The notes beneath the pieces are model-generated. The model ran no database searches, was not told the origin of the DNA, and saw only the letters and a list, made by a program, of their open reading frames with translations. The translations under genes were made by a program, and so were the position numbers. From Cyanobacteriota bacterium (lineage in GTDB: Bacteria > Cyanobacteriota > Cyanobacteriia > Thermostichales > Thermostichaceae), in the NCBI GenBank assembly GCA_033764955.1, contig JANRIL010000046.1, forward strand, positions 1 through 64,000: a stretch of DNA of 64,000 bases. The letters run 5' to 3'. This document shows, piece by piece, positions 1-64,000 of the stretch (within the stretch, counting starts at the first letter, position 1; the number at the start of each line of letters is the position of its first letter).

Positions 1-1
1 C

Positions 2-58
2 GCTGGACGGACAAAGACTGATGTGATCCGAGAGCTTGTCCGTTCTTTGTCAGAATAA
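2..58 (+). CDS. 3' end of a small CopG/ribbon-helix-helix protein (truncated by window edge)
   Basis: Frame 2 reads AGRTKTDVIRELVRSLSE-stop, resembling the C-terminal helix of RHH proteins found beside cyanobacterial tnpB genes. Confidence 0.55.
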   Translation, partial: AGRTKTDVIRELVRSLSE

Positions 59-77
59 ATTGTTCGCCTTCGGCTCA

Positions 78-140
78 CGCGGCTCTCTTCCCGACCCTGA
101 CCCTTCGGGTACAGGGCGGGGCTTCCCGCCTAATAGCTAA
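78..140. mobile_element. Probable IS200/IS605-family terminal hairpin
   Basis: Hairpin CCCG-A-CCCTG-ACCC-TTC-GGGT-A-CAGGG-CGGG (90-120) followed by GCTTCCCGCC, directly after the RHH fragment. Confidence 0.5.
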
Positions 141-163
141 AATCAGGACTCAAGATTCATTGG

Positions 164-805
164 CTAGGCATTTGGCGGTAAGTCGGGAAAATGAGGTTGC
201 AAATACGCAATCAACAGCTTCTTCGCTTCAACCAAAACTTGATCCTGGAACGTTTGATCTTTCGATAAGGCCAAGATATCGAGAGTACAGGCAACCTCAA
301 CACTCACCGTAGCGATTAACTCCCGATAGCTGGGATCCAGGGAGGGATTGCGAGCCGCGAAATAAACGATAAATTGTTGAGCAATTTCCTGATAAAAAGC
401 GGCGTTCATAGCCACTGTTGTCGGGATTAAACGGGATTGCACAAACACAGTGCGAAATCCTGGATTCATCCTGGCAAACTGATCAAAAGCGTTGACCAGT
501 TCGCTAATATACGTGGCCAGAGGGACATGCAGTACCTTCTGAGTGTGCAGGGATTCTGACAGCGATCTCAGTTGATTCAGATAGCGATCCAACAGGGCAT
601 GGAAAATAGCCAGCTTATCGGGGAAAAACCGATACAAACTGCCAACGGAGGTCTTGGCTCTGGCGGCAATATCGTCGGTCGTAACGGAATCATAGCCAGC
701 CTCCGCAAACAATTCAGCAGCAGCATCCAGAATACGGTCAAATCGCTGACGGCTACGTGCCTGTTGCGGTAGACGCCAGAGGGGTGTGGGCGGGTCATGA
801 GTCAT
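164..805 (-). CDS. TetR/AcrR family transcriptional regulator
   Basis: PQQARSRQRFDRILDAAAELF...TTDDIAARAKTSVGSLYRFFPDK helix-turn-helix. Confidence 0.95.
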   Translation of the reverse strand: MTHDPPTPLWRLPQQARSRQRFDRILDAAAELFAEAGYDSVTTDDIAARAKTSVGSLYRFFPDKLAIFHALLDRYLNQLRSLSESLHTQKVLHVPLATYISELVNAFDQFARMNPGFRTVFVQSRLIPTTVAMNAAFYQEIAQQFIVYFAARNPSLDPSYRELIATVSVEVACTLDILALSKDQTFQDQVLVEAKKLLIAYLQPHFPDLPPNA

Positions 806-821
806 TCAGATAGACAATGGG

Positions 822-873
822 TTGACAAACATGAGGGAAACCTCGCATATTATAAACATGAGGGAAACCTCGC
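822..873. promoter_or_regulatory. Tandem TetR-type operators overlapping a sigma70-like promoter
   Basis: Exact 20-bp direct repeat AAACATGAGGGAAACCTCGC at 827-846 and 854-873, each containing the dyad GAGG-GAAA-CCTC; TTGACA at 822-827. Confidence 0.75.
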
Positions 874-907
874 TTATTGATAGATAGCAGAATGGACGGA
901 GGTATTT

Positions 908-1327
908 ATGAATAGTACGTCTCAATTGGATAGGGTTGATGCTCGCTCTACTCTGAACCTGCCATTGTTTGGAGTTCTGGGGGTCTTGGCCTGGGCTATT
1001 GGTGTGTTATTTATTCGGTTTGCGGGCGGCACTTTTTTTGTGGAGGGTAGCCCCTGGCTGGTGGGGTTGTATGGGTTAACCATTCCAGGAGTATGGCTTT
1101 TGGTAAAAGGGCTGGCTTTGGCGACTAAGCTTTCTGGCGTGGAGATTGTCCTAGCTATCGTCATCATGAATGCTACAGCTACTCTCTTCGATGGGGTAGC
1201 CATTGCCTGGATGCCTTCTCTTTATGACTTGCCCCTGTCTGCCCATTTATTAGCAGCGGCTTATCTGCTTTGGTTTGTGGGGCTGACCCTCTGGTTTAGC
1301 TTTGGACTGAGCCATTCTGAGTCTTAG
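908..1327 (+). CDS. Small multi-TM membrane protein (DUF5367-like), divergent from tetR
   Basis: Four hydrophobic segments, LFDG motif, GGAGG RBS upstream. Confidence 0.75.
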   Translation: MNSTSQLDRVDARSTLNLPLFGVLGVLAWAIGVLFIRFAGGTFFVEGSPWLVGLYGLTIPGVWLLVKGLALATKLSGVEIVLAIVIMNATATLFDGVAIAWMPSLYDLPLSAHLLAAAYLLWFVGLTLWFSFGLSHSES

Positions 1328-1551
1328 CCGATTCTGATCGGGTTGAGCTAGTTTGTCGGGATTGCTTGGGCATCACCATAAACTCCAGAAAACTCAATAC
1401 AGAAACCTGGGCGATTGAGATATCGTCCTTTTTTGTCATTCCTTCATGACTGCTTCTGCTTGATCATCGGCTGATGGTTTCTACCAGAAGGAGGGGCAAC
1501 CGGGATCCCGATACCTATGGAATGGAAAGCTGATGGGGGAAAGGGGCAAAA

Positions 1552-1809
1552 CTAGCGATGAGCTTGAGAACGCTTCACTAACTGTTGCCAAAGATTAAGG
1601 GGGATTTGTGGGTGGGGAGGTCGGGATCCCTGAAAAGTGGGGAGATCTTCCGGCAGATAGTGTAGAGCGACCTTGACTGTCGGATCAAGAAAGCTACAGC
1701 GCCGTTGACTTTGCCTAAGGGCGTCTCCCCAAAAAATATCAGTCCAATCGAGCCGTTGCTCAACCGAAATAGCAGGGAAAACCCAAGTAGCCTGGGAGGT
1801 CTTATTCAT
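1552..1809 (-). CDS. Hypothetical protein coupled to the upstream Asr1405/Asl0597-like gene
   Basis: 85-aa ORF whose start overlaps the end of the preceding gene. Confidence 0.5.
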   Translation of the reverse strand: MNKTSQATWVFPAISVEQRLDWTDIFWGDALRQSQRRCSFLDPTVKVALHYLPEDLPTFQGSRPPHPQIPLNLWQQLVKRSQAHR

Positions 1810-2047
1810 GCCAGCACCGCTCTAACCAACCTATTAACTGACTTCGGGACAGGTGAAACTGCTGCACCACGCTGCGAACTTGCAGAACCGTGATCGGGTC
1901 AGATACATCCACACGCAACTGACCATCTTCCGTACAGCAAGCGGGGATCCCTAATTCCTGTAGCCGCCGCCAAATCCCCCAACGCTCGCTGAGATTGACG
2001 TGAACCACTTGCCCATCGAGCCTTGATTGAGGACTCAACGAATTCAT
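1802..2047 (-). CDS. Asr1405/Asl0597 family protein
   Basis: ERWGIWRRLQELGIPACC...SRSQLIGWLERCW motif; ATG at 2047. Confidence 0.75.
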   Translation of the reverse strand: MNSLSPQSRLDGQVVHVNLSERWGIWRRLQELGIPACCTEDGQLRVDVSDPITVLQVRSVVQQFHLSRSQLIGWLERCWHE

Positions 2048-2311
2048 AAATACTGACTCCCTGACAACCTGAAAAATGTAGCCCTGCAAGATCTAGAGAG
2101 CCGACGGGCAAGCCTACCTTCCCTCGCTGCTCTTGATGGATGCCTTTCCCTAAAGTCAATACCGAAGCTGAGTTAACGCAGGAGAAATGAACCCCCATTC
2201 CTGAGCCTTGTCCAACAAAAACGGACTTGGCAGAGAATAGCCTGGTCTTCTATAGCTATTTATCTTCATTTGTTAGCTCTACATAAAACGGTAACAGATT
2301 TCTGGTTTAAC

Positions 2312-2325
2312 TGCAATTATTCTCA
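2312..2325. promoter_or_regulatory. Putative Fur box
   Basis: Reverse strand TGAGAATAATTGCA resembles the Fur consensus; lies in the divergent region upstream of futA. Confidence 0.45.
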
Positions 2326-2540
2326 CTAAGATTTGAGATAAATGGGGATTATTATCCTTCTTTCCACTCTCCTCTAATCCACAAAGAATCACTTTATCCT
2401 TGTGGGAAGGCTATTTGAGCTGATCCGACCAAGGGAGCCTGAGATGGTGATTCCCCAAGGGAGCAAAGAAAACTGCAAAATATTTTTGTTATTGATTGAC
2501 GGGATCCCTGAATAGCTTGTAGACTTTTCTGTGGCAACTT

Positions 2541-2557
2541 AGGAATAACTATCAATA
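2541..2557. promoter_or_regulatory. Putative Fur box upstream of futA
   Basis: AGGAATAACTATCAATA (reverse TATTGATAGTTATTCCT). Confidence 0.5.
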
Positions 2558-2756
2558 AGCTATCCTATTGCGTTTCCATAGGTTTGCCCAGGGTGACTTT
2601 TCCAGTTCCTACTGCGTAGGGATCGCTAGTTGGGGACGGTGGCTGTGCGGATCCCCCTGCTGCCCCAAAAATCCTAGTGGGGTGAAACGGTCAGGTGGCT
2701 CTGAAAAACCCAAGTGCCACCCTAGGTTTTCTTTTACTGTTTAGGAGTTTGTCTGT

Positions 2757-3812
2757 ATGTCTATTCCCATCACTCGACGTGGGTTTGCTTTGTCTATAGC
2801 GGCGGGAGCCGCAACCTTGGCGGCGGGATCTTTGGCTCGACCCGCCCGCAGCCAATCGGGGCAAGCGATCAATTTATACTCAGCTCGCCACTATGACACC
2901 GATACGGCTCTCTATACCAGCTTCACAGACAAGACGGGCATTAAGGTCAATCTGATTGAGGCAGGTGCTGATGAGTTGATCGAACGCATCATCAGTGAAG
3001 CCGCCAACAGCCCCGCCGATGTTTTGATCACCGTGGATGCCGGACGCCTGTGGCGTGCTCAACAGGCTGGCATTCTAGAACCCCTGACCTCTTCTGTCCT
3101 AGAGTCTGCCGTACCCGCCAATCTGCGGGATCCGAAGGGAGAATGGTTTGGCCTCTCCAAGCGGGCGCGGGTGATCATGTACCACAAAGACAAGGTTCAG
3201 CCGGAAGATCTCTCCACTTACGAAGGGTTGGCGGATCCCAAGTGGAAGGGCAAAGTGCTGATTCGCTCCTCCACAAACATCTATAACCAGTCGTTGGTGG
3301 GATCGATCATTGAGGCGGACGGGGTCAGTGAAACGGAGACTTGGGCGAAGGGGTTGGTGGCGAACTTTGCCCGCCCACCGGAAGGGGGAGACACCGATCA
3401 AATCAAAGCGGTGGCCGCCGGAGTGGGAGACATTGCTGTTTCCAATACCTACTACTTAGCTCGCCTGCTCAAGTCTGACAAAGCCGAAGATAAAGAAGCT
3501 GCCGCCAAAATTGGTGTTTTCTTCCCCAATCAGGGAGATCGAGGCACCCATGTCAACATCAGTGGAGGCGGGGTTCTCAAAACCGCCCCCAACAAAGAGG
3601 CTGCTATCCAATTTTTGGAGCATTTGGTTAGTCCAGAAGCCCAGGAAATCTTTGCCAAAGGCAATAATGAATATCCGGTTTTAGCGAGCGTTGCTCTCGA
3701 TTCGGTAGTCTCTAACTTTGGCTCCTTCAAAGAAGATCAGTTAAATGCCAGCGTTTTTGGGGCGAATAACCCACTGGCTCTGAAGGTTACTGACCGGGCT
3801 GGCTGGAAGTAG
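2757..3812 (+). CDS. futA: Fe(III) ABC transporter substrate-binding protein (FutA/IdiA), Tat-exported
   Basis: TRRGF Tat motif; [31 protein letters not shown]. Confidence 0.95.
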
Positions 3813-3884
3813 TCAGAAGCAAAGTGTGGAAAGGGATCCCAAAACTACCGCTCATCCAGAGGGCGTGGAGCTAGGGATCCGTCC

Positions 3885-3943
3885 CCCTAACGCTTTCTCA
3901 CAGATAACCTCTCGGCAGTCGCTGTGCATTGGGGTTGTTATGC
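3885..3943 (-). other. Degenerate attC-like site (59 bp)
   Basis: Minus strand GCATAAC-AACCC-CAATGCACAG...CTGTGAGAAAGC-GTTAGGG just after the stop of the 3960 gene; inner pairing imperfect. Confidence 0.45.
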
Positions 3944-3959
3944 GCTGATCGCTGGGTCT

Positions 3960-5213
3960 TCATTCTCCCGGTTTAGGCTGTTGATGGGATCCAAAAGGAT
4001 TAACGATTTCCAGAAAATCTTTGGGTGGAGTGACAACCGCTTGAGAAGATGGCGATGGTTGAGTGGGACGGGCTTCACCCATGCCTAACGCGCCTTTTTC
4101 CAAAGTCCCTACAACAAGAGAACCAATATAATCAGCACTGGTATAGGCTGCCTCAATACACTGGTGGACATTCTCTAAATCTTTGTCATCAATAATGCCG
4201 TTGCTGGTAGCCTTATAGAATTGCACCGTGACACGAAGAGGATAACGTTCATCTCGTTCTAGCTTGTGACCTCCCAGTTCCAGATGCTCACCCTCATCCT
4301 CGCCGTACCCAATTACAGCATCTTCCATATCGCTGCCTTCTTCACACAAGAAAGCAACCCCTGCCACAAGTTCACCAGATCCAGGAGAAGCATCAAACCT
4401 TAAGTATTCAAGCTCTTTATGTTTGAGAGGCACTTGAATAACCATCACCATGTTGATATCTTGGGCAACCGTTACTTGTGCTCGTGCCTCTTCCAGCGAA
4501 ATTCCTTGTCGTAGAGCAATTTCTTGAGCCTGGTTTTCTTTGTAATCGCTCAATCGCTCACCTGTAAGACAGGTTTTCTGTCCATTGTTGTTGAAGTAAA
4601 GATTTTGTCCCCATTCAGCTAAATCATTTTCATTGTCAATCACTGTTGCACTGCTTCCTTCTGTAGTAATCAAGATAGCAAGAACAGCAGGGCTTTCCCT
4701 GCGCGATTGATAGTTAAATAACACTGGGTTAAAACTGCACCGACCTTGCTGGGGAATAGGCAGAAAACATGCCTGGGCACTGACTAAAACGTGAGTATCT
4801 TGCTCAGTTAATAGAGGTTGGCTCTCCGCATGGAGCTTTTCAGTATAACTGATGTATTGTGACAAATTAGTTAGGTATTCCTGCAACGTCACAGCTTGTA
4901 ATTCTTCTCCCTTTTCATTCCCTATTTTGATTTTGATCAGTTCCAAGGGAATATCACCCGTTTTATCTGTAAAGTTGGGGTAGCGAATGACAGGCAGGAG
5001 TTCTTTTTGATTAGGACGATCTGGATAGCGCACTTGAAGCGTCATGTCGCTAATATTTTCACCCCAAGTTGATCCGGGTGTACGTGCCATGTCCTCCCAC
5101 ATCACATTAACGACATTCAATCCCAGTTTTTTGACGCGATCGCATAACGCTATGTCGCGGATCATATTTACAACCCTTTTCATTGCAGTCTGAAATAAGT
5201 CATTGGTTGGCAT
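3960..5213 (-). CDS. Hypothetical protein of unknown function (possible gene cassette)
   Basis: Long AT-richer ORF with WEDMARTPGSTWGENISDMTL, SAQACFLP and FNYQS blocks; likely ATG at 5213, alternative 5255. Confidence 0.8.
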   Translation of the reverse strand: MPTNDLFQTAMKRVVNMIRDIALCDRVKKLGLNVVNVMWEDMARTPGSTWGENISDMTLQVRYPDRPNQKELLPVIRYPNFTDKTGDIPLELIKIKIGNEKGEELQAVTLQEYLTNLSQYISYTEKLHAESQPLLTEQDTHVLVSAQACFLPIPQQGRCSFNPVLFNYQSRRESPAVLAILITTEGSSATVIDNENDLAEWGQNLYFNNNGQKTCLTGERLSDYKENQAQEIALRQGISLEEARAQVTVAQDINMVMVIQVPLKHKELEYLRFDASPGSGELVAGVAFLCEEGSDMEDAVIGYGEDEGEHLELGGHKLERDERYPLRVTVQFYKATSNGIIDDKDLENVHQCIEAAYTSADYIGSLVVGTLEKGALGMGEARPTQPSPSSQAVVTPPKDFLEIVNPFGSHQQPKPGE

Positions 5214-5406
5214 AACGGTTTCTCTGGGGGGACAGTTCGGCAGAAAAGCAGACATCTCATGCTCAATATCTACATCTACAAGTAATAAATTCCGAGCAAA
5301 TCACCTAACAACTTCAAATTACAATCCCATCAATAGATTCAACACAGCTTCACCTTTAACGCTACAAGATAGGCTCCAAACTGCTGACTCAACAGCATTG
5401 AGCCGC

Positions 5407-6207
5407 CTAACTAGAGGTTGGCAGCGCAGTCAGGGCAGCGGGGATCCCCTGGCCATTTGGATGCGGTCGGTCATGAAAGAGCAAGGAATGGGGGGGTTCT
5501 AGGCCGTGGGATCCCATCAGGGCAGGGTTGCCCATGATTGCTTTGGTCTCTCCGTCGGCCACCACTTCCCCCTGATCCATAACCATCACCCGCTGACAGG
5601 TTTCTAGAATGAACTCCAGATCGTGGGAGGCAATCAGCAGGGTTTGGGGGGACTGTTGGAGAAACTCGATCAAGCGCCGTCTGGCTCGACAATCTAAGTT
5701 GGCAGAGGGTTCGTCGTAGATCACCACCTGTGGCTGCATGGCCAAGACTCCCGCAATCGCCACCATCCGTTTTTCTCCCCCCGACAAATGGTGAGGAGGG
5801 CGTTCTGCTAATGGAAGGGTTCCGGTCAGCCGCAGCGCCGCCTCCACCCGATCCGTCACCTCCTGACGAGGAAGTCCTAAATTTTCTGGGCCGAAGGCAA
5901 CATCCTGCCACACCGACGTACAAAATAGCTGGTGATCGGGATTTTGAAAGACCAGCCCCACCTCTTGAGACAAGGATCCCACCCGTAACGGCTTGCCCCA
6001 CAGCGCAATCTCTCCGGCGGTGGGGGATAAGATGCCGCATAAGACTAAAAATAAAGTAGTTTTGCCCGCTCCATTGGCACCGATCACCCCAATTCGCTCC
6101 CCCGCTTGGGCTTGCAGATTCACCTGCTTGAGTACATCAGGCCGATCGGGATAGGAAAAACACAGCCCGTGGATAGCGAGAGCCATTGTGGAAGCCTTAC
6201 CTGTCAT
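5407..6207 (-). CDS. cbiO: ECF Co/Ni transporter ATPase
   Basis: GANGAGKTT, VFQNPDHQLF, LSGGEKR, DEP; ATGA overlap with cbiQ. Confidence 0.9.
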   Translation of the reverse strand: MTGKASTMALAIHGLCFSYPDRPDVLKQVNLQAQAGERIGVIGANGAGKTTLFLVLCGILSPTAGEIALWGKPLRVGSLSQEVGLVFQNPDHQLFCTSVWQDVAFGPENLGLPRQEVTDRVEAALRLTGTLPLAERPPHHLSGGEKRMVAIAGVLAMQPQVVIYDEPSANLDCRARRRLIEFLQQSPQTLLIASHDLEFILETCQRVMVMDQGEVVADGETKAIMGNPALMGSHGLEPPHSLLFHDRPHPNGQGIPAALTALPTSS

Positions 6208-6992
6208 GATCCCAGCACCAGAAACTCCATACTGATAAACCCTATACTCAGCAGGCAGGTCAACCCCGTCGCCCACAGACTACCTCTATCCCAAGGAACC
6301 GCCACGGGATCCTTTATCCTCATGCCATATCCCCGCAGACGCATCGCCTGATAGACCCGCTCCGATTGTTCGTAACTGCGGACAAATAGGGATCCCGCCA
6401 GAGAGGCCAATTTCGCTAGGTAGTGCCGATCCGGTAGTAGCCTGCGGGGATGGGGGTCAAACCCCCGCAGACGCATGGCCTGCCGCATTTGCTCCAAATC
6501 ATCCGCCAGTTGGCTGAGATAGCGATAGGTGAGCAGAAGCATATCCGCCAAGATACTGGAAAGCCCAAGGGCGCGCATGGCTTTGACCGTCGTCAGGAGG
6601 GGGCTGGTATTCAATAAAACCAAGCTGAGGGTGAGCAAACAAAAAAAGCGTACCCCGATCAAGACCACCGCCTCACATCCCTCCTGCCGCAGGGTGATCC
6701 CCCCCCACTGGGCTATCACCGTTTCACCAGAAAGAAAAGGCAGAAATAGCACCACCCCCAGCAAAAACACCCCAGGATAGCGGCAGCGCTGCCACCAAAA
6801 CCACCAAGGCAGGCGGGATAACCCATAAAAAAATGCCGTCACCACCACCATGGCGGGTAACAACCGCAGATCCTCCACCAACGCAAAGGCCAGAATCACA
6901 CTCAGCAACCCCAGCAGTTTTCCCCTGGGATCCCAACGGTGCAGGGGGGAATCTAAGGGCAGATTGAGCCGCATTACGGATGACATACCCAC
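6204..6992 (-). CDS. cbiQ: ECF Co/Ni transporter T component
   Basis: SPLHRWDPRGK, LTYRYL, AMRLRGF and AMRLRGY motifs. Confidence 0.9.
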   Translation of the reverse strand: MGMSSVMRLNLPLDSPLHRWDPRGKLLGLLSVILAFALVEDLRLLPAMVVVTAFFYGLSRLPWWFWWQRCRYPGVFLLGVVLFLPFLSGETVIAQWGGITLRQEGCEAVVLIGVRFFCLLTLSLVLLNTSPLLTTVKAMRALGLSSILADMLLLTYRYLSQLADDLEQMRQAMRLRGFDPHPRRLLPDRHYLAKLASLAGSLFVRSYEQSERVYQAMRLRGYGMRIKDPVAVPWDRGSLWATGLTCLLSIGFISMEFLVLGS

Positions 6993-6995
6993 CCC

Positions 6996-7646
6996 CTACC
7001 CCTGATTTTTCAAAAGTTCTGGTTTCACCTTATGCAGGAACAAAACCAGCAGGGTTGTGAAAGCTCCCTCAATCAGCATGAGGGGAATATGGGCAAGGGT
7101 CAGGCTGTAGGTGGCGATTTTTTCCGCTTGCGCCTCTAAATCAGCCGGAATCGTCGTGAGGATCAATCCCCAAAAAATCAGCGCCGCCAGACCTAAGCCG
7201 ATGGATCCCGCCAAAAAAGCGGTTAGTCCCAACGCCTGCCGTTCACTCAACCACCGCTGCGTCAAGGGATAGAGCTGAAAGATCCCATGCGCCAGCAAAG
7301 CCGGGATCCCCATCATGGCGGCGTTTACCCCCAAGGTGGATAACCCCCCATGCCCGAAGGTTTCTGCTTGCAGAAATAGCCCAATCAAAATGGCTGGGAA
7401 GGCATAGTAGCCCAAAATCACCCCTAGCAGGCCATTCAGCACCAAATGCACGCTGGCGGGAGGAATCGGGATGTGGATGGAGGAGGCGACAAAAAAAGCT
7501 GCCGTTAGCAGGGAGGCTTTCGGGATCCCCTGGGTTGGATCCCCTTGCCGATGAATCTGGCGCAGACTAAACCAGGTGAGCCCTCCGGTCACCAGATAAC
7601 CAGGCAGCCAAACCTGGGCGGGCAAGAGTCCATCGTTAATGTGCAT
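6996..7646 (-). CDS. cbiM: Co/Ni ECF substrate-specific component
   Basis: MHINDGLL N-terminus; SVHLVLNGLLG, FGHGGLSTLGVN. Confidence 0.9.
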   Translation of the reverse strand: MHINDGLLPAQVWLPGYLVTGGLTWFSLRQIHRQGDPTQGIPKASLLTAAFFVASSIHIPIPPASVHLVLNGLLGVILGYYAFPAILIGLFLQAETFGHGGLSTLGVNAAMMGIPALLAHGIFQLYPLTQRWLSERQALGLTAFLAGSIGLGLAALIFWGLILTTIPADLEAQAEKIATYSLTLAHIPLMLIEGAFTTLLVLFLHKVKPELLKNQG

Positions 7647-8214
7647 GAGATTTCCTGGCAAAAAAGAGTGTTGTTCCTAACAACCCCCAGAGAATGGATC
7701 CCGCCATCAGACCGGTTTGTCGAGGACTTAAGCCGGAGGTAGACCCCTGCGAGTCGCCTAGGGATCCCGCCTGTACGGGAAAAGTGGCAATATCCCCATG
7801 TCCGGCTTGGCGCACCTTTACCTCCCAAATTCCCTCCAGGGTTGGATCCGGTCTAAACACAAAACGCCCCCTCTCGTCCGTTTCCCCTTTGAGCCAAGCT
7901 TTTGCTGGATCGAGGGGGCTATAGACCGTCACCTGTCCCTGCTGCATGGGTTCGCCGGTGTCATAGTCAGCCTGAATTTCGATGGCCTGGGTGACGTGAT
8001 ACTCAATTTTGACGCCATGCCCAAAGCTTGCTTGTGCCCATAGACAACTCCATAGCCCTATCCCTATCCACAGCGATTTGCTAACCTTGCCCACAGGATA
8101 AAGACTCCAGAAACTAGCACGATTTGATAACATTCGCCGATCCATGTTGATTGAGAGGGGATAGCCAGGGAGGATATCGGGATCCCCTAGAGGTTGGCTA
8201 GGGTTTCTTGGCAA
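7636..8214 (-). CDS. Co/Ni ECF accessory protein (NikL/carboxypeptidase-regulatory-like); true start probably further downstream
   Basis: Signal ending at FGHGV, YDTGEPM, GETDERGRFVF, QAGHG, C-terminal TM helix. Confidence 0.75.
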   Translation of the reverse strand: MPRNPSQPLGDPDILPGYPLSINMDRRMLSNRASFWSLYPVGKVSKSLWIGIGLWSCLWAQASFGHGVKIEYHVTQAIEIQADYDTGEPMQQGQVTVYSPLDPAKAWLKGETDERGRFVFRPDPTLEGIWEVKVRQAGHGDIATFPVQAGSLGDSQGSTSGLSPRQTGLMAGSILWGLLGTTLFFARKSHAH

Positions 8215-8984
8215 TGCCCCTCTCCGACATGCCCCAAACTGGCTAAGGCCACCGCTAGCTTTTGATAGTTTTCACCAGACAACTTCGTTTTCAGGGTAGC
8301 CATGTCAGCCGTGAGATTGTCTCCAGTGGCGAGAGCGGCGAACGGCTCAAACCCGACTGCTCCCAGATTCAGGGCATCATCGGCAGCCGTTTCAGCATCC
8401 CCAAAAATGTGGTCAAAGTGAAAGGTGGCCTCTAGGTCAGCCAATCCCCCCGCTTCAAGGATCCCTTTGCGATCCTCTCCAACAAAATCGCCGCAGCTAT
8501 AGGCATATTCCTGGTCAATGTTGAGGGTGAAGGGGATCGACTGATCGGCTTTGGCGGCGGTTCCCACCAACATTAAGGTTTGTCCCTGGGCAGGACCTGC
8601 GCTGGCTGGGGTCATCTTCCAGGCCAAGGCGTTATAGCGACCGGAGGGTGCCACCATCTCGGCTACCAAAATCGGTTCGGCATTCTCATCTCCTGCGGCC
8701 AGATCCACCGTTTGTGACTTCACCAGATCCACCTGGGATTTGGCTTGTAGTCTGCCTTCGGCTTCGGGGTCAAAGGGGGGATCCGTTTGATAGGCCACCA
8801 CATCCGTCAAATGCACATAGACATGCTCAAAATCAATCCGCCAGCCATCTTTCGAGACAAACCCCTGCCGGACAAAATCCTCCCCATTGGCTCGCATCTG
8901 CAACATCCCCTCCGCTAAAGCAGGCGCAGCGAAACTGAACCCGAACATGCAAGAAGCCAAAACCTGCCAGTGTTGCTGCTTCAT
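8187..8984 (-). CDS. Exported DUF4382-like protein of the Co/Ni operon
   Basis: Signal peptide; ANGEDFVRQGFVSKDGW, TFHFDHIFGD, GHVGEGHC. Confidence 0.75.
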   Translation of the reverse strand: MKQQHWQVLASCMFGFSFAAPALAEGMLQMRANGEDFVRQGFVSKDGWRIDFEHVYVHLTDVVAYQTDPPFDPEAEGRLQAKSQVDLVKSQTVDLAAGDENAEPILVAEMVAPSGRYNALAWKMTPASAGPAQGQTLMLVGTAAKADQSIPFTLNIDQEYAYSCGDFVGEDRKGILEAGGLADLEATFHFDHIFGDAETAADDALNLGAVGFEPFAALATGDNLTADMATLKTKLSGENYQKLAVALASLGHVGEGHCQETLANL

Positions 8985-9605
8985 TTGTCACCAACCTTTG
9001 CGACGAGAGCGTACCTAATGGTCATAACCCTCCTACCAAAGCATGTCCTTTCTGCTGTTTACAATCCTCTCCCAGGGCATTTCTATCGATCTTTTTACAG
9101 AATTTTTAGATTCAATCCGATCCCAAAATAGACTTATCAAGAGAACTTTCTATCCGCTAGTAGGGATCCCCCTCTCTCGTCCAGGCAACCCATGATAATT
9201 GCGCCGTTTTCCCTTTTCTGAGAAGGTTTTACCTCTCAGATCCTGAAAGCTATTTTTTGATGGAGCCATATTTTTAGACGAAGCCTATGCCGTTCCGTGA
9301 TGATTTTTGACTTTAGAAATCGAGTCTGCCCATAGAACCCAAGTGAATGTATTCGCTCACCCAAAAAGTCAAAGGATGTGGGGTAGAGATCCGGCAATTG
9401 TCGGAAGCTGGGATAGAACTTTGGGATTCTGTTGTGATCGTTGCCACCACCACAGCATGGCTTTAGTCACTGGGAAAGGGGTGGTAGCATTGCATAGTAT
9501 TTGAACAGGTACTCTTGTGGAAGGGAAACTCGCTTTCACTCGTTTGCCTCAACTTGCCTCCCCATCGAAGGCTGTTTCAAGTGTGTTTCAACTGTACGCA
9601 AGGCT

Positions 9606-10976
9606 ATGAAAACATCCCCCCACCTGATGATGGATACTGCCTCGAAAAATTCTGACAAAAGCCCCTTTGCTCATTCCTCTCCACCCCGACGGGGGGGATC
9701 CGGCTGGCTGGTGGGGTTGCTATTGCTGGGGGTGCTGGGGGGGGCTGGCTGGGTAGCCTACCGTGTGTTGGTGCCTGCTCCAGTTGCGGTTAGTGAAGTG
9801 GCTAAACTGGCTCCGGTAGAGCAGCTCACCCTGCCGCTAACGGTTTCTGCCAGCGGTACGATCCAGCCGGAACGGGTGGTCAATGTCAGCCCCAAGCGAG
9901 CGGGCATCCTCTCAGAAATTTTGGTGGAGGAAGGGGATCCCGTCCAAGCGGGACAACTGATTGCCATCATGGATAGCTCCGATCTCCTGGGTCGCCGTAC
10001 CCAAGCGATGGCTCAACTGGCGGCGGCTCAGGCCAATTTAGCCCGTCTGCAAGCAGGTAGCCGCCCTCAAGAAATTGCCCAAGCCCAAGCTCGCTTGACG
10101 GATGCCCAGGCCGCCCTACGACAGGCCAGCGACCAACTGGAGCGAGACAAATCCCTGCAAACAGATGGGGCAATTTCGATTCAGCAATTGGTGATCACCC
10201 AATCCAACTATGACCGTGCCCTGGCTAGTGTGGAGCAGATGGAACAGGCTCTGCAACTATTACAGGTGGGATCCCGTGCTGAAGATATTGCCCAGGCACA
10301 GGCCGAGGTATTGGCGGCGGAGGGGGCGATCCAGTCGATGGAAACCGAGCTGGCGGATACCCGCATCCTGGCTCCCTTTGCTGGGGTTGTCACCCGCAAA
10401 TTCAGCGAACCGGGGGCTTTTGTGGCTCCCACTTCTGTGCAGGTGGATTCGGGCAGTAGCGCCAAAGTCAGCGCTGCTATCGTCAGCATTGCCGGAACCA
10501 ACCAGGTGATCGCCAACGTTGCTGAAACCGATATCAGCCAGATTCGCATCGGACAAACTGCTAGCCTGCGAGCCGATGCCTATGATGACCAAGAATTTAC
10601 GGCGGAAGTCAGCCAGATTGCCCCCCAAGCGGTTCTGCAACAAAATGTCACCAGCTTTGAGGTCAAGATGGCTATTCGGGATGATGCGGAGGGATTGCTG
10701 CGCCCCGGCATGAATGTTGATATCGAGTTTCAGGTGGGATCCCTGGAGAATGCCCTAGTGGTGCCAACGGTGGCGATTTTACGCCAAGAGGATCAAATTG
10801 GGGTGTTTGTTAACGATGCCGAGGGCAACCCCATCTTTAATCCGTTAGAGATTGGCGTGAGTATCGGGGACAAAACGGAAGTCAAATCAGGACTTACGGG
10901 TGACGAGCAGGTCTATATCACCTTCCCAGAAGGCTATAAACCTTCAGCGAGAGGGCTGTTTCCCACCCTCAACTAG
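9606..10976 (+). CDS. Efflux periplasmic adaptor (MacA/HlyD family)
   Basis: N-terminal TM, lipoyl half-motifs (VEEGDPVQAGQ, ILAPFAGVV), coiled hairpin. Confidence 0.9.
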   Translation: MKTSPHLMMDTASKNSDKSPFAHSSPPRRGGSGWLVGLLLLGVLGGAGWVAYRVLVPAPVAVSEVAKLAPVEQLTLPLTVSASGTIQPERVVNVSPKRAGILSEILVEEGDPVQAGQLIAIMDSSDLLGRRTQAMAQLAAAQANLARLQAGSRPQEIAQAQARLTDAQAALRQASDQLERDKSLQTDGAISIQQLVITQSNYDRALASVEQMEQALQLLQVGSRAEDIAQAQAEVLAAEGAIQSMETELADTRILAPFAGVVTRKFSEPGAFVAPTSVQVDSGSSAKVSAAIVSIAGTNQVIANVAETDISQIRIGQTASLRADAYDDQEFTAEVSQIAPQAVLQQNVTSFEVKMAIRDDAEGLLRPGMNVDIEFQVGSLENALVVPTVAILRQEDQIGVFVNDAEGNPIFNPLEIGVSIGDKTEVKSGLTGDEQVYITFPEGYKPSARGLFPTLN

Positions 10977-11026
10977 GTTCTCTGGCGATCCGTGGGTAGG
11001 GGAGCAGAACAGGTTTCAATGAAGAA

Positions 11027-12292
11027 GTGCGTCAGGAGAGTAGAGAGATTGTGCCGACCCCCTTTGTCATCGATACGTTAGAAATGTCTACCGATAGCCT
11101 GCGCAGCAACAAACTGCGGGCGGGTCTCACCGTTTTGGGGGTTGTGATTGGCATTAGCTCGGTGATTGCCCTCAACTCGATTGGGCAGGGAGTGCAAAAA
11201 GCCACGGAAGGACTGCTGCAAGCCCTGGGAACGGATGTCATGCTGGTGTTGGCAGGGCCAGCGCGGGTGGGATTAGTCAGTCAGGGAGCTGGATCCGCCT
11301 CCACCTTGACCTTAGCAGATGCCCGTGCTTTGGAATCCCAAGCTCCTGCCATCGATGGGGTGGCCGCTTTTTTGCGCGGGGCGGTGCAGTTGGTCTACGA
11401 AGACAAAAATATCTTGACAGCAGCGATGGGCACGGAGGCCAATTTTCCGCAGGTGCGGACTTGGCAGGTGCAGGAGGGGCGTTTTTTTAGTCAAGAGGAA
11501 GTGGATGAGCTAGCCAGAGTGGCCGTGTTGGGTTATAAAACCCGTGATGCCCTGTTTGGCAATGTTCCTTCCGTTGTAGGGGAACGGATTCGTGTCCAGG
11601 GGGAACGCTTTACGGTGATTGGCGTGATGGAGCCGAAAGGGGGACTGGGCAGTGCGGATCCCGACGATCAGATTTATGTGCCTCTCACTACCATGTCCGC
11701 CCGGTTGGTAGGGAACAATGCGGTTTCTGGCCTGGCTTTAACCGGATTTTGGGCGAAATCGGTTTCCCAAGATCAGGTGGATGCCGCTCAGTTTCAACTC
11801 ACCAATTTGCTGAGACTGCGCCACAATATCCTGCCGGGACAGGAGGATGATTTTTCCTTGACCAATCAGGTAGACATTCAACAAACCCTGAATATTGTCG
11901 TCAGCCTATTTACGGTGATGGTGGTGGCGATTGGGTCGATTTCGCTCGTGGTGGGGGGGATCGGCATTGCCAACATCATGCTCGTCACCGTGGTGGAGCG
12001 CACCCGCGAAATTGGCATTCGCAAAGCTCTCGGAGCGAGTGAAGTGGCGATTCTCTATCAGTTTTTGACAGAAGCTGTCGTGGTGTCTGTGATGGGGGGA
12101 GCGATTGGCATTGTCTTGGGGGTGGGGGTAGCCGCCGGAACCGCCTTTCTACTGCGGATCCCACTGATTGTTTCCGGCAGTTCGGTGGTGGTCAGCTTCA
12201 GCCTGTCTTTGCTAGTGGGGCTGTTGGCGGGAGTGATCCCAGCCCGCAGTGCCTCCAAAATGGATCCGATTGTTGCGCTACGGGTGGATTGA
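11027..12292 (+). CDS. MacB/FtsX-type ABC permease
   Basis: LTVLGVVIGI, VGGIGIANIML...ERTREIGIRKALGA. Confidence 0.92.
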   Translation: MRQESREIVPTPFVIDTLEMSTDSLRSNKLRAGLTVLGVVIGISSVIALNSIGQGVQKATEGLLQALGTDVMLVLAGPARVGLVSQGAGSASTLTLADARALESQAPAIDGVAAFLRGAVQLVYEDKNILTAAMGTEANFPQVRTWQVQEGRFFSQEEVDELARVAVLGYKTRDALFGNVPSVVGERIRVQGERFTVIGVMEPKGGLGSADPDDQIYVPLTTMSARLVGNNAVSGLALTGFWAKSVSQDQVDAAQFQLTNLLRLRHNILPGQEDDFSLTNQVDIQQTLNIVVSLFTVMVVAIGSISLVVGGIGIANIMLVTVVERTREIGIRKALGASEVAILYQFLTEAVVVSVMGGAIGIVLGVGVAAGTAFLLRIPLIVSGSSVVVSFSLSLLVGLLAGVIPARSASKMDPIVALRVD

Positions 12293-12293
12293 G

Positions 12294-13022
12294 ATGGGGG
12301 AAATGATTCGGCTAGAAGGGATCCGCAAGACCTACCGCATGGGGGAGATGTGGGTGACCGCTCTCAACCGCATCGATCTGACCATTGAGGCGGGGGAATA
12401 TGTGGCGATCATGGGAACGTCGGGTTCCGGTAAATCCACCCTCATGAACATTTTGGGGTGTTTGGATCGACCCACCCAGGGCAAGTATTTTTTGGCGGAG
12501 CGAGATGTCACGACCTTGGGCAATGATGAGCTAGCTCTTGTCCGCAACCAACGCATTGGTTTTGTCTTTCAGCAATTTAACCTGCTCTCACGGGCTTCTG
12601 CTTTAGACAATGTGATGATCCCGATGATCTATGCCAATATTCCCAAACGGGAGCGACAACAGCGGGCGAAAGAAGCCTTGGTTCAGGTGGGATTGGCGGA
12701 TCGTTTATATAACCTGCCCAGTCAATTGTCGGGGGGACAACAACAACGGGTGGCGATCGCCCGTGCGCTCGTTAATCGTCCTGCCTTGATTCTGGCGGAT
12801 GAACCGACGGGTGCTTTGGATACCACCACTTCTCAAGAAATTATGGATTTGTTGCGTGGTCTCAATGAAACCCAGGGCACGACTCTGGTGATCGTGACTC
12901 ATGAACCGGATATTGCCGCCCAAACTCGTCGGATGATTCGCTTGCGAGATGGATTGGTGGTGGAGGACAGCCCTCAGGTCGCTGTGACCAAGGGATCCCT
13001 ATCGCTGGTTCCAGAAGAGTAG
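12294..13022 (+). CDS. MacB/LolD-type ABC ATPase
   Basis: [32 protein letters not shown]. Confidence 0.93.
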
Positions 13023-13215
13023 GGGATCCCTTTGCTGTTGACTCAGATGTAGACCAACCCCTTCCCGCCCTTTTTTGTCCAATGGACGAGTGCCATTGCA
13101 AGGGTTGCGGACGTTGTGGGTATGGTAGCCATTTGACGGGGCGGATTGGCTTCTCCTATGGTGGTGAAACCTGAATAACCCTATCGGTAGTGGGTTGTCT
13201 CGATGAGGTATGAAT

Positions 13216-15063
13216 ATGTGTGGGATTGTCGGCTATGTGGGGTTTCAGTGGGCAGCTCCTATTTTGATTGAAGGGTTGCGAACTTTGGAATATCGCGGGT
13301 ATGACTCGGCGGGTATTGCCACTGTGGATGAAGACCATCGCCTAAGCATTATCCGAGCCACCGGAAAACTGCATCACCTTCAAGAAAAAGTCAGGCAAGG
13401 GATCCCTACGGCCAAGCTGGGGATTGGCCACACCCGCTGGGCCACCCACGGAGCTGTCACGGAAGAAAATGCCCATCCCCATTGCGACAGTGCGGGGCGG
13501 GTGGTGGTGATTCAGAATGGCATTGTGGAAAACTATCTGGAACTGAAACATCGCCTTTTGCAGGAGGGAGTGGTTTTTCAATCCCAAACCGATACGGAAG
13601 TGATCGCCCATTTGCTGGGATCCCGACTGGCCGAAACGGGCGACATTGTGACCGCCTTTGCTCAAGTGCTGCAAGAGTTGCGGGGGGGAAATGCAATTGT
13701 GGTGCTGGATCGGCAGCGACCGGATTTGTTGTTGGCGGCGCGACTGGGCAATGCTGGCGCCGTAGTGGTGGGAGAAGGGGAGGGGGAAAAATTTGTGGCC
13801 TCCGATCTACCCGCCATCGTCCGCCATACCCGCCAGATAGTCTTTTTAGAAGATGGAGAAATGGCTCTCTTGACGGCGAATCAGGTGACCTACCAACGCA
13901 TCACCGGGGATCCCTTACGCAAATCCTTAACCGCGATTGCCTGGGATCCGATTGCGGCAGCCAAGGGGGGCTACAAACATTTCATGCAAAAGGAAATTGC
14001 GGAACAGCCCCGCACTACCACCGATACGCTGCGGGGGCGAGTCGATCTAGAAGAAGGGCGGGTCATGCTGGAGGGGTTGCTCCTGAGTGAAGGGGAGATC
14101 CAGAACATTCAACGGATTCACGCGGTGGCCTGTGGAACCGCTTGGCACGCCTGTCTGGTCAGCAAATATTTTATAGAGTCGATTGCGCGGATCCCGGTGG
14201 AGGTGGATTATGCCTCGGAGTTTCGCTATCGGCAACCCGTCCTCAACTCCGGCAACTTAGTTTTAGCCCTCACCCAATCGGGGGAAACGGTGGATACGCT
14301 GGCGGCCATGACGGAAGCCCGCGAACAGGGGGTAAAAAGTTTGGCGATTGTGAATGCGATTGGATCCCAGGCTAGTCGCCTTGCCGATGCGGGAACCATT
14401 TATATCCACTCTGGGCCTGAGATTGCCGTGGCTTCCACCAAAGTTTTTTCGGGCATGTTGATGGCGAGCTATTTGCTGGCGCTGCAACTGGCTCAGGTGC
14501 GGGGCGTCCTAACTCCAGAGCAAATCCGCGCCCATATTCAACAGTTGATTGAGATTCCCGGCAAGATTAGCTTGCTTATCAAAGAGACGGCGATTTATGA
14601 GCAGCTCGCCGATCACTATCACCACGTCACCGATATGCTCTACCTGGGGCGCTGGGTGAATGCCCCGATTGCCCTGGAGGGAGCCTTAAAAATGAAGGAA
14701 ATCAGCTATATCCATGCTGAGGGCTATCCGGCGGGAGAAATGAAGCATGGCCCAATTGCCCTAATTGATGAACGGATGCCAGTGGTGTGCATTGCCACTC
14801 ACGATCATGTTTACGAAAAAATGTTATCGAACGTGGAGCAGGTGCGAGCTAGAGGGGGGCGGGTGATTGCCTTGATCAATCCTGGGGATACGCAGGTGCG
14901 CTCCCAGGCGGAGCATGTGATCGAAATCCCAGAGACGACTCCCCTTCTGGGATCCATTCTCAACGCTATCCCCCTGCAGATGTTTTCTTATGCTATGGCG
15001 GTTCGCCGAGGAGCCGATGTAGATCAGCCCCGCAACTTAGCCAAAAGTGTAACGGTAGAATAG
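13216..15063 (+). CDS. glmS: Glutamine--fructose-6-phosphate aminotransferase
   Basis: MCGIVG, EYRGYDSAG, GHTRWATHG, QPRNLAKSVTVE. Confidence 0.97.
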   Translation: MCGIVGYVGFQWAAPILIEGLRTLEYRGYDSAGIATVDEDHRLSIIRATGKLHHLQEKVRQGIPTAKLGIGHTRWATHGAVTEENAHPHCDSAGRVVVIQNGIVENYLELKHRLLQEGVVFQSQTDTEVIAHLLGSRLAETGDIVTAFAQVLQELRGGNAIVVLDRQRPDLLLAARLGNAGAVVVGEGEGEKFVASDLPAIVRHTRQIVFLEDGEMALLTANQVTYQRITGDPLRKSLTAIAWDPIAAAKGGYKHFMQKEIAEQPRTTTDTLRGRVDLEEGRVMLEGLLLSEGEIQNIQRIHAVACGTAWHACLVSKYFIESIARIPVEVDYASEFRYRQPVLNSGNLVLALTQSGETVDTLAAMTEAREQGVKSLAIVNAIGSQASRLADAGTIYIHSGPEIAVASTKVFSGMLMASYLLALQLAQVRGVLTPEQIRAHIQQLIEIPGKISLLIKETAIYEQLADHYHHVTDMLYLGRWVNAPIALEGALKMKEISYIHAEGYPAGEMKHGPIALIDERMPVVCIATHDHVYEKMLSNVEQVRARGGRVIALINPGDTQVRSQAEHVIEIPETTPLLGSILNAIPLQMFSYAMAVRRGADVDQPRNLAKSVTVE

Positions 15064-15097
15064 ATTTTTGCTGTGCCGTAGCAGGTAGGGGATAGGT

Positions 15098-15337
15098 TTA
15101 TTCATCCCCAATAATTTCTGGCTCGGTCAGTTCGTCTGACATCTCGATGACCGCCCGCCGGATGGGTTTCATCCAACTGTCGTCAATATCATCCGGCTCC
15201 TCATAGCGACGCCGTTTGGCACGGGTTGCCACCAAGACAGTGATGCGATAACGGTTTTTGGAAGCGTTGATCAAATCCTCCACCCGCCGCATCAATTCGG
15301 AATTTTCGATAGCTAAGTGCTTGGCTTTTTTCATCAT
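15098..15337 (-). CDS. rpoZ: RNA polymerase omega subunit (cyanobacterial Ycf61 type)
   Basis: [19 protein letters not shown]...[20 protein letters not shown]. Confidence 0.9.
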
Positions 15338-15393
15338 ATTTTTATGGTAACCATGAGCAAGGTGAACGCTAGACCAACCTGTGCAGAGGCATT

Positions 15394-15597
15394 CTATCCT
15401 CCCCCTACCATCGTGACAATTTCCAAACGATCCCCTTCTTGCACCTGAGTGGTTTCCCACCACTGGCGATGCAAGATCTCGCCATTGTACTCAAGGGCAA
15501 CTAGGCGAGGGTTGAGGTTAAGGGTTGTGAGCAGTTGGCTGACGGTGAGGGGAGTTGTCAACAATTGACTTTCGCCGTTTACCTGAATCGACAACAT
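15394..15597 (-). CDS. thiS: Thiamine sulfur carrier protein
   Basis: [27 protein letters not shown]-terminus. Confidence 0.93.
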
Positions 15598-15642
15598 CGG
15601 AGGATAAGAAAATTACGGCAACAATGGTCAGGGATCCCTATC

Positions 15643-16758
15643 CTACTCGATTAGCGCCAAATTATCCCGATGAATGGCTTCGGTTCCGGCATACCCAAGA
15701 ATGTCGGCAATATCGGAGGTTTTTTTGCCACGGATGTGGTGCAGTTCACTGGCGCTGTAGTTAACTAGACCTCGCGCCACTTCTTTGCCGGCGACATCAC
15801 AGAGACGCACAGGGGATCCCACCTCAAAATCGCCCGTGACCGTCAGGATGCCAGCAGGCAGGAGAGAACGACCCTGCTCCACCACCGCTCGCACCGCCCC
15901 TTCATCCAAGACCAAGGTACCTTCGGGGATCAGACTATAGGCAATCCAGCCTTTGCGGGCAGGCACGGGATCCGGGTCGGGATCAAAGCGGGTGCCAATT
16001 GCCTCCCCAGCCAGGATAGCCGGCAGTTGTTGGGGCTGTTTGCCCTGGGTGATCACAACGGTTACTCCGGCGGCGGTGGCCATGCGAGCGGCGGTTAGTT
16101 TGGTAGCCATGCCCCCGGTTCCCCAACCACTTTTTCCCGAATTTCCAGCCTCTACCTGCAGCGACATGCCGGGGGTAACCCGCTCAATCGGAGCGGCATC
16201 GGGATCCCGGTGGGGATCCGCCGAGTAGAGCCGATCCACATCCGTGAGTAGGATCAACCATTTGGCTCGCACCATGCTGGCAACCAGAGCCGATAGCGTA
16301 TCGTTGTCGCCAAACTTAAGTTCATCGACGGCCACGGTATCGTTTTCATTGACGATCGGAATCACCCCCAGCCGCAGCAATTCCCGAAAGGTGTGGCTGG
16401 CATTGACATAGCGCCCCCGATCCACCAGATCCGCCCGTGTCAATAACACCTGAGCAATAGGTTGATCCAAGGCGGAGAAGAGATCATCGTAGAGGCGAAT
16501 CAGCCGACCTTGTCCAACGGCGGCGACGGCTTGTTTTTCGGTAATTAGGGTGGGACGCTGCTTGAGGCGGAGGCGGGCACAGCCCACACCCACGGCACCT
16601 GAAGAAACCAAGATAATGGAATGACCCTCCCGTCGTAAGCGGGTGATGGTTTCCACTAGCGGCCCGAGCACCGACAGCCGCAGATCGCCAGAGTTGGGAT
16701 CCGTCAAACTGGAGGTGCCAATTTTCACAACGACAAGGCTGGTAGGGATCCCACTCAT
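15643..16758 (-). CDS. proB: Glutamate 5-kinase
   Basis: [34 protein letters not shown] domain. Confidence 0.96.
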
Positions 16759-16839
16759 GGTTGTAGGGCGGATCAGAGGTTCTGGGACAGCTTTATGCAC
16801 TCAGGATTACTAGAATACCGTGATCGAACGGGTGGCTAG

Positions 16840-18315
16840 CTAGCCTTCACTAGACTCAGTGGGAGTGGGGGTGAGGGTAGGGGTGGGTTGAGGGGCGGAA
16901 GTCGGGTTGGGCTGGCTCCAATACTGATAGACGACACGAGAAAGATCCTGTACCAATTCGTAGGCTCTCGGATCGTTGGGGGTATCGCGCTTCACTAACA
17001 CAGCCGCTAAATAGCGCCGACCATTGGGCAGATCGACCAACCCCACATCCCCGACGTGGGAGCGAATGTCCCCTGTTTTGTGGGCAATCCGGGATCCCGT
17101 GCCTAAGCCCTGCGGCAACATGGACTGGTTTTGGGTGCGGCGCATAATATCCAACAGGCGATCGCGGCTGCGACGGCTCAATAGGTTGCCTTGCTCAATT
17201 TGATTGAGCAGGGTGGCCATGTCGTGGGCACTGGTGGTGTTAGTTCCTTCCAAATCCGGCAAGAGCCAGGACAGTTGGGTATTTAGCAAGCCCCATTGGC
17301 GAAACTTCTGGTTGAGGGTTTCCATGCCCCCCAAGCGCAGGATCAACAGGTTAGTGGCCATGTTGTCGCTGACGGTGATCATCAGGGTGGCCGCTTCTAG
17401 AACGGATACCTCTGATCCGAGGGGACGAGATTGCAAGACACCGGATCCCCCTCCCATCGCTTCTTGCGTGAGGGTCAGGGATTCATTCAGTTGAATTTCT
17501 CCGCTATCCACCGCCTGCAAAAGCGCCACCAAGATCGGCACTTTAATCACGCTGGCAGCAGAGTAAACCTGACTGGCTCCCGCATCCACATAAGCGCCTG
17601 TATCCAGGTCAATAAACATAGCCCCGACGGTTAACCCAGGCCGTGTCAGCAGAGCCGCCAGTTGAGCCTGCAAATCGGGCAAGGGGGTGGTGAGGGGCAA
17701 CAGGGTGGCATTTACTGGCGGAGTGGTGGGATCCCAGCTCTCCTCTGCTGTCAGGGAAGCCGTCGAGGAGACGGGAATTTGCGTCTTTAAGAGTTGGGAA
17801 AGGGTGGCCAGCAGCCCCCCCAAGACGATGCTAACCAGGAGTGCTTTGGCTACTAATCCTCCCAAACTGGGAACGACCGTTGCCGTAGCCATGGCTGGAC
17901 GCAGATGTTTGGGGCTGGTGGATGAGCGGGCTAAGCGCTGAGCGGCGGCAGCTCGCCGACTGGCAAGGCGGCTTTTATGGGTCGGACGTTTGGCGAGTGG
18001 TTGAGAGCGGGTAACCGGTTGTGTGGGCGTCGGCAGCGGAGCCATGCCCTCCGGCGGATCGAGGGGGGGATCAGGACGGACGGAGGGAGGAGGGGAGGGG
18101 GGGAGGCGCAACATTGAGGGGGATCCCAGCGAGGGGAGGCTGGGAGGAGTCACCGCTGGGGGCAATCGCCTCGCCCCTGTCGTCGGGGGGGGGGTAGGTT
18201 GGGCAGAAACCGCAGGCTGCGCCGATTGAGCCGCCAGCAAGCGTTGTAATCGAGATCGGGTTTGTCGGCGCTTTCTCGATAGCTGATGGCTGGATCCACT
18301 CATGTTGGGTGACAC
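16840..18315 (-). CDS. Class A beta-lactamase-like serine hydrolase with Pro-rich N-terminus
   Basis: SVIK (SxxK), SDN and HKTG motifs after one TM segment. Confidence 0.88.
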   Translation of the reverse strand: MSPNMSGSSHQLSRKRRQTRSRLQRLLAAQSAQPAVSAQPTPPPTTGARRLPPAVTPPSLPSLGSPSMLRLPPSPPPSVRPDPPLDPPEGMAPLPTPTQPVTRSQPLAKRPTHKSRLASRRAAAAQRLARSSTSPKHLRPAMATATVVPSLGGLVAKALLVSIVLGGLLATLSQLLKTQIPVSSTASLTAEESWDPTTPPVNATLLPLTTPLPDLQAQLAALLTRPGLTVGAMFIDLDTGAYVDAGASQVYSAASVIKVPILVALLQAVDSGEIQLNESLTLTQEAMGGGSGVLQSRPLGSEVSVLEAATLMITVSDNMATNLLILRLGGMETLNQKFRQWGLLNTQLSWLLPDLEGTNTTSAHDMATLLNQIEQGNLLSRRSRDRLLDIMRRTQNQSMLPQGLGTGSRIAHKTGDIRSHVGDVGLVDLPNGRRYLAAVLVKRDTPNDPRAYELVQDLSRVVYQYWSQPNPTSAPQPTPTLTPTPTESSEG

Positions 18316-18634
18316 GATGAAGAGTTGGGCATTTCCTCACCCATTGGTTTTGGTGACTGGGGGGCAAGTGGCCATAGAGCTAGAGGGGATCAGCCATCAT
18401 CTGGCATTAAAGTGGATCCGAGCAAAGCCCTAGAGCAAACCTTAACCAGCAGGTGCAAGTCAATTATAGAAGGAATAATTAATAGGTCAAGTTCTTGGAC
18501 TAATTATGGCATTTCACCTGGGTGGGGCGTCATCGATCTATATTGATCTATTTAGAACTAAGGAACTTACCTTCTCAAGTTTATTTTCCTCTGAAAAGAG
18601 GGGGATAACTATCTCCTTCAGGGTGACAGTCTGG

Positions 18635-19471
18635 TCAATTTATTTCATCCTTGGATCCTATGTGCGAATCGTTGAGATGTGGGGGAGAATCATTATTTTC
18701 TGGATTTACTATTTGGTGAAACCAGCTCAGTTGACGGAGGATGCCTCGCAGCATGGCAACTTCTTTTAAACTGAGACCCGCTCGACTAAACAACGCTCTA
18801 AACTTGGACAACTTTCGATCAGAAGTATGAGACTGAAGATAGCCGATTTTCAATAAAATGGCTTTGAGATGGTCATAAAAATCTTCTAAAACCTGCACAG
18901 GAACCCGTTGAGATTCAGTCGAAAAACCAGATGAATCAGAAAGAAAGTAATCCGGTTTGCTGAGGTCGCCAGTTAGGGCAGCCATCCGCAATTCGTAACA
19001 ACAAATAGCCACTGCCTGGGCAAGGTTGAGGGATGGATAAACGGGATCCGCGGGAATCATCACCTGTCGATGACAAAGGGCTAATTCCTGATTGCTGAGG
19101 CCGCGATCTTCGGCTCCAAACACTACAGCGCCCATCATATCCCCCAATAACCAGGGAAGGGCCAAACGGGGATCCTCAATTTTCCATTCTGGGGGATAGT
19201 TCTCTCGCCGTCCGGTGGTACCGATGACCCGCCGACAGTCCGCGAGAGCGGCAGGTAAGCTAGTCACAATCTGAGTGGTTTGCAAAATATCTTGGGCATG
19301 GACGGCCATCAAGCGAGCTTGGGGATCGGTGGGATGACAGAGGGGATTCACCAAGATCAACTGCCGCAGTCCCATGTTTTTGAGGATGCGAGCGACCGAA
19401 CCCAAATTATGGGATCCCGCCGGAGCCACCAACACTACCCGCAATTCTGCGAACCGCTCCCAATTGGTCAT
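18635..19471 (-). CDS. TrmJ/LasT family SPOUT RNA methyltransferase
   Basis: NLGSVARILKNMG, VFGAEDRGLSN, SLNLAQAV. Confidence 0.9.
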   Translation of the reverse strand: MTNWERFAELRVVLVAPAGSHNLGSVARILKNMGLRQLILVNPLCHPTDPQARLMAVHAQDILQTTQIVTSLPAALADCRRVIGTTGRRENYPPEWKIEDPRLALPWLLGDMMGAVVFGAEDRGLSNQELALCHRQVMIPADPVYPSLNLAQAVAICCYELRMAALTGDLSKPDYFLSDSSGFSTESQRVPVQVLEDFYDHLKAILLKIGYLQSHTSDRKLSKFRALFSRAGLSLKEVAMLRGILRQLSWFHQIVNPENNDSPPHLNDSHIGSKDEIN

Positions 19472-19587
19472 GTCTCGTTGTCGCCCCTATGACCCCATCG
19501 TTTCTCTAGGTTTGCCGAGAAAGGCACACTAAAAAGTGCTCCTGCAATCTTTCCACAGGCATGGGTTGATAGCCCTTAGATAGAGAG

Positions 19588-20658
19588 TCATCTGACTTTG
19601 TCGCCCATATGTTTGTTACCCAACATTAGCAAGGAAGCATCGGAACCGACACATAGCACTGATACAAAGAGGATCCCTTGCAGCACGATAGCCACGGAAG
19701 AGGGCAACTTGGCAAACAATTGCAGGGCATCCCCCGCCGCCAGAATGCCCCCGATCAACAGGGACATGGGGATCACTCCCAGGAGACTATTTCCTGCTAA
19801 CCAGGCCACCAAAAAACCACTCAAGCCAAAACCATTAGAGATACCCACCTGCAGCCGCCCTTGGATCATGGCCGTTTCCGTAATCCCCGCCAACCCCGCC
19901 AGGGATCCCGCCAGGGCCATCACCAGCAGGACGTGAAACGGGTACTTGAGACCCACCTGCATGGCCAGGGGCGGATTGCTCTGCATGATGCGGAGGCTCA
20001 AGCCCCAACGACTCCAACGGTAGAGAACATAGAGGAGTAGCGCCATTCCCACGGCGATAAACAAGCCCCCATGGACACGGGATCCCGCTAGGAAGGGTAG
20101 CTTGGCCGTGGCTGGAAACTGGATCGTGGCTGGCCAGCCCAAATTGGCCGGATCCTTCCAGGGGCCATAGACGACAAAGCGCACCCATTGCATCCCCACA
20201 TAGTTGAGCATCAGGGTGCTGAGGGTTTCATTCACCGTCCACCTGGCTCGCAACCAACCGGGGATCCCGCCCCAGATCGCGCCCCCCACCGCACCCCCCA
20301 GCAGCACGAGGGGCAAGAGGAGCCAGCCGGGGCCATCGGGCCAGAGCAAGAGGATACCCGTACCGACCAAGGCTCCTAAATGCAGTTGTCCCTCCCCGCC
20401 GACAGAAATTAGGCCCAATTTGGCTGGTAGGGCTACGGCTAGGGCGCAGAAGAGAATTGGCGTTGTTTTGACCAGGGTTTCTGACCAGGCGTAGTCATCA
20501 CCAAAGGCCGCCTCCAGCATGGAGCTAAAAATGGTCAACGGTGACTGACCGATGGCCAGCAAAAACAGGCTGCTGAGGAGGATAAACACACTCAGGATGC
20601 CAAGGCCGGTGAGCAATGGGATCCGCAACGTCGATCCTGGGAGCCAGCGGGCGATCAT
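19588..20658 (-). CDS. Nucleoside/purine-type ABC permease
   Basis: ISVGGEGQ, VNETLSTLMLNY. Confidence 0.88.
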   Translation of the reverse strand: MIARWLPGSTLRIPLLTGLGILSVFILLSSLFLLAIGQSPLTIFSSMLEAAFGDDYAWSETLVKTTPILFCALAVALPAKLGLISVGGEGQLHLGALVGTGILLLWPDGPGWLLLPLVLLGGAVGGAIWGGIPGWLRARWTVNETLSTLMLNYVGMQWVRFVVYGPWKDPANLGWPATIQFPATAKLPFLAGSRVHGGLFIAVGMALLLYVLYRWSRWGLSLRIMQSNPPLAMQVGLKYPFHVLLVMALAGSLAGLAGITETAMIQGRLQVGISNGFGLSGFLVAWLAGNSLLGVIPMSLLIGGILAAGDALQLFAKLPSSVAIVLQGILFVSVLCVGSDASLLMLGNKHMGDKVR

Positions 20659-22163
20659 CCGGCCACCCCTGCCATCCAGCGACCCAACTGCTGTCGACTG
20701 GCCTGGGGCGTCGCTTGAATGCCGACAATGTGCCCTTTGGAGATCACGGCCACGCGGTGGGCATAGCGCATCAAATCATCCAGCTCCTCCGAAATCCAGA
20801 GGACGGCGGATCCCTGCTGGGCGTGGCGAAAGAGATGCTCATACACCGCCTGGGTCGCTGCCGCATCCAACCCCATGGTGGGGTAACAGGCCACAATCAA
20901 GAGGGGATCCCCAGACAACTCGCGGGCGATGATCAGCTTTTGCAGGTTGCCCCCCGAGAGCTGGCTGGCCACCTTGTGGGGATGGGGCGGACGCACATCA
21001 AAATCATGCAAGAGCACAGTCGCACGGTTGATCTGCCGTCGCCACCGGGGCCAAAAGGGCAAGGTTCGCACCTGATGTAGGGCCAGATTCGTTGCCAAGT
21101 CCAGATCCGGAGCCACCCCATGCTGCAACGGGTTTTCGGGAATGTAGGCCACCTGCGACCGCACCAGGGATCCCGGATGTAAGGGTTGACCCTGCACGAG
21201 AATCTCTCCGGCATGGAGAGACCGGATCCCGGCTAGGGCTTCGGCCAAAAGCGGTTGTCCATTGCCTGCGACCCCCGCCAAGCCTAAAATTTCCCCTGGC
21301 TGAATCTCCAGGTTAATGTCGCTGAGGCTCATTCCCGTGGCGGGATCCTGTAGATAAAGGCCGCGCACCTGGAGCAACGGGGATCCCGTGTCAAGGGGGC
21401 TAGTCCTGGGGAGTGCCGCCGTGACTTCATGACCCATCATCATCTCAATCAAGTCCGCTTTGAGCATTGGGGAAAGGGAGCCCCGATCAGGATTGGACAG
21501 ATCCCGTTGGTGGACGACTTTGCCCGCCCGCATCACCACCACCCGATCCGCACAGGCGGCCACATCCTCCAGTTTGTGGGTGATCAGCACTACGGCCCGT
21601 CCCTGTTGAGCCAGTTGCCGGATCAAGCCCCAGAGGCGTTCCGCTTCGGTGGGGGTGAGGACAGACGTCGGCTCATCCAGGATGATGCAACGAGCCTCCA
21701 GGTTGAGCACTTTGATCAGCTCCAGCAGTTGCTGCTGCCCCACGGCCAACTGATCCACCCGTAACCCCGGATCCAAATCGGGAGCCAGATCGCGCAACCG
21801 GGCCAGCACCTTGGCCTGGAGATGGTGGTTGCCCCAGTGCCACCACGGGCTCTTGGGGTAGGCCAGCAGCAGATTCTCCAGCACCGTCAAGGCTGGGATC
21901 AGATTGAACTGTTGAAACACCATGCCGATGCCGTGGGCGATGGCGGCACGGGGGGAGTGCATCACCATCGGCTGACCATCGATCTCAATCTGCCCTTGGT
22001 CGAGGGTATAGAACCCGTAGAGGATCTTCATCAGGGTGCTTTTGCCCGCGCCGTTTTCCCCCAGCAGGGCCAAGACCTGGCCAGGGCGAATCTCCAAATC
22101 CACCCCATCGTTGGCCAGGGTGGAGCCGAAGCGTTTGTGGATCCCGGTGAGGTGAATGTGCAT
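20655..22163 (-). CDS. CUT2-family double-domain ABC ATPase
   Basis: LLGENGAGKST, DEPT, LSGGNLQK. Confidence 0.92.
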   Translation of the reverse strand: MHIHLTGIHKRFGSTLANDGVDLEIRPGQVLALLGENGAGKSTLMKILYGFYTLDQGQIEIDGQPMVMHSPRAAIAHGIGMVFQQFNLIPALTVLENLLLAYPKSPWWHWGNHHLQAKVLARLRDLAPDLDPGLRVDQLAVGQQQLLELIKVLNLEARCIILDEPTSVLTPTEAERLWGLIRQLAQQGRAVVLITHKLEDVAACADRVVVMRAGKVVHQRDLSNPDRGSLSPMLKADLIEMMMGHEVTAALPRTSPLDTGSPLLQVRGLYLQDPATGMSLSDINLEIQPGEILGLAGVAGNGQPLLAEALAGIRSLHAGEILVQGQPLHPGSLVRSQVAYIPENPLQHGVAPDLDLATNLALHQVRTLPFWPRWRRQINRATVLLHDFDVRPPHPHKVASQLSGGNLQKLIIARELSGDPLLIVACYPTMGLDAAATQAVYEHLFRHAQQGSAVLWISEELDDLMRYAHRVAVISKGHIVGIQATPQASRQQLGRWMAGVAG

Positions 22164-22170
22164 GGTCTCA

Positions 22171-22563
22171 CTAACGGTGAGCGACTAGATCCACTTCTAC
22201 CCGTGGCCCACGCACCAAGCTGGTGACGCCAACACAGGTGCGGGCGGGCAGTTTGCCCTCAGGGAAATAGCTTTTGTAGACCTGATTAAAGGCATAAAAA
22301 TCCTCTTCCAGGTGGGTGAGATACACCCCCACTCGCAGGACGTTGTCAAAACCCAGCCCCAATTGGGAGAGAACCGTTTTCAGGTGTTGAAAGACCAAAT
22401 GGGTTTGGGCCTCGATGCCCTCAGGAATGGGAGCGGCGGGATCCCTGGGATCGAGGGGGGTTTGGCCGGTGAGGAACACCCAACCATCGATCTCGGCGGC
22501 ATGACAAAAGGGGCCGGTGGGTTGGGGTGCCCCATCCACCATATAAAAGGTCGGTAGGGTCAT
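22171..22563 (-). CDS. RidA/YjgF family protein
   Basis: FLTGQ, FNQVY, PARTCVGV, VEVDL. Confidence 0.9.
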   Translation of the reverse strand: MTLPTFYMVDGAPQPTGPFCHAAEIDGWVFLTGQTPLDPRDPAAPIPEGIEAQTHLVFQHLKTVLSQLGLGFDNVLRVGVYLTHLEEDFYAFNQVYKSYFPEGKLPARTCVGVTSLVRGPRVEVDLVAHR

Positions 22564-22596
22564 AGGGTTTGGTTGAATGGGTGCAGAACGAGGTGC

Positions 22597-23382
22597 TTAG
22601 AGTTGGCTGAGTCCATCCAGGAGCGACTGGGATTGGGTGAGGAAGCCAAACAGCAGTTTGACGTTGTAGTAGGTGGCCTCCAGGCAAAAGGCGGGGGAGG
22701 TGGTGGCCGTACAGTCCTGGAGCAAGATGGTGTCGTAGCCCAAAAAGTGGGCATCCTGCAGGGTGGTGAGCACACACTGGTCGGCATTGACGCCACCGAT
22801 AAAGAGGGTGGTCACCCCCAGATTGCGCAAAATGCTGTCCAGGTCGGTATCCCAAAAGCCGCTGAAGCGGTGCTTGGTAACGTGAATGTCCTGGTCGTTG
22901 GGGTGCAGCTCGTCCACAATGGCCGCGCCCCAGCCGCCTTTTTCCAGGACTTTCGCCCCGGTGGTGGGGGTGGGTTCCCCCAGACCAACTCGGATCCCGT
23001 CGGGGCTGTGGGCATGGAGTAGCGTTGGGCTGATGTTGAGCAGGTCGGGACGCACGCCCCAATTCACCCAAATCACCGGGATCCCGTGCTGGCGAAAGGC
23101 GGGCACGAGCTGGCGGAGAGGCTCAATCGGGGCCCGATCCGGCGTGTAGTCGACGCCCACTACATCCAACCAGCCACCGGGACTGCAAAAATCATTCTGC
23201 ATATCCACGATCAGCAGGGCCGACTTGGTGGCATCCACCACAATCCGCTGCGGATCCGCCGCCACACTCATCCGGCGCAGCGGACGGGACGGGCGGGACA
23301 TATCCACTTCTTCTGGGGTGACCCGCCAGGGGTTGGCCGGGGATCCCATCTGGCAGACGCCTTCTTGGCGAACGTACATCAC
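22597..23382 (-). CDS. Cysteine hydrolase (isochorismatase family, RutB/BiuH-like amidohydrolase)
   Basis: Catalytic triad motifs VDMQNDF, KHRFSGF, NADQCV. Confidence 0.88.
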   Translation of the reverse strand: MMYVRQEGVCQMGSPANPWRVTPEEVDMSRPSRPLRRMSVAADPQRIVVDATKSALLIVDMQNDFCSPGGWLDVVGVDYTPDRAPIEPLRQLVPAFRQHGIPVIWVNWGVRPDLLNISPTLLHAHSPDGIRVGLGEPTPTTGAKVLEKGGWGAAIVDELHPNDQDIHVTKHRFSGFWDTDLDSILRNLGVTTLFIGGVNADQCVLTTLQDAHFLGYDTILLQDCTATTSPAFCLEATYYNVKLLFGFLTQSQSLLDGLSQL

Positions 23383-23420
23383 GAACCTCTCCTAAACAAC
23401 CACCACCGAGGGATCCCGAC

Positions 23421-24533
23421 TTAACTGGCGGAGCCGATCACACCCTTGACCAAAAAGTTCATCGACTCCAGGGTTTCCATGGGCAATTTCACGCCACTGG
23501 CCACCACCTCGCTGCCGTCTTGTTTGAGGATGGGGCCAGACCAGACGACCTTTGCCCCGGAGAGGATCTGCTCTTTGACGGCCATCACTTTGGCTTGCAC
23601 ATCACTGGGAACGGCAGGCCCAAAGGGATCCAGCACCACGTCGCCACCCTTGAGGGTACCCCGGACAAACTCTGGTTTCCAGGTATCCCCCTGGATCTGC
23701 TTGACCAGATCCACCATCATCGGCCCCCAGTTCCAGGAGGCACCCGTGAGCCATGCCTTGGGCGCAAACTCGGTCACGTTCACATCCTTACCCACCACGT
23801 AGGCTCCCCGTCGTTCGGCGGTTTGGGCAAAGGTCAGGGGTGAATCGACTTGGCCCGCCAGGACATCGGCCCCCCCATCCAACAGGGCATTGGCCACTTC
23901 CGCTTCTTTGGGGGGATCCAACCAGGCTCCCGTCCAGACCACGGTGGTGGTGGCCTCAGGATTGATGCTTTGGGCACCCATGGTGAAGGCGTTGATGGTG
24001 CGCAGCACTTGGGGAATTTGGAAGGCTCCCAAAAAGCCCAATTTACCCGTTTTACTCAGGGATCCCGCCACCATCCCTGCCAAATAGATGGCATCGTCGC
24101 TATCGGCCCAGTAGGTGCCCACATTGGCTCCCAACTTCAGACCCCCGGCATGGAGGAAACTCACTTCGGGATATTTCTGCCCCACGGTGATGGCGTGATC
24201 CAAATAGCCATAGCTAGTGGCAAAAATGATGCCGTGATCATCGCGGATGAGGCGTTCCATCACCCGTTCCACCTCGGCACTTTCGGGAATGTTGTCAAAA
24301 TAGGTGGTTTCCACGCCCAGGGTCTTTTCCACGTATTGCCGACCCAAATCCATGGAGTAGTTGTAGCCATAGTCGCTCTGGGGGCCAACGTAGATGTAGC
24401 CAATCTTTTTGGTATTCACCTGAGCCTGAGCCCTCTGCCATGAACTGGCCGAGAGCATGGCCCCACCCGCCATCAACCCCGCTTGCAAAATCTGGCGACG
24501 GCTGAACCCTGCTGCCAATAAACGTCTGGACAT
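23421..24533 (-). CDS. BMP-family ABC substrate-binding protein, Tat signal
   Basis: SRRQIL; YVGPQSDYGYN, FATSYGY, NAFTMGA. Confidence 0.9.
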   Translation of the reverse strand: MSRRLLAAGFSRRQILQAGLMAGGAMLSASSWQRAQAQVNTKKIGYIYVGPQSDYGYNYSMDLGRQYVEKTLGVETTYFDNIPESAEVERVMERLIRDDHGIIFATSYGYLDHAITVGQKYPEVSFLHAGGLKLGANVGTYWADSDDAIYLAGMVAGSLSKTGKLGFLGAFQIPQVLRTINAFTMGAQSINPEATTTVVWTGAWLDPPKEAEVANALLDGGADVLAGQVDSPLTFAQTAERRGAYVVGKDVNVTEFAPKAWLTGASWNWGPMMVDLVKQIQGDTWKPEFVRGTLKGGDVVLDPFGPAVPSDVQAKVMAVKEQILSGAKVVWSGPILKQDGSEVVASGVKLPMETLESMNFLVKGVIGSAS

Positions 24534-24606
24534 GACATGTTCCTCAATACGGGACAATCAACGCAACATTCTGGACTAAAGACCGGAGCGAGCCAGCATG
24601 AGGTCA

Positions 24607-25605
24607 TCAGCCCGTGCTGCCAAAGACCCCTTTCAACCCCTGGGGCATCCCCCCCCGTTGGGCCGTGGCCGAACTGACAACCAACACCGCCAGCGACAAG
24701 AGGTAGGGCAGTGTGGCCAAGAGATAGGACGACACCTCCACCCCCATCGATTGCAGCCGCAGGTACAACGCCTCGGATCCACCAAACAGTAGGGCTGCCG
24801 GACAGGCCCAAAAGGGATTCCAGCGGGCCACGATCACCAAGCCCACCGCCACCAGACCTCGTCCAGCGGTCATGTTTTCCGCCCAGGTGAGGGTATAGTC
24901 CACCGACAGCGCTGCCCCACCCAGGCCTGAGAGCAAACCCCCGATGCCGATACCCTGCATCTGCACCCACCAGGGTCGGATCCCCATGCTGCGGGAAGCC
25001 GGAATCGATTCCCCTACCGCCCGCCAGATCAATCCCGTGTGGGTGCCATAGACCAAGACCCCGATGACGGGCACCAGCAGCAGCGACAGCAGGATAGTCG
25101 GGGTCAACTCCCCCACCACCGCGCCCAATCCACTGATCTTTTGCCCCACGTAGGCTCGCCCCCAGTAGGCACTGAGGCCGGATCCCAGCACCCACACCGC
25201 GACACCGCTGGCGATGGCATTGGTGCGTAAACCCACGCAGAGCAGCATGTGCAAGCTCGACAGGGCCAGCCCGGCCAGGGATCCCGCCAGCAAGCCCAGC
25301 CAGGGGTTTTGGCTGATCACCGTGACGGCAAAACCAACGCAGGCCCCCAGCAGCATTTGCCCTTCCACCCCCAAATTGATCACCCCCGTCAGTTGGGTCA
25401 GGGTTTCCCCCACCACCACAAACAGAATGGGAGAGGCACTACGCAGCGTGGCCCACAACCAACCGGAGGTCATCTCTGGGGGAGCACTGACCAGTAGGGC
25501 GACCGCTACCACCAGAACGACCCCCAGGGAGCGCCACCGCCTCCGAAACGGCATTAACGATGGGATCACGAAGGCCGCTCCTACGCCCAGGGAATGTCCC
25601 AGCAT
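24607..25605 (-). CDS. Nucleoside/purine-type ABC permease
   Basis: GVINLGVEGQM, RAVGE, TAGRG, TLPYL; ATG at 25605 avoids overlap with gntR. Confidence 0.85.
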   Translation of the reverse strand: MLGHSLGVGAAFVIPSLMPFRRRWRSLGVVLVVAVALLVSAPPEMTSGWLWATLRSASPILFVVVGETLTQLTGVINLGVEGQMLLGACVGFAVTVISQNPWLGLLAGSLAGLALSSLHMLLCVGLRTNAIASGVAVWVLGSGLSAYWGRAYVGQKISGLGAVVGELTPTILLSLLLVPVIGVLVYGTHTGLIWRAVGESIPASRSMGIRPWWVQMQGIGIGGLLSGLGGAALSVDYTLTWAENMTAGRGLVAVGLVIVARWNPFWACPAALLFGGSEALYLRLQSMGVEVSSYLLATLPYLLSLAVLVVSSATAQRGGMPQGLKGVFGSTG

Positions 25606-25652
25606 CTTAGGGATCCCGCCGGAAAACATCCGTAGCTGGCGATACACAATAT

Positions 25653-25664
25653 AGGATATATCCT
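25653..25664. promoter_or_regulatory. Candidate GntR operator
   Basis: Perfect palindrome AGGATATATCCT between the divergent permease and gntR. Confidence 0.55.
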
Positions 25665-25728
25665 GTAGGCGATTTGCATTTCCCCATCCACAGCGGATGA
25701 TGGAAGCATCGCTTCGCCGTATCCTCCC

Positions 25729-26403
25729 ATGACTGCTGTCAAACCTGTGCTTGCTTCCTTGGCCGGGATCCCGCGCACCACCCAAGCCACCGTCACCGAG
25801 CAGTTGCGGCGAGCTATTTTATCGGGGGCATTGCCAGGGGGATCCCGACTGACCCAGGCGGAACTGGCCAACGCCTTTCAGGTCAGCATTACCCCAGTGC
25901 GCGAGGCCCTACGCGAACTGAGCACCCAAGGGTTGATCGAGCTGGATGCCTTTCGCTGTGCGGTTGTCCATACACCGACATTGAAAGAACTGGAAGAAAT
26001 TTATGAACTGCGGCAGGTGTTGATTCCCTACACCGTGGAGCATGGGATCGCCAAAATCTCACCGGAGGAACTCCGGCAAGCCGAGACGCTGCTGACCACC
26101 ATGGAGCGGGAAACGGATCAATCGCTGTGGGTGGATCTGAATCGCCAATTTCACAATCTCCTGGAGCAGGCCGTGGACAACTCCCATGTGCAAGCCACCC
26201 TGCGCCGCCTCTCCGATTTTTCGGCAATTTACGTCAATTTGTCCTTTGCCAAGCAACCCCTGCAAAAGGAAGACTCGGAGCGGGAACACCGTCAAATCCT
26301 GCAAGCCTATCAGGATCGGGATCCCGTGTTGGCCACCCAATTAACCTTGGCTCACGTCAGCGCTACATTGGTGGCCGCGAGACAGGTATTTAGGCAGGAG
26401 TAA
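25729..26403 (+). CDS. GntR/FCD family transcriptional regulator
   Basis: LRRAILSGALPGGSRL, VSITPVREAL, NRQFH, EHRQI. Confidence 0.93.
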   Translation: MTAVKPVLASLAGIPRTTQATVTEQLRRAILSGALPGGSRLTQAELANAFQVSITPVREALRELSTQGLIELDAFRCAVVHTPTLKELEEIYELRQVLIPYTVEHGIAKISPEELRQAETLLTTMERETDQSLWVDLNRQFHNLLEQAVDNSHVQATLRRLSDFSAIYVNLSFAKQPLQKEDSEREHRQILQAYQDRDPVLATQLTLAHVSATLVAARQVFRQE

Positions 26404-26476
26404 GGTGTCTCGTCAATTCAATGCCCTCATGGCCAGCAGTGATAGCTCACCCTTTTAAGCAGATTGTTAGGCTTGC

Positions 26477-27586
26477 ATGGAGAAATTTGGTGCTATGGAA
26501 ATAGAAGGTTTAAAAGCGCTGAACGTTTTCGTTGATTCATCAATATTTATCGGCAAAAACTACAGATATGAGCACCCTTCGTTTGTTGCTCTCAAGGATG
26601 CTGTATCGGCAGGGCGAGCCAATTTGCTGATTACGGATATAACCATAGAGGAAGTGAAGGCGCATATAGATAACGATGTTAGCGAGTCTTCGCAAGCTCT
26701 TAAGAAAGTTCATGGTGGGGTAAAGATTCTTAGAAACATTGCTAAGCTAAGTGATTCAGCCATATTCAATGATATTGATCGCGCATCCGTCGGTGAGGAG
26801 CTTTATAAGCAGTTTGAACAGTTTTTGACAGATGCCAGGACAGTCATCGTTTCAGTATCGGAGGCCAACACGCGGTCTGTCTTTGATTGCTACTTCAAGC
26901 GTGCTGCGCCATTTGGCGAAGGAAAAAAGAAGAGCGATTTTCCTGATGCATTTGCATTATCGGCATTGAACGAATGGGCGGAATCAGAGCAGGAGGATGT
27001 ATTCGTTGTAAGCCAAGATTCAGACATGAATGGAATCGAAGTCGATTTTCCGTGTTTGTCAGCACTTAGCTCACTGGAAGAGTTTCTGGGCAAAGTTACT
27101 TCATACTTTGAGGAACTCGCTCCGCTAGCTCAGCAGTTGTTGGAAGACAATTTTGGCCAAATTGCGGATATTCTTGAAGAAAGATTTCAGTGGCTTGGCT
27201 TCGTATTGGCGGATCAAGATGGTGATGTGAATGAAACTAGAGTCACTGAGGTCGGAGAGATTTCTGCCTACCTGATTTCGCTAACCCCCGGCTCAAATGG
27301 CGAGCCAGCAGAAGCGCGATTTGAGTTGACTACAACCATCGCATATGAAGCGGACGTGTCATATGACAACCTAGAAACGGCGAGTTATGATAGCGAGGAT
27401 AAGGTGTTTATCCCTTGGGAGACTGTCGAGCAAACAGTTGAAAGCTCTGAAATAGTTCAGGCTAACCTAAGATTTACGTTTAATATGACCGAACCTCGCA
27501 ATCAAGAAATTAAAGAACTGGATTTGCACACGCCAACGGACGTTTCGGTTTCTACGGAAGAAAACGATGGCTGGCCTTACAAGTAA
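26477..27586 (+). CDS. Cassette 1: PIN-like domain protein (DUF4935-type) with acidic C-terminal domain
   Basis: VFVDSSIF, ITIEEV, APF..GKKKSDFPDAF, VVSQDSD acidic PIN motifs. Confidence 0.75.
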   Translation: MEKFGAMEIEGLKALNVFVDSSIFIGKNYRYEHPSFVALKDAVSAGRANLLITDITIEEVKAHIDNDVSESSQALKKVHGGVKILRNIAKLSDSAIFNDIDRASVGEELYKQFEQFLTDARTVIVSVSEANTRSVFDCYFKRAAPFGEGKKKSDFPDAFALSALNEWAESEQEDVFVVSQDSDMNGIEVDFPCLSALSSLEEFLGKVTSYFEELAPLAQQLLEDNFGQIADILEERFQWLGFVLADQDGDVNETRVTEVGEISAYLISLTPGSNGEPAEARFELTTTIAYEADVSYDNLETASYDSEDKVFIPWETVEQTVESSEIVQANLRFTFNMTEPRNQEIKELDLHTPTDVSVSTEENDGWPYK

Positions 27587-27589
27587 TTG

Positions 27590-27661
27590 GCTTAACACGG
27601 CACTGCACCTGACCGCTTTTCCACTACGCTCCAAAGCGGCAGGTGAGTTTAGTCGTTGGGC
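27590..27661 (+). other. attC site 1 (72 bp)
   Basis: GCTTAAC-N5-ACT[G]CAC-CTG[A]CCGCTTT-loop-AAAGCGGCAG-GTGAGT-N6-GTTGGGC: canonical boxes with two unpaired bases. Confidence 0.93.
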
Positions 27662-27682
27662 TGCTTCGGGAATTGAAGAGTT

Positions 27683-29059
27683 ATGAGCTTAAAGAAAATA
27701 GAGCTAAAGGGGTTGCGAGGATTCGCAACAGTCCAATATCTAGAATTTGCTATTCCTAATGGGGATCCCGGAAGTGGAATTACTACCTTAGTAGGACCTA
27801 ATAATGGAGGGAAATCCACTGTAATTGAAGCAATCCGTGCATTATCGCTAAGGGACCCACCTAGCTTTACTGTAGGCAAACGAAACCAGAAAGCGGGAGA
27901 TCGAGTTAAAATAACCGTCTTCAATGAGTTAGCGCAAACCAAAGAACTGTGCACTATTGATGCGGGTGGTAGCGAAACTCACTGGGTTGTTAACAATGAT
28001 CCCCTTCCCCCTGGAAGTGTATTCGTTTTGCCATCAAGACGCTACTTTAATCCCCTCTTTGGTAAAGCTTCCTCCGAACGGCAGTCCTACATTATTTCGT
28101 ACGGTCTACCACAAACACGAGGCTCTGTAATTGACCACTTCGCTTCTAGGTTGTTTCAAGTTCAAAAGAATCGAACTGCGTTCGATTCTGTCTTAGGTAA
28201 AGTGTTAAGCCCCGTACCTAATTGGACAATTGACCAATCAGATGGAGGTCAGTATTTTCTCAAGTTCGATTTTGGGGGTTTCTATCATAACAGTGACGGA
28301 CTTGGAGAAGGTCTTGTTAGCTTATTCTTTATAATTGACGCTTTATATGATTCCAAGCCCAATGACATAATCGTCATTGATGAGCCTGAGCTTTCTTTAC
28401 ATCCGTCTTTTCAAAGGAAACTCGCCTCCTTGCTTGTTGATTATGCTTCAAACAGGCAGATTATTATTGCTACTCATTCACCCTATTTTGTTGATTTTCA
28501 TGCAATAACTAATGGGGCAAAAATTGCCCGTATATATTCCGATGATTTCAATTCCACTATAAGAATGCTCAGTGAAGATTCTGTTAGTAGGATCAAAGGC
28601 TTTCTAAATAACTCATTTAATCCACACGTTCTTGGGCTTGATGCCCGCGAAGTGTTCTTTCTTGAAGAAAGAATAATTCTTGTGGAAGGTCAAGAAGATG
28701 TGGTTTTCTACAAGGATATTTCTTCTCAGTTGGATAAACAGCTTAATGGTAATTTCTTTGGCTGGGGTGTTGGAGGAGCGCATAACATGGAAATAATAGC
28801 TGCCTTATTACAAGATTTAGGGTTTAAGAAGGTCGTCGGGATTCTAGATGAAGATAAAAAAGAGTTGATACCAGAATTAAAAGGGAAGTTCCCTGATTAC
28901 AATTTCTTCAACATTCCTGCAAAAGATGTTCGTACTAAGCCTGCAATTGCTGCGAAAGACTCTGTCATAGGTTTGATTGATAAGTCGGGGGTGCTTAAAC
29001 TTGAGTATAAAGATGAGGTTAATGGACTGTTCGATCAAATTAACGCTAAACTTGCATAA
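27683..29059 (+). CDS. Cassette 2: OLD-family ATP-dependent nuclease (ABC/AAA ATPase plus TOPRIM)
   Basis: GPNNGGKST, LGEG, IDEPELSLHP, ATHSPY, LVEGQED, ILDED. Confidence 0.88.
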   Translation: MSLKKIELKGLRGFATVQYLEFAIPNGDPGSGITTLVGPNNGGKSTVIEAIRALSLRDPPSFTVGKRNQKAGDRVKITVFNELAQTKELCTIDAGGSETHWVVNNDPLPPGSVFVLPSRRYFNPLFGKASSERQSYIISYGLPQTRGSVIDHFASRLFQVQKNRTAFDSVLGKVLSPVPNWTIDQSDGGQYFLKFDFGGFYHNSDGLGEGLVSLFFIIDALYDSKPNDIIVIDEPELSLHPSFQRKLASLLVDYASNRQIIIATHSPYFVDFHAITNGAKIARIYSDDFNSTIRMLSEDSVSRIKGFLNNSFNPHVLGLDAREVFFLEERIILVEGQEDVVFYKDISSQLDKQLNGNFFGWGVGGAHNMEIIAALLQDLGFKKVVGILDEDKKELIPELKGKFPDYNFFNIPAKDVRTKPAIAAKDSVIGLIDKSGVLKLEYKDEVNGLFDQINAKLA

Positions 29060-29064
29060 GCACA

Positions 29065-29151
29065 GCCCAACAACCCTGGTGACGCGGACTCGCAAGATTG
29101 ATCTACTATAGCGGCACGTGGCTTTGGAGCTGCTGACCAAGACCGTTAGCC
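29065..29151 (+). other. attC site 2 (87 bp)
   Basis: GCCCAAC...GCGG[A]CTC pairing with GAGCTGC...TGACCA-N5-GTTAGCC; L box slightly degenerate. Confidence 0.8.
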
Positions 29152-29163
29152 CAGAAGAGACGC

Positions 29164-29943
29164 ATGATTGAATCGTTGCCGACTTCGTGGCGGGACTTGC
29201 AAGAGCGAGTTGCCCGAATTCTCAACGAGTGTGGCATCGATACTTCCGTCGAGAAGCAAGTCACCCTGGCGCGAGGTAGAGCCAAAATAGATGTCTGGGC
29301 TTATGATGCTTCATCTGTGCCTCCGCAGACCTACATAATCGAGTGCAAGCGATGGTTCGAACCCGTGCCTCAAACGGTTGTCCACGCATTTCGCAGCGTT
29401 GTCGGAGACTGCGGCGCTAATTGGGGTGCTATCGTGTCGTGCAACGGTTTCCAAAGCGGTGCTTACGAGGCGGCCCAATACTCCAACGTACGGCTTCTCA
29501 CTTGGTATGACTTTCTTGCTCTGTTTGAAACGGCGTGGTTCGATCGCTATTTCTGCCGCATCGTTGCCGAAGCGTCAGAGCCCCTCATCGAGTACACCGA
29601 GACGATCAATTCTCGCATCTTCCGAAAGGCGGATCTTCTCTCAAAAGGGCAACACGAGGAGTTCAAACGTCTTCGCTCTGTCCACTTTTCTCTCGCTGCC
29701 ATCTGCATGATGATGCGGGTGCAGGCAAATGGGGCTCTGCGTCTCGTTCGTGGCGACCATGATTCCATCATGCTCGATATCCCCTTGCGCCAAGGTATGC
29801 GAGGGGCAGCCTCGGAACTACTTGGTACGTTACCCAATTCAATCCTCGATGCCGACTCGTACCGAATTCTGCTGTCTGCGATAATCGAAGAGGTAGAGAA
29901 TGCCATCGCGTCGTTTGATCATCTGTTCGGCGAAAGGGCGTAA
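29164..29943 (+). CDS. Cassette 3: Mrr-type (PD-(D/E)xK) restriction endonuclease
   Basis: LQERVARIL, KIDVWA, IIECKRW, IVSCNGFQSGA. Confidence 0.85.
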   Translation: MIESLPTSWRDLQERVARILNECGIDTSVEKQVTLARGRAKIDVWAYDASSVPPQTYIIECKRWFEPVPQTVVHAFRSVVGDCGANWGAIVSCNGFQSGAYEAAQYSNVRLLTWYDFLALFETAWFDRYFCRIVAEASEPLIEYTETINSRIFRKADLLSKGQHEEFKRLRSVHFSLAAICMMMRVQANGALRLVRGDHDSIMLDIPLRQGMRGAASELLGTLPNSILDADSYRILLSAIIEEVENAIASFDHLFGERA

Positions 29944-29947
29944 AAGG

Positions 29948-30036
29948 GGCTAACCAAGCGTTGGAGCAGACTCGCGATAGCGTCCTGCGGTATGGTGAGG
30001 TTGTTGGCTGTTAGCTGCTGAGCTTTTTCGTTAACC
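29948..30036 (+). other. attC site 3 (89 bp)
   Basis: GGCTAAC-N5-GTTGGAG-CAG[A]CT...AGCTG-CTGAGC-N6-GTTAACC. Confidence 0.8.
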
Positions 30037-30418
30037 CTTACGATCTAAAACAGTGCTCAACGCCTTACGGCATCACAGGCAAAAGCACGCATCTAGGTAC
30101 AGACAGACATAACATAAATAGTGGAGCGGCCTGCTCAACCCCTAAGGGCATTGGCAGACCCAAAGATATTAGGGATAAGAAACCAGCCGTTTTCTCAAAC
30201 AAACTATGCCTGACTCCCTGGGAGGGTACCAGCCAAGCGGTCCCTTGAAGGGATAGCCCCCACGCTCGTGATAGATTTTGATGATTGAGCAACTTCATAG
30301 GGAAGATCCGCTGGCTAAAGTCCGGTTTACGTTTAGCAGGGATAGGAACTTTAGTTTGCTTTCCAGCCATCTCAATATCATCTAAATCCCCCGATCTAAA
30401 CAAATTAAGCCAATCGCT

Positions 30419-31036
30419 TTGGATACTTTCCCAAACATGCTTAAGACCGATCGCTCTTGCCTGAGCCTGCTCCGCTGTTGTCGATGGTTAGTCTGTTGGG
30501 GACTGATTCTTGGTTTGACCGGCTTAGCATGGGAAATCAACCTGGGTCGCCCAGCCCATGCCCAGCCCCCTCCGGTTGAAGCCGCAGCAAGGCAGGTCAT
30601 TAGTCGAGAAGAGGCGGAGCAACGGCTAGCGGTGATTGCTCAGGCAATGGAGTCGATTCGGTTGTGTAACCGCCCTGGCTGTCGCTTTTTGCAAATTAAT
30701 AGCCAGGTTCATCCCCAGGATGCTGAGCAACCCTCCCCCATCTACACAGGCGAGATCAACGCCATCATCGATCGCCCCGCCGCTACCCTCGACAAAGCCC
30801 ATTACCAGCTTGAATTTCGGGAGGGGCGCTGGCGTCTGTTGGGTGGAGAGGAGCTATCGGATGTTTCCTCCTTCTTTTTTGACGGAGATGAATATGAAGT
30901 ATTTAGTTCCTACAGTGGGCGTACCCGCATCGAAAAGCTGCAAAACGCCAGTCCAAATCTTCGCATTGGCTATGGAGCACTCTACTTTCAAATCATGCAG
31001 GCGGGGGTGGAAAAGCTCGCTCCCGACCCCTCCTAA
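30419..31036 (+). CDS. Hypothetical exported protein
   Basis: Signal-like hydrophobic stretch ending PAHA; no family recognised. Confidence 0.6.
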   Translation: MDTFPNMLKTDRSCLSLLRCCRWLVCWGLILGLTGLAWEINLGRPAHAQPPPVEAAARQVISREEAEQRLAVIAQAMESIRLCNRPGCRFLQINSQVHPQDAEQPSPIYTGEINAIIDRPAATLDKAHYQLEFREGRWRLLGGEELSDVSSFFFDGDEYEVFSSYSGRTRIEKLQNASPNLRIGYGALYFQIMQAGVEKLAPDPS

Positions 31037-31077
31037 GGAATGACCAACTCACGGGCGGGATCCCCTTTCCACCCAAA

Positions 31078-32052
31078 TTAGGCAGGAATTCGCCCTCCTC
31101 CCATCAAATAAAGCAAAGCCATGCGGATCGCCACCCCATCGGTGACTTGCTGATCAATCAAGCTCACGCCAGGATCTTCCATCAAGTCAGAGGTAATTTC
31201 CACACCGCGATTCACCGGCCCCGGATGGAGCAATTTGACATCGGGATGACATCCAGCCAAGCGCTCCCGATTCAGTCCGTAGAGGTGATGATAGTCCCGC
31301 AGGCTAGGCAAGAGGTGCTGTTGCATCCGTTCTTGCTGCAACCGCAGCGCCATGACAAAACGTGCCCCTTCTAGAGCCGTTTGGAGTTGCCAGTGAATGG
31401 AGATCCCCCACTCCGCAAAAGTTGAGGGTAGGAGGGTGGGGGGACCTGCTAGGTGGAGATCAGCTCCCAGCGTTTTCAGACACCAGATGTTGGATCGGGC
31501 AACCCGCGAATGCAAAATATCGCCGACGATGGCAATTTTGACCCCCCGCAGTAGAGTGGGATCCGGTTGCTGGGGATTGAGGTGGCTGCATAAGGTAAAC
31601 ATATCCAACAGACCTTGGGTGGGATGTTCGTGTTGTCCATCCCCCGCATTCAACACCCCGGCGGGGGATCCCTTCCGTTCCACCTCCTGGGCCATCTGTA
31701 TGGGCACGCCCGCTTGGGCATGGCGCACCACCAAAATATCGGTTCCCATCGCCAAAAAAGTGCGGGTGGTATCGAGGATGGTTTCGCCTTTGCTGAGGGA
31801 GGAGGTGCCAGGGGCAAAGTTTAAGACATCCGCCGACAGTCGTTTAGCGGCCAATTCAAAGCTGTTGCGGGTACGGGTGGAGGCTTCAAAAAATAAGTTG
31901 GCGACCACTTTGCCCTGTAGGGTAGGAACTTTGGGCAACCGCCGCGACAGGACTTCCCGAAAGCTAGCCGCCGTTTGCACCACTATTTCATATTCGCTGG
32001 GGGTAAAGTCTGCTAACCCCAACACATGCCGCCGATGCCAAGCCACCGCCAT
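31078..32052 (-). CDS. pyrB: Aspartate carbamoyltransferase catalytic subunit
   Basis: [28 protein letters not shown]. Confidence 0.97.
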
Positions 32053-32184
32053 AAAGCCTCATTATTGATGCCACTAACCATTTTTGAGTCTGAGCTAGCA
32101 AAGTTTTAGTTAGGGGTTATTCACTTTCCGCATTTTGACATGTTCCCGCGAGGCTTCCTCCCTCTAGATAAAGGCTGAACGGAG

Positions 32185-33741
32185 TCAATCGGCTACTGGC
32201 TCACACGTCTGCACAATGGCGGCCACGAGGGCTTCTAGGGTGTAGGGATCCGCCACAATATCCACCCGCCCCCAGAGGTTTTCACAGGTTTCGGCGGTTT
32301 TAGGGCCAATCGCGGCGATTTTGGGCTTTTTCATCCATGCCCAGGGATCCCCATCTGCTGCTGCCTGTTGCAATAACTGCCAAAAGTGGGAAACGGTCTT
32401 GGAACTGGCAAAGGTGAGGATGTCAATCTGCTCTTGCTGTAATGCCCAGATCACCGGCGGGTCGGCTTGCGTAGGACATTGGGACTGATAAGCGGCTACT
32501 TCACAAACCTCTGCTCCTAAGGCTTGCCATGCCTGAACGAGGGTTTCTCGTCCACCTGATTCCACCCGTGGAAAGAGAATGGTTTGCTGGTGGGGGTTGG
32601 GTAAAGCGGTGACCAGAGCATCCGCTACAAATTCATGGGGGATTACGTCTGCGCGCAATCCATATTCAGCCAGGGTGGCGGCGGTTTTGGTTCCTACCAC
32701 CATAATCTTTAGCCCTGCCAGGGCACGGCTATCTCGTTGATGATGGTGCAGCCGCTCAAAGAAGTAGCGGACGGCATTGGCGGAGGTGAGGCAAAGCCAG
32801 GTAAAACGAGGCAGGTGGAGAATCGCCTGATCTAAAGGACGCCAATCACTGGGGGGAACGATCTCTAGAGTGGGCATTTCCAGAACCCGTGCCCCTTGGC
32901 TGTGGAGGAGATTTCGCAGGGGAGAACTTTGGCTGTCGGCGCGGGTGACTAAAACCGTCTTACCCCTGAGGGGCAGGGTAGGGGGTGGGGGCGGCAGATG
33001 GGGCTGGAGGGTGGGGCGAAAGTTGACTACGGATCCCACCACAATCACACTGGGGGGCTGGAGGGAAGTGGGCGGGTGGTGCAGGGATCCGATCTCCACC
33101 TGTTGTTGGGGGGATCCGGCCTGGCCAATCACCGCCACCGGACAATCAAGAGGTTTGCCTGCTTGCCGCAGTTTTTGACAGAGGGAAGGCAAGGGTTGGG
33201 ATCCCATCAGGATGACCAGAGTATCCAGGCTAGCCAGTTCGGCCCACGGCAGTAGGTCGAGGTCATGGGCAGTCAAAACGGCAAAACAACGGCTGAGGGT
33301 TTTGTGGGTGAGGGGAATGCCCGCCAAAAGGGGAGCGGTCAACGCCGATGAGAGTCCTGGCAGGATCTCAAACGCACACCCCGCCGCCTGCAACGCCGCC
33401 ACTTCTTCTAGGGCACGGCCAAAGATCAAAGGATCCCCCGCTTTCAGCCGCACCACCTGCTGCCCCGCTCGATAACGTTCAATCATCTGGGCATGGATAT
33501 CCGCCTGCACCACCGGCGCGGGGATAGGGGATCCCGCTCGTTTGCCGACGCGGATCACTTGAGCCTTGGGGGGAAGGCTAGCCACCACCGATTCCTCCAC
33601 TAGCGCATCCACGAAGACCACATCCGCTTGTTGCAAGACCCGCTGCCCCTGCACCGTCAGCGCATCTACTCCTCCCAAGCCTGCCCCCATCAGATAAATT
33701 TTGGGTGGTGGGGAGGGGGAAGTTGGCACGGCATCATCCAT
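32185..33741 (-). CDS. Uroporphyrinogen-III C-methyltransferase / synthase fusion (CobA-HemD)
   Basis: RLKAGDPLIFGR, PGLSS, then VLVTRA, LTSANAV, TFASSKTV. Confidence 0.93.
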   Translation of the reverse strand: MDDAVPTSPSPPPKIYLMGAGLGGVDALTVQGQRVLQQADVVFVDALVEESVVASLPPKAQVIRVGKRAGSPIPAPVVQADIHAQMIERYRAGQQVVRLKAGDPLIFGRALEEVAALQAAGCAFEILPGLSSALTAPLLAGIPLTHKTLSRCFAVLTAHDLDLLPWAELASLDTLVILMGSQPLPSLCQKLRQAGKPLDCPVAVIGQAGSPQQQVEIGSLHHPPTSLQPPSVIVVGSVVNFRPTLQPHLPPPPPTLPLRGKTVLVTRADSQSSPLRNLLHSQGARVLEMPTLEIVPPSDWRPLDQAILHLPRFTWLCLTSANAVRYFFERLHHHQRDSRALAGLKIMVVGTKTAATLAEYGLRADVIPHEFVADALVTALPNPHQQTILFPRVESGGRETLVQAWQALGAEVCEVAAYQSQCPTQADPPVIWALQQEQIDILTFASSKTVSHFWQLLQQAAADGDPWAWMKKPKIAAIGPKTAETCENLWGRVDIVADPYTLEALVAAIVQTCEPVAD

Positions 33742-33919
33742 CTAGTGAACCTTAGGAAAGGGGATCCCTATCCAGTATCCAGTAAGTATCCAGCCAGTAT
33801 CCAAAATTGACGGTCGAGAGTGTTGGGTGTTGAAGGAGCAGGGCATGGTTGAGAAGGAATAGCATAGAGCTAGCAGCGCTTTTGCCTCACCCCCTCTTTA
33901 CCACAAGGCTACTACCACT

Positions 33920-34483
33920 ATGGCTTGCATCACCAGACCGACACTAGGGATCCCGACGGGAGCAATGGCTTTGATCCTCACTGTGGGATTGTGGGGCTGC
34001 ACTCCGGCAGGATTTCGCAACCCGCGTCCCACCCTCAGCAACGATGGGCTAAATAGTATCTATCCCGATCAAGAGCCTGCCTATAGCGCGGATGGCCGCT
34101 ATTTGGTGTTTTCCTCAGCCCGCAATGGTAGTCAGGCGATTTTTCTCTACGACACACAGGCGGACAAGTTGCTGGATCTGCCCAATCTCAACTCTAATGA
34201 TGTGGCCTCCTATTCCCCCGATATCAGTGCCAATGGACGCTATATCGTCTTTGTCTCCAACGCCCTCGGCAAGTCCGAGATCTATCTCTACGACCGTGAT
34301 ACCACCAATGTACAAAATATCAGCAACCGCATTCCGGGTGATGTGAGAAACCCTACCATCAGTGGCGATGGGCGCTATATTGCCTTTGAAAGCAACGGGT
34401 TGGGTCAGTGGCATATTGAAATTTTTGACCGAGGTGCTAATGCAGTAGCCCCCACTCCTTCTACCCCTAGCCCACAGCCCTAG
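33920..34483 (+). CDS. TolB-like PD40-repeat lipoprotein
   Basis: LWGC lipobox; three SxDGRYxxF-type repeats. Confidence 0.85.
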   Translation: MACITRPTLGIPTGAMALILTVGLWGCTPAGFRNPRPTLSNDGLNSIYPDQEPAYSADGRYLVFSSARNGSQAIFLYDTQADKLLDLPNLNSNDVASYSPDISANGRYIVFVSNALGKSEIYLYDRDTTNVQNISNRIPGDVRNPTISGDGRYIAFESNGLGQWHIEIFDRGANAVAPTPSTPSPQP

Positions 34484-34484
34484 G

Positions 34485-34688
34485 TTATTTTTGGTCGGCA
34501 CGGGCGGCATTCACCGCAACCTTAAAGAACCAAATGGTCAAGGGAGCGGTCAGCAATAAAATTCCCGTAGTCAGAGCAACCCCATAATCCGGGGATCCTG
34601 ATGTCAACTCAAACACAGATCCCACCGCCGCAATCGCAGATAGGCAGGATCCGGCCAGAAATAGATTACTTTTTAGGTTGGTATTCAT
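34485..34688 (-). CDS. Small two-TM cyanobacterial protein
   Basis: AIAAVGSVFEL.SG.P motif, two hydrophobic helices. Confidence 0.7.
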   Translation of the reverse strand: MNTNLKSNLFLAGSCLSAIAAVGSVFELTSGSPDYGVALTTGILLLTAPLTIWFFKVAVNAARADQK

Positions 34689-34837
34689 GATAGAGAGAAG
34701 ATAGGGGCAAGGGGCTAAGGCTGACCATCCGCAACCCTCATAGCCCTTATAGATAAAGGAAAGGGATCCCGCTTGCTCATTCGCTCAGGATCCCTGCTCG
34801 GCCATCGCTCGTTGATGGATGAAGCGTCAACGGGGAA

Positions 34838-35248
34838 CTAGCCACTGACAATAATTTTGCCCACCATACCCGCGCCACGATGGGGGGTGCAGAAATAGGA
34901 ATATTCGCCGGCGGGTACATCCACGAAAGCGGATTCAACCGTTTGTTTGGGGGCAGTCAAGAGGCTCTTGTGGGAAAGCTTGGCGGCGAGAGCAGCATCG
35001 TCTCCAGGCACTTTGTCAAAAACAATGTTGTGGGGATAAACCTTGTTGTTGACCCACTGCACCGTATCCCCCGCTTTGATGGAAACCGTAGCCGGCTCAA
35101 ATACCAACTGGGATTTATCGGATCCCATTTTGACTTGCACAGTTTCAGCCGCTGCCGGATAAGAGACAACAGCGAATAGACCAACTACTAACAGGAGTCC
35201 GAGCAGCAGCCCTTGCAGACGTTGGGCAACGGAAGACAGGTAGTTCAT
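34838..35248 (-). CDS. petE: Plastocyanin
   Basis: HNIVF and FCTPHRGAGM copper ligands; thylakoid signal. Confidence 0.97.
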   Translation of the reverse strand: MNYLSSVAQRLQGLLLGLLLVVGLFAVVSYPAAAETVQVKMGSDKSQLVFEPATVSIKAGDTVQWVNNKVYPHNIVFDKVPGDDAALAAKLSHKSLLTAPKQTVESAFVDVPAGEYSYFCTPHRGAGMVGKIIVSG

Positions 35249-35438
35249 GGATTCCTCTCAAGATCGTAGAGACAATAATGACAACCGAGTAATGCCCATC
35301 CAGAAGTGGCAGGTTAGAAAGTGGCCGATCAAACGGATCGGTGAAAAAATATCTGCCATCATCAGCTAGGCATCACTATAAGCTTCACAGCAGTAACATT
35401 TTCTAGATTATACCGCCAAAGGTTCCGTTCCCTGTCGA

Positions 35439-36386
35439 TTAACTAAGGGCAGCCGCCAAGATCTGATAGGTTAGTTTCGCCACACTAAAGGCACTGCGCC
35501 GATCCGTTTCTCGCTCTCCGGTCACGGCTAGCTCCACCACATCTGCTCCCACGATCTGCCGTTGGGATCCGAGGGCACGGATTAGCTCTATGGTGTCCCA
35601 CCAACTCAAACCTCCTGGTTCGGGTGTGCCGGTGGCGGGAACCACTGAGGGATCTAAGCCATCGACATCCACCGTTAAATAGACCCGCGGCCCTAACGTT
35701 GCGATCACCTGCGGGATCCACTCCTGGGCAGGCTTGCTCTGCAAACTATGGGCAAAAAAGGTGTGCAAGCGGCGCTCCCGAATGGCCTGCCGATCTTCGG
35801 CACAAATGGAGCGGATCCCTACTTGGGTGAGGCGATTATCTATGACATCCACAATCCGCGCCATTGCCGACGCATGGGAGAGAGGGGATCCCTCGTAGGC
35901 GTTCCGCAGGTCACAGTGAGCATCAATCTGCAAGACACAAAGATCGGGGTAGTGCTCCAGATGGGCTTGGACTAAGGGAGGGGTAACAGAGTGTTCTCCC
36001 CCAATTGAGCACAAAAAGCGCCCTGGTTTGACCAGCTCTGCCGCCCGCCGATAAATCTCTTGCATAGCTGGCTCAAAGGCTGCCGTAAACTCTACCGGCG
36101 GAGCCGTCCAGTAGCGCGAGATCACGTCAGCATCTTCTTCTGTTTCTAAGGAACTGCCAGAGGCGACGGCTGGTTCACGATCCCGCACCTCGTCATAAAG
36201 CTCCACATAGGCAGAGGCTTCTAAAAGAGCCTGGGGGGCTTGGGCGGTTCCTTTGCCATAGGAGGTGGTGGCCTCATAGGGGACGGGCAAGATTATTGCC
36301 TGCGCCGTCGCCAAATCGGTTTCGGTCAGTCCTAAAAATGGGGTGGGAGATGGGGAAGACGACGACACAGCTAAGCCAAAACGCAC
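35439..36386 (-). CDS. speB: Agmatinase (ureohydrolase family)
   Basis: GGEHS, DAHCD, DVDGLDP, TGTPEPGG. Confidence 0.9.
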   Translation of the reverse strand: MRFGLAVSSSSPSPTPFLGLTETDLATAQAIILPVPYEATTSYGKGTAQAPQALLEASAYVELYDEVRDREPAVASGSSLETEEDADVISRYWTAPPVEFTAAFEPAMQEIYRRAAELVKPGRFLCSIGGEHSVTPPLVQAHLEHYPDLCVLQIDAHCDLRNAYEGSPLSHASAMARIVDVIDNRLTQVGIRSICAEDRQAIRERRLHTFFAHSLQSKPAQEWIPQVIATLGPRVYLTVDVDGLDPSVVPATGTPEPGGLSWWDTIELIRALGSQRQIVGADVVELAVTGERETDRRSAFSVAKLTYQILAAALS

Positions 36387-36433
36387 AACTTTTCTATCTT
36401 AACACTTCCCTCCAAAAGCCTCTACAGAGAGGG

Positions 36434-37400
36434 GATAGTGCCCCTGGAGTAATGATACTATTGCCTTAGGTTTTCTATTTCTTATTTGCGCTATGTTTAC
36501 CTGCCCAAACTGTCATTCTTCTCAGCTGGCTAAGCACGGCAAAACCCATAACAAAGAAACAACGATTTAAATGCCATGATTGTCATAGGCAGTTTACTCC
36601 TGATTCCTCTCAGAAAGTCATTTCAGATGCAGATAGATTTAGATGCAGATGGCTCTTTAGTAAATAAACTCTTGCCAGAACGAATTTCTATCGCCGCCAT
36701 ATCCCGGATAAACGACATTTCAGAATCATGACTACAAAACTATATTAATTATAAGCCTGCTTATATATCTCAAATTATGGAGGTTTATCTCAACCCTACG
36801 GCAGGCTGATGCCAAAAAAAAGGCACGTTGTTCGCATTAGCATCTTTTCCTGTAATGCGATGTTTGCGTAGCCATTATTATGACTGTTTGTGGGATCCAA
36901 AGACAACCACCAATGGCTCTGGATGGTCATAGAGAAAGAGACTCGACTTGTCCTAGCCGTTTATATCGGATCCAGAACTAGAGACAGTGCAAAAAATTTA
37001 CGGAAGAGACTGCCAAAAGCTTAGGAAAACAAGCAAGTTCTATCCTATAATTGATTTACTTAACGATGAAAACAGAAAAACTCAACAATGTTTTTCAAGT
37101 ATGAATTTCACCAGGCTTGGCTGTCTCATTCTTATCTAAATCAACCATGAATTCTGAAAAGTTTATCAAAAAGTTGTTCGTGAAAATAAGCATGAAGCTG
37201 TTGGTAGAGAAACAGGGAAAACCTTTTTGATTGTTCGCGTAGCTTGGCGTAGCCATAACGATTAAATAACACCCTTAGACAGCGGATCGGAAGGCTAGTC
37301 AGAAAAACTCTCTCCTCCTCCCAGAAACTGGAGAACCTTATTGGGATGATCTTCAACTTTTTGCATCACTACCATGCAACATGACTTACATATGACTACT
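36434..37400 (+). pseudogene. Degraded IS1-family element (insA/insB fragments)
   Basis: MFTCPNCHS...KQRFKCHDC zinc ribbon; A-run frameshift site near 36814; GSKDNHQWLW and RLNNTLRQRIGRLVRKTLS; degenerate ends GATAGTG..AGTAATG and CATGACTT..ACTACT; many stops. Confidence 0.85.
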
Positions 37401-37423
37401 GGATTCTTGATGCTACCGATCCC

Positions 37424-39031
37424 TTAGTCGGAGCGACATCCCAAGGTGGTGATGTAGAGGGCTGCTTCGGTCAAGGGGATCCCTAACACCTCATTAACCT
37501 GGTCATCAAAAAATCCAGCGATGCCACTCACCCCCAATCCCAAGCGAGTTGCCGCCACATTCAGCCGTTGCCCCAAATGCCCAGCATCCATATGTAAGTA
37601 GCGATAGGCGCGCTCTCCATAACGACTGACTGCTTGCCGCAAATCAGCAGTATGCACAACCACGGCTCCGGCATCGCGACCCAGATCTTGCCCCAAACAG
37701 AGATAGCACACCTCCTCGCGGAAATTTTTGAACCGGATCTGCCGCAATTCTTGGGGGTGAGGCGCATAATAATAACAGCCTACTTCCAAACCTTTGACGC
37801 CATTCACTACGATAAAAGTTTCGATCATCGACAGATCAAAATAATCTGGCTGGGGATCCAATCCCTGAGCTTCATAATGTTCGGGATGGTAGGTAAAATC
37901 TAGTAGCGCCAACAAATCTCCCATCTCAATATCTGCACCCGTAAACTGACGGGTCGAGCGCCGAGTCAATAAACTTTGCACCAGATATTGCAGATGCTCT
38001 CCCCAATGAATTGGCTCGGTAGCCGTACTCAATTTCAAACAAAAGGGAAAGTTATATTTGTCTCCGGCATTGGGTAGGGGTTCTGTGGCTAGAGAAATCT
38101 CAGTTTGAGGGGTGAGTTGACTGGCTTGATGCAAAAAACTCAACCATTGCCCAGTGCTTAAATCAGGTATCTGGCGGACAATTGGAGAGGGCAAAGCGGT
38201 CACAGCGGTGGGAATTTCGACCACAGCGGATGGAGAATCAAGAGGATAGGGATCCCGCCACAGATCCAGGAGGGGCAAAACGGTCATCACCCCTTCCGTT
38301 TGTTCATCTAAAAAGAGTAGGGAATCAAGCTGATGGTCATAAAATCCTCCCACCTGAGCCGCCCGATAACCTGTTAAATTAGCTGCCAATTCAATATTGC
38401 CTAATAGGTGTCCGGTATCTAAACAAATGCGTCGATAGGCTCGATCTTCATAACGCCATTCTGACCGAAAGAAGACGGCTGTTGTAATCACCACCAGAGA
38501 AGTTTCTTGAAAAAGCTCCGTTTGAAAGCAACCACCTTGGAGAAGCTCCCAGCGACTGTCATCCCAAAAGCGAATTAAGCTATGGCTACGTACCTGATAG
38601 TTATACAGCCCCGCCGAGATGCCCGCCGACCCTCGACTGACCACATACACTTCGGCAGGATACAATCCCCCAGCAGAGGGGGCAGACCGCATATAAAAGG
38701 GGCGGGCAAAATTGGGAACAATTAGAGTCACCCCATAACTAAAAAACAGAAATTGGGAAAGCCGCTGCCGTTGCCAAAGAGCCATTTCCGACAACGGTTC
38801 CTCGGCGGGTGTGGGGATGTCCTTCAGGGGGGAGAGCGAAGCTTCTGGGCTAGAGAGCTTTTGCAGATAGGGCTTGAGGGGAAGGATGGTTCCTACTCCA
38901 CTGGGATAGTCCTTGTAGGGATGGGGTTGCTGCTCCCAGTCTAATTGGCGGGTCTGGCGAGCTAGCCCTTCCGGTGAATACTTGGTGAATTCGTGATATC
39001 GCTGGCTAGCGGACAGGGGAGGCTGAGACAT
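37424..39031 (-). CDS. SagB/ThcOx-family two-domain nitroreductase-like dehydrogenase
   Basis: YHEFTK, RSAPSAGGLYP, RRSTR, YGERAYRYLHMDAGH. Confidence 0.9.
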   Translation of the reverse strand: MSQPPLSASQRYHEFTKYSPEGLARQTRQLDWEQQPHPYKDYPSGVGTILPLKPYLQKLSSPEASLSPLKDIPTPAEEPLSEMALWQRQRLSQFLFFSYGVTLIVPNFARPFYMRSAPSAGGLYPAEVYVVSRGSAGISAGLYNYQVRSHSLIRFWDDSRWELLQGGCFQTELFQETSLVVITTAVFFRSEWRYEDRAYRRICLDTGHLLGNIELAANLTGYRAAQVGGFYDHQLDSLLFLDEQTEGVMTVLPLLDLWRDPYPLDSPSAVVEIPTAVTALPSPIVRQIPDLSTGQWLSFLHQASQLTPQTEISLATEPLPNAGDKYNFPFCLKLSTATEPIHWGEHLQYLVQSLLTRRSTRQFTGADIEMGDLLALLDFTYHPEHYEAQGLDPQPDYFDLSMIETFIVVNGVKGLEVGCYYYAPHPQELRQIRFKNFREEVCYLCLGQDLGRDAGAVVVHTADLRQAVSRYGERAYRYLHMDAGHLGQRLNVAATRLGLGVSGIAGFFDDQVNEVLGIPLTEAALYITTLGCRSD

Positions 39032-39277
39032 GGTGGCATGATCCGCAAAAGGCTAGATCCTGAAGATGTCACCAGTTTACAGGCCGGATTGTCCAGAAAT
39101 AGGGTTCTGACTCACTGGAATAGCAACGGATCTCAATCCCTCCTATCAATCGGGTCAGGATCTTAACCTACCCCTCACCTCTGCCGACTATAGTGACCAG
39201 GTAGTGATCTGAAAATAGTGACCTGAGCAGCGACCCAAGCAGGGGTCTGAGAACCTTCCGCCAGGAGTTAGTTGTCT

Positions 39278-40072
39278 ATGCTGATTCATCTGATCGCCGA
39301 CTATGGCACTGGGGATCCGGCTTTTGCCGAGGTCAGTCAGCAATTGTTGCTGGGGTTCCCCACCGCCCAGATTTTTCCCCTCTCCGTGCCCCCCTTTAGC
39401 ACTCTGGCTACCGGATTTTGGATTGCTCAATTGGGTTTGAACAGGGCGGTCGCTGACCGTTTCATCTATCACAACTGCGCCCCCCGCCAGGATGATTTGC
39501 AGGCTCGCGCCAACAACGAGGGAGAAGGATTAACCTACGCTGTCTTACCGAGCGGGGTCAAAGTGGTGGGGGTTAACGCCGGATATACCCTCTCCTTTCT
39601 CAAGGATCAGGGGATCCCTTTTCACCCGGTCAATGTCTCCCGCGGGGGATCCCAGTTTCGCTCCCGTGATGTGTTTCCGGCTGCCGCCACTGCCCTCTTT
39701 CAGTCGGATCTATCCCAGCAAGATTGGCTGGGATCCCCACTGGATTGGGAAACCATTCCTGACGCCCCTTTCGATCGCGTCGTTTGGGTGGATGGCTATG
39801 GCAACATCAAAACCAGTATCCCCGCCAGCAGCTTCCAAATTGTGCCGGAAACGAAAGTGGTGATTCGGGTGGGAGATGTGGTGAGTGATGCTATCTACTC
39901 GGATGGGAGTTTTCGAGTTCCCCAGGGCACGTTGGCTTTTGCCCCCGGTAGTTCTGGCTGGATAACCCCCCAGGGATCCCGACGTTGGATGGAGCTGTTT
40001 TTGCGAGGGGGTAGTGCCTGGGAGCGATTTGGTCGCCCGCGTGTTGGTCAACAGGTGACGCTTTTATCCTGA
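39278..40072 (+). CDS. SAM hydroxide adenosyltransferase / halogenase family protein
   Basis: LIADYGTGD, FRSRDVF, VDGYGNIKT. Confidence 0.8.
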   Translation: MLIHLIADYGTGDPAFAEVSQQLLLGFPTAQIFPLSVPPFSTLATGFWIAQLGLNRAVADRFIYHNCAPRQDDLQARANNEGEGLTYAVLPSGVKVVGVNAGYTLSFLKDQGIPFHPVNVSRGGSQFRSRDVFPAAATALFQSDLSQQDWLGSPLDWETIPDAPFDRVVWVDGYGNIKTSIPASSFQIVPETKVVIRVGDVVSDAIYSDGSFRVPQGTLAFAPGSSGWITPQGSRRWMELFLRGGSAWERFGRPRVGQQVTLLS

Positions 40073-40285
40073 TGGATCCCTGCCCAGATTCCTGGCGTTG
40101 TTTCCGTGAGTTTGACTACTGAGAGCCACTAGTCAGGATCTTCTCGTGCCCGCTGAGAATTTTGCCTACCACAAGACAGAACCTGGAAAAAGAATGCAGC
40201 AGAAGATCCACGTCTAGACTCCGAAGAGGTTAGCGTTGGATGAATGGGAGTGAGTTGACGATTGGGTCAATGGGTAAGTCCTAAC

Positions 40286-40657
40286 CTATTCTTCCCGCCT
40301 CATTAATTTCTTATAAAAAGACGTATTAAAGTCAGGAGGTAGTTCTCGCTGTACTAAGCTAACCACCTCAATCAAATACTCAACAAAGTCATAGTTAGAA
40401 ATCGACAGTTCGTAGGTTAATTCAGGATTTTGTTCGAATTGAACTTGACAAGCGGTGAGATCTGAGGGGAGGGGAGAACGAAACCAACTAGCTAAGAAGG
40501 AAACGGGCGCATCTCCTTCAATTATACGCTGTCCTTCAAAGCTGCCTCGTTTATACAGCCCCACCGCTAGGGGTAAAAAAGGCCGGCGAGCCACCGGATA
40601 ATAGGGCTGATAGACGGAGACTTCTCCAGGAGAGGCAGGTTCCAGGGTCAGGGCCAT
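40286..40657 (-). CDS. ebsA: Type IV pilus/secretion-associated protein EbsA
   Basis: EVSVYQPYY, LYKRGSFEGQRIIEG, DFNTSFYKKL. Confidence 0.8.
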   Translation of the reverse strand: MALTLEPASPGEVSVYQPYYPVARRPFLPLAVGLYKRGSFEGQRIIEGDAPVSFLASWFRSPLPSDLTACQVQFEQNPELTYELSISNYDFVEYLIEVVSLVQRELPPDFNTSFYKKLMRREE

Positions 40658-40791
40658 ACAGAAATCTCAGGTGGATGACTACCCTTTAGTTCTATCCTGC
40701 TTCCTATCAAGATTGCTACTCCTCTCCTGGGCTGATATCGGATTCTCTCCAGAGCATTCCTTAAGATCTGGGTTAGCCAGCCACCAGAAAA

Positions 40792-41382
40792 TCAGTCCAG
40801 TGATTCTAGAGGCTGCAAAGCCAAAGCCACTTCCATCTGATTCAACTCATCACGATGTGCAGATATGCTTAGCTGTACCCTTGGTTGAGTCAATGGCGTT
40901 GATGCCTCTGTCAACCGTAGCCGCACCTGCTCCACCCGCTGACTGCGCCGAACATAATACCATCCCGCCAACGGAGAGGCGGCGGTCGCTAGCCAAGGCC
41001 AACCCTGCGAATCGGGATGGATGGTTACTACCACCAAACTTAAACAAACCAAACCTGCTAGGGCTAGCCCACTCAAAAACAGAGCCAAAAACGGGCTAGC
41101 CGTAGCTTGACCACCAAAGGTTGCTATCCCCCGCTCATCGGATCCCAGCAGGCGATAGGCACGTTCCTGTAAATAGGTACGCAGTTGCTGTCCTGCCTCC
41201 TCTAGGGAGGATGGGATCCCGTAGAGGCGAGTTTCCGTACGGTCTTTGGCAGAAGCTCGCAAAAAGAAAAATAACCCCACTCCCAAAAGGATGGTCATGA
41301 TTAGGGTCGAATTAACTACCCAGAGACTCGGAGACGTCACTTCCGCACTGGCCATCAAAATATTTCTGTCTATCTCTTTCAT
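40792..41382 (-). CDS. ccb1: Cofactor assembly of cytochrome b6f, CCB1 (DUF3529)
   Basis: STL..T.LL..GLFFFLRASAKDRT, AHRDEL. Confidence 0.85.
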   Translation of the reverse strand: MKEIDRNILMASAEVTSPSLWVVNSTLIMTILLGVGLFFFLRASAKDRTETRLYGIPSSLEEAGQQLRTYLQERAYRLLGSDERGIATFGGQATASPFLALFLSGLALAGLVCLSLVVVTIHPDSQGWPWLATAASPLAGWYYVRRSQRVEQVRLRLTEASTPLTQPRVQLSISAHRDELNQMEVALALQPLESLD

Positions 41383-41841
41383 CTGTTTTGATACATAATG
41401 TAGTCGATTTTACTGTTTTTTCAAGTCTTGCCAGCCGGAATGGATGAATTGGTTAAGAATTTCCTTATATTTGGAACGGGTCAGCTAGCCTCAAAAAATG
41501 AGAGCAAGATTAATTATGGATTCTCCCCTCTGGCTGTTGTTTCTAGCAGTAGCATTGGCGTTATCGATGGTTGGGCTTTACGCAAAATCTCATGCGTAGG
41601 GATTGAAATTCGTGACTATAATTAAGTTATGCTAACAAACTAACGTTTTGCTGGGTCACTTTCTTTGCGGTTTCATGCGCTTTGCATGGGGTGATCGCCC
41701 CACCCATCGATCACCATTTTCAACGGGCAAGACCTGTCCTGTCAGACGTTAGTCTAAGATACCAAAGTTTTTGGGAACACTAGCTTTGGTGAGCTATCTC
41801 CGTTTTAAGCTGTTCCTTAATGCTAGGCAGCACCTACCGAT

Positions 41842-42948
41842 ATGACTGATACCCCTTACATGTCTACTTACGAGCCTGATGTTACCGATGTCCTGGCTAT
41901 GGGTGAGCCGGATCCCATTGGCTTAGAGCTGGATCCTGCCGATGCTGAGTTTGTGGAGGGAGATACCACTCGCCGCTCTACCGATTTGGTGCGCCTTTAC
42001 TTGCAAGAAATTGGGCGCGTGCCATTGCTGGGGCGTGACGAGGAAGTTGCCCTGGCGCAAAAGGTGCAGGACTATATGAAGTTGTTAGAGGTTCGCTACC
42101 GTTTGCAGGAAGAGTTGGGTCGGGATCCGAGCATGGCGGAGTGGGTAGCTAAAGCTAACCTACTGCCCGAATGGTCGAGCCTAGTGCCCGAAAAGTTGCA
42201 GTTGGTGCAACGGATTGGCAATCGCTCCAAGGAGCACATGATCAAGGCCAACCTGCGCTTGGTGGTTTCTGTAGCCAAGAAATATCAAAATCGTGGTCTA
42301 GAGCTGCTGGATTTGATCCAGGAAGGAACCCTAGGGTTGGAGCGAGCCGTAGAAAAATTTGATCCCAAGAAGGGCTATCGCTTTAGCACCTATGCCTATT
42401 GGTGGATTCGCCAAGGTATTACACGGGCGATTGCCACCCAAAGCCGCACCATCCGCCTACCTGTTCACATCACAGAAAAACTGAACAAAATCAAAAAAGC
42501 GCAGCGCAAAATCTCCCAGGAAAAGGGGCGTACCCCGACGATTGAGGATATTGCGGCTGAGCTAGAGATGACGCCGCCGCAGGTGCGGGAGTTGTTGGTA
42601 CGGGTGCCCCGTTCGGTTTCTCTAGAAACCAAGGTGGGCAAAGACAAAGATACGGAGTTAGGCGATCTCCTGGAAACCGACGATATCTCACCGGAAGAAA
42701 CTATGATGCGGGAGGCTCTGCATCGGGATCTGCAACAGTTGCTTGCGGATCTCACCTCGCGGGAACGGGATGTGATTCGGATGCGCTTTGGGTTGGGGGA
42801 TGGCCGCACCTACTCCCTCGCCGAAATTGGTCGAGCCTTAGATCTCTCGCGGGAACGGGTTCGCCAAATTGAGGCCAAAGCTTTGCAAAAATTACGTCAG
42901 CCAAAACGGCGCAATCGTGTGCGTGACTATTTGGAAGCGATGGGTTAA
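41842..42948 (+). CDS. sigC: Group 2 sigma factor SigC
   Basis: TDLVRLYLQEIGRVPLLGRDEEV, RVPRSVSLETKVGKDKDTELG. Confidence 0.88.
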   Translation: MTDTPYMSTYEPDVTDVLAMGEPDPIGLELDPADAEFVEGDTTRRSTDLVRLYLQEIGRVPLLGRDEEVALAQKVQDYMKLLEVRYRLQEELGRDPSMAEWVAKANLLPEWSSLVPEKLQLVQRIGNRSKEHMIKANLRLVVSVAKKYQNRGLELLDLIQEGTLGLERAVEKFDPKKGYRFSTYAYWWIRQGITRAIATQSRTIRLPVHITEKLNKIKKAQRKISQEKGRTPTIEDIAAELEMTPPQVRELLVRVPRSVSLETKVGKDKDTELGDLLETDDISPEETMMREALHRDLQQLLADLTSRERDVIRMRFGLGDGRTYSLAEIGRALDLSRERVRQIEAKALQKLRQPKRRNRVRDYLEAMG

Positions 42949-42989
42949 TCGGGAGCGGTGTTCGCTTCTTTCTTCTAAACTGGCAGTGG

Positions 42990-43015
42990 GTCGCTTGGCA
43001 ACAGGCGACTTTTTT
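42990..43015 (+). terminator. Intrinsic terminator after sigC
   Basis: GTCGCTTG-GCAA-CAGGCGAC followed by T6. Confidence 0.75.
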
Positions 43016-43103
43016 CACTAGGATTCGTCTCTGGGGTGAGCTTATGAAAGGAATCAGAATAGGGATCCCTTGATCTCTCGACAATGGCTCTCTGACAAGG
43101 GGA

Positions 43104-44162
43104 TCATTTGTTTTTTTCCAATTTGGGGCTGGAATATTCCTGTTGCAGACGGCGCAGTTTTCGTAGGGCACGCCGTTCGATCTGTCTGACCCGTTCGCGG
43201 GAAAGACCAATATGTTCGCCAATCTCCCGCAGAGTCAACCCAGAAGAGCCATCTAAGCCATAACGGGCAATAATCACCTGTTGCTCCCGTTCACTGAGTT
43301 GTTGCACCAGAGTACGTACTTCCTCGCAATGGGCAATTCGATTGAGATGCTCTACCGGATCGTTATCTTCATCCTGAATGAAGTGCTGTAATTCGGTGCC
43401 ATCTTCGTCCCCCACTCCCATGTTGAGGGAGCGCATATCCGACATGTGACGGGTAATCAGATCGCGGTAATTATCGCCAATTTCAAGGGACTCGAAGACC
43501 TCCGCTGCCTGAGGACGGGATCCCTTTTCGGCAGAAATCTCACGGTAGCGGCGTTTGACCTGAGAAACCTTTTCATACATGTGGGCAGGCAGGCGAATCA
43601 TGCGACCTTTATTTTGGATGCCACGATTGACGCTTTGCCGGATCCACCAGGTGGCATAGGTAGAAAACTTGTAGCCCCGCGTCGGATCAAATTTCTCGAC
43701 CGCACGGGTTAGCCCAATTGTGCCCTCCTGAATCAGGTCGAGGAACGGCAACCCACGATTGCGGTAACGCTTGGCGATAGAGACGACCAACCGCAGGTTA
43801 CATTCCACCATCCGCCTTTTGGCCGCTTCACCCGATTGCAGAGCAGCTTGGAGTTCGGTGACAGATAAACGGAGTCGTTCCGCCCATTCCCCCAAGGAGT
43901 CTCGCTTTTTGCGTTGCTCCTGCATGGCCATCATTTGCTGCACCTGATGAGCTAGCCGCAGTTCCTCCTCTGGACTGAGCAATGAATAACGCCCGATTGC
44001 CTTGAGAAAGCGACCAACCGCATCTTGCGGATCAAGCTTGTCAGACATAAGGGATCTCCAGGCAGAATCAAGCGCGTTTGTTAGCACTTTATTCATACCA
44101 ATACCCATAGCTTTTCGTAAAGGCTTATTCCAAAAAAAATCTTTATTCGGATTTACCCGCAA
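43104..44162 (-). CDS. Divergent sigma70-family (group 2-like) sigma factor; start possibly 44048
   Basis: [38 protein letters not shown]. Confidence 0.92.
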
Positions 44163-44761
44163 CCAAAGAGTGAGTTGAGGAGCCTGTTACCTGTAGTGTG
44201 TTTTTGGTAAAAAACTTCTAAACCACACTACCTGTAACATTCTGTAAGATCGCTTCGGATAGATCGTCCGGATATAAACCTAAGATTTTGATCTATCTTT
44301 TATTTGAGATTATATCAAATATTTCATATTTTATATTCTAAAAAAATTAAATTATAATATCCATTTCTTTCTTTATGTATTAGTAATTGGATTAAAAATT
44401 CAATTTTTTATGGCTTGGTGTTTATATCTTATAAAAAATATGATGGCAGATTTTATGACAAGATTTTGTGGATCAGGATCACTGTTTTCTAATTCTTGAA
44501 TATAAGTCAAATCCTTTCTGGGAAGGCATTTGAAGCTAAGAAGGTGAGTTTTCCCCTGGATCTAGTCCATGAGAAGACGGGTTACATAGCTAATTAACAA
44601 AACTCATTTAGAAAAACTAGGAATCCCTATCCCTCCTGCCTTGGTGCAAGCTAGCTTCTCTTAACAGTTACCCGCTAAGTGTAGTGGATGTCAAGAAAAT
44701 AGCGCGCTACTAATAGCGTGAGATTCGGTATGGCCTGGGTGATTAGGGATCCCTTGCTTCC

Positions 44762-46492
44762 CTAGCTAGGGTGTTTCCAGTCTGGGGGGAGAAAGCGAAA
44801 GGTGGGCGCGGCTGTTTGGCGCGAGGCTGGGGTGGAAATGGGTAAGGGCTGGGGGGTGAGCTTGAGGAGAGGGGTTGGGGCGGGGGTTGGAGGAGGAGTT
44901 AGCGTAGGTTCCACAAGGATGGGATCCACACTAGCCTGGGGGGTGGAGAATGGGCTGGGGGTTGTTGTGGGTTGAGGAGTAGCGGAAGGTCTGAGCTTAG
45001 GGGTAGCGGTAGGCTTAGGTTTCGGGGTGGCTTTGGGTTTGGGGGTAGAAGTCGCTTGGGGCTTGGGTTTGGGGGTGAGCTTGGGTTTGGGGGTGAGGGT
45101 TGGTTGGGGAGTAGCCGCCGGAATCGACTCCTCAGGAGCAGGAGCAATCTCTGGAATCGGCGTCGGGGATCCCTCTGGAGGACTGGCGGGAGTTGGGGTG
45201 GGTGTGGGGGTTCTGGTGGCTTTGGGAGTGGGCTTGGGCTTAGGCGTCGGTTTTGGCTTAGGCGTCCGCGTCGGTTTTGGGGTAGGAGTCGGGGTGGCAA
45301 CAGGCTGGACGGTTGCCGGCGGGGTGATCACTGGAGTGTCGGGGGCAGGTTCGACTGGGGGTGGCAGAATGGGCAGGGGTTCTAGGGAAGGAATAACACT
45401 AGGGGTAGGAGAGGTTTGAGAGGTTGGGCTGGGAGTCAGGATCGGGCTAGGCGTCGGTTCAGGACTTGGAATAATGCTGGGAGTAGGGCTGGGTTCAAAG
45501 CTAGGGCTAGGCGTGGGTTCTGGGCTGGGGGTAGTGTTCGGCGTAGCAACGGAAGTCGGGGTCGGCAACAGGTCGGGGGGAATGGTAGGTTCAGGGGCGG
45601 GACGGGGGGTGATCAGATTGAGAGCCGCTTCTGCTTTTAACTCTCCCCGCACCAGGCGAGAGAGGGTATCTTGCCCGCCAGGGGTATAGGTGATCTCCCG
45701 CACGGCGCTATTGAAGACATTGCGGATGGGATCCCCCTGTCCATTCACCAGTTCCACGACAAGAATGTTGCGTCCTGGGCGAAATCCCTTCAGATAAACA
45801 GCTTGCCATTCATCCAATAAGCCGCTCTCGCCATTCAGGGTATAGCGCACTCGCCAATCCTTGGGTAGTTCTGGCAAAAGGGTTTCGCGGATGGGAGCGT
45901 TGGCTAACCAAAAATCCATCAAAATCGGCTCTGCTCCATAGCTACCCACGGGGCGGTTGTAGGTGAGCAGTGGCAAGTCCGGTTGCGGGATATATTCGGG
46001 GGTTTTGGCAAAGACATGGAAGCTGACTTGGGCATAGGCTTCTGAGTTTTTGAAACTTTCGTGCCAGGGGCGACCCGCAAACACCCGCAGCGTATGGGAT
46101 CCCGCTGTGAGATCCTTGAGAAGAAGGGGGGCATCCGCTTGATAGTGGGCGATGTAGGGTTGATTATCCAGGACGACATGGAGGTGGGGACCTAAGCCCA
46201 GTTCGGGATCTTTGAAGAGGGGATAGCCCTCCACCTGAAAACGCACCTCCACCTCTTTGCTCATCACTAGTTGATCCGGCTGGGGGCTGAGGATACGGAC
46301 GTGGGGATGGCTTTGCTCGGTCAACAGGCCATCCAGTTTGGCAATTTCGGTCGGAACCTCGACCCGTTGCAGGGAGGAGGGGGCTGGCGGTGGAGCCTGA
46401 ACCTGGGATCCCCCACAGGCAGTTTGCATGACCAGTAAGAGGCCACTCAGGAGGAGCAGCGCCTTTCGTTTCATTTGTGCCAGTTGCAGCAT
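44762..46492 (-). CDS. Lipoprotein with long Pro/Thr/Lys-rich C-terminal tail
   Basis: TACG lipobox; GLGPHLHVVLDN and RPWHESFKN globular domain. Confidence 0.8.
   Translation of the reverse strand: MLQLAQMKRKALLLLSGLLLVMQTACGGSQVQAPPPAPSSLQRVEVPTEIAKLDGLLTEQSHPHVRILSPQPDQLVMSKEVEVRFQVEGYPLFKDPELGLGPHLHVVLDNQPYIAHYQADAPLLLKDLTAGSHTLRVFAGRPWHESFKNSEAYAQVSFHVFAKTPEYIPQPDLPLLTYNRPVGSYGAEPILMDFWLANAPIRETLLPELPKDWRVRYTLNGESGLLDEWQAVYLKGFRPGRNILVVELVNGQGDPIRNVFNSAVREITYTPGGQDTLSRLVRGELKAEAALNLITPRPAPEPTIPPDLLPTPTSVATPNTTPSPEPTPSPSFEPSPTPSIIPSPEPTPSPILTPSPTSQTSPTPSVIPSLEPLPILPPPVEPAPDTPVITPPATVQPVATPTPTPKPTRTPKPKPTPKPKPTPKATRTPTPTPTPASPPEGSPTPIPEIAPAPEESIPAATPQPTLTPKPKLTPKPKPQATSTPKPKATPKPKPTATPKLRPSATPQPTTTPSPFSTPQASVDPILVEPTLTPPPTPAPTPLLKLTPQPLPISTPASRQTAAPTFRFLPPDWKHPS
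44830..45600 (-). repeat. Coding low-complexity repeats (PSPEPT, TPKPKP)
   Basis: Imperfect tandem peptide repeats visible in the translation. Confidence 0.8.
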
Positions 46493-46601
46493 GATCCCTC
46501 ACAGCCTGACGATCGTTTCACCGATCTATTTGTAGCGGGTTATGGCTCTCACTTGGTGATTTCTTGTTCAGAATTGACAATCAAAGGGGAGCGGGATCCT
46601 T

Positions 46602-47756
46602 TTATTCTCCGATGGGCAGAGGCCGCCGCAACTGGCAGAAGGCTAGTCCACCGCAGCAAATGCCCAGCAGTCCCCCGGCCATGAATAACTGTGGGAGAGT
46701 CATCAGTCCCAACAGGGATCCCATCCCTGCCCCTCCTAGGGTCATGCCGGAGTCAAAGCCCATCAAAAATAAACTCAGCACCCGCCCCCGCCGCTCGGCA
46801 GGAACCGCCAGAGAAACAATAGCCGACAAAACTGGAAAGAGAGCGCCAAACCCCAAACTATACAGAACCGCCCACAGCCAGGTTAAGTCTGTCGATAGGG
46901 TTAATCCGATCATCGTCACCCCCGAACACACGAGTCCTGCCGCCACCGTCCAGTGGTGGGATATCTGATCTCCCCACTTGCCTAAGGCAAAGCGCACAAA
47001 AACTGCTCCCAGCGCGTAGAGACTATAAAAATTGGCGGCTTCGGTCATGACCAGAGGGAGAAAAGTAGTCATACCGCCATGCAGCAGAGAACTGATAAAA
47101 AAGAAAAAGGTCGCCTCCCGCACCGGAAACTGGGTGAGGGCTAGCCAGGGGGATCCCACCTCCGTTGTGGATAGGATCGAGACCGTTGGTGGGGGTTTTT
47201 GCCAGGGCAGGGGCAGGCTGATCCCGACTCCTAGGACAAGCAAACCCAACAGACCCAGCAAAAATCCGTTCCATCCCCACTGTTGCCACAATTGGGATCC
47301 CAGCCAGGGACCGAGGGCGAACCCCAAGGTATTGGACATGGCCAAATAGCCCAACATAGCGGTGCGTTGAGGGGGAGGAACCAAATCCGCCAAGAGGGTG
47401 TGGGAGGCGGTGGCAAAACAGGCTTGGCTAAGTCCATGCAAAACCCGCACGGGCACTAATTCCCAGGGACTCGTCGCCAACCCATACAGAGGTTGAATCA
47501 GCAAGGCAATTCCCAGCCCAGCCCAGAGAACCGGTTTGCGTCCCCAGCGATCCAAGGCCATGCCAATCCAAGGGCGCATCAGCAAAATCCCTGCCGCCAT
47601 GGATCCCACCACCAGCCCTACCGCCGCCCCATCTGCCCAGCGCTGGGTGAGGTAAAGGGGCAAAACCGGAAAAAAAGCTGTGACATGGGCAAAGTAGAGG
47701 AACATGCCCCCACAGATACAAACCAACCGCCGTCGATACTGCCCCACCGCCCCCAT
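46602..47756 (-). CDS. MFS transporter
   Basis: DRWGRK motif A, about 12 TM segments. Confidence 0.88.
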   Translation of the reverse strand: MGAVGQYRRRLVCICGGMFLYFAHVTAFFPVLPLYLTQRWADGAAVGLVVGSMAAGILLMRPWIGMALDRWGRKPVLWAGLGIALLIQPLYGLATSPWELVPVRVLHGLSQACFATASHTLLADLVPPPQRTAMLGYLAMSNTLGFALGPWLGSQLWQQWGWNGFLLGLLGLLVLGVGISLPLPWQKPPPTVSILSTTEVGSPWLALTQFPVREATFFFFISSLLHGGMTTFLPLVMTEAANFYSLYALGAVFVRFALGKWGDQISHHWTVAAGLVCSGVTMIGLTLSTDLTWLWAVLYSLGFGALFPVLSAIVSLAVPAERRGRVLSLFLMGFDSGMTLGGAGMGSLLGLMTLPQLFMAGGLLGICCGGLAFCQLRRPLPIGE

Positions 47757-47885
47757 CTGGGGATCCCTTCCGCTATCTTTGTTCACCCTGTTTCCTGTGT
47801 GAGTTGCCCAGTCATTCTCTCGTCTCTCAGCCAATTTCCGGTCGGATCCGATATCGTGGGGTGGGTTGAGCTAGGAGCCTACCAC

Positions 47886-48713
47886 ATGAAAATTGCCGTC
47901 ATTTTAGGATCGAATAGCGATGTCCCGGCTGGGGCATGGACACGCCAAGAGATCCCAACGGACTATGGCCTGGTTCCCCTCTGGCAGAGCCCTTCCTCTG
48001 CCGATCCCCAGCATCCTCAATTGGCCTTGCTGCTGCGTCACGGTGAACAGCACGAATTGCTGCCGCATCTGGTGAATTTTCGGGGCAACTTCTGGGCGCT
48101 CAAACATTGGGGCTGTCAGGCTATTGTCAGTTTTAGCGTGATGGGGGTCTTACAAGCCGGGATCCCGTTGACTCGACCTATCCTATTTGATGACATTTTC
48201 TTTCCCAGCAACCAACTTCCCGATGGCTCCGCCTGCACCCTCTTTGATCAGCCTGCCCAAGCCGGGCGGGGTCATTTTTTGGTCGAACACCCCTGTTCCC
48301 CCACTCTGCGCGCCCATTTGCGGCGACTTTTGCCCCATCCTATCGAGGGCGGGATTTATGGGCATGTTTTTGGCCCACGCTTTTCCACCCGCTCTGAACT
48401 GACTTACCTGCAAAAGCTGGGGATCACCGCTATTAGCCAAACCTCTGGTCCAGAATTCGTCCTAGCCGGAGAATTAGGGATCCCCTACGCTTTAGTGGGA
48501 TTTGGTGTTGATTATGCTGATCCGGATCCCGGACGACGCAGCTCCCTAGCCGATCTCAATCAGAATCTCCGCCAATGGTCTCTCACCCTTCCCCAGATTG
48601 TACAAGCCCTGCTCACCTATGACTGGCCGGCTCCCCTGCCCTTTGATCAGGGATATTTTTATCACATTGAGCACGATTTACCAAGGCCAGCTTCCATAGC
48701 CCAAAACCCCTAA
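47886..48713 (+). CDS. MTAP/PNP-family nucleoside phosphorylase
   Basis: TDYG, RHG..H..LPHLVNFR, GPRFST, PEFVLAGE. Confidence 0.82.
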   Translation: MKIAVILGSNSDVPAGAWTRQEIPTDYGLVPLWQSPSSADPQHPQLALLLRHGEQHELLPHLVNFRGNFWALKHWGCQAIVSFSVMGVLQAGIPLTRPILFDDIFFPSNQLPDGSACTLFDQPAQAGRGHFLVEHPCSPTLRAHLRRLLPHPIEGGIYGHVFGPRFSTRSELTYLQKLGITAISQTSGPEFVLAGELGIPYALVGFGVDYADPDPGRRSSLADLNQNLRQWSLTLPQIVQALLTYDWPAPLPFDQGYFYHIEHDLPRPASIAQNP

Positions 48714-48719
48714 TCAAAG

Positions 48720-49106
48720 TCCTCTTTGATCTGGGTTTCCGGCTGCCTGTGGAGCAGGTGAGTGAGGTGTATGGCGAGTATATCGACACGACGGATCCGG
48801 GGGTGTCACTGCCGGACAATATCGCTGACCGAGCGCCAGGTGCAGGAGCAGGGGCTGGCGGTGGAGAGCCTCAAGTCGGGGGGGATTTTGCCCGCTACCA
48901 AGACCCAGGCTCAGGCAAGGAGACGCTGATCTGATTGGAGGCTGATCAGGGTTTTGACGGGATCCCTGGGCCTAGCAGGCCAAAGTAGCGCTCAGAGATG
49001 ATGCGGCAGATCTTGCGGCGATTGGATCCCGTGGAGGCGGCGTGGGTGCGACAGGAGATGGCGGCGATCGATTCAGAGAATTAGGGAGCGACGAGCACGG
49101 GAGGGG
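48720..49106 (+). pseudogene. Decayed Mu gpF-like (MuF) head morphogenesis fragment
   Basis: GCHCRTISLTERQV (from 48801) and ADQGFDGIPG (from 48941) resemble MuF CxC and DxGF..xPG motifs but lie in different frames with stops. Confidence 0.6.
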
Positions 49107-49523
49107 ATGCGGGTGGATCCAGACCAGGATTGGATCGAATTGGTGGAGCGAGAGCGCATCAACTTGGCGGATGTGGTGGCGTGGACACGAATGGCAGATG
49201 GATCGTTGGTGTGGCTAGAACGGGGGAATCAGGATGCTGGGTTGCGGCACATTATCAGCCGACATGAACGAGACTTTGCTGAATTTGGGATCCCGGCTGG
49301 AGAGTTGTCAGAGTTTTTGATAGAGATGGTGCGAAACGGTGAGCCGGTGATGATGCAGGGGACTCGGCAAGTTTATCGAGTTTTCTATCGTGGCCAAGAT
49401 TGGCATGTGGCCGTGACGGTCGGCGATAATGGGTTCATCGTGGGAGCCAATCCCGTAGGTCAACGCAAACTCAGACAGTTGTTGAGGAAGCAAAATGCCC
49501 CAACTCGTCCGACTACAAGCTGA
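49107..49523 (+). CDS. Putative polymorphic-toxin nuclease domain (former MuF C-terminus)
   Basis: VWLERG...AGLRHI..RH and VTVGDNGFIVGANP motifs; position just after the MuF remnant. Confidence 0.6.
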   Translation: MRVDPDQDWIELVERERINLADVVAWTRMADGSLVWLERGNQDAGLRHIISRHERDFAEFGIPAGELSEFLIEMVRNGEPVMMQGTRQVYRVFYRGQDWHVAVTVGDNGFIVGANPVGQRKLRQLLRKQNAPTRPTTS

Positions 49524-49821
49524 TTACTTTATTGAACCCATCTTTTTGGGTGCGGAAGATTTTGACGACACTGATTATGTTAACGCTTCTGATTTGCCCC
49601 TCAGCCCAGGGCTAACTGAGGCTATTGATGCTTGGCAGCAAGCCCTTGATATCACTTTTGATCATCAATTTGGCCGCAACAGCGGCTTCAAAACCGATGA
49701 GGAGCGGGTAGCTTTCCACACCCGTGGCCTGGATCTAGCTCGTCGCCTGCAATCAGAGCTGGGATCCGAGTACGAGGTCTACTACGAGCGAGAGCCGGTG
49801 TTTGCCCAGGCTAGCTCGTAA
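49495..49821 (+). CDS. Putative immunity protein
   Basis: Acidic 108-aa ORF overlapping the toxin end; ADY...PI, LPLS..L...W, G..LARRLQ.EL pattern. Confidence 0.6.
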   Translation: MPQLVRLQADYFIEPIFLGAEDFDDTDYVNASDLPLSPGLTEAIDAWQQALDITFDHQFGRNSGFKTDEERVAFHTRGLDLARRLQSELGSEYEVYYEREPVFAQASS

Positions 49822-50280
49822 ATGGTCACGCTCATCACCACTGTCACTGACACCCCCCTCCGCCAACTTTTTTGACCGGATCGACAATACCCTACGCAAC
49901 CCCCAGCCCCTCTATAAGGCCTGGGCTAACCACCTCGAATCCCGCGTCGTCACCGCCTTCAAACAAGAAACCTCTCCCGCAGGCCAAGCATGGCCGGAAC
50001 TCAAGCCTGTTACTATCCGCCGCAAAAGCCGTAACTCTCGCAGCATCAACAAAAAGCTGCGCGATACTGGCACTCTCTACGACTCGATAGTCGCTCGTGC
50101 CTTACCTGATGGCGCGGTAATCGGCACCAATCAGCGAGTGGGATCCTACAGCCTAGGAGCCATCCACCAATACGGCGCACCCAGACGGAGGATCCCACCA
50201 CGTCCGTTTCTGCCTGTGGACACTCAAAGCAACTTACTACCCAGGAGGTTGACGAGATAATCCGATTGACTTAGGAATAG
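49822..50280 (+). pseudogene. Mu gpG-like virion morphogenesis gene, frameshifted
   Basis: F....SPAG..WPELKP.T, LRDTGTL..SI, GTN, AIHQYG, IPPRPFL; ATG 49822 is out of frame by an extra T in a T6 run; tail also disrupted. Confidence 0.8.
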
Positions 50281-50514
50281 CTAAATTTGTAGGCCAATGT
50301 ATACACCTATCAAAACTCTAGATAGATCCCTGGGATCCCTAGAGGTAATGCTGCCGAACTCAGCAGGATGGCTTGTTGAGAATCAAGGAAGCCTACATTA
50401 TTTCACCTGAATTTTACCTGATCGATTCGCAACACGGTTTGGTAATACGCTATGGTTGCTTCGATGCAGACCTGCACCGTCCCTCACCCCTCTCCCTATC
50501 TCTCTGAATAGCCC

Positions 50515-53070
50515 CTAGCGGTTAAGCAGTTGACCGCGGGTTACCCCCAGTTGCCGGTGCAGGTGAAATTCTCGCCACAGTTCCCCGCCCGAAATCTCTC
50601 CCTGCAGCAGTTGTTGGTAACGGGACACCAATTGCTTGACCAGCCCAGCTGATTCATTGAGAAATTCCACCCGAAAATGTTGCACCCCCAGGCGAATTAG
50701 TCGCTGGACAAACTCGGCAGCGGTTTGGGCTTGTCCGTTAAAAACCGTGTTGCGACAGCCCGCATCGGCTTTCAGAGGATGCAGGGATCCCACCCGATCC
50801 CGCAGGGCGACTTGCTGGCTTTCGCAGGGACGACCGCAGTTGGTGTGATCGGTGCCGTTGGAGAGAAAAGCACAAAAGACACAATGCTCCATATGAAACA
50901 TCGGCATGTGTTGATGGATGGTAACTTCGTACCACTCCGGTGGACTGAGGGTGAGCAGATCCTGCAACTGTTGAAAACTGAGATCATAGGAAGCGGTCAA
51001 CCGCTGCACCCCGTAGTGTTGGCGCAGGTAGTCGGCGGTGAGGGGATTGGCAACGTTGAAGGAAAAGTCAGCCACGCAGGGATCCGTCAAGGCCCAGGCT
51101 AGGTGATCGTAGTTGCGGATCAAATACCCCGCTGCACCCGCCCGCCGCACTGTGTTGAGGATGCCCTCTTCTCCTGGTTTGCTGATGCGAGGGGGAACCG
51201 CCCAAAACGGCACGGCGGATCCCCTCAGCCGTTCCACCGCCTGCCGATAGAGGCGCAGATCTTCAAATTCGCCATAGATTAAGGGGATCCCGCTTTGGCA
51301 GGCGGCCTCTAGCTGTTCTAGGTTCCGCACCAATACCCGCAGTTGGGGGAGGGTAGGGGATCCCGTTGGGGAGGGTGGGGGCAGCAAATCGTGGAAGCTA
51401 ACGGAAGGGGAGAGTTGCCACGTTGGGGGAGCTTGCCGGAGTGCCTGCAACTGCTCCACCCCCTGCCGCCGCAGATGATTCAGTTGTTTGAGGGGCAGGA
51501 TCACCGCCCCCACGAGGTGATTATGTAGCGCCGCTAGGTAAAAGGGGGTATGGCCCAACCGCCCCAGTTGCTCAACTAGGCGTTCTGGAGTCAGCGGCTG
51601 ACTTTCAGCCTCCAGCAAGGGAATCTCTGACCACAGCTCGATCTGATGCCCCCGTTCATCCTGCATCGTTAGGCGCAAGGGTTGCCCCGCCTGCCCATAC
51701 ACATGCATCACCAGGGGACGTTGATAACGGGGCTGTTCTCCAGCAAAGCTCTGTCGGGCTTGTTTTTCCCATTCCGGATCGCTGGTTTTCCAAACCCGAT
51801 CCCCAACGCGGATCTGGCGACTATCCCAGTCATGCCGACTCAGACAAAAAGCCGTTCGGGATCCCTGCGGCTGCACCTTGCCGATGCGTCCACCTGGTTC
51901 CGGTTGATCCGGTTGCCCCTGATCAAAAACCACCCCATCCCCCACCTTGAGGGGAGGGGATCCCGCCAGACTGATCCATTCCCCCGCGATCTGAGCGACC
52001 TGACCCAGATAGACCCCCCGTTTTTTACCGAAGCGAGCATGAACCAACTGGGGATGGTTGACCCCCTTCAGCCAACCCGTCGATAGACCCCGCGAAAAAC
52101 TCATTTCTAGGGAGTATTGCTGTTCAGGGGGGATGGTCAAGGGAGAGACCAGGGGATCCCCAACCGCATGCATCTCCTGAAGGAAGGCTGGCTCCAGGCG
52201 ATCGAGGGCTTGTCGATAGACCTGCGTTACACTAGCCACATATTCTGGACTTTTCAGCCGCCCCTCGATCTTCAGGCTGGCCACACCCGCCCGCAACAAG
52301 TCTGGTAAGAGAGAAATGCCCGCTAAATCTTGGGGGCTTAACAAATAGCGGCGATCCCCCAAATCGACCATCTGCCCATCGGCTATCAAGTCATAGGGCA
52401 TCCGGCAGGCTTGGGCACATTCTCCCCGATTGGCGGAGCGCCCCCCTAGTGACTCACTGGTTAAGCACTGCCCCGAATAAGCTACGCAGAGGGCACCATG
52501 CACAAACACCTCTAGGGGCAGATCGGATCCCGCCAAGCGAATCCGGTTGATTTCGGGGAGCGAACACTCCCGCGCCAGCACGACCACCTGGCAACCCAGC
52601 TTTTGAGCAAACGCAACGCCAGCGCCACTGGTGATGGTCATTTGGGTAGAGGCATGGATCGGGAAATCGGGGGAAAGATGGCGAATCAATCGGCAAATCC
52701 CCACATCCTGAACAATCACAGCATCCACCCCCGCCGCCATCACCTGCCGCAGATAGGTTTCTGCCTCCGCTAGCTCTTGAGGAAACACCAGCGTATTGAA
52801 GGTGACATAGCCCTTTACCCCCCGCCGATGCAGATAGCTCATCACCTGCGGGAGATCCGCCTCGCGGAAGTTCTCCGCCCGCATCCGCGCATTGAACCGC
52901 TCCAACCCAAAGTAGATGGCATCCGCGCCATTCTCCACTGCCGCCCGCAAACACTCCCAATCCCCCGCCGGAGCCAGCAGTTCTGGCAAGCGCCACTCGC
53001 TAGCAGAGGCATCTGCCGGAGCCGAGGATAACACCGAGTCGAGGGATCCCATCAATACCGTGCCGCCCAT
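50515..53070 (-). CDS. U32 peptidase family protein with DUF3656 (RlhA-like RNA hydroxylase)
   Basis: ELLAPAG, HASTQM, HGALCVAYSGQC, NRGECAQACR, KIEGR. Confidence 0.9.
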   Translation of the reverse strand: MGGTVLMGSLDSVLSSAPADASASEWRLPELLAPAGDWECLRAAVENGADAIYFGLERFNARMRAENFREADLPQVMSYLHRRGVKGYVTFNTLVFPQELAEAETYLRQVMAAGVDAVIVQDVGICRLIRHLSPDFPIHASTQMTITSGAGVAFAQKLGCQVVVLARECSLPEINRIRLAGSDLPLEVFVHGALCVAYSGQCLTSESLGGRSANRGECAQACRMPYDLIADGQMVDLGDRRYLLSPQDLAGISLLPDLLRAGVASLKIEGRLKSPEYVASVTQVYRQALDRLEPAFLQEMHAVGDPLVSPLTIPPEQQYSLEMSFSRGLSTGWLKGVNHPQLVHARFGKKRGVYLGQVAQIAGEWISLAGSPPLKVGDGVVFDQGQPDQPEPGGRIGKVQPQGSRTAFCLSRHDWDSRQIRVGDRVWKTSDPEWEKQARQSFAGEQPRYQRPLVMHVYGQAGQPLRLTMQDERGHQIELWSEIPLLEAESQPLTPERLVEQLGRLGHTPFYLAALHNHLVGAVILPLKQLNHLRRQGVEQLQALRQAPPTWQLSPSVSFHDLLPPPSPTGSPTLPQLRVLVRNLEQLEAACQSGIPLIYGEFEDLRLYRQAVERLRGSAVPFWAVPPRISKPGEEGILNTVRRAGAAGYLIRNYDHLAWALTDPCVADFSFNVANPLTADYLRQHYGVQRLTASYDLSFQQLQDLLTLSPPEWYEVTIHQHMPMFHMEHCVFCAFLSNGTDHTNCGRPCESQQVALRDRVGSLHPLKADAGCRNTVFNGQAQTAAEFVQRLIRLGVQHFRVEFLNESAGLVKQLVSRYQQLLQGEISGGELWREFHLHRQLGVTRGQLLNR

Positions 53071-53154
53071 TCAACAGCCTTGATCTTATCCTGCGGCTTG
53101 GGGATCCCCACTGAATGGGCAAGGCTCAGGGGAGGAAGGATAGAAAAAAAGGGC

Positions 53155-54111
53155 TTAGAAGGGGGAAGAAACCTTCGGTTTTTTGACTTTCTGTTCCCGC
53201 AGCCGCCGCAACATTTTCTGGAAGTATTCCCCCAAATAGTCCTCCAAATGATTCATCGAGGCGGGATCTAAGCCAAAGATTTCGTAGACCTGGGTCATGT
53301 CGGCATCCATGGGTTCTTCCGCCGCTAACACCTCCACGAAGGCCAAGCGATCGGCGATATTCCAACTCCACTGGAAGAACTGAGCCACTTTGCGGGATCC
53401 CCGCAACAACCCTAGGGGCATGGTGCTGATCTTGGCCTTGCGATTGGACAGTTGTTCGCAGAGTTGGATAATCTCCCGTGGCTTCCAGGCTTTGGGACCG
53501 GCTAACGGAAATACCTGCTGGCGAGTTGCTTCTATCTGCAAGGACTGCACCGCAAAACGAGCGATATCTTGAGTATTCATGTAGGCGGTGGGCACCGATT
53601 GGTTGGTGATCCACACCAGTTGCTCCTCCAAAATCGGCAACGCATACTGACCGATCAACCCCTGCATAAACCCACAGAGACGGAAGATCGTATAGGGCAT
53701 TTGTGCCTGCACTAGATACTTTTCAGTGTGGTGCTTAAAATTCATCAGGGGCACATTCGCATATTCTTTGTCGGCTCCCATGATCGAGAAAAACACATAG
53801 CGCTGGATCTGAGCCGCCCGCGCCGCATTGATCAAGGCCACCTTGCCATCCCAATCCACCTGCTTAGCACTCAGGCTATCGGTTGAACGGACGGTGGCAC
53901 AGTCAATCAAGGCATCCATCCCGACTAAGGCATCGGGAAGCGTTTCCGGTCGGCAGAGGTTCCCCACCTTGAGATGGGATCCCCACTCACTCAAAAAAGC
54001 TGCTTTAGCAGGATTTCGCACCAAACTCGTCACCTGATGCCCTTCCTCTAGGGCACGCCGCACAACCTGCCGCCCTAATGTTCCCGTTGCTCCCACCACC
54101 AATACGTTCAT
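53155..54111 (-). CDS. ycf39: Ycf39/HCF244 SDR-like PSII assembly factor
   Basis: VVGATGTLGRQ, VDWDGKVALI, WNIADRLAF. Confidence 0.9.
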   Translation of the reverse strand: MNVLVVGATGTLGRQVVRRALEEGHQVTSLVRNPAKAAFLSEWGSHLKVGNLCRPETLPDALVGMDALIDCATVRSTDSLSAKQVDWDGKVALINAARAAQIQRYVFFSIMGADKEYANVPLMNFKHHTEKYLVQAQMPYTIFRLCGFMQGLIGQYALPILEEQLVWITNQSVPTAYMNTQDIARFAVQSLQIEATRQQVFPLAGPKAWKPREIIQLCEQLSNRKAKISTMPLGLLRGSRKVAQFFQWSWNIADRLAFVEVLAAEEPMDADMTQVYEIFGLDPASMNHLEDYLGEYFQKMLRRLREQKVKKPKVSSPF

Positions 54112-54297
54112 AAAATTATTATTTCTTAACCTTCGCCTCAGTTTATCAGACTTGGTTGGCGATGGAGGGGGTTGAAACGGGGATCCCTGGCATTGATCCT
54201 TGAGAAAACAGTCGGAAAAGGCCAAATTCCCGTTACATGCTTAATGCAACTTAATGTGACACTTAACATTGGGGCACTGTCAGGGGAGACACCCCTA

Positions 54298-55197
54298 TCA
54301 GGAGACAGGCACTCCCATCGGCTGTTCAGGATCCGGTGTGGTAATCAAACCCGTCAAGGGAGAGCTGGCGCTGGCGATGGGTTTGAGGGGGATGCGCCCC
54401 GCTAGATAAGCAAGCCGTCCGGCCTGGGTGGCCATACCCATCGCCTCCGCCATGACCGCCGGAAGCTGTGCCTGGGCGATGGCGGTATTGATCAGCAGGG
54501 CATCGGCTCCCAGCTCCATCGCTTGAGCCGCCTCGGAGGGAACGGCAATGCCCGCATCCACCACCACAGGAACGCTGGCCTGCTCCACAATAATGCGGAT
54601 GGCATCAGCGGATTTGAGTCCTTGACCAGAGCCAATCGGGGATCCGAGGGGCATCACCGTCGCACAGCCGATCTCCTGCAAGCGCCATGCCAACTGCGGA
54701 TCGGCATTGATATAGGGCAGAACGGCAAATCCTTCCGCCACCAGTTGTTGGGCGGCCTCAAAAGTACCAATCGGATCGGGCAACAGATAACGCGGATCCC
54801 GAATCACCTCCAGCTTGACAAAGTGATTGTCCGTTTGTCCCAGCACCTGCTGAGCCATTTCTCGCCCCAAACGAGCCACCCGTACCGCCTCTTCCGCCGT
54901 CTGACACCCCGCCGTATTGGGCAATAACCAATAACGCTGCCAATCGAGAGCCTCCAACAAACCCACATGGCCTGCTGATTGCATCTGGATCCGCCGAATC
55001 GCCACCGTCACCATTTCGCACCCACTGGCGGCGAGGGCAGCTTGCATATCAGCCAGATTGCCATATTTACCAGTTCCCACCATCAGGCGAGATCGAAACG
55101 TTTTGCCCGCAATCACCAGCGGCTTGGGATCCGTGAGGGGGGGTGCGGATGCTGTTGTGGTCTCAGCCTCAGGAACGCCCACCTTATTCCCCACCAT
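54298..55197 (-). CDS. thiG: Thiazole synthase
   Basis: [33 protein letters not shown]. Confidence 0.97.
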
Positions 55198-55427
55198 TCA
55201 CCACTTTCAAAATGCCATAGCCCAAGATCAGTCCGGCCAGGGTCAAGCCTATACACAAGCCAGCAATCGTAAAAATCTCTCCAGCCATCGGGGGCTACTC
55301 CTCGTTTGGGGATAGGGTTATTCTTTCCTTAGAATAAACCAATTGGGATGCTTTCCCCTGAATCTACTGCCCTCCGCAACCCTATGGCACACTGAAGGGT
55401 AGACTCCTCAATCCAAGACTCTCAACT

Positions 55428-55700
55428 ATGCCCAAGCCCCCTCCCCCTCCTCGTAAACTGGAAGATCAATTTGTCGAAAACGTCTCCCGCTATCCCTTCT
55501 ATTTTGTGACGGTTTTGTTGGGAGGTATTTGGGTGGGCATTAAGCCCTTCGTGGATCTCTATCGCAAAAGCCCTCTCTCGGCGGTGGCGGTGGGGTTAGG
55601 CTTGAGCCTTTTCATGCTATTTATCCACTTCACGCTGCGGGGCATGGCGGGGGATAGTTTTTTCCCGGAGTGGATTTTGAATCGGATCCCCCAGAGTTAA
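55428..55700 (+). CDS. DUF751 family protein
   Basis: FVENVSRYPFYF..LG...TLRGM. Confidence 0.8.
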   Translation: MPKPPPPPRKLEDQFVENVSRYPFYFVTVLLGGIWVGIKPFVDLYRKSPLSAVAVGLGLSLFMLFIHFTLRGMAGDSFFPEWILNRIPQS

Positions 55701-55854
55701 GCGGGAGTTGCTAACCCATCAACGGAACCAGCGAGTTTGGTTGAAGCCGAGCTGCCTTTGCCCTTAAGCTAGATCCGATAGGATACCGTTGTCCCCCGTT
55801 GCCATAGTTACCACAAACCCGATCCCGTGCTGTTACTCAAGGAAAAAATAGGTT

Positions 55855-55995
55855 ATGGATATCGATTTTCGTCCGGTCATTGTTTTAGGCCCGATTATTT
55901 TGGTAGTTGGCTGGGCGGCTTTTAACATTGCCAAAGCAGCCATCAAGGGAGAAGCCAAACTCTTCGGAGAGAAAGGCAATAACCCTTTTGCTTAA
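55855..55995 (+). CDS. psbY: Photosystem II protein PsbY (below ORF-track length cutoff)
   Basis: MDIDFRPVIVLGPIILVVGWAAFNIAKAAI. Confidence 0.85.
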   Translation: MDIDFRPVIVLGPIILVVGWAAFNIAKAAIKGEAKLFGEKGNNPFA

Positions 55996-56044
55996 CCCAA
56001 AAAGCTAAGCATTTCTTGCTGGTTTTTTGTCTAGAATATTTACT

Positions 56045-56076
56045 CTGCTCAGATATAGTTTTCTGAGCAGCTTTTT
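56045..56076 (+). terminator. Intrinsic terminator after psbY
   Basis: CTGCTCAGA-N8-TCTGAGCAG followed by CTTTTT. Confidence 0.7.
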
Positions 56077-56115
56077 AGTCTTTCCCCTTTGCTCTGCTAT
56101 TGGGATAGTTCCCTC

Positions 56116-59100
56116 ATGAAAGCGCCTCTACCTGCCAATGAACCGGAACGGTTAGCCGCCCTCCACAGCTATCGAATTTTGGATACTCCCGCCGAGGCCG
56201 CTTTTGATGACATCACCCGCTTAGCCGCCGATATTTGTCAGACTCCTACCGCCCTGATCAGTTTGGTGGACGAAGATCGCCAATGGTTTAAGTCAAAGGT
56301 GGGTTTGGAGGCTAGCGAAACCAGCCGCGATCTGGCCTTTTGTGCTCATGCGATTTTGCAGGACGACCCTCTGGTTGTGGGGGATGCCCTTGCGGATCCG
56401 CGATTTGCCGACAACAGCTTGGTGACGGATTCCCCAAACATTCGTTTTTATGCCGGAGTACCTATTACCACTCCCCAGGGGCTAGCGGTTGGCACCCTCT
56501 GCGTGCTTGACTATCAGCCCCGCCAGATTGAGGCGGAGCAGGTGGAGAAGCTGAAGGCGTTGTCCCGCCAGGTATCCGCTCAGTTAGAACTGCGAAAAAG
56601 CCTGGGAGAACTGGAAAAGGGATCCCCTATCTTGTCCAAAACCCCTCAGATCAAACCCAAAAGCTTTTTTGGTCGGGTGGGGGGGTGGTTAGGGGTGGCG
56701 GCCTTTTTTTTGCTGGGGGGAGGAGTAGCCTTTTATCACAGCGTTGAGGGTCTGATTGATACGAACCGCTCGGTTAAACACACCCATCAGGTGATCGAAA
56801 CCCTGGATGCGTTGCCAAGCCAGCTTTTGGATTTAGAATTGCTACAAAACCTTTATTTGCTCACCCAGGACGCCGCCTATCTCCAAGAATTTCCTGATAA
56901 ACGGCAAGCCCTCCTCAACCAACTGGCTCAGATTAAGCCTTTGATTGCTGATAACCCTAGGCAGCAGCAGCAACTCACCCAACTGGAAGCACTGATTCAA
57001 CAAGAAATCGCCTCTATTCAAGCCATTTTGGCTCTCTCTACCCCCCAACTGGCGGAGGCACGTGCCCAACGGATTGATCTGACAATCCTACGGTTACGCC
57101 AACAGATCCAAGCCAAAATTGGGGAAATGCGGCAAGAGGAGTCCCGTCTGTTAGCACAACGAACCCGCATTTCTGAGCAAAACACCCAGAATGCCATTGT
57201 TGCCTATAGCATCGGGATCCCACTCAATCTTTTGGTGTTATGGCTGGTCTATTGGCTGATCTATCGAGAACTGAAGGAACGCCGGCAAGCAGAATGGCAA
57301 CTGCAAAAAGAGCGGGACTTTATCGCCGCCATCACCGACACCTCCGGGGCGCTCTTGGTGGTGTTGGATCCCTCTGGGCATATTGTGCGGTTTAACCAGG
57401 CTTGTGAACGGATGACGGGCTATAGTCTAGCGGAAGTAAAGGGACGCCTCCTCTGGGACTTAAAGCTAATTCCCCCTGCCGATATCCCTGGGGTGAAGGC
57501 GGCTTTTCAGTCCCTCAATCTCCAATCGACATACGGACAGCACGAAAACACCTGGATCACCAAAGACGGAAAAACCCGTCATATCTCCTGGTTCAACACG
57601 ATTATTTTTTCTGAAGATCAAACCCCCGAATTTATCATTGGGTCAGGCATTGATATCACCGAGCGCCAATGGGCGGAGCAAGAACTCTATCGCCGTAACG
57701 AGTATCTGGGGATGTTGCATGAAACTACCCTGGCGCTACTCAACCGTCTTGATCTCTCCGAACTGCTAGAAGCGATTGTACAAAAGGCGCTCCGCCTACT
57801 GGATACCTCCCATGCCTACCTCGCTTTGCTAGAACCCGACGGTCAAACCATGCGGATCCAGATTGGGCAGGGCAACTTTACCCCCTATATAGGCAGTCGC
57901 TTTGATCAATCAAAGGGTATGGGAGGGCGGATCTGGCAATCGGGGGAGGTGTTGATGGTGCAGGACTATGAGCGCTGGCCAGGTCGTTCCCATCTCTATC
58001 AACCGGGATCCCTGCATGCCCTAGTCGGAGTGCCCCTCAAATCGGGATCCCAGGTGGTGGGCGTGCTGGGGGTTGCCCATAGCGATCCGCTACGCCACTT
58101 TAGCCCCGAAGAAGTAGATATGCTCAGCCGTTTCGGGCAGTTGGCCTCCGTTGCCTATGACAATGCCCAACTTTATTCGGCGGTGCAACAGGAGTTAAGC
58201 GAGCGCAAGCGAGCGGAGATAGCCTTAGGAGAAAGCGAAGAACGCTACCGAGATTTATTTGAAAATGCCAATGATTTGATCCAAAGTGTCGCTATTGACG
58301 GCAGCTTTTTGTATGTGAATCGCGCCTGGAGAGAAACCTTAGGCTATAGCGAAGAGGAAATCGCCAGTCTAACTGTTTGGGATGTGGTTCATCCTGATCA
58401 GGCATCCCATTGTCAAGCGATATTTCAAAAGCTAGTGGAAGGAGAAAAAGTCGATCAGATCGAGACCAGTTTTGTTAGTAAACAAGGTCAAGAAATTCTG
58501 GTTGAAGGCAGTGCTAGCTGCAAGTTTTGGGCGGGCAAACCCTTTTCAACACGGGGCATCTTTCGGGATGTCACAGCTCGTAAGATCGCGGATCAGGAAT
58601 TGCAGCGTCAGGCAAAACGATCCCAATTATTAGCGGAAATAGCCCTCAAGATTCGCCGCTCTCTGCAACTGGATCATATTTTAGAAACTACCGTGCGAGA
58701 AGTCCAGAAAATTCTACAAACCGAACGAGTTTTGATCTATCAATTTCAAGCAGATGGCTCTGGTTTTGTGATCACCGAGTCGGTACAATCAGGTTGGATG
58801 AGCTTATTGGGTCAGAAAATTTCGGATCCTTGTTTTCAATCCATGACCCACCTCTATGCCCAAGGACGGATCCGCGCGATTGATGACATTCAAAAATCTG
58901 ATATTCAAGATTGCCATAAAGAACTATTAGCCAGTTTTCAGGTAAAAGCCAATTTGGTTGTCCCCATTTTCTTGAAACATGAATTATGGGGGTTATTGAT
59001 TGCCCACCAATGCTCACGGGCTAGGCAGTGGCAACCCTTTGAAATTGAATTGTTACAACAGCTAGCCGATCAGGTGGATATTGCTTTAGCTCAAGCCAAG

Positions 59101-61134
59101 TTACTTGCTCAAGAAACCGAACAACGGCAAATTTTGGCTCAACAAAACCGTGAGTTGGAGCAAGCTCGCTGGCAGGCAGAAGAAGCCTCACGCGCCAAAA
59201 GTACCTTTTTAGCCACGATGAGCCATGAAATTCGTACCCCAATGAATGCTGTTTTGGGTATGACAGGCATTTTAATGGATACTCCTCTGACGGCGGAACA
59301 GCGAGATTTTGTGGAAACGATTCGCTCTAGTGGAGATGCTCTACTTACCTTAATCAATGAAATCTTAGATTTTTCTAAGCTAGAAGCGGGAGAGATGGAG
59401 ATTGAGAAGCTCAACTTTAATCTCATTTTATGTCTGGAAGAGGTGATCGATCTGTTTGCTCCATTAGCCCAAAGTAAGAGACTAGAATTGGGTCTGATTA
59501 TCAATCCTGATGTTCCTATCTACTTGCAGGGAGATATTTCTCGCCTCCGTCAGGTGTTAACCAATTTGGTGGGCAATGCCATTAAATTTACCCATCAGGG
59601 GGAAGTTCTGTTACAGGTCAAGCTCATGGCTGAAACAGAGGCTACAGTGACCCTCGAACTTGCCGTGGCTGACACAGGTATCGGGATCCCTACCGATGTT
59701 CAGGCTCGTTTGTTTCAACCCTTCAGCCAGGGGGATGCTTCCACCACCCGCAAGTATGGTGGCACCGGACTGGGGCTAGCCATTTCTCGTCAGTTAGTGG
59801 ATCTGATGGGGGGATCCATTTGCCTGAAAAGTCGAGAAGGGGAAGGTAGCCGTTTTATCGTCAGTCTTACCTTTGAGAAACAGCCCCCCGGCAGCTTCTA
59901 TCCTTCCCCCGCATCGTTAGCCACGGTCGATTTGCAAGGGATCCGTCTACTGGTGGTGGATGACAACGCTACCAACCGCAAGATCGTTCGCTATCAAGCC
60001 GGATCCTGGGGGATGATGGTCAACGAGGTCGAAAATGCTGAGGAGGCTATCGAGCAACTGCGCCGAGCCAGTCAAGCCGGATCCCCTTATGCGGTAGCCC
60101 TGATCGACATGCAGATGCCAGAGATGGATGGAGAAACATTGGGGCAGATGATCAAAGCTGATCCGCTGATTGCCAAGACTCCTCTGATCATGATGACCTC
60201 GATTGGTCTGCGGGAGGTCAGCCAGCGGGTCTTGGAGCAAGGATTTGCTGCCTATCTGACCAAACCCGTTAAACATACTAAGTTGCGAGAATGTCTCGCC
60301 TGTGTTCTCTCCCCCCATCTGCCCATTGGACAATCCCCGTCTGATGGGGCGGATCCCTCTCTACCTCCGCTGGTACACCATCTCCGCATTTTGGTGGCTG
60401 AGGATAATGTGGTTAACCAAAAAGTAGCCCTCCGCCAGTTAAAAACCCTTGGCTATCAGGCCGATATGGTCGCCAATGGACAGGAGGCTCTCGATCTGTT
60501 GGGGAAACTTGCTTATGACATCGTTCTGATGGACTGTCAGATGCCCATTATGGATGGCTACACCGCCACCCAACGCATTCGCCAACAGGAAGGTTCGGAC
60601 CGCCACACCGTGATTATTGCCATGACCGCCAATGCCATGAAGGAAGATCGAGATCAGTGCCTAGCCGTTGGCATGGATGACTACATCAGCAAGCCCGTCT
60701 CGCGGGAGATGTTAGCAGCCACCCTGAATCGTTGGGGGCAGTATCTCCACCACCACTCCCCTCAGCCCAGCCCGCCCGCCCCCCCCGATGCAGCTCCCGC
60801 CTCCCCTCAGCCCATCAATATCCAGCAACTCCAACAGATCTCCGGCGGGGATCCTGACTTTGAGCGGGAAGTGCTACAGGTTTTTTTATCCGACAGTCAA
60901 ATTCAACTGCGTACCGCTCAAGAGTTCCGGCTTGCCCAAGATGCCCAAGCCCTTGCCCAACTCGCCCACCGCCTGAAAGGAGCTAGTTCTAGCATCGGAG
61001 CCACCACCATTAGCGCCCTTGCCGCTGAGCTAGAACAACAAGCCAAGTCAAATCACCTAGAAAAAGTGGCCGAACTCCTCCAAAAACTGCACATCGCCCT
61101 ATCGGATATTGATCACTTTGTTACCTATCACTAA
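56116..61134 (+). CDS. Hybrid sensor kinase GAF-CHASE3-PAS-GAF-PAS-GAF(CBCR)-HisKA-HATPase-REC-REC-Hpt
   Basis: MSHEIRTPMN, GGTGLGL, two receivers (DMQMP, DCQMP), AHRLKGAS; DPCF and DCH in the third GAF. Confidence 0.93.
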   Translation: MKAPLPANEPERLAALHSYRILDTPAEAAFDDITRLAADICQTPTALISLVDEDRQWFKSKVGLEASETSRDLAFCAHAILQDDPLVVGDALADPRFADNSLVTDSPNIRFYAGVPITTPQGLAVGTLCVLDYQPRQIEAEQVEKLKALSRQVSAQLELRKSLGELEKGSPILSKTPQIKPKSFFGRVGGWLGVAAFFLLGGGVAFYHSVEGLIDTNRSVKHTHQVIETLDALPSQLLDLELLQNLYLLTQDAAYLQEFPDKRQALLNQLAQIKPLIADNPRQQQQLTQLEALIQQEIASIQAILALSTPQLAEARAQRIDLTILRLRQQIQAKIGEMRQEESRLLAQRTRISEQNTQNAIVAYSIGIPLNLLVLWLVYWLIYRELKERRQAEWQLQKERDFIAAITDTSGALLVVLDPSGHIVRFNQACERMTGYSLAEVKGRLLWDLKLIPPADIPGVKAAFQSLNLQSTYGQHENTWITKDGKTRHISWFNTIIFSEDQTPEFIIGSGIDITERQWAEQELYRRNEYLGMLHETTLALLNRLDLSELLEAIVQKALRLLDTSHAYLALLEPDGQTMRIQIGQGNFTPYIGSRFDQSKGMGGRIWQSGEVLMVQDYERWPGRSHLYQPGSLHALVGVPLKSGSQVVGVLGVAHSDPLRHFSPEEVDMLSRFGQLASVAYDNAQLYSAVQQELSERKRAEIALGESEERYRDLFENANDLIQSVAIDGSFLYVNRAWRETLGYSEEEIASLTVWDVVHPDQASHCQAIFQKLVEGEKVDQIETSFVSKQGQEILVEGSASCKFWAGKPFSTRGIFRDVTARKIADQELQRQAKRSQLLAEIALKIRRSLQLDHILETTVREVQKILQTERVLIYQFQADGSGFVITESVQSGWMSLLGQKISDPCFQSMTHLYAQGRIRAIDDIQKSDIQDCHKELLASFQVKANLVVPIFLKHELWGLLIAHQCSRARQWQPFEIELLQQLADQVDIALAQAKLLAQETEQRQILAQQNRELEQARWQAEEASRAKSTFLATMSHEIRTPMNAVLGMTGILMDTPLTAEQRDFVETIRSSGDALLTLINEILDFSKLEAGEMEIEKLNFNLILCLEEVIDLFAPLAQSKRLELGLIINPDVPIYLQGDISRLRQVLTNLVGNAIKFTHQGEVLLQVKLMAETEATVTLELAVADTGIGIPTDVQARLFQPFSQGDASTTRKYGGTGLGLAISRQLVDLMGGSICLKSREGEGSRFIVSLTFEKQPPGSFYPSPASLATVDLQGIRLLVVDDNATNRKIVRYQAGSWGMMVNEVENAEEAIEQLRRASQAGSPYAVALIDMQMPEMDGETLGQMIKADPLIAKTPLIMMTSIGLREVSQRVLEQGFAAYLTKPVKHTKLRECLACVLSPHLPIGQSPSDGADPSLPPLVHHLRILVAEDNVVNQKVALRQLKTLGYQADMVANGQEALDLLGKLAYDIVLMDCQMPIMDGYTATQRIRQQEGSDRHTVIIAMTANAMKEDRDQCLAVGMDDYISKPVSREMLAATLNRWGQYLHHHSPQPSPPAPPDAAPASPQPINIQQLQQISGGDPDFEREVLQVFLSDSQIQLRTAQEFRLAQDAQALAQLAHRLKGASSSIGATTISALAAELEQQAKSNHLEKVAELLQKLHIALSDIDHFVTYH

Positions 61135-61296
61135 CTCCCTTCCCTGCAACAAACAGGGGTTCCCCTCCCTCCACAATTCTTGACGGGATCCCGTGCTTAC
61201 CCTATGCTCAAGGCACCGCAGCATGGGGTTAGAAGGATTGTATTGTTCGGTGTGAGGATCACTGCATTTATGATCAGAGCTTGTTGGAACCAACGG

Positions 61297-62001
61297 ATGA
61301 GAAAAGCTAGTTTGCCCCTCCTGGCTGGATTGGCAGGGCTATCGGTGGCTATGGGTGGCTGTGGAGGCGATAGTGGCGGGGGATCCGCGCTTCCTCCCAC
61401 AACGGCTCCGTTTGTGGATCCCTGCCAAGATATCAGTCCTTTTAGTGAACTATCCACCCAAGATTTGGAATCGATTCGCTTGACGGAGACCCGTCCTTCG
61501 GTCACGGGATCCCTGGATGCCAGCCTGAGTGGGCCAGTGGATTCGGCCTTTTCGTTTGATGACAATGGTAATGTGATCGAGGCGGATCCCAACGATTTCT
61601 TCTGGTTTTTTGATACTTACATCATTACCCCAACAGATCCGGCGACGGAGTCGGTCACCATTGAGTTAAACAGTGATGACTTTGACGCCCTCTTGGGCAT
61701 TATTGATTTTCCCAACGGGGAAGTGATTGATATTGTCAACGACGACCGAGCGGAGGGCAATACCAATTCCTTGCTGACGATTCCGGTAGAACCAGGGGTG
61801 TGCTACGGCATCTTTGTCCAGAGTTTCTGGGCGGCAAATGCGACGGCGGATGCTCCCGGTAGCCCTGGACTGGGAGCCTACACGTTGGCGGTGACGGAGA
61901 TCTTTAGCACCGTACCTCCCACTCCCCCTCCGCGCACACCCAAGCCTGCGGATCCCGATCGAGGGGGCAATGGCGAAGGCGGCGGCGGCGGTGGCATTTA
62001 A
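61297..62001 (+). CDS. Acidic lipoprotein with PPC-like beta domain
   Basis: MGGC lipobox; DTY, SDDFDA.L, NDD...TNS, GAYTL. Confidence 0.7.
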   Translation: MRKASLPLLAGLAGLSVAMGGCGGDSGGGSALPPTTAPFVDPCQDISPFSELSTQDLESIRLTETRPSVTGSLDASLSGPVDSAFSFDDNGNVIEADPNDFFWFFDTYIITPTDPATESVTIELNSDDFDALLGIIDFPNGEVIDIVNDDRAEGNTNSLLTIPVEPGVCYGIFVQSFWAANATADAPGSPGLGAYTLAVTEIFSTVPPTPPPRTPKPADPDRGGNGEGGGGGGI

Positions 62002-62016
62002 TTTTCTCGCCTGATC

Positions 62017-64000
62017 ATGCCCTATTCCCTTTACTGCCAGGTGAATGGTCGGGAGCATCGCTCCACCTCTGCCGCTGGCACCACATTGCTCTCCCTCTTG
62101 CGCCAGTGGGGCTATGCGGGGGTACATCGGGCTTGCGAGTCGGGGGATTGTGGGGCTTGTACGGTTTGGCTAGGGGGAGAGGCCATCCATAGCTGCCTTT
62201 ATCCGGCTGTGCGGCTGGCCGGACAGCCCATCACAACCATCGAGGGCTTGGGGAGCCCAGAGCAACTGCACCCCATGCAGCAGGCTTTTTTGGCGGGTCA
62301 GGGCTTTCAGTGTGGCTTTTGTACTCCCGGCATGATTATGACTGCCTGCCAGTGGTCAACGGGTCGGGATCCCGCTATCTCCGATCCAGAAGTCGCCCTA
62401 CGGGATAGTCTGCGGGGCAATCTCTGCCGCTGCACTGGCTATCAAGCGATTGTGGAAAGCATTCTTTCGCCGCCCACCCAGCCGGAGGGGGATCCCTCTC
62501 ACCCCGTCGGAAAAAATATCCCCAAGCAGGATGGGGTCAAGTTGGTGACGGGTCAGCCCGCCTACACCGCCGATTGGCAGCCGGAGGGGTTGCTTCATCT
62601 AAAAGTGTTGCGTTCTCCCCATCCCCACGCCCGCCTTCGCCATATCAATACTGAGTCTGCCCGCTCCCTACCGGGGGTGCATGGCGTCTTTACCTATGCT
62701 GATGTGCCCCGTCACCCCTATACCACCGCCGGACATGCGGATCCGGTGCCGGATCCCTTGGATCACTATCTGCTGGATAACAAGGTGCGTTTTGTCGGGG
62801 ATCGGGTGGCTGCCGTGGTGGCCGAATCCGTAGCCATCGCTGAGGCTGCCTGTCGGCTGATCGAAGTGGACTATGAACTCTTGCCCTTTGTCACCGAGCC
62901 GGAGGGGGCTTTTACCGGATCTGTGATTCACGATGAGCCGGACTCTCGCCAGATTGCGGATCCCGACCACAACATTTCTGGGCGCGTCACCTTTAGTCAG
63001 GGGGATATTAGTGAAGGCTTTGCTCAGGCTGATCTGATCGTCGAAAACACCTATCAGGTCCCGGCGGTTCAGCATAGCCACCTAGAACCCCATGTCAGCA
63101 TCAGTTGGCTGGATGAACAGGGTCACCTGGTGATTCGCTCCAGTACACAAGTCCCCTTTCACGCCCAGCGCATCCTGGCGGGGATCCTAGAGATGCCGAT
63201 GGAGAAGATTCGCGTCTATAAACCCAACATGGGCGGTGGGTTTGGCAACAAACAGGAGATATTGACCGAAGATCTCTGTGCTTGGGCTACCCTCAAAACG
63301 GGTCGTCCGGTGCAGTGGGAACTCACTCGCCAGGAGGAATTTAGTGCCACCAACAGTCGCCATGCTATGACGATTCGCCTAAAAACGGGGGTGAAAACGG
63401 ATGGAACCCTACTGGCTCAAGAGATGGTGGTCTTGGGTAATACAGGAGCCTATGGCAATCATGGCCAGACAGTAGTTTTTCTGGCGGGCTATATCCCCTT
63501 AGGGCTGTATCGCTGTCCCCATCGCCAGTTTCGCGGCTATGCCGTCTATACCAACACCATGCCCGCTGGAGCTTTCCGTGGCTACGGAGCCACTCAGGGC
63601 ACCTTTGCTATGGAAGTCCAGATGGATGAAATTGCCCAGCGCTTGGGTCTGGATCCCCTGCAATTTCGGCAAAAGAATTTGATCCAACCAGGGGATCCCC
63701 TGACGATGGGGCGCAGCGATGACCACTTTAACCTGATTGGTAGCTATGGCCTAGCGGAATGTTTGGCACAGGTGAGTCAGGCTTTAGGATATCAACCGGG
63801 GCAGGCTCCCTTTGCCGAGGGATCCCGGTCACGCGGGGTGGGGTTTGCGGTATCGATGCAGGGAAGCGGGCTCTCCAAGATTCATCAGGCTGGTGCGGAG
63901 TTGTCTCTGGAGGCGAACGGACGCTTTTTGTTGAAGTCGGGATCCGTGGATGTGGGAACGGGATCCGATACCACCCTGCGGCAGATTGCGGCTCAGGTTT
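62017..64000 (+). CDS. Xanthine dehydrogenase-family molybdoenzyme with fused 2Fe-2S and Mo-binding subunits (truncated by window edge)
   Basis: From ATG 62017: ACESGDCGACTV, FQCGFCTPG, GNLCRCTGY, then VLRSPHPHA, GGGFG, GAFRGYG. Confidence 0.9.
   Translation, partial: MPYSLYCQVNGREHRSTSAAGTTLLSLLRQWGYAGVHRACESGDCGACTVWLGGEAIHSCLYPAVRLAGQPITTIEGLGSPEQLHPMQQAFLAGQGFQCGFCTPGMIMTACQWSTGRDPAISDPEVALRDSLRGNLCRCTGYQAIVESILSPPTQPEGDPSHPVGKNIPKQDGVKLVTGQPAYTADWQPEGLLHLKVLRSPHPHARLRHINTESARSLPGVHGVFTYADVPRHPYTTAGHADPVPDPLDHYLLDNKVRFVGDRVAAVVAESVAIAEAACRLIEVDYELLPFVTEPEGAFTGSVIHDEPDSRQIADPDHNISGRVTFSQGDISEGFAQADLIVENTYQVPAVQHSHLEPHVSISWLDEQGHLVIRSSTQVPFHAQRILAGILEMPMEKIRVYKPNMGGGFGNKQEILTEDLCAWATLKTGRPVQWELTRQEEFSATNSRHAMTIRLKTGVKTDGTLLAQEMVVLGNTGAYGNHGQTVVFLAGYIPLGLYRCPHRQFRGYAVYTNTMPAGAFRGYGATQGTFAMEVQMDEIAQRLGLDPLQFRQKNLIQPGDPLTMGRSDDHFNLIGSYGLAECLAQVSQALGYQPGQAPFAEGSRSRGVGFAVSMQGSGLSKIHQAGAELSLEANGRFLLKSGSVDVGTGSDTTLRQIAAQV

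Follow-up and report, generated by a model that had tools for sequence, protein, structure and literature searches.

Three co-oriented genes stand between host genes in this cyanobacterial genome, each followed by a palindromic element and none accompanied by an integrase, which raises the question of whether they form a genuine array of integron cassettes and how such an array would have come to lie there. The original prediction for the window (the whole 64-kb stretch of DNA analysed here) described three co-oriented ORFs, each followed within 3-5 nt by an xxxxAAC...GTTxxxx element. This layout was confirmed: each cassette consists of one intact gene (26477-27586, 27683-29059 and 29164-29943) and then an attC site, all on the + strand, with 3, 5 and 4 nt between stop and site for ORF1, ORF2 and ORF3, respectively. 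We estimate at about 85% the probability that positions 26466-30036 hold a genuine three-cassette integron array served by an IntI integrase in trans. The array and its flanks comprise the following features (bulged bases in square brackets).

25729..26403, + strand: GntR/FCD-family regulator, host gene of the left flank (Pfam FCD 5.9e-19, GntR 1.2e-14)
26466..26472, + strand: left boundary core GTTAGGC, read from the sequence as G/TTAGGC, with cassette 1 starting at 26467
26467-27655, + strand: cassette 1
26477..27586, + strand: cassette 1 gene; encodes a PIN_12-domain protein (Pfam PF16289, 2.5e-28) of 369 aa if translation starts at the first ATG
27590..27661, + strand: attC site 1, 72 nt; R'' GCTTAAC, stem T[G]CACCTG[A]CCGC, R' GTTGGGC; 40.0 bits with model R2 (E 1.7e-7)
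27656-29145, + strand: cassette 2
27683..29059, + strand: cassette 2 gene, ABC-type ATPase plus probable TOPRIM, OLD-family nuclease-like, 458 aa
29065..29151, + strand: attC site 2, 87 nt; R'' GCCCAAC, T[G]ACGCGG[A]CTC, R' GTTAGCC; 29.9 bits with R2 (E 5.4e-5)
29146-30030, + strand: cassette 3
29164..29943, + strand: cassette 3 gene, N-terminal Mrr_cat domain (PD-(D/E)xK restriction-endonuclease fold), 259 aa (Pfam PF04471, 4.2e-13)
29948..30036, + strand: attC site 3, the weakest, 89 nt; R'' GGCTAAC, T[G]GAGCAG[A]CT, R' GTTAACC; 24.9 bits with R2 (E 9.1e-4)
30053..30151, - strand: decayed CRISPR remnant of the right flank; one full repeat, 30053-30089; one further, degenerate copy, 30132-30151; start-to-start distance 78 nt
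31078..32052, - strand: aspartate/ornithine carbamoyltransferase (pyrB-like), host gene of the right flank (Pfam OTCace_N 9.2e-40, OTCace 1.1e-23)

The attC consensus has RYYYAAC as R'' and GTTRRRY as R'. The GCTTAAC/GTTGGGC pair of site 1 fits it exactly, while sites 2 and 3 show one departure each, the AAC and GTT being invariant. An attC site is defined as an imperfect palindrome that has an R box, an unpaired spacer and an L box, with one arm bearing two to three extrahelical bases and with a terminal structure that varies (PMC11641012), and the model alignments show this architecture in all three sites. We used two lineage-specific covariance models built from the genome's own attC sites: R1, from only the 8 sites adjoining intI on contig C9, and R2, from 51 attC sites that all lie elsewhere in this genome, outside the window. 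In an unfiltered R2 scan of all 64 kb on both strands, sites 1, 2 and 3 occupied ranks 1, 2 and 3, all on the + strand, and the fourth match reached 11.6 bits (E 1.8), which leaves a 13-bit gap below the third site. R1 likewise placed the sites, in the same order, as the top three in 25000-32000 (30.3, 28.6 and 17.5 bits). The original prediction had named a lack of attC covariance-model matches as grounds for its own rejection; both models instead matched all three sites as ranks 1-3. Because a model free of window sequence ranks them first to third over 64 kb, the sites go beyond chance. Taken alone, the score of site 3 is not significant on the scale of a whole-genome search, and an HMM that represents the genome's attC family by sequence alone (81 hits) recovered none of sites 1-3 at E <= 1e-3. 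R2 also matches attC-like sites within arrays of another phylum.

The sites on which R2 was trained make up a real, structured attC family, 13 of them from two intI loci (L009 and L010). In its alignment A2, 84.3% of the cells are paired and double changes occur in 15 of the 19 pairs, a result reached by none of 500 shuffles. In the R2 alignments, all three sites carry a bulged G and a bulged A, each a single base, on the 5' arm of the top strand and six pairs apart, in agreement with the two unpaired bases first described for site 1; the loops span 12-40 nt. The L stem shows compensatory changes in site 1 (CCTG/CAGG) and site 3 (GCAG/CTGC) relative to the consensus GCGG/CCGC, and that of site 2 contains two non-standard pairs. 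The loose AAC...GTT motif is common, and the palindromes could be terminators or chance motifs in an ordinary defence island that arrived by another route. However, the ranks with the gap beneath them, the conserved bulges and the compensatory stem changes all argue against such a defence island, and a search for terminator-like T-runs at the sites was negative.

A failure of the bottom strands to fold into attC hairpins had been named earlier as a further ground for rejection; folding gave the expected hairpin for site 1 and a mixed picture for the other two. Among the three, only site 1 has the canonical bulged hairpin as its minimum-energy structure, with a 3-nt bubble, both bulges, a 13-nt loop and an energy of -14.1 kcal/mol, against a median of -13.9 for the 51 resident sites. 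The free folds of sites 2 and 3 are non-canonical. Their energies, -9.6 kcal/mol each, fall inside the resident spread (-5.3 to -34.5) but do not improve on shuffled sequence (z +1.22 and -0.05), a point in favour of the defence-island explanation; forcing the R box and canonical fold costs 1.6 and 4.9 kcal/mol, respectively, over the free optimum. Among the resident attC sites, the free fold pairs end to end in just 28 of 51. A relative (G011) has an attC-like element that shares 82% identity over 44 nt with the 5' half of site 3 (29952-29995).

Both ends of the array coincide exactly with GTT cores. The R'' boxes of sites 1, 2 and 3 are complementary to the core that opens their own cassette at 6/7, 7/7 and 7/7 positions, compared with 5/7, 5/7 and 6/7 for the adjacent core; thus, R'' of site 2 is the exact complement of GTTGGGC at the start of cassette 2, and R'' of site 3 that of GTTAGCC at the start of cassette 3. 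Genome-wide, an exact R'' complement lies 100-3500 nt upstream of 31 of the 51 attC sites, compared with 11 of 51 in the downstream control and 11.6 +/- 3.0 in the permuted control. This complementarity to the own cassette start is the footprint of a circular cassette and likewise argues against a defence island. Site 3 closes the array, so that its TTAACC would derive from the host or from earlier DNA.

The gene of cassette 1 probably starts at 26495, which is preceded by GGAG and matches the start of a homolog. This homolog, with 75% amino acid identity, is the first cassette after intI (407 bits) in a complete integron of a Desulfobacteraceae MAG (L067, CAZDAB010000052.1), where the cassette opens with the same GTTAGGC and the stop is followed by TTGGCCTAAC...GTTGGGA. 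Positions 26465-27601 of the window are 77% identical in DNA to 2983-4119 of L067, and nothing is common beyond those ends. The two loci share an attC frame, stop-TTGGCYTAAC ... TCGTTGGG, but in L067 the PIN_12 cassette adjoins an intI that is co-oriented with the cassettes, and the attC site is much shorter (about 45 nt) with another inner stem. Within the phylum, ORF1 has matches in 12 of 401 genomes, its own included, the other 11 being at most 35% identical; it gave no PADLOC and no NCBIfam hit.

ORF2 matched AAA_21 (3.1e-26, 93.6 bits), AAA_15 (1.9e-23) and OLD-like_TOPRIM (1.5e-4; 22.7 bits, just under the cut-off of 23.2) in Pfam, and AriA (3.8e-26), Old (5.8e-20, the model spanning 225-389) and GajA (3.9e-17) in PADLOC; its best NCBIfam match, 48 bits against a cut-off of 500, stays below equivalog level. 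Its ABC-type ATPase is clear and would be followed by TOPRIM, as in the OLD-family nucleases P2 Old, GajA and PARIS AriA, whereas it stands alone in its own cassette with neither a GajB nor an AriB partner. A homolog with 55% identity in G722 starts 11 nt after an attC-like site, and no attC was detectable after its stop. Beyond Mrr_cat, the protein of cassette 3 has about 140 aa that match no family, and its homolog in G709 (38% identity) has attC-like matches on both sides (22.7 and 17.1 bits). Against the curated PADLOC defence-system models, neither ORF1 nor ORF3 had a convincing match, the only one for ORF3 being PDC-S02 at E 0.0029.

Gene and site therefore recur as a unit in different arrays: cassette 1 is bounded beside intI in L067, the cassette 3 homolog is flanked, and the cassette 2 homolog lies behind an attC-like site. 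That homology to an intI-linked cassette stops at the predicted cassette ends is a further argument against the defence-island explanation, which was already disfavoured and which we consider highly improbable. Because the covariance-model matches, the cassette-boundary complementarity and the homologs of all three genes in cassette contexts elsewhere concur, the elements are attC sites, as originally proposed, and the array is a true CALIN. The GC contents of the cassettes are 0.449, 0.414 and 0.538, compared with 0.55-0.64 in the left flank, and no DNA match to ORF1-3 was found among 30 relatives, contrary to the conservation at this locus that would have spoken against mobile cassettes. The cargo looks foreign, and its GC content and homologs point to a foreign cassette pool.

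CALINs are recognized as a cluster of two or more attC sites within 4 kb that has no integron integrase in its vicinity, and complete integrons by intI and attI adjoining the array. At 26466-30036, three sites lie within 2.4 kb, and no such intI and attI adjoin them. Regarding the integrase, the original prediction stated that the 64 kb contain no tyrosine recombinase, and this holds for the entire 88-kb contig (C34) that carries the window, on which none of the 11 PF00589 matches and none of the 9 TIGR02249 matches of the genome fall, nor any intI fragment. It does not hold for the genome: the suggested search for IntI revealed two full-length genes that exceed the TIGR02249 cut-off of 265 (463.2 bits on C9 and 451.4 bits on C38), are free of stops and are 88% identical, each heading its own cassette array on a contig other than C34.

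Contig C9, intI at 16-1116: integron with at least 8 attC sites
Contig C38, intI at 63588-64529: integron with 5 attC sites

The genome also contains decayed intI pieces, on C36 with two TAG codons and at C38:182627-182934 with stops, and about 84 attC-type sites at 55 loci, 40 of which have a single site. The genome is represented by a draft assembly of 48 contigs with 89% completeness. The sites of the C9 and C38 integrons resemble those of the window in their R boxes, short bubble, variable stem, bulged G, 6-bp stem, bulged A and variable loop. Sites 2 and 3 of the window share the 86-89 nt length of the resident sites, whereas site 1 differs at 72 nt; the resident sites score 28-88 bits, compared with 25-40 for those of the window, which the family HMM missed.

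How the array arrived was originally attributed either to an integrase acting in trans or to a broken integron; both origins are live, and the data lean towards the first. If a complete integron once stood here, its integrase and attI would have been deleted and the three cassettes left behind. The initial proposal for CALINs was that they are degraded integrons (PMC4889954), the genome does harbor decayed intI pieces, and the left heptamer GTTAGGC is identical to the attI crossover of the C9 integron (L009:1199). In contrast, the 88-kb contig is devoid of intI fragments and other tyrosine recombinases, and the 62 nt between gntR and the array boundary contain nothing like the paired direct repeats of the C9 attI region, no attI-like repeats being found left of 26466. 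Moreover, the heptamer is explained by the TTAGGC of cassette 1 itself, common to the MAG copy, and sites 1-3 differ from one another as well as from the resident family, which would not be expected of a local sedentary array. A broken integron is thus unlikely.

A piece of the genome's own array might also have been moved by rearrangement, through IS-mediated or homologous recombination, rather than by an integrase. According to PMC4889954, IS adjoin 38% of CALINs, more often in IntI-bearing genomes, and the many attC copies of this genome could serve as recombination substrates. However, a scan of neighbouring genes that covered 18.6 kb to 40 kb of the window matched no transposase family, the array begins and ends exactly on GTT cores, and the three sites, at the bottom of the resident score range and beyond the reach of the family HMM, do not look like copies from a resident array. 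This makes a rearrangement quite improbable, less probable than a broken integron.

With regard to integrase action in trans, IntI is most likely supplied from the two full genes on the other contigs. Its substrate would be the bottom strand of attC, folded into a hairpin that bears R and L boxes plus two bulges of one base each, and the cut would fall at the AAC of the R box. A cassette or multi-cassette circle may then have been inserted at the GTT 62 nt behind the gntR stop by the attC x attG route, and further cassettes may have joined later at resident attC sites. We give this particular origin, insertion at an attG GTT behind gntR, slightly better than even odds among all explanations. 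An empty site downstream of gntR had been suggested as a further check in relatives and was not found; because of this, insertion in trans is something that we infer.

Host genes flank the array on both sides. The pyrB-like gene has matches at 66-72% DNA identity in all 30 relatives. The CRISPR remnant, a neighbor that might be expected in a defence hot spot, matches Rfam CRISPR-DR33 with 32 bits (E 5.3e-4), under the gathering score of 39; its repeat also occurs in arrays of relatives and, within the assembly, only at 30053..30151 and partially at one contig end. The gntR gene points in the direction of the cassettes, and the stretch from gntR to ORF1 revealed no terminator-like site; for these reasons, the cassettes may be expressed by read-through from gntR. 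Promoter-like sites are not enriched (4, compared with 5.9 in shuffles).

Regarding function, the three unrelated nuclease-type proteins (PIN_12, OLD-like ATPase-TOPRIM and Mrr_cat fusion) could act as defences, a role suggested by their domain types and by analogy. The cargo most likely represents single-gene anti-phage or anti-plasmid defences from a cassette pool common across phyla, a proposal of lower confidence than the identity of the array. In the defence cassettes of sedentary chromosomal integrons described by Darracq et al. (10.1101/2024.07.02.601686), the cargo is likewise single-gene, streamlined and nuclease-type, with one system per cassette, and one of the Vibrio cassettes tested there, 'Epona', encodes an Mrr_cat fusion, the likeness here being one of domain type. 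The host in our case differs, being a cyanobacterium, and for ORF1 and ORF3 a convincing PADLOC match is lacking.

The insertion that we propose finds close parallels in the attG insertions, SALINs and small CALINs of Loot et al. (10.1101/2022.09.11.507474). The junctions of the present array fit a GWT target, with G/TT at both ends, and its setting is similar: an intergenic spot downstream of a co-oriented gene, no IS, no intI remnant and a genome with 40 single-site loci. Their events were experimental, in E. coli with IntI1-3, whereas ours would be a past event that involved three cassettes instead of one. Published CALINs (PMC4889954; IntegronFinder 2.0, bioRxiv 10.1101/2022.02.28.482270) also have at least two co-oriented attC sites within 4 kb, one ORF each and no intI within 10 kb. 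They agree as well in their small size and in having IntI elsewhere in the genome, and there is no difference in kind; the sites here were called with models from the genome itself.

This array belongs to a kind that is already known and is a fairly ordinary example of it. PMC4889954 reports integrons in Cyanobacteria and abundant CALINs, half of which lie in genomes with IntI elsewhere and 83% of which have fewer than six sites. Insertion of cassettes at genomic GWT, outside att sites, has likewise been published (bioRxiv 10.1101/2022.09.11.507474), as have defence genes in cassettes, Mrr_cat fusions among them (bioRxiv 10.1101/2024.07.02.601686). With cyanobacterial integrons, CALINs, non-att insertion and defence cassettes all published, the array is less unusual than it would otherwise appear.

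The cassette block lies in the window, which is contig C34:1-64000 of a draft genome of 3.8 Mb in 48 contigs (89% complete). To the left of the block lies an ABC-transporter operon interspersed with isochorismatase and RidA genes, and to its right lie a conserved hypothetical gene and a cobA/hemD fusion, beside a pyrB-like gene. The features of the locus are the following.

25729-26403, + strand: GntR/FCD regulator, adjoining the cassette block on the left
26466-26472: GTTAGGC core, left boundary of the array
26477-27586, + strand: ORF1, PIN_12 protein
27683-29059, + strand: ORF2, ABC-type ATPase with an OLD-like TOPRIM domain
29164-29943, + strand: ORF3, Mrr_cat endonuclease-domain protein
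31078-32052, - strand: pyrB-like carbamoyltransferase, right flank

As first described, each of the three ORF stops is followed by an AAC...GTT element, with gaps of 3, 5, and 4 nt. The GC content is 0.55-0.64 in the left flank, 0.38-0.46 in the ORF1-ORF2 region, and 0.52-0.55 in the ORF3 region (0.449, 0.414, and 0.538 for cassettes 1, 2, and 3). A lone CRISPR repeat is present at 30053-30089 (Rfam CRISPR-DR33, 32 bits, below gathering), 16 nt past the last attC site, and a degenerate second copy is found 78 nt on, at 30132-30151. Repeats of this type form arrays in relatives; in this assembly, they occur only here and, partly, at the start of contig C42.

As AAC...GTT is common as a loose motif, the window sites were tested against real attC sites of the same genome. 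In the integron of contig C9, a textbook example, the attI region has direct repeats and a crossover at GTTAGGC; behind it come small ORFs in a common orientation, and every one of them precedes an 86-88-nt imperfect palindrome. A covariance model built on the eight attC sites beside the C9 intI (R1) was used to gather 51 sites at 22 loci of the genome, none inside the window, and these sites make up a second model (R2). In the structure of the 51 sites, 84.3% of the cells are paired and 15 of the 19 pairs exhibit changes on both sides; none of 500 shuffles was as good, and slid partners were 19-44% paired. When R2 was run over the entire window, on both strands and with filters off, the three elements originally proposed as attC sites took ranks 1 to 3, all on the + strand, with 40.0 bits for site 1 (E 1.7e-7), 29.9 bits for site 2 (5.4e-5), and 24.9 bits for site 3 (9.1e-4), rank 4 being at 11.6 bits. 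R1 over 25000-32000 gave the same order (30.3, 28.6, and 17.5 bits), and missed site 1 under default filters. An HMM of the resident attC family based on sequence alone (nhmmer, four rounds) returned 81 matches in the genome and none of the three window sites, and Rfam over 24000-33000 gave no attC-type match, its sole match being the CRISPR repeat. Counting of strict RYYYAAC/GTTRRRY motifs was uninformative and was replaced by the covariance models.

Elsewhere in the window, a shortened attC-like element is present on the - strand at 3881-3947 (R'' GCATAAC, R' GTTAGGG; R2 11.6 bits, E 1.8). Its first half almost matches a site of the C9 integron (L009:7856-7943), and it sits behind a 431-aa ORF without Pfam match (3960-5255, - strand). 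Element and ORF are probably a decayed single-cassette insertion.

With regard to the anatomy of the sites, the resident attC comprises, in its outer part, an R'' box (xGCTAAC), two unpaired bases, and a covarying variable stem of 5-7 bp, and, in its inner part, a T, a bulged G, a 6-bp stem (CAGCGG), a bulged A, a further stem, and a variable loop; the return arm has no bulges and ends in CGTTAGC. The original prediction had ascribed the textbook layout with two unpaired bases to site 1, and all three window sites exhibit the resident layout and retain both bulged bases (bracketed): T[G]CACCTG[A]CCGC in site 1, T[G]ACGCGG[A]CTC in site 2, and T[G]GAGCAG[A]CT in site 3. On the return arm, sites 1 and 3 carry compensatory changes and site 2 two non-standard pairs. 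The bulges are on the top-strand 5' arm, which is the bottom-strand 3' arm; in attC(aadA7) and VCR, the extrahelical bases are likewise on the bottom-strand 3' arm, six pairs apart. An attC site is defined by an R box, an L box, an unpaired spacer, two to three extrahelical bases, and a variable terminal structure, with cleavage at AAC and a preference for the bottom strand, as summarized in PMC11641012.

Of the bottom strands, which were expected to fold into attC hairpins, that of site 1 forms a canonical hairpin of -14.1 kcal/mol (resident median -13.9, range -5.3 to -34.5). Those of sites 2 and 3 are weaker, and their free optimum is not the attC hairpin. Each reaches -9.6 kcal/mol, within the lowest third of resident values. 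When their flanks are included, neither folds better than shuffled sequence (z +1.22 and -0.05), and forcing the R box to pair raises the energy by 1.6 kcal/mol in site 2 and 4.9 kcal/mol in site 3. As end-to-end pairing in the free fold is seen in only 28 of the 51 resident sites, these results weaken the case for sites 2 and 3 but do not exclude them.

The boundaries of the cassettes provide another test. Within an array, the final six bases of R' count as part of the following cassette, so R'' should complement the 5' core of its own cassette better than the adjacent core. The match is 6/7 to the own core versus 5/7 to the adjacent one for cassette 1, 7/7 versus 5/7 for cassette 2, and 7/7 versus 6/7 for cassette 3. 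We estimate the joint chance of the own-core matches at about 1e-6, counting four free positions each (two perfect matches and one three-of-four), with AAC/GTT fixed and base composition ignored. Among the resident sites, 31/51 have an exact complement of R'' 100-3500 nt upstream, versus 11/51 downstream and 11.6 +/- 3.0 for permuted R'' (300 permutations, maximum 22.4). The second attC of the C9 integron (L009 2591-2647) exhibits a duplicated L'-R' half, with GTTATCT at 2615 and GTTAGGC at 2641, and the R'' of the cassette that follows matches the second of these cores 7/7.

A scan of species-representative genomes revealed a homolog of ORF1, with 75% identity, on a contig titled 'uncultured Desulfobacteraceae bacterium'. 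At the DNA level, window 26465-27601 is 77% identical to this locus, L067, over 1138 nt; the similarity begins one base before the G of GTTAGGC, ends inside the R'' of site 1, and extends no further on either side. The homolog is preceded by GTTAGGC as in the window, its stop is followed by TTGGCCTAAC...TCGTTGGGA, and its cassette is the first unit behind an integron integrase (1528-2754, 407 bits, above cut-off), with more co-oriented ORFs and attC-like matches downstream. That a counterpart of cassette 1 occupies the attI of a complete integron from a different phylum is direct evidence of cyanobacterial use of a cassette pool spanning phyla. In L067 1528-2990, the intI has the same orientation as its cassettes, and a 230-nt AT-rich spacer precedes the first of them; the MAG carries three IntI above cut-off and many fragments.

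In the phylum of this MAG, homologs of ORF3 are found in 3 of 351 genomes, with identities of 37-45%; the best one, at 38% identity, has attC-like matches directly before and after it (22.7 and 17.1 bits). A homolog of ORF2 is found in one of the 351 (55% identity); it starts 11 nt past an attC-like site (13.4 bits), and no such site was seen behind its stop. Of 401 sampled genomes of the host phylum, 12 encode ORF1-like proteins; one of these is the host, and the proteins of the 11 others are at most 35% identical. Within the host genome, ORF1 and ORF3 have no paralogs, and ORF2 has two weak ATPase matches (C42:18055-18252 and C48:74979-75479, 26-35% identity). Both lie about 1-1.5 kb from attC-type matches (C42:17046-17116 and C48:73915-73986) and could represent additional ATPase cassettes. 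A degenerate attC-like element in the relative G011 (L077 2031-2120, - strand) shares 82% identity over 44 nt with the 5' half of site 3, and its loop region resembles that of site 3.

The original prediction had noted the absence of a tyrosine recombinase and invoked either an integrase acting in trans or a broken integron. The contig of the window indeed contains no tyrosine recombinase or intI fragment, and two full-length integron integrases, 88% identical to each other, are encoded elsewhere in the genome, both above the TIGR02249 cut-off of 265 bits.

C9:16-1116: intI, 463 bits
C38:63588-64529: intI, 451 bits

The evidence shows that the three units are cassettes and that the genome encodes the enzyme. 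Further intI pieces (C36:180-860, C4:4-123, C30:655-831, and C38:182627-182934), of which one has two TAG stops, one is split by stops, and some are at contig ends, suggest additional decayed or unassembled integrons.

The resident IntI would have inserted the cassettes in trans, using a GTT downstream of gntR as target; the junctions would then be G|TTAGGC (left) and ...G|TTAACC (right). Such an insertion fits the attC x attG route, with the GWT target, shown experimentally for IntI1-3, as outlined in 10.1101/2022.09.11.507474. Two other origins are discussed for CALINs (PMC4889954). Decay of a local integron fits less well with a contig free of tyrosine recombinases and intI fragments and with the 62 nt left of the array, which contain none of the C9 attI-region repeats; transfer mediated by IS elements also fits less well, as no transposase was matched among the scanned neighbours of the array.

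The three genes, predicted not to be conserved at this locus, are matched in DNA by none of 30 relatives, which over 24600-32100 match the flanks only. No empty site was found, which leaves the insertion in trans as an inference. The sole close DNA match, in G014 of another genus, is 95% identical over window 19642-25926 (L022 1605-7904 on G014:C1) and breaks inside a truncated gntR, which is cut off where the similarity stops; the pyrB of G014 is only 69% identical. This 6.3-kb transporter block, with its isochorismatase and RidA genes, may reflect a recent transfer. The relative G005 retains a C-terminal gntR remnant in another context; gntR is present in 7 of the 23 family genomes, the host included, and the copies inspected (G014 and G005) lack the window context. 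A metagenome scan with GntR gave five loci, all at most 30% identical. In X1, the single public run with related contigs, which contains 7% of the sampled words, contigs about 96-97% alike span 23000-26345 and then end, and none bridges the array.

ORF1-3 align nearly full length to their homologs and are therefore not decayed. The cargo resembles a set of three single-gene nucleases independent of one another. ORF2 has matches to the AriA, Old, and GajA models, reaches no equivalog, and has no partner gene, ORF3 carries an Mrr_cat domain, and ORF1 has no match in the defence-system library. One of the Vibrio cassette defences tested in 10.1101/2024.07.02.601686 likewise contains Mrr_cat, and a defence role is plausible by analogy. 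Transcription would come from gntR, which is co-oriented with the cassettes and separated from them by no terminator-like site; promoter-like sites are not enriched (4 versus 5.9 in shuffles). IntI would excise and reinsert the cassettes via their folded bottom strands, the reaction being easiest at site 1 and hardest at site 3. As three intact nuclease-type genes, two without a defence-library match, the cargo offers cheap candidates for new single-gene defences.

Cyanobacterial integrons and CALINs (PMC4889954), SALINs (10.1101/2022.09.11.507474), and defence cassettes (10.1101/2024.07.02.601686) are already in print, so the array is of a known type, and its assignment as a CALIN of that type is well supported. 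A literature search for integron attC sites in cyanobacterial genomes returned no paper. The array leaves the understanding of what integrons are unchanged. It is a clean, fully delimited natural CALIN outside Proteobacteria, with the probable enzyme in the same genome; what it adds is a cassette shared between phyla, precise boundaries, and the attC population of its host, which is unusually scattered.

This population comprises about 84 attC-type sites (81 from the HMM and the three of the window). Clustered with a 4-kb threshold, they form 55 loci, of which 40 are singles, 7 are pairs, and 6 are triples, the remaining two being the intI-linked arrays of 5 and 7 sites. All multi-site arrays are co-oriented, 13 small ones being without intI and only 2 beside intI. 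With 150 candidates scored per genome, the host has 73 scored matches against a maximum of 24 among 22 family relatives, an excess of three times or more. Part of the scatter could come from contig breaks; the window array is no such artefact, being bordered left and right by host genes on a single contig. The resident attC type is present in 17 of the 23 family genomes and IntI above cut-off in 10, so the integron system is native to the lineage. With 55 attC loci and two IntI, the host genome would offer a natural setting well suited to testing the recently proposed spread of cassettes via attG.

We consider it possible, with a probability of roughly 0.4, that the integron in this lineage is a genome-wide gene-insertion system and not a single docking platform. 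The scattered sites would then be whole cassettes, as the upstream R'' complements at 31 of 51 sites (about 11.6 expected) indicate, and the integrase would have put them at ordinary GTT sites; some would be foreign defence genes shared with Desulfobacterota, set behind host promoters. If this is true, the array of the window is one visible case of genome-wide integron insertion.

Follow-up and report, generated by a model that had tools for sequence, protein, structure and literature searches.

Within the window (the whole stretch of DNA analysed, 64,000 nucleotides of contig C34), an integrase-less cassette array with three attC sites occupies positions 26466-30036 on the plus strand. The three cassette ORFs, all on this strand and each with one attC behind it, lie at the coordinates claimed beforehand in an earlier note on this DNA; between them, there are no additional genes, only shadow ORFs on the opposite strand. 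The array begins with the left recombination junction, the GTTRRRY core of the first cassette (26466..26472, plus strand), and ends with the core of attC3 (30030-30036), which forms the right junction; a 76%-identical PIN cassette in integron L055 begins with a 7-mer identical to that of the left junction. The attC1 site (27590..27661, plus strand, 72 nt) forms Watson-Crick pairs at 15 of the 17 model positions, and its bottom strand adopts the hairpin expected of an attC. The attC2 (29065..29151, plus strand, 87 nt) and attC3 (29948..30036, plus strand, 89 nt) sites are mismatched at 3 and 4 of the 17 model pairs, respectively, a load among the highest of 23 sites in the genome, and their minimum-energy structures contain no attC hairpin. 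The R''/R' cores, L boxes and extrahelical bases were found in the attC behind each gene. Across the 23 genome sites, compared under a structure drawn by hand from one of these sequences, 91.8% of the cells are paired, a level reached in none of 500 shuffles; the attC model, whose training set included all three array sites, produced 71 matches across the genome. The GC content of the cassettes is 44, 40 and 54% (in the order PIN, OLD, Mrr), and GGATCC occurs once in the 3.57-kb array versus about 11 expected (P=2e-4). The cassette structure goes beyond chance, and the composition of the array is foreign to the genome.

The array is bordered by host genes, namely a GntR/FCD regulator (gntR; 25729..26403, plus strand; Pfam GntR and FCD domains) on the left and a gene of unassigned family that is kept in relatives (30419..31036, plus strand) on the right. 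A copy of a genome-specific motif of about 22 nt, which elsewhere is found directly behind lone attC sites, lies at 26404..26425 (minus strand); when the whole genome was scanned with the PWM, its score of 22.3 ranked first once the 8 training sites were set aside, and the motif is represented by 9 copies in this genome (G000) and 1 match in 30 relatives. Two full-length integron integrase genes (intI) are encoded on other contigs of the genome, to which the TIGR02249 matches are confined, with none on contig C34; neither was an attI detected at the left junction, where the flank is unlike the attI regions of L001 and L002. A complete integron was ruled out given that there is no adjacent intI or attI. 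In the search for an empty site, none of 30 relatives had gntR next to the right-flank gene, the right intergenic region had no match among 29 other genomes of the order, and sequencing run X1 contained the left flank only, diverging at the gntR stop, with no reads bridging the array.

Cassette 1 (26495..27586, plus strand) encodes a 363-aa PIN_12 (DUF4935) nuclease, an assignment based on Pfam, homologs and the structural model. The longest ORF begins at 26477; the ATG at 26495, from which residues are numbered here, is the likely start because the resulting length of 363 aa equals that of the closest homologs. The protein scores 100 bits against Pfam PIN_12 (cut-off 32), the profile matches 72 of 72 family members, and D14, E53, D151, D175 and D177, all present, are conserved in 67-72 of the 72 aligned sequences. 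A VapC-like PIN domain (residues ~1-205) is followed by an acidic alpha/beta domain (~207-350; AlphaFold model, pLDDT 89), and the C-terminal 158 aa include 35 D/E versus 8 K/R. This organization agrees with the reported length of about 350 aa and alpha/beta C-terminal region of PIN_12/DUF4935 proteins (PMC5499597). The PIN fold is nearest to VapC toxins and RNA-decay PINs. For the C-terminal domain, the fold search yielded middling NTF2/cystatin-like matches (Z about 6.4-7.1); a weak Atlas lead, pP_pnuc_2 (score 0.81, TM 0.57), fell below the bar and was rejected. The protein produced no PADLOC or NCBIfam match at E<=0.1, no meaningful PDB sequence match and no match in phage GenBank records. 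With a dN/dS of ~0.12 against the L055 cassette, the gene is, judging from this comparison, under purifying selection. At the thresholds applied, 11 of the 400 genomes scanned from the phylum contain a homolog; an attC lies behind the gene in 5 of 80 homolog loci, and none of the plasmid homolog regions examined is annotated as an integron.

Cassette 2 (27683..29059, plus strand) encodes a compact, 458-aa nuclease of the OLD family, with an ABC ATPase and a TOPRIM domain in a single chain. The Walker A K44, Walker B D233/E234, H265 and the TOPRIM residues E335, D339 and D389 do not vary in any of the 62 sequences; D391, the second Asp of the DxD motif, is D in this protein, N in 40 of the 62 and D in 20. 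The best PDB match by sequence is a class 1 OLD, that of T. scotoductus (6P74, E 7.6e-17), and the best fold match is likewise a class 1 OLD (E 1.3e-16, TM 0.52). Class 1 OLDs carry a dimerisation domain within the ATPase; the model includes a short insert, at about residues 125-200, of three helices and strands. Alignments with defence models were partial: the PADLOC Old model aligned over 28% of its length, a 443-position retron model aligned over its positions 169-376 only, and the AriAB model of PARIS, a system of two genes or of one fused AriAB of about 690 positions, aligned over 317-497 of 694; cassette 2 is a single gene. Neither a UvrD-like helicase nor a reverse transcriptase is encoded beside it in the window flanks, and no match to GajB or a retron reverse transcriptase was found among 115 neighbours of the homologs. 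Gabija (class 2 OLD) was rejected for lack of an adjacent gajB helicase, and the retron I-B ATPase-TOPRIM (class 3 OLD) for lack of an adjacent reverse transcriptase or ncRNA. The compact family, at ~460 aa, comprises more than 2100 clusters, often adjoining defence genes. An attC lies behind the gene in 5 of 55 homolog loci, and a scan of 400 genomes from the phylum yielded no homologs at the thresholds applied.

Cassette 3 (29164..29943, plus strand) encodes a 259-aa protein with an N-terminal Mrr_cat nuclease domain of the PD-(D/E)XK type (residues 8-120; 49.9 bits, Pfam cut-off 21) and a helical C-terminal region; nothing else in the protein scored above a Pfam cut-off. The catalytic residues D43, E60 and K62 are invariant in all 78 aligned sequences. 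In E. coli-type Mrr, an N-terminal Mrr_N domain precedes the nuclease; no such domain was detected ahead of the nuclease here by the Pfam scan. The only match among the PADLOC and NCBIfam models was weak. No methyltransferase is annotated within 6 kb of the homologs in the three plasmid regions examined (3/3), and at the thresholds applied, none of the 400 genomes scanned from the phylum contains a homolog.

The ORFs, Pfam domains and catalytic residues thus bear out the claim of the earlier note that three different nuclease-type genes occupy adjoining cassettes. Its observation that no methyltransferase or antitoxin lies alongside also holds at the locus, where neither these nor a helicase or reverse transcriptase accompany the three genes; the catalytic sites, whose degeneration it had named as evidence to the contrary, are intact and conserved in homologs. 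The PADLOC check that it proposed and a comparison with NCBIfam yielded no model that aligned with any of the three proteins over most of its length.

To the right of the array, 16 nt past attC3, begins an intact type I-B (MYXAN-type) CRISPR repeat located away from any cas gene (30053..30088, minus strand; Rfam CRISPR-DR33, 32 bits, E 4e-4, under the gathering score of 39). It is identical at 32 of 36 positions to the repeat at the I-B cas locus of this genome, where the cognate cas operon is present (C42). A 42-nt spacer-like stretch (30089..30130) separates it from a degenerate second repeat (30131..30166, minus strand), which has 5 mismatches in a 22-nt window over the conserved end of the repeat and a score equalled at 0 of 3000 random positions. 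The spacer-like stretch itself contains, at ~30107-30130 on the plus strand, a segment resembling an attC left arm (score 13.5, near those of the attC1 and attC2 arms and reached by 5 of 4000 random stretches). A doubtful third repeat, also degenerate, lies on the other side of the array (26414..26450, minus strand), overlapping the ~22-nt motif; its alignment score has P=0.115, and its PWM score was reached by 155 of 4000 (P 0.04). When the array is taken out in silico, this candidate falls at a spacing of 38 nt; a related array has spacings of 33-39. Searches for targets of the 42-nt spacer found none past chance 11-mers in the own genome and none in phages, and a single plasmid match (E=2) was rejected. 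An exact search for the repeat in metagenome contigs returned 0 matches.

Another line of evidence comes from the genomic context of the homologs. Among 281 loci (106 PIN, 68 OLD and 9 Mrr hits), none holds homologs of two cassettes. The nearest neighbours of OLD homologs matched PADLOC models at E<=1e-25 in 16 of 70 cases (Fisher 0.0015), those of PIN homologs in 17 of 147 (Fisher 0.11 raw, 0.001 after 3 hits were dropped), the PIN hits not being independent (5 AbiH pairs, 3 Psychrobacter TIR); the control genes, drawn from housekeeping rather than accessory DNA, gave 5 of 95, all five partial (<=35% of the model). The enrichment near defence genes anticipated in the earlier note is seen for OLD and is not significant for the raw PIN counts. 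For the majority of homologs, no defence gene lies alongside and the gene is not a cassette; some are found within operons of type I RM or cas genes, and some among housekeeping genes, e.g. ruvA/ruvB (L152). Several are lone genes in variable loci of P2-like prophages: a PIN gene abuts the portal gene (L306), an OLD gene lies four genes from the portal (L228), other OLD genes are located between baseplate and tail genes (L226) or adjoin DUF4238 (L227), and an Mrr gene lies between the integrase and gpU (L221). In P2-like phages, the portal-proximal locus is a reported defence hotspot (PMC9122126). Among the other cassette ORFs of the genome, 12 of the 37 scanned are, from a reading of Pfam names, defence- or toxin-type, including 5 nucleases; with about a third of these genes in that class, finding nucleases in all three cassettes here is no more than mildly unusual.

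The absence of co-occurrence, together with lone genes near defence genes and in prophage loci, indicates that the three genes are independent and probably anti-phage. The best explanation, to which we assign a probability of roughly 0.7, is a small CALIN that holds three independently acquired stand-alone nuclease genes from families of anti-phage effectors; the intact sites, defence neighbours and prophage hotspots support the proposal of the earlier note that defence-type nuclease genes of this kind reside in integron cassettes. It is very probable that at least one of these genes, when expressed, protects against some phage; that all three do so falls slightly short of an even chance. Under this explanation, IntI acting in trans would insert the cassettes at an intergenic GTT core by the attG route, and each gene would work alone, kept quiet until infection. 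The PIN_12 protein would be a VapC-fold RNase without an antitoxin that cleaves RNA during infection, its acidic C-terminal domain probably holding off or switching on the RNase; the ABC ATPase of the OLD protein would gate a two-metal TOPRIM nuclease, such that phage DNA is nicked or RNA is cut; and the Mrr_cat protein, lacking a methyltransferase, might cut modified or phage-specific DNA or else be triggered by infection.

Arguably, the same genes could be silent, ageing cargo, defence-type by origin, that sits unexpressed and no longer mobile at a promoterless dead-end site. This is a tenable, lesser possibility, in line with the left junction that has neither promoter nor attI (4 sigma-70-like sites versus 5.4 expected by chance, none upstream of the array), with the mismatches of attC2 and attC3 (3 and 4) and their lack of a minimum-energy attC hairpin, and with the reported position-dependent silencing of Brc24, which gave no protection as the third cassette of an array (bioRxiv 10.1101/2024.07.02.601719). 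However, the three full-length ORFs keep every catalytic residue, attC1 is well formed, and gntR lies upstream in the same orientation, with nothing resembling a terminator from its stop codon to the left junction, which makes this gene a possible source of read-through transcription; expression sufficient to protect the host appears somewhat doubtful. That the proteins mainly act against plasmids or other incoming DNA, or serve outside defence (in RNA turnover or DNA repair, or as orphan toxins), seems unlikely: class 1 OLDs are reported to be nonspecific nucleases in vitro, with few shown to stop phages (PMC10568477), certain homologs have housekeeping genes (ruvA/ruvB, for example) around them, and VapC toxins and RNA-decay PINs are the nearest relatives of the PIN protein by fold, but the distribution in the phylum is patchy (OLD and Mrr 0/400, PIN 11/400), homologs occur in variable loci of prophages and within type I RM and cas operons, and there is no antitoxin. 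A single co-evolved three-component defence system, suggested by the adjacency and common orientation of the genes, is highly improbable and was rejected in view of the separate attC and differing GC of each gene and the 0/281 co-occurrence; hence, the "modular anti-phage array" of the earlier note stands as cassette stacking and not as a co-evolved module.

Alternatively, a three-repeat type I-B CRISPR mini-array might have received the cassettes inside one of its spacers, with the cassette array perhaps transcribed antisense or under the control of the host I-B Cascade. The intact repeat 16 nt past attC3, the significant degenerate repeat 42 nt beyond, the cognate operon on C42, and the weak repeat-like stretch brought to a permitted 38-nt spacing by removal of the array all fit such an insertion, but the left repeat scores only marginally (P=0.115 and 0.04) and its best-matching part is explained by the unrelated recurring motif, neither the relatives nor the runs yielded an empty site, the longest word shared by the spacer with the cas locus or array is 8 nt, no type I-B repeat lies beside any of the homolog loci scanned, and the "spacer" is itself attC-arm-like. 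We consider this insertion improbable; among the papers listed by a literature search, none describes cassette insertion into a CRISPR spacer in its title or abstract opening. Quite unlikely, too, is the broader proposition that IntI in this genome prefers the recurring short motif and CRISPR spacer DNA as landing sites, with the array placed in a type I-B mini-array from which guide-like RNA is still produced and in which one spacer derives from an attC arm. If true, this landing would tie CRISPR to the way in which integron defence cassettes are controlled or targeted, and phage sensors of an uncharacterised kind would be found in the acidic domain of PIN_12 and in the compact OLD family.

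On the preferred reading, a CALIN of independent nuclease genes, the locus provides three small, self-contained and easily cloned candidates from families missed by the current PADLOC and NCBIfam models. With proteins of ~460 aa, the compact OLD family bears on whether solo class 1 OLDs defend broadly, and the PIN_12 protein allows the role of the acidic C-terminal domain to be tested directly. The genome, with about 70 attC sites in 39 clusters, offers a natural example of cassettes spreading beyond integrons, and cassette-borne defence is extended to a genome, probably cyanobacterial, with scattered attC clusters.

In comparison with known systems, the locus is a new example of a known strategy, cassette-borne anti-phage nucleases, and not a new system type, with defence precedents reported for Brc24/Cosus, P2 Old, Vc OLD and DS-3. 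CALIN/SALIN elements, which reportedly arise via cassette insertion at attG sites (bioRxiv 10.1101/2022.09.11.507474), are likewise small attC clusters with no nearby integrase, a GTT core at both ends and integrases elsewhere; here, however, the target adjoins an isolated CRISPR repeat pair, and the insertion route is inferred. The earlier note considered the PIN protein the least characterised of the three and its acidic C-terminal domain was indeed found, but defence by a PIN12 cassette has already been published: Brc24/Cosus is a PIN12 integron cassette that defends against T7 depending on its catalytic residues, with homologs reported at attG-like chromosomal sites (bioRxiv 10.1101/2024.07.02.601719). 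Cassette 1 is also a single gene with a PIN12 domain and, by number only, shares the first catalytic Asp at position 14, whereas T12 and D96 of Brc24/Cosus correspond, again by number only, to F and R at positions 12 and 96. The regulatory CRISPR mini-arrays and single repeat units (crlRNA) described elsewhere (bioRxiv 10.1101/2023.03.03.530964) resemble the intact and degenerate repeats around the 42-nt spacer in a genome with an I-B system; the pair differs in lying away from the cas locus (C42), with no promoter target found. Cassette 3 shares the PD-(D/E)XK core (D43, E60, K62) and the lack of a methyltransferase with Mrr/type IV-like enzymes, but its nuclease domain is N-terminal, with no match to the Mrr N-terminal domain. 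Solo class 1 OLDs have been published (PMC10568477, PMC12392090), and cassette 2 resembles P2 Old, the T. scotoductus protein (6P74) and Vc OLD in combining an ABC ATPase and TOPRIM on one chain encoded by a single gene, although it is shorter (458 versus 528 aa) and only 19% identical.

The array consists of three co-oriented plus-strand ORFs (26477/26495–27586, 27683–29059 and 29164–29943), between two host genes, a GntR gene and one of unknown family. These ORFs are foreign by composition: their GC content is 0.44, 0.40 and 0.54, respectively, compared to 0.54–0.57 in the neighbours, and GGATCC occurs once in the 3.57 kb of the array against a genome mean of 3.1 per kb (P=2e-4). An attC site directly follows each gene at its 3' side, and a profile search of the contigs of the source genome (G000) found no integrase gene (intI) on the window's contig, the full-length intI genes lying on contigs C9 and C38; the element, from 26466 to 30036, is therefore a CALIN, that is, an attC cassette cluster without an integrase nearby. 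The earlier note's description of 26477..29943 as three different nuclease cassettes is accurate: the products were identified as PIN_12, ABC/TOPRIM (OLD) and Mrr_cat proteins, and their catalytic sites are intact.

The attC-like sites were gathered by a heuristic scan, and 23 of them, including the three in the window, were aligned. On a structure hand-drawn from one sequence of the alignment, 91.8% of the cells are paired, with 69 cells changed on both sides; none of 500 shuffles reached this value, and slid controls gave 27–49%. The first site is well paired, whereas attC2 and attC3 contain 3 and 4 mismatches, compared to 0–2 in most of the 20 other sites. The resulting model detects 71 sites in G000, grouped into 39 clusters, 22 of them singletons and nine with three or more sites, as against 0–22 sites in each of 20 family relatives (the model was trained on G000). 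G000 thus combines about 70 attC sites with two full-length intI genes and a number of intI fragments, and its cassettes are unusually dispersed compared to those of the family relatives. Its gene content suggests a cyanobacterial host. To the left of the array, part of an ABC-transporter/GntR cluster (19588–26403) matches the relative G014 over 227 nt at 92% identity and sequencing run X1 at 95–99%, a different sequence following the gntR stop in X1; this cluster may itself be mobile between lineages. Elsewhere in the window, three short co-oriented ORFs (49107–50260; 138, 108 and 152 aa) look accessory and have no PADLOC matches.

The cassette 1 protein matches PIN_12 (100 bits), and because the closest of its 115 homologs are 363 aa long, the start was placed at 26495. 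Among 72 aligned sequences, the acidic PIN residues are conserved (D14 in 70, E53, D151 and D175 in 72, D177 in 67). The C-terminal domain has an invariant D299 and is acidic across the whole family (median 23% D+E). The AlphaFold model (pLDDT 89) pairs a PIN domain resembling VapC (Z up to 11.7) with a separate alpha/beta domain that has no better than middling NTF2/cystatin-like matches; the whole fold is matched by one viral protein (E 1.6e-14). The closest homolog in a named genome (locus L055, 76%) occupies the first cassette position after an integrase, has both boundary words in common with cassette 1 and yields a dN/dS of about 0.12 against it. The same integron carries a second, longer PIN_12 cassette (L055:9044–10447, 467 aa). 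At L100, L118, L119, L120, L129, L217 and L345, an AbiH-family gene comes directly after a distant PIN_12 homolog, which points to a two-gene system in gammaproteobacteria.

In the cassette 2 protein, an ABC ATPase is joined to a TOPRIM domain, and every motif is conserved across an alignment of 62 sequences; the protein belongs to an OLD family of at least 2163 clusters. Among solved structures, the class 1 OLD from T. scotoductus is closest in both sequence and fold, although it shares 19% identity with the cassette 2 protein, which is shorter by 70 residues; PADLOC models cover only parts of the latter. Class 1 OLDs are defined by gene context in the published account (PMC10568477), and cassette 2 fits that definition because no helicase or reverse transcriptase partner was found beside it or among 115 neighbours of OLD homologs. 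One chromosomal class 1 OLD is described as nicking DNA and blocking phage replication (PMC12392090). Compact OLD homologs (L148, L153, L180, L184) directly adjoin type I-C cas genes or sit inside type I RM operons, in the latter after hsdS and, in L184, between hsdS and hsdR.

The cassette 3 protein contains an N-terminal Mrr_cat domain scoring above the cut-off, an identification with which an Atlas search concurs (0.97); 162 homologs were found, and D43/E60/K62 are invariant in the 78 aligned. Three plasmid regions with Mrr homologs contain no methyltransferase. A nuclease that lacks a methyltransferase must be modification-dependent, site-limited or triggered. The plasmid homologs are located near an ABC three-component system, AbiE genes and a GNAT toxin pair, the latter on a phage-like plasmid.

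The baseline for such content was taken from the other ORFs that end at an attC and reach 100 aa or more; 37 of these 39 were scanned, and two host-like genes were left out. By Pfam name, 12 of the 37 are defence- or toxin-type (three PIN, NYN, BsoBI, two C5 methyltransferases, Fic, nSTAND1, AAA_15/21, mCpol and an S8 protease), and the remainder are metabolic or unknown. At this rate, three of three would arise by chance with a probability of about 0.03 per array, and given nine clusters of at least three sites, the coincidence is modest. The mCpol-domain cassette and the S8-protease cassette, the latter with a probable ATPase gene upstream, reside in the complete integron of C38 (54053–62500; L002, L381, L382) and are further defence candidates.

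Enrichment of homologs near defence genes, on which the earlier note's anti-phage reading partly hinged, holds for OLD, and for PIN only after curation. The control comprised 95 genes from the window and housekeeping loci of relatives, with five PADLOC matches (E≤1e-25), each covering at most 35% of the model. ORFs were called in 50 of 55 OLD loci, and there 16 of 70 nearest neighbours match, as do 10 of 45 second neighbours (Fisher p 0.0015, the matches not being independent and the control not being accessory DNA); prior pruning had removed eight of 75 nearest entries (OLD-gene fragments and one duplicate locus), promoted three second neighbours to nearest and removed four more. For 79 of 80 PIN loci, 17 of 147 nearest neighbours match, giving p 0.11 raw, again with non-independent matches, and 0.001 once two low-coverage matches and one probable housekeeping ATPase (our judgement) are removed. 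Viral contigs carry members of each of the three families (6 Mrr, 16 PIN and 7 near-full-length OLD loci), several at P2-like variable positions, including the portal-proximal one, a reported hotspot (PMC9122126). An attC follows the gene in only 5 of 80 PIN and 5 of 55 OLD loci, and in 4/73 and 5/47 by the heuristic check (controls 0/73 and 0/39). None of 281 loci combined any two families; among 400 genomes of the phylum, at the thresholds used, PIN was present in 11, and OLD and Mrr in none.

An intact CRISPR repeat (30053–30088; Rfam DR33, under the gathering score) starts 16 nt past attC3 and is identical in 32 of 36 positions to the repeat of the I-B MYXAN-type cas operon on C42; a significant degenerate copy lies 42 nt beyond. 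A left candidate repeat, which scored P=0.115 in one test and P=0.04 in another devised after it, weakly hints that the array inserted into a spacer. This candidate overlaps a separate motif with eight further genome copies (0–1 in shuffles), five of which coincide exactly with the 3' terminus of an attC detected by the model and at least two of which follow attC-like sequence by eye. No target was found for the 42-nt spacer, which resembles an attC left arm; the arm-like segment (30107–30130, +) is either a cassette end captured as a spacer or the remnant of a fourth attC. Regulatory mini-arrays known so far are described at cas loci and matching promoters (bioRxiv 2023.03.03.530964), whereas the repeat pair here does neither. 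The G000-specific motif (~22 nt; 26404–26425, −, in the window) makes up the 3' terminus of several attC sites dispersed over the genome, often just beyond a convergent host gene's stop codon; its other copies are C11:33788(−), C27:112546(−), C27:18905(+), C4:15557(+), C23:45268(−), C7:103493(−), C38:64780(+) and C11:52280(−). Possibly the integrase prefers this motif as a target, or the motif marks one end of a small mobile element. A partial repeat-like sequence amid the I-B cas genes (C42:2314–2333), just upstream of the cas4-cas1 fusion, is possibly a regulatory single repeat unit.

We infer that an integrase from another locus placed the cassettes at a GTT core in this intergenic region; cassette placement at such attG sites has been demonstrated experimentally (bioRxiv 2022.09.11.507474). 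Each cassette would yield a lone nuclease that may be active in the G000 host. Such an enzyme has to spare uninfected cells, and phage nucleic acid or proteins are likely its trigger or its specific target. If the cassettes are expressed, this would be through gntR read-through or from promoters invisible to the scan used. Because these predicted-nuclease families are not called by the libraries used, the three cassettes are good cloning candidates.

The array is of an already known kind, integrons being known to carry anti-phage cassettes. PIN_12 was earlier reported as a mostly monocistronic family of unknown function (PMC5499597). The PIN12 cassette Brc24/Cosus is described as blocking T7 completely, with protection reduced >1e5-fold by T12A, D14A and D96A (bioRxiv 2024.07.02.601719), and DS-3 is a further reported one-protein PIN defence without antitoxin (PMC13092281). 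The cassette 1 protein plausibly acts in the same way as Cosus, and may itself belong to Cosus.
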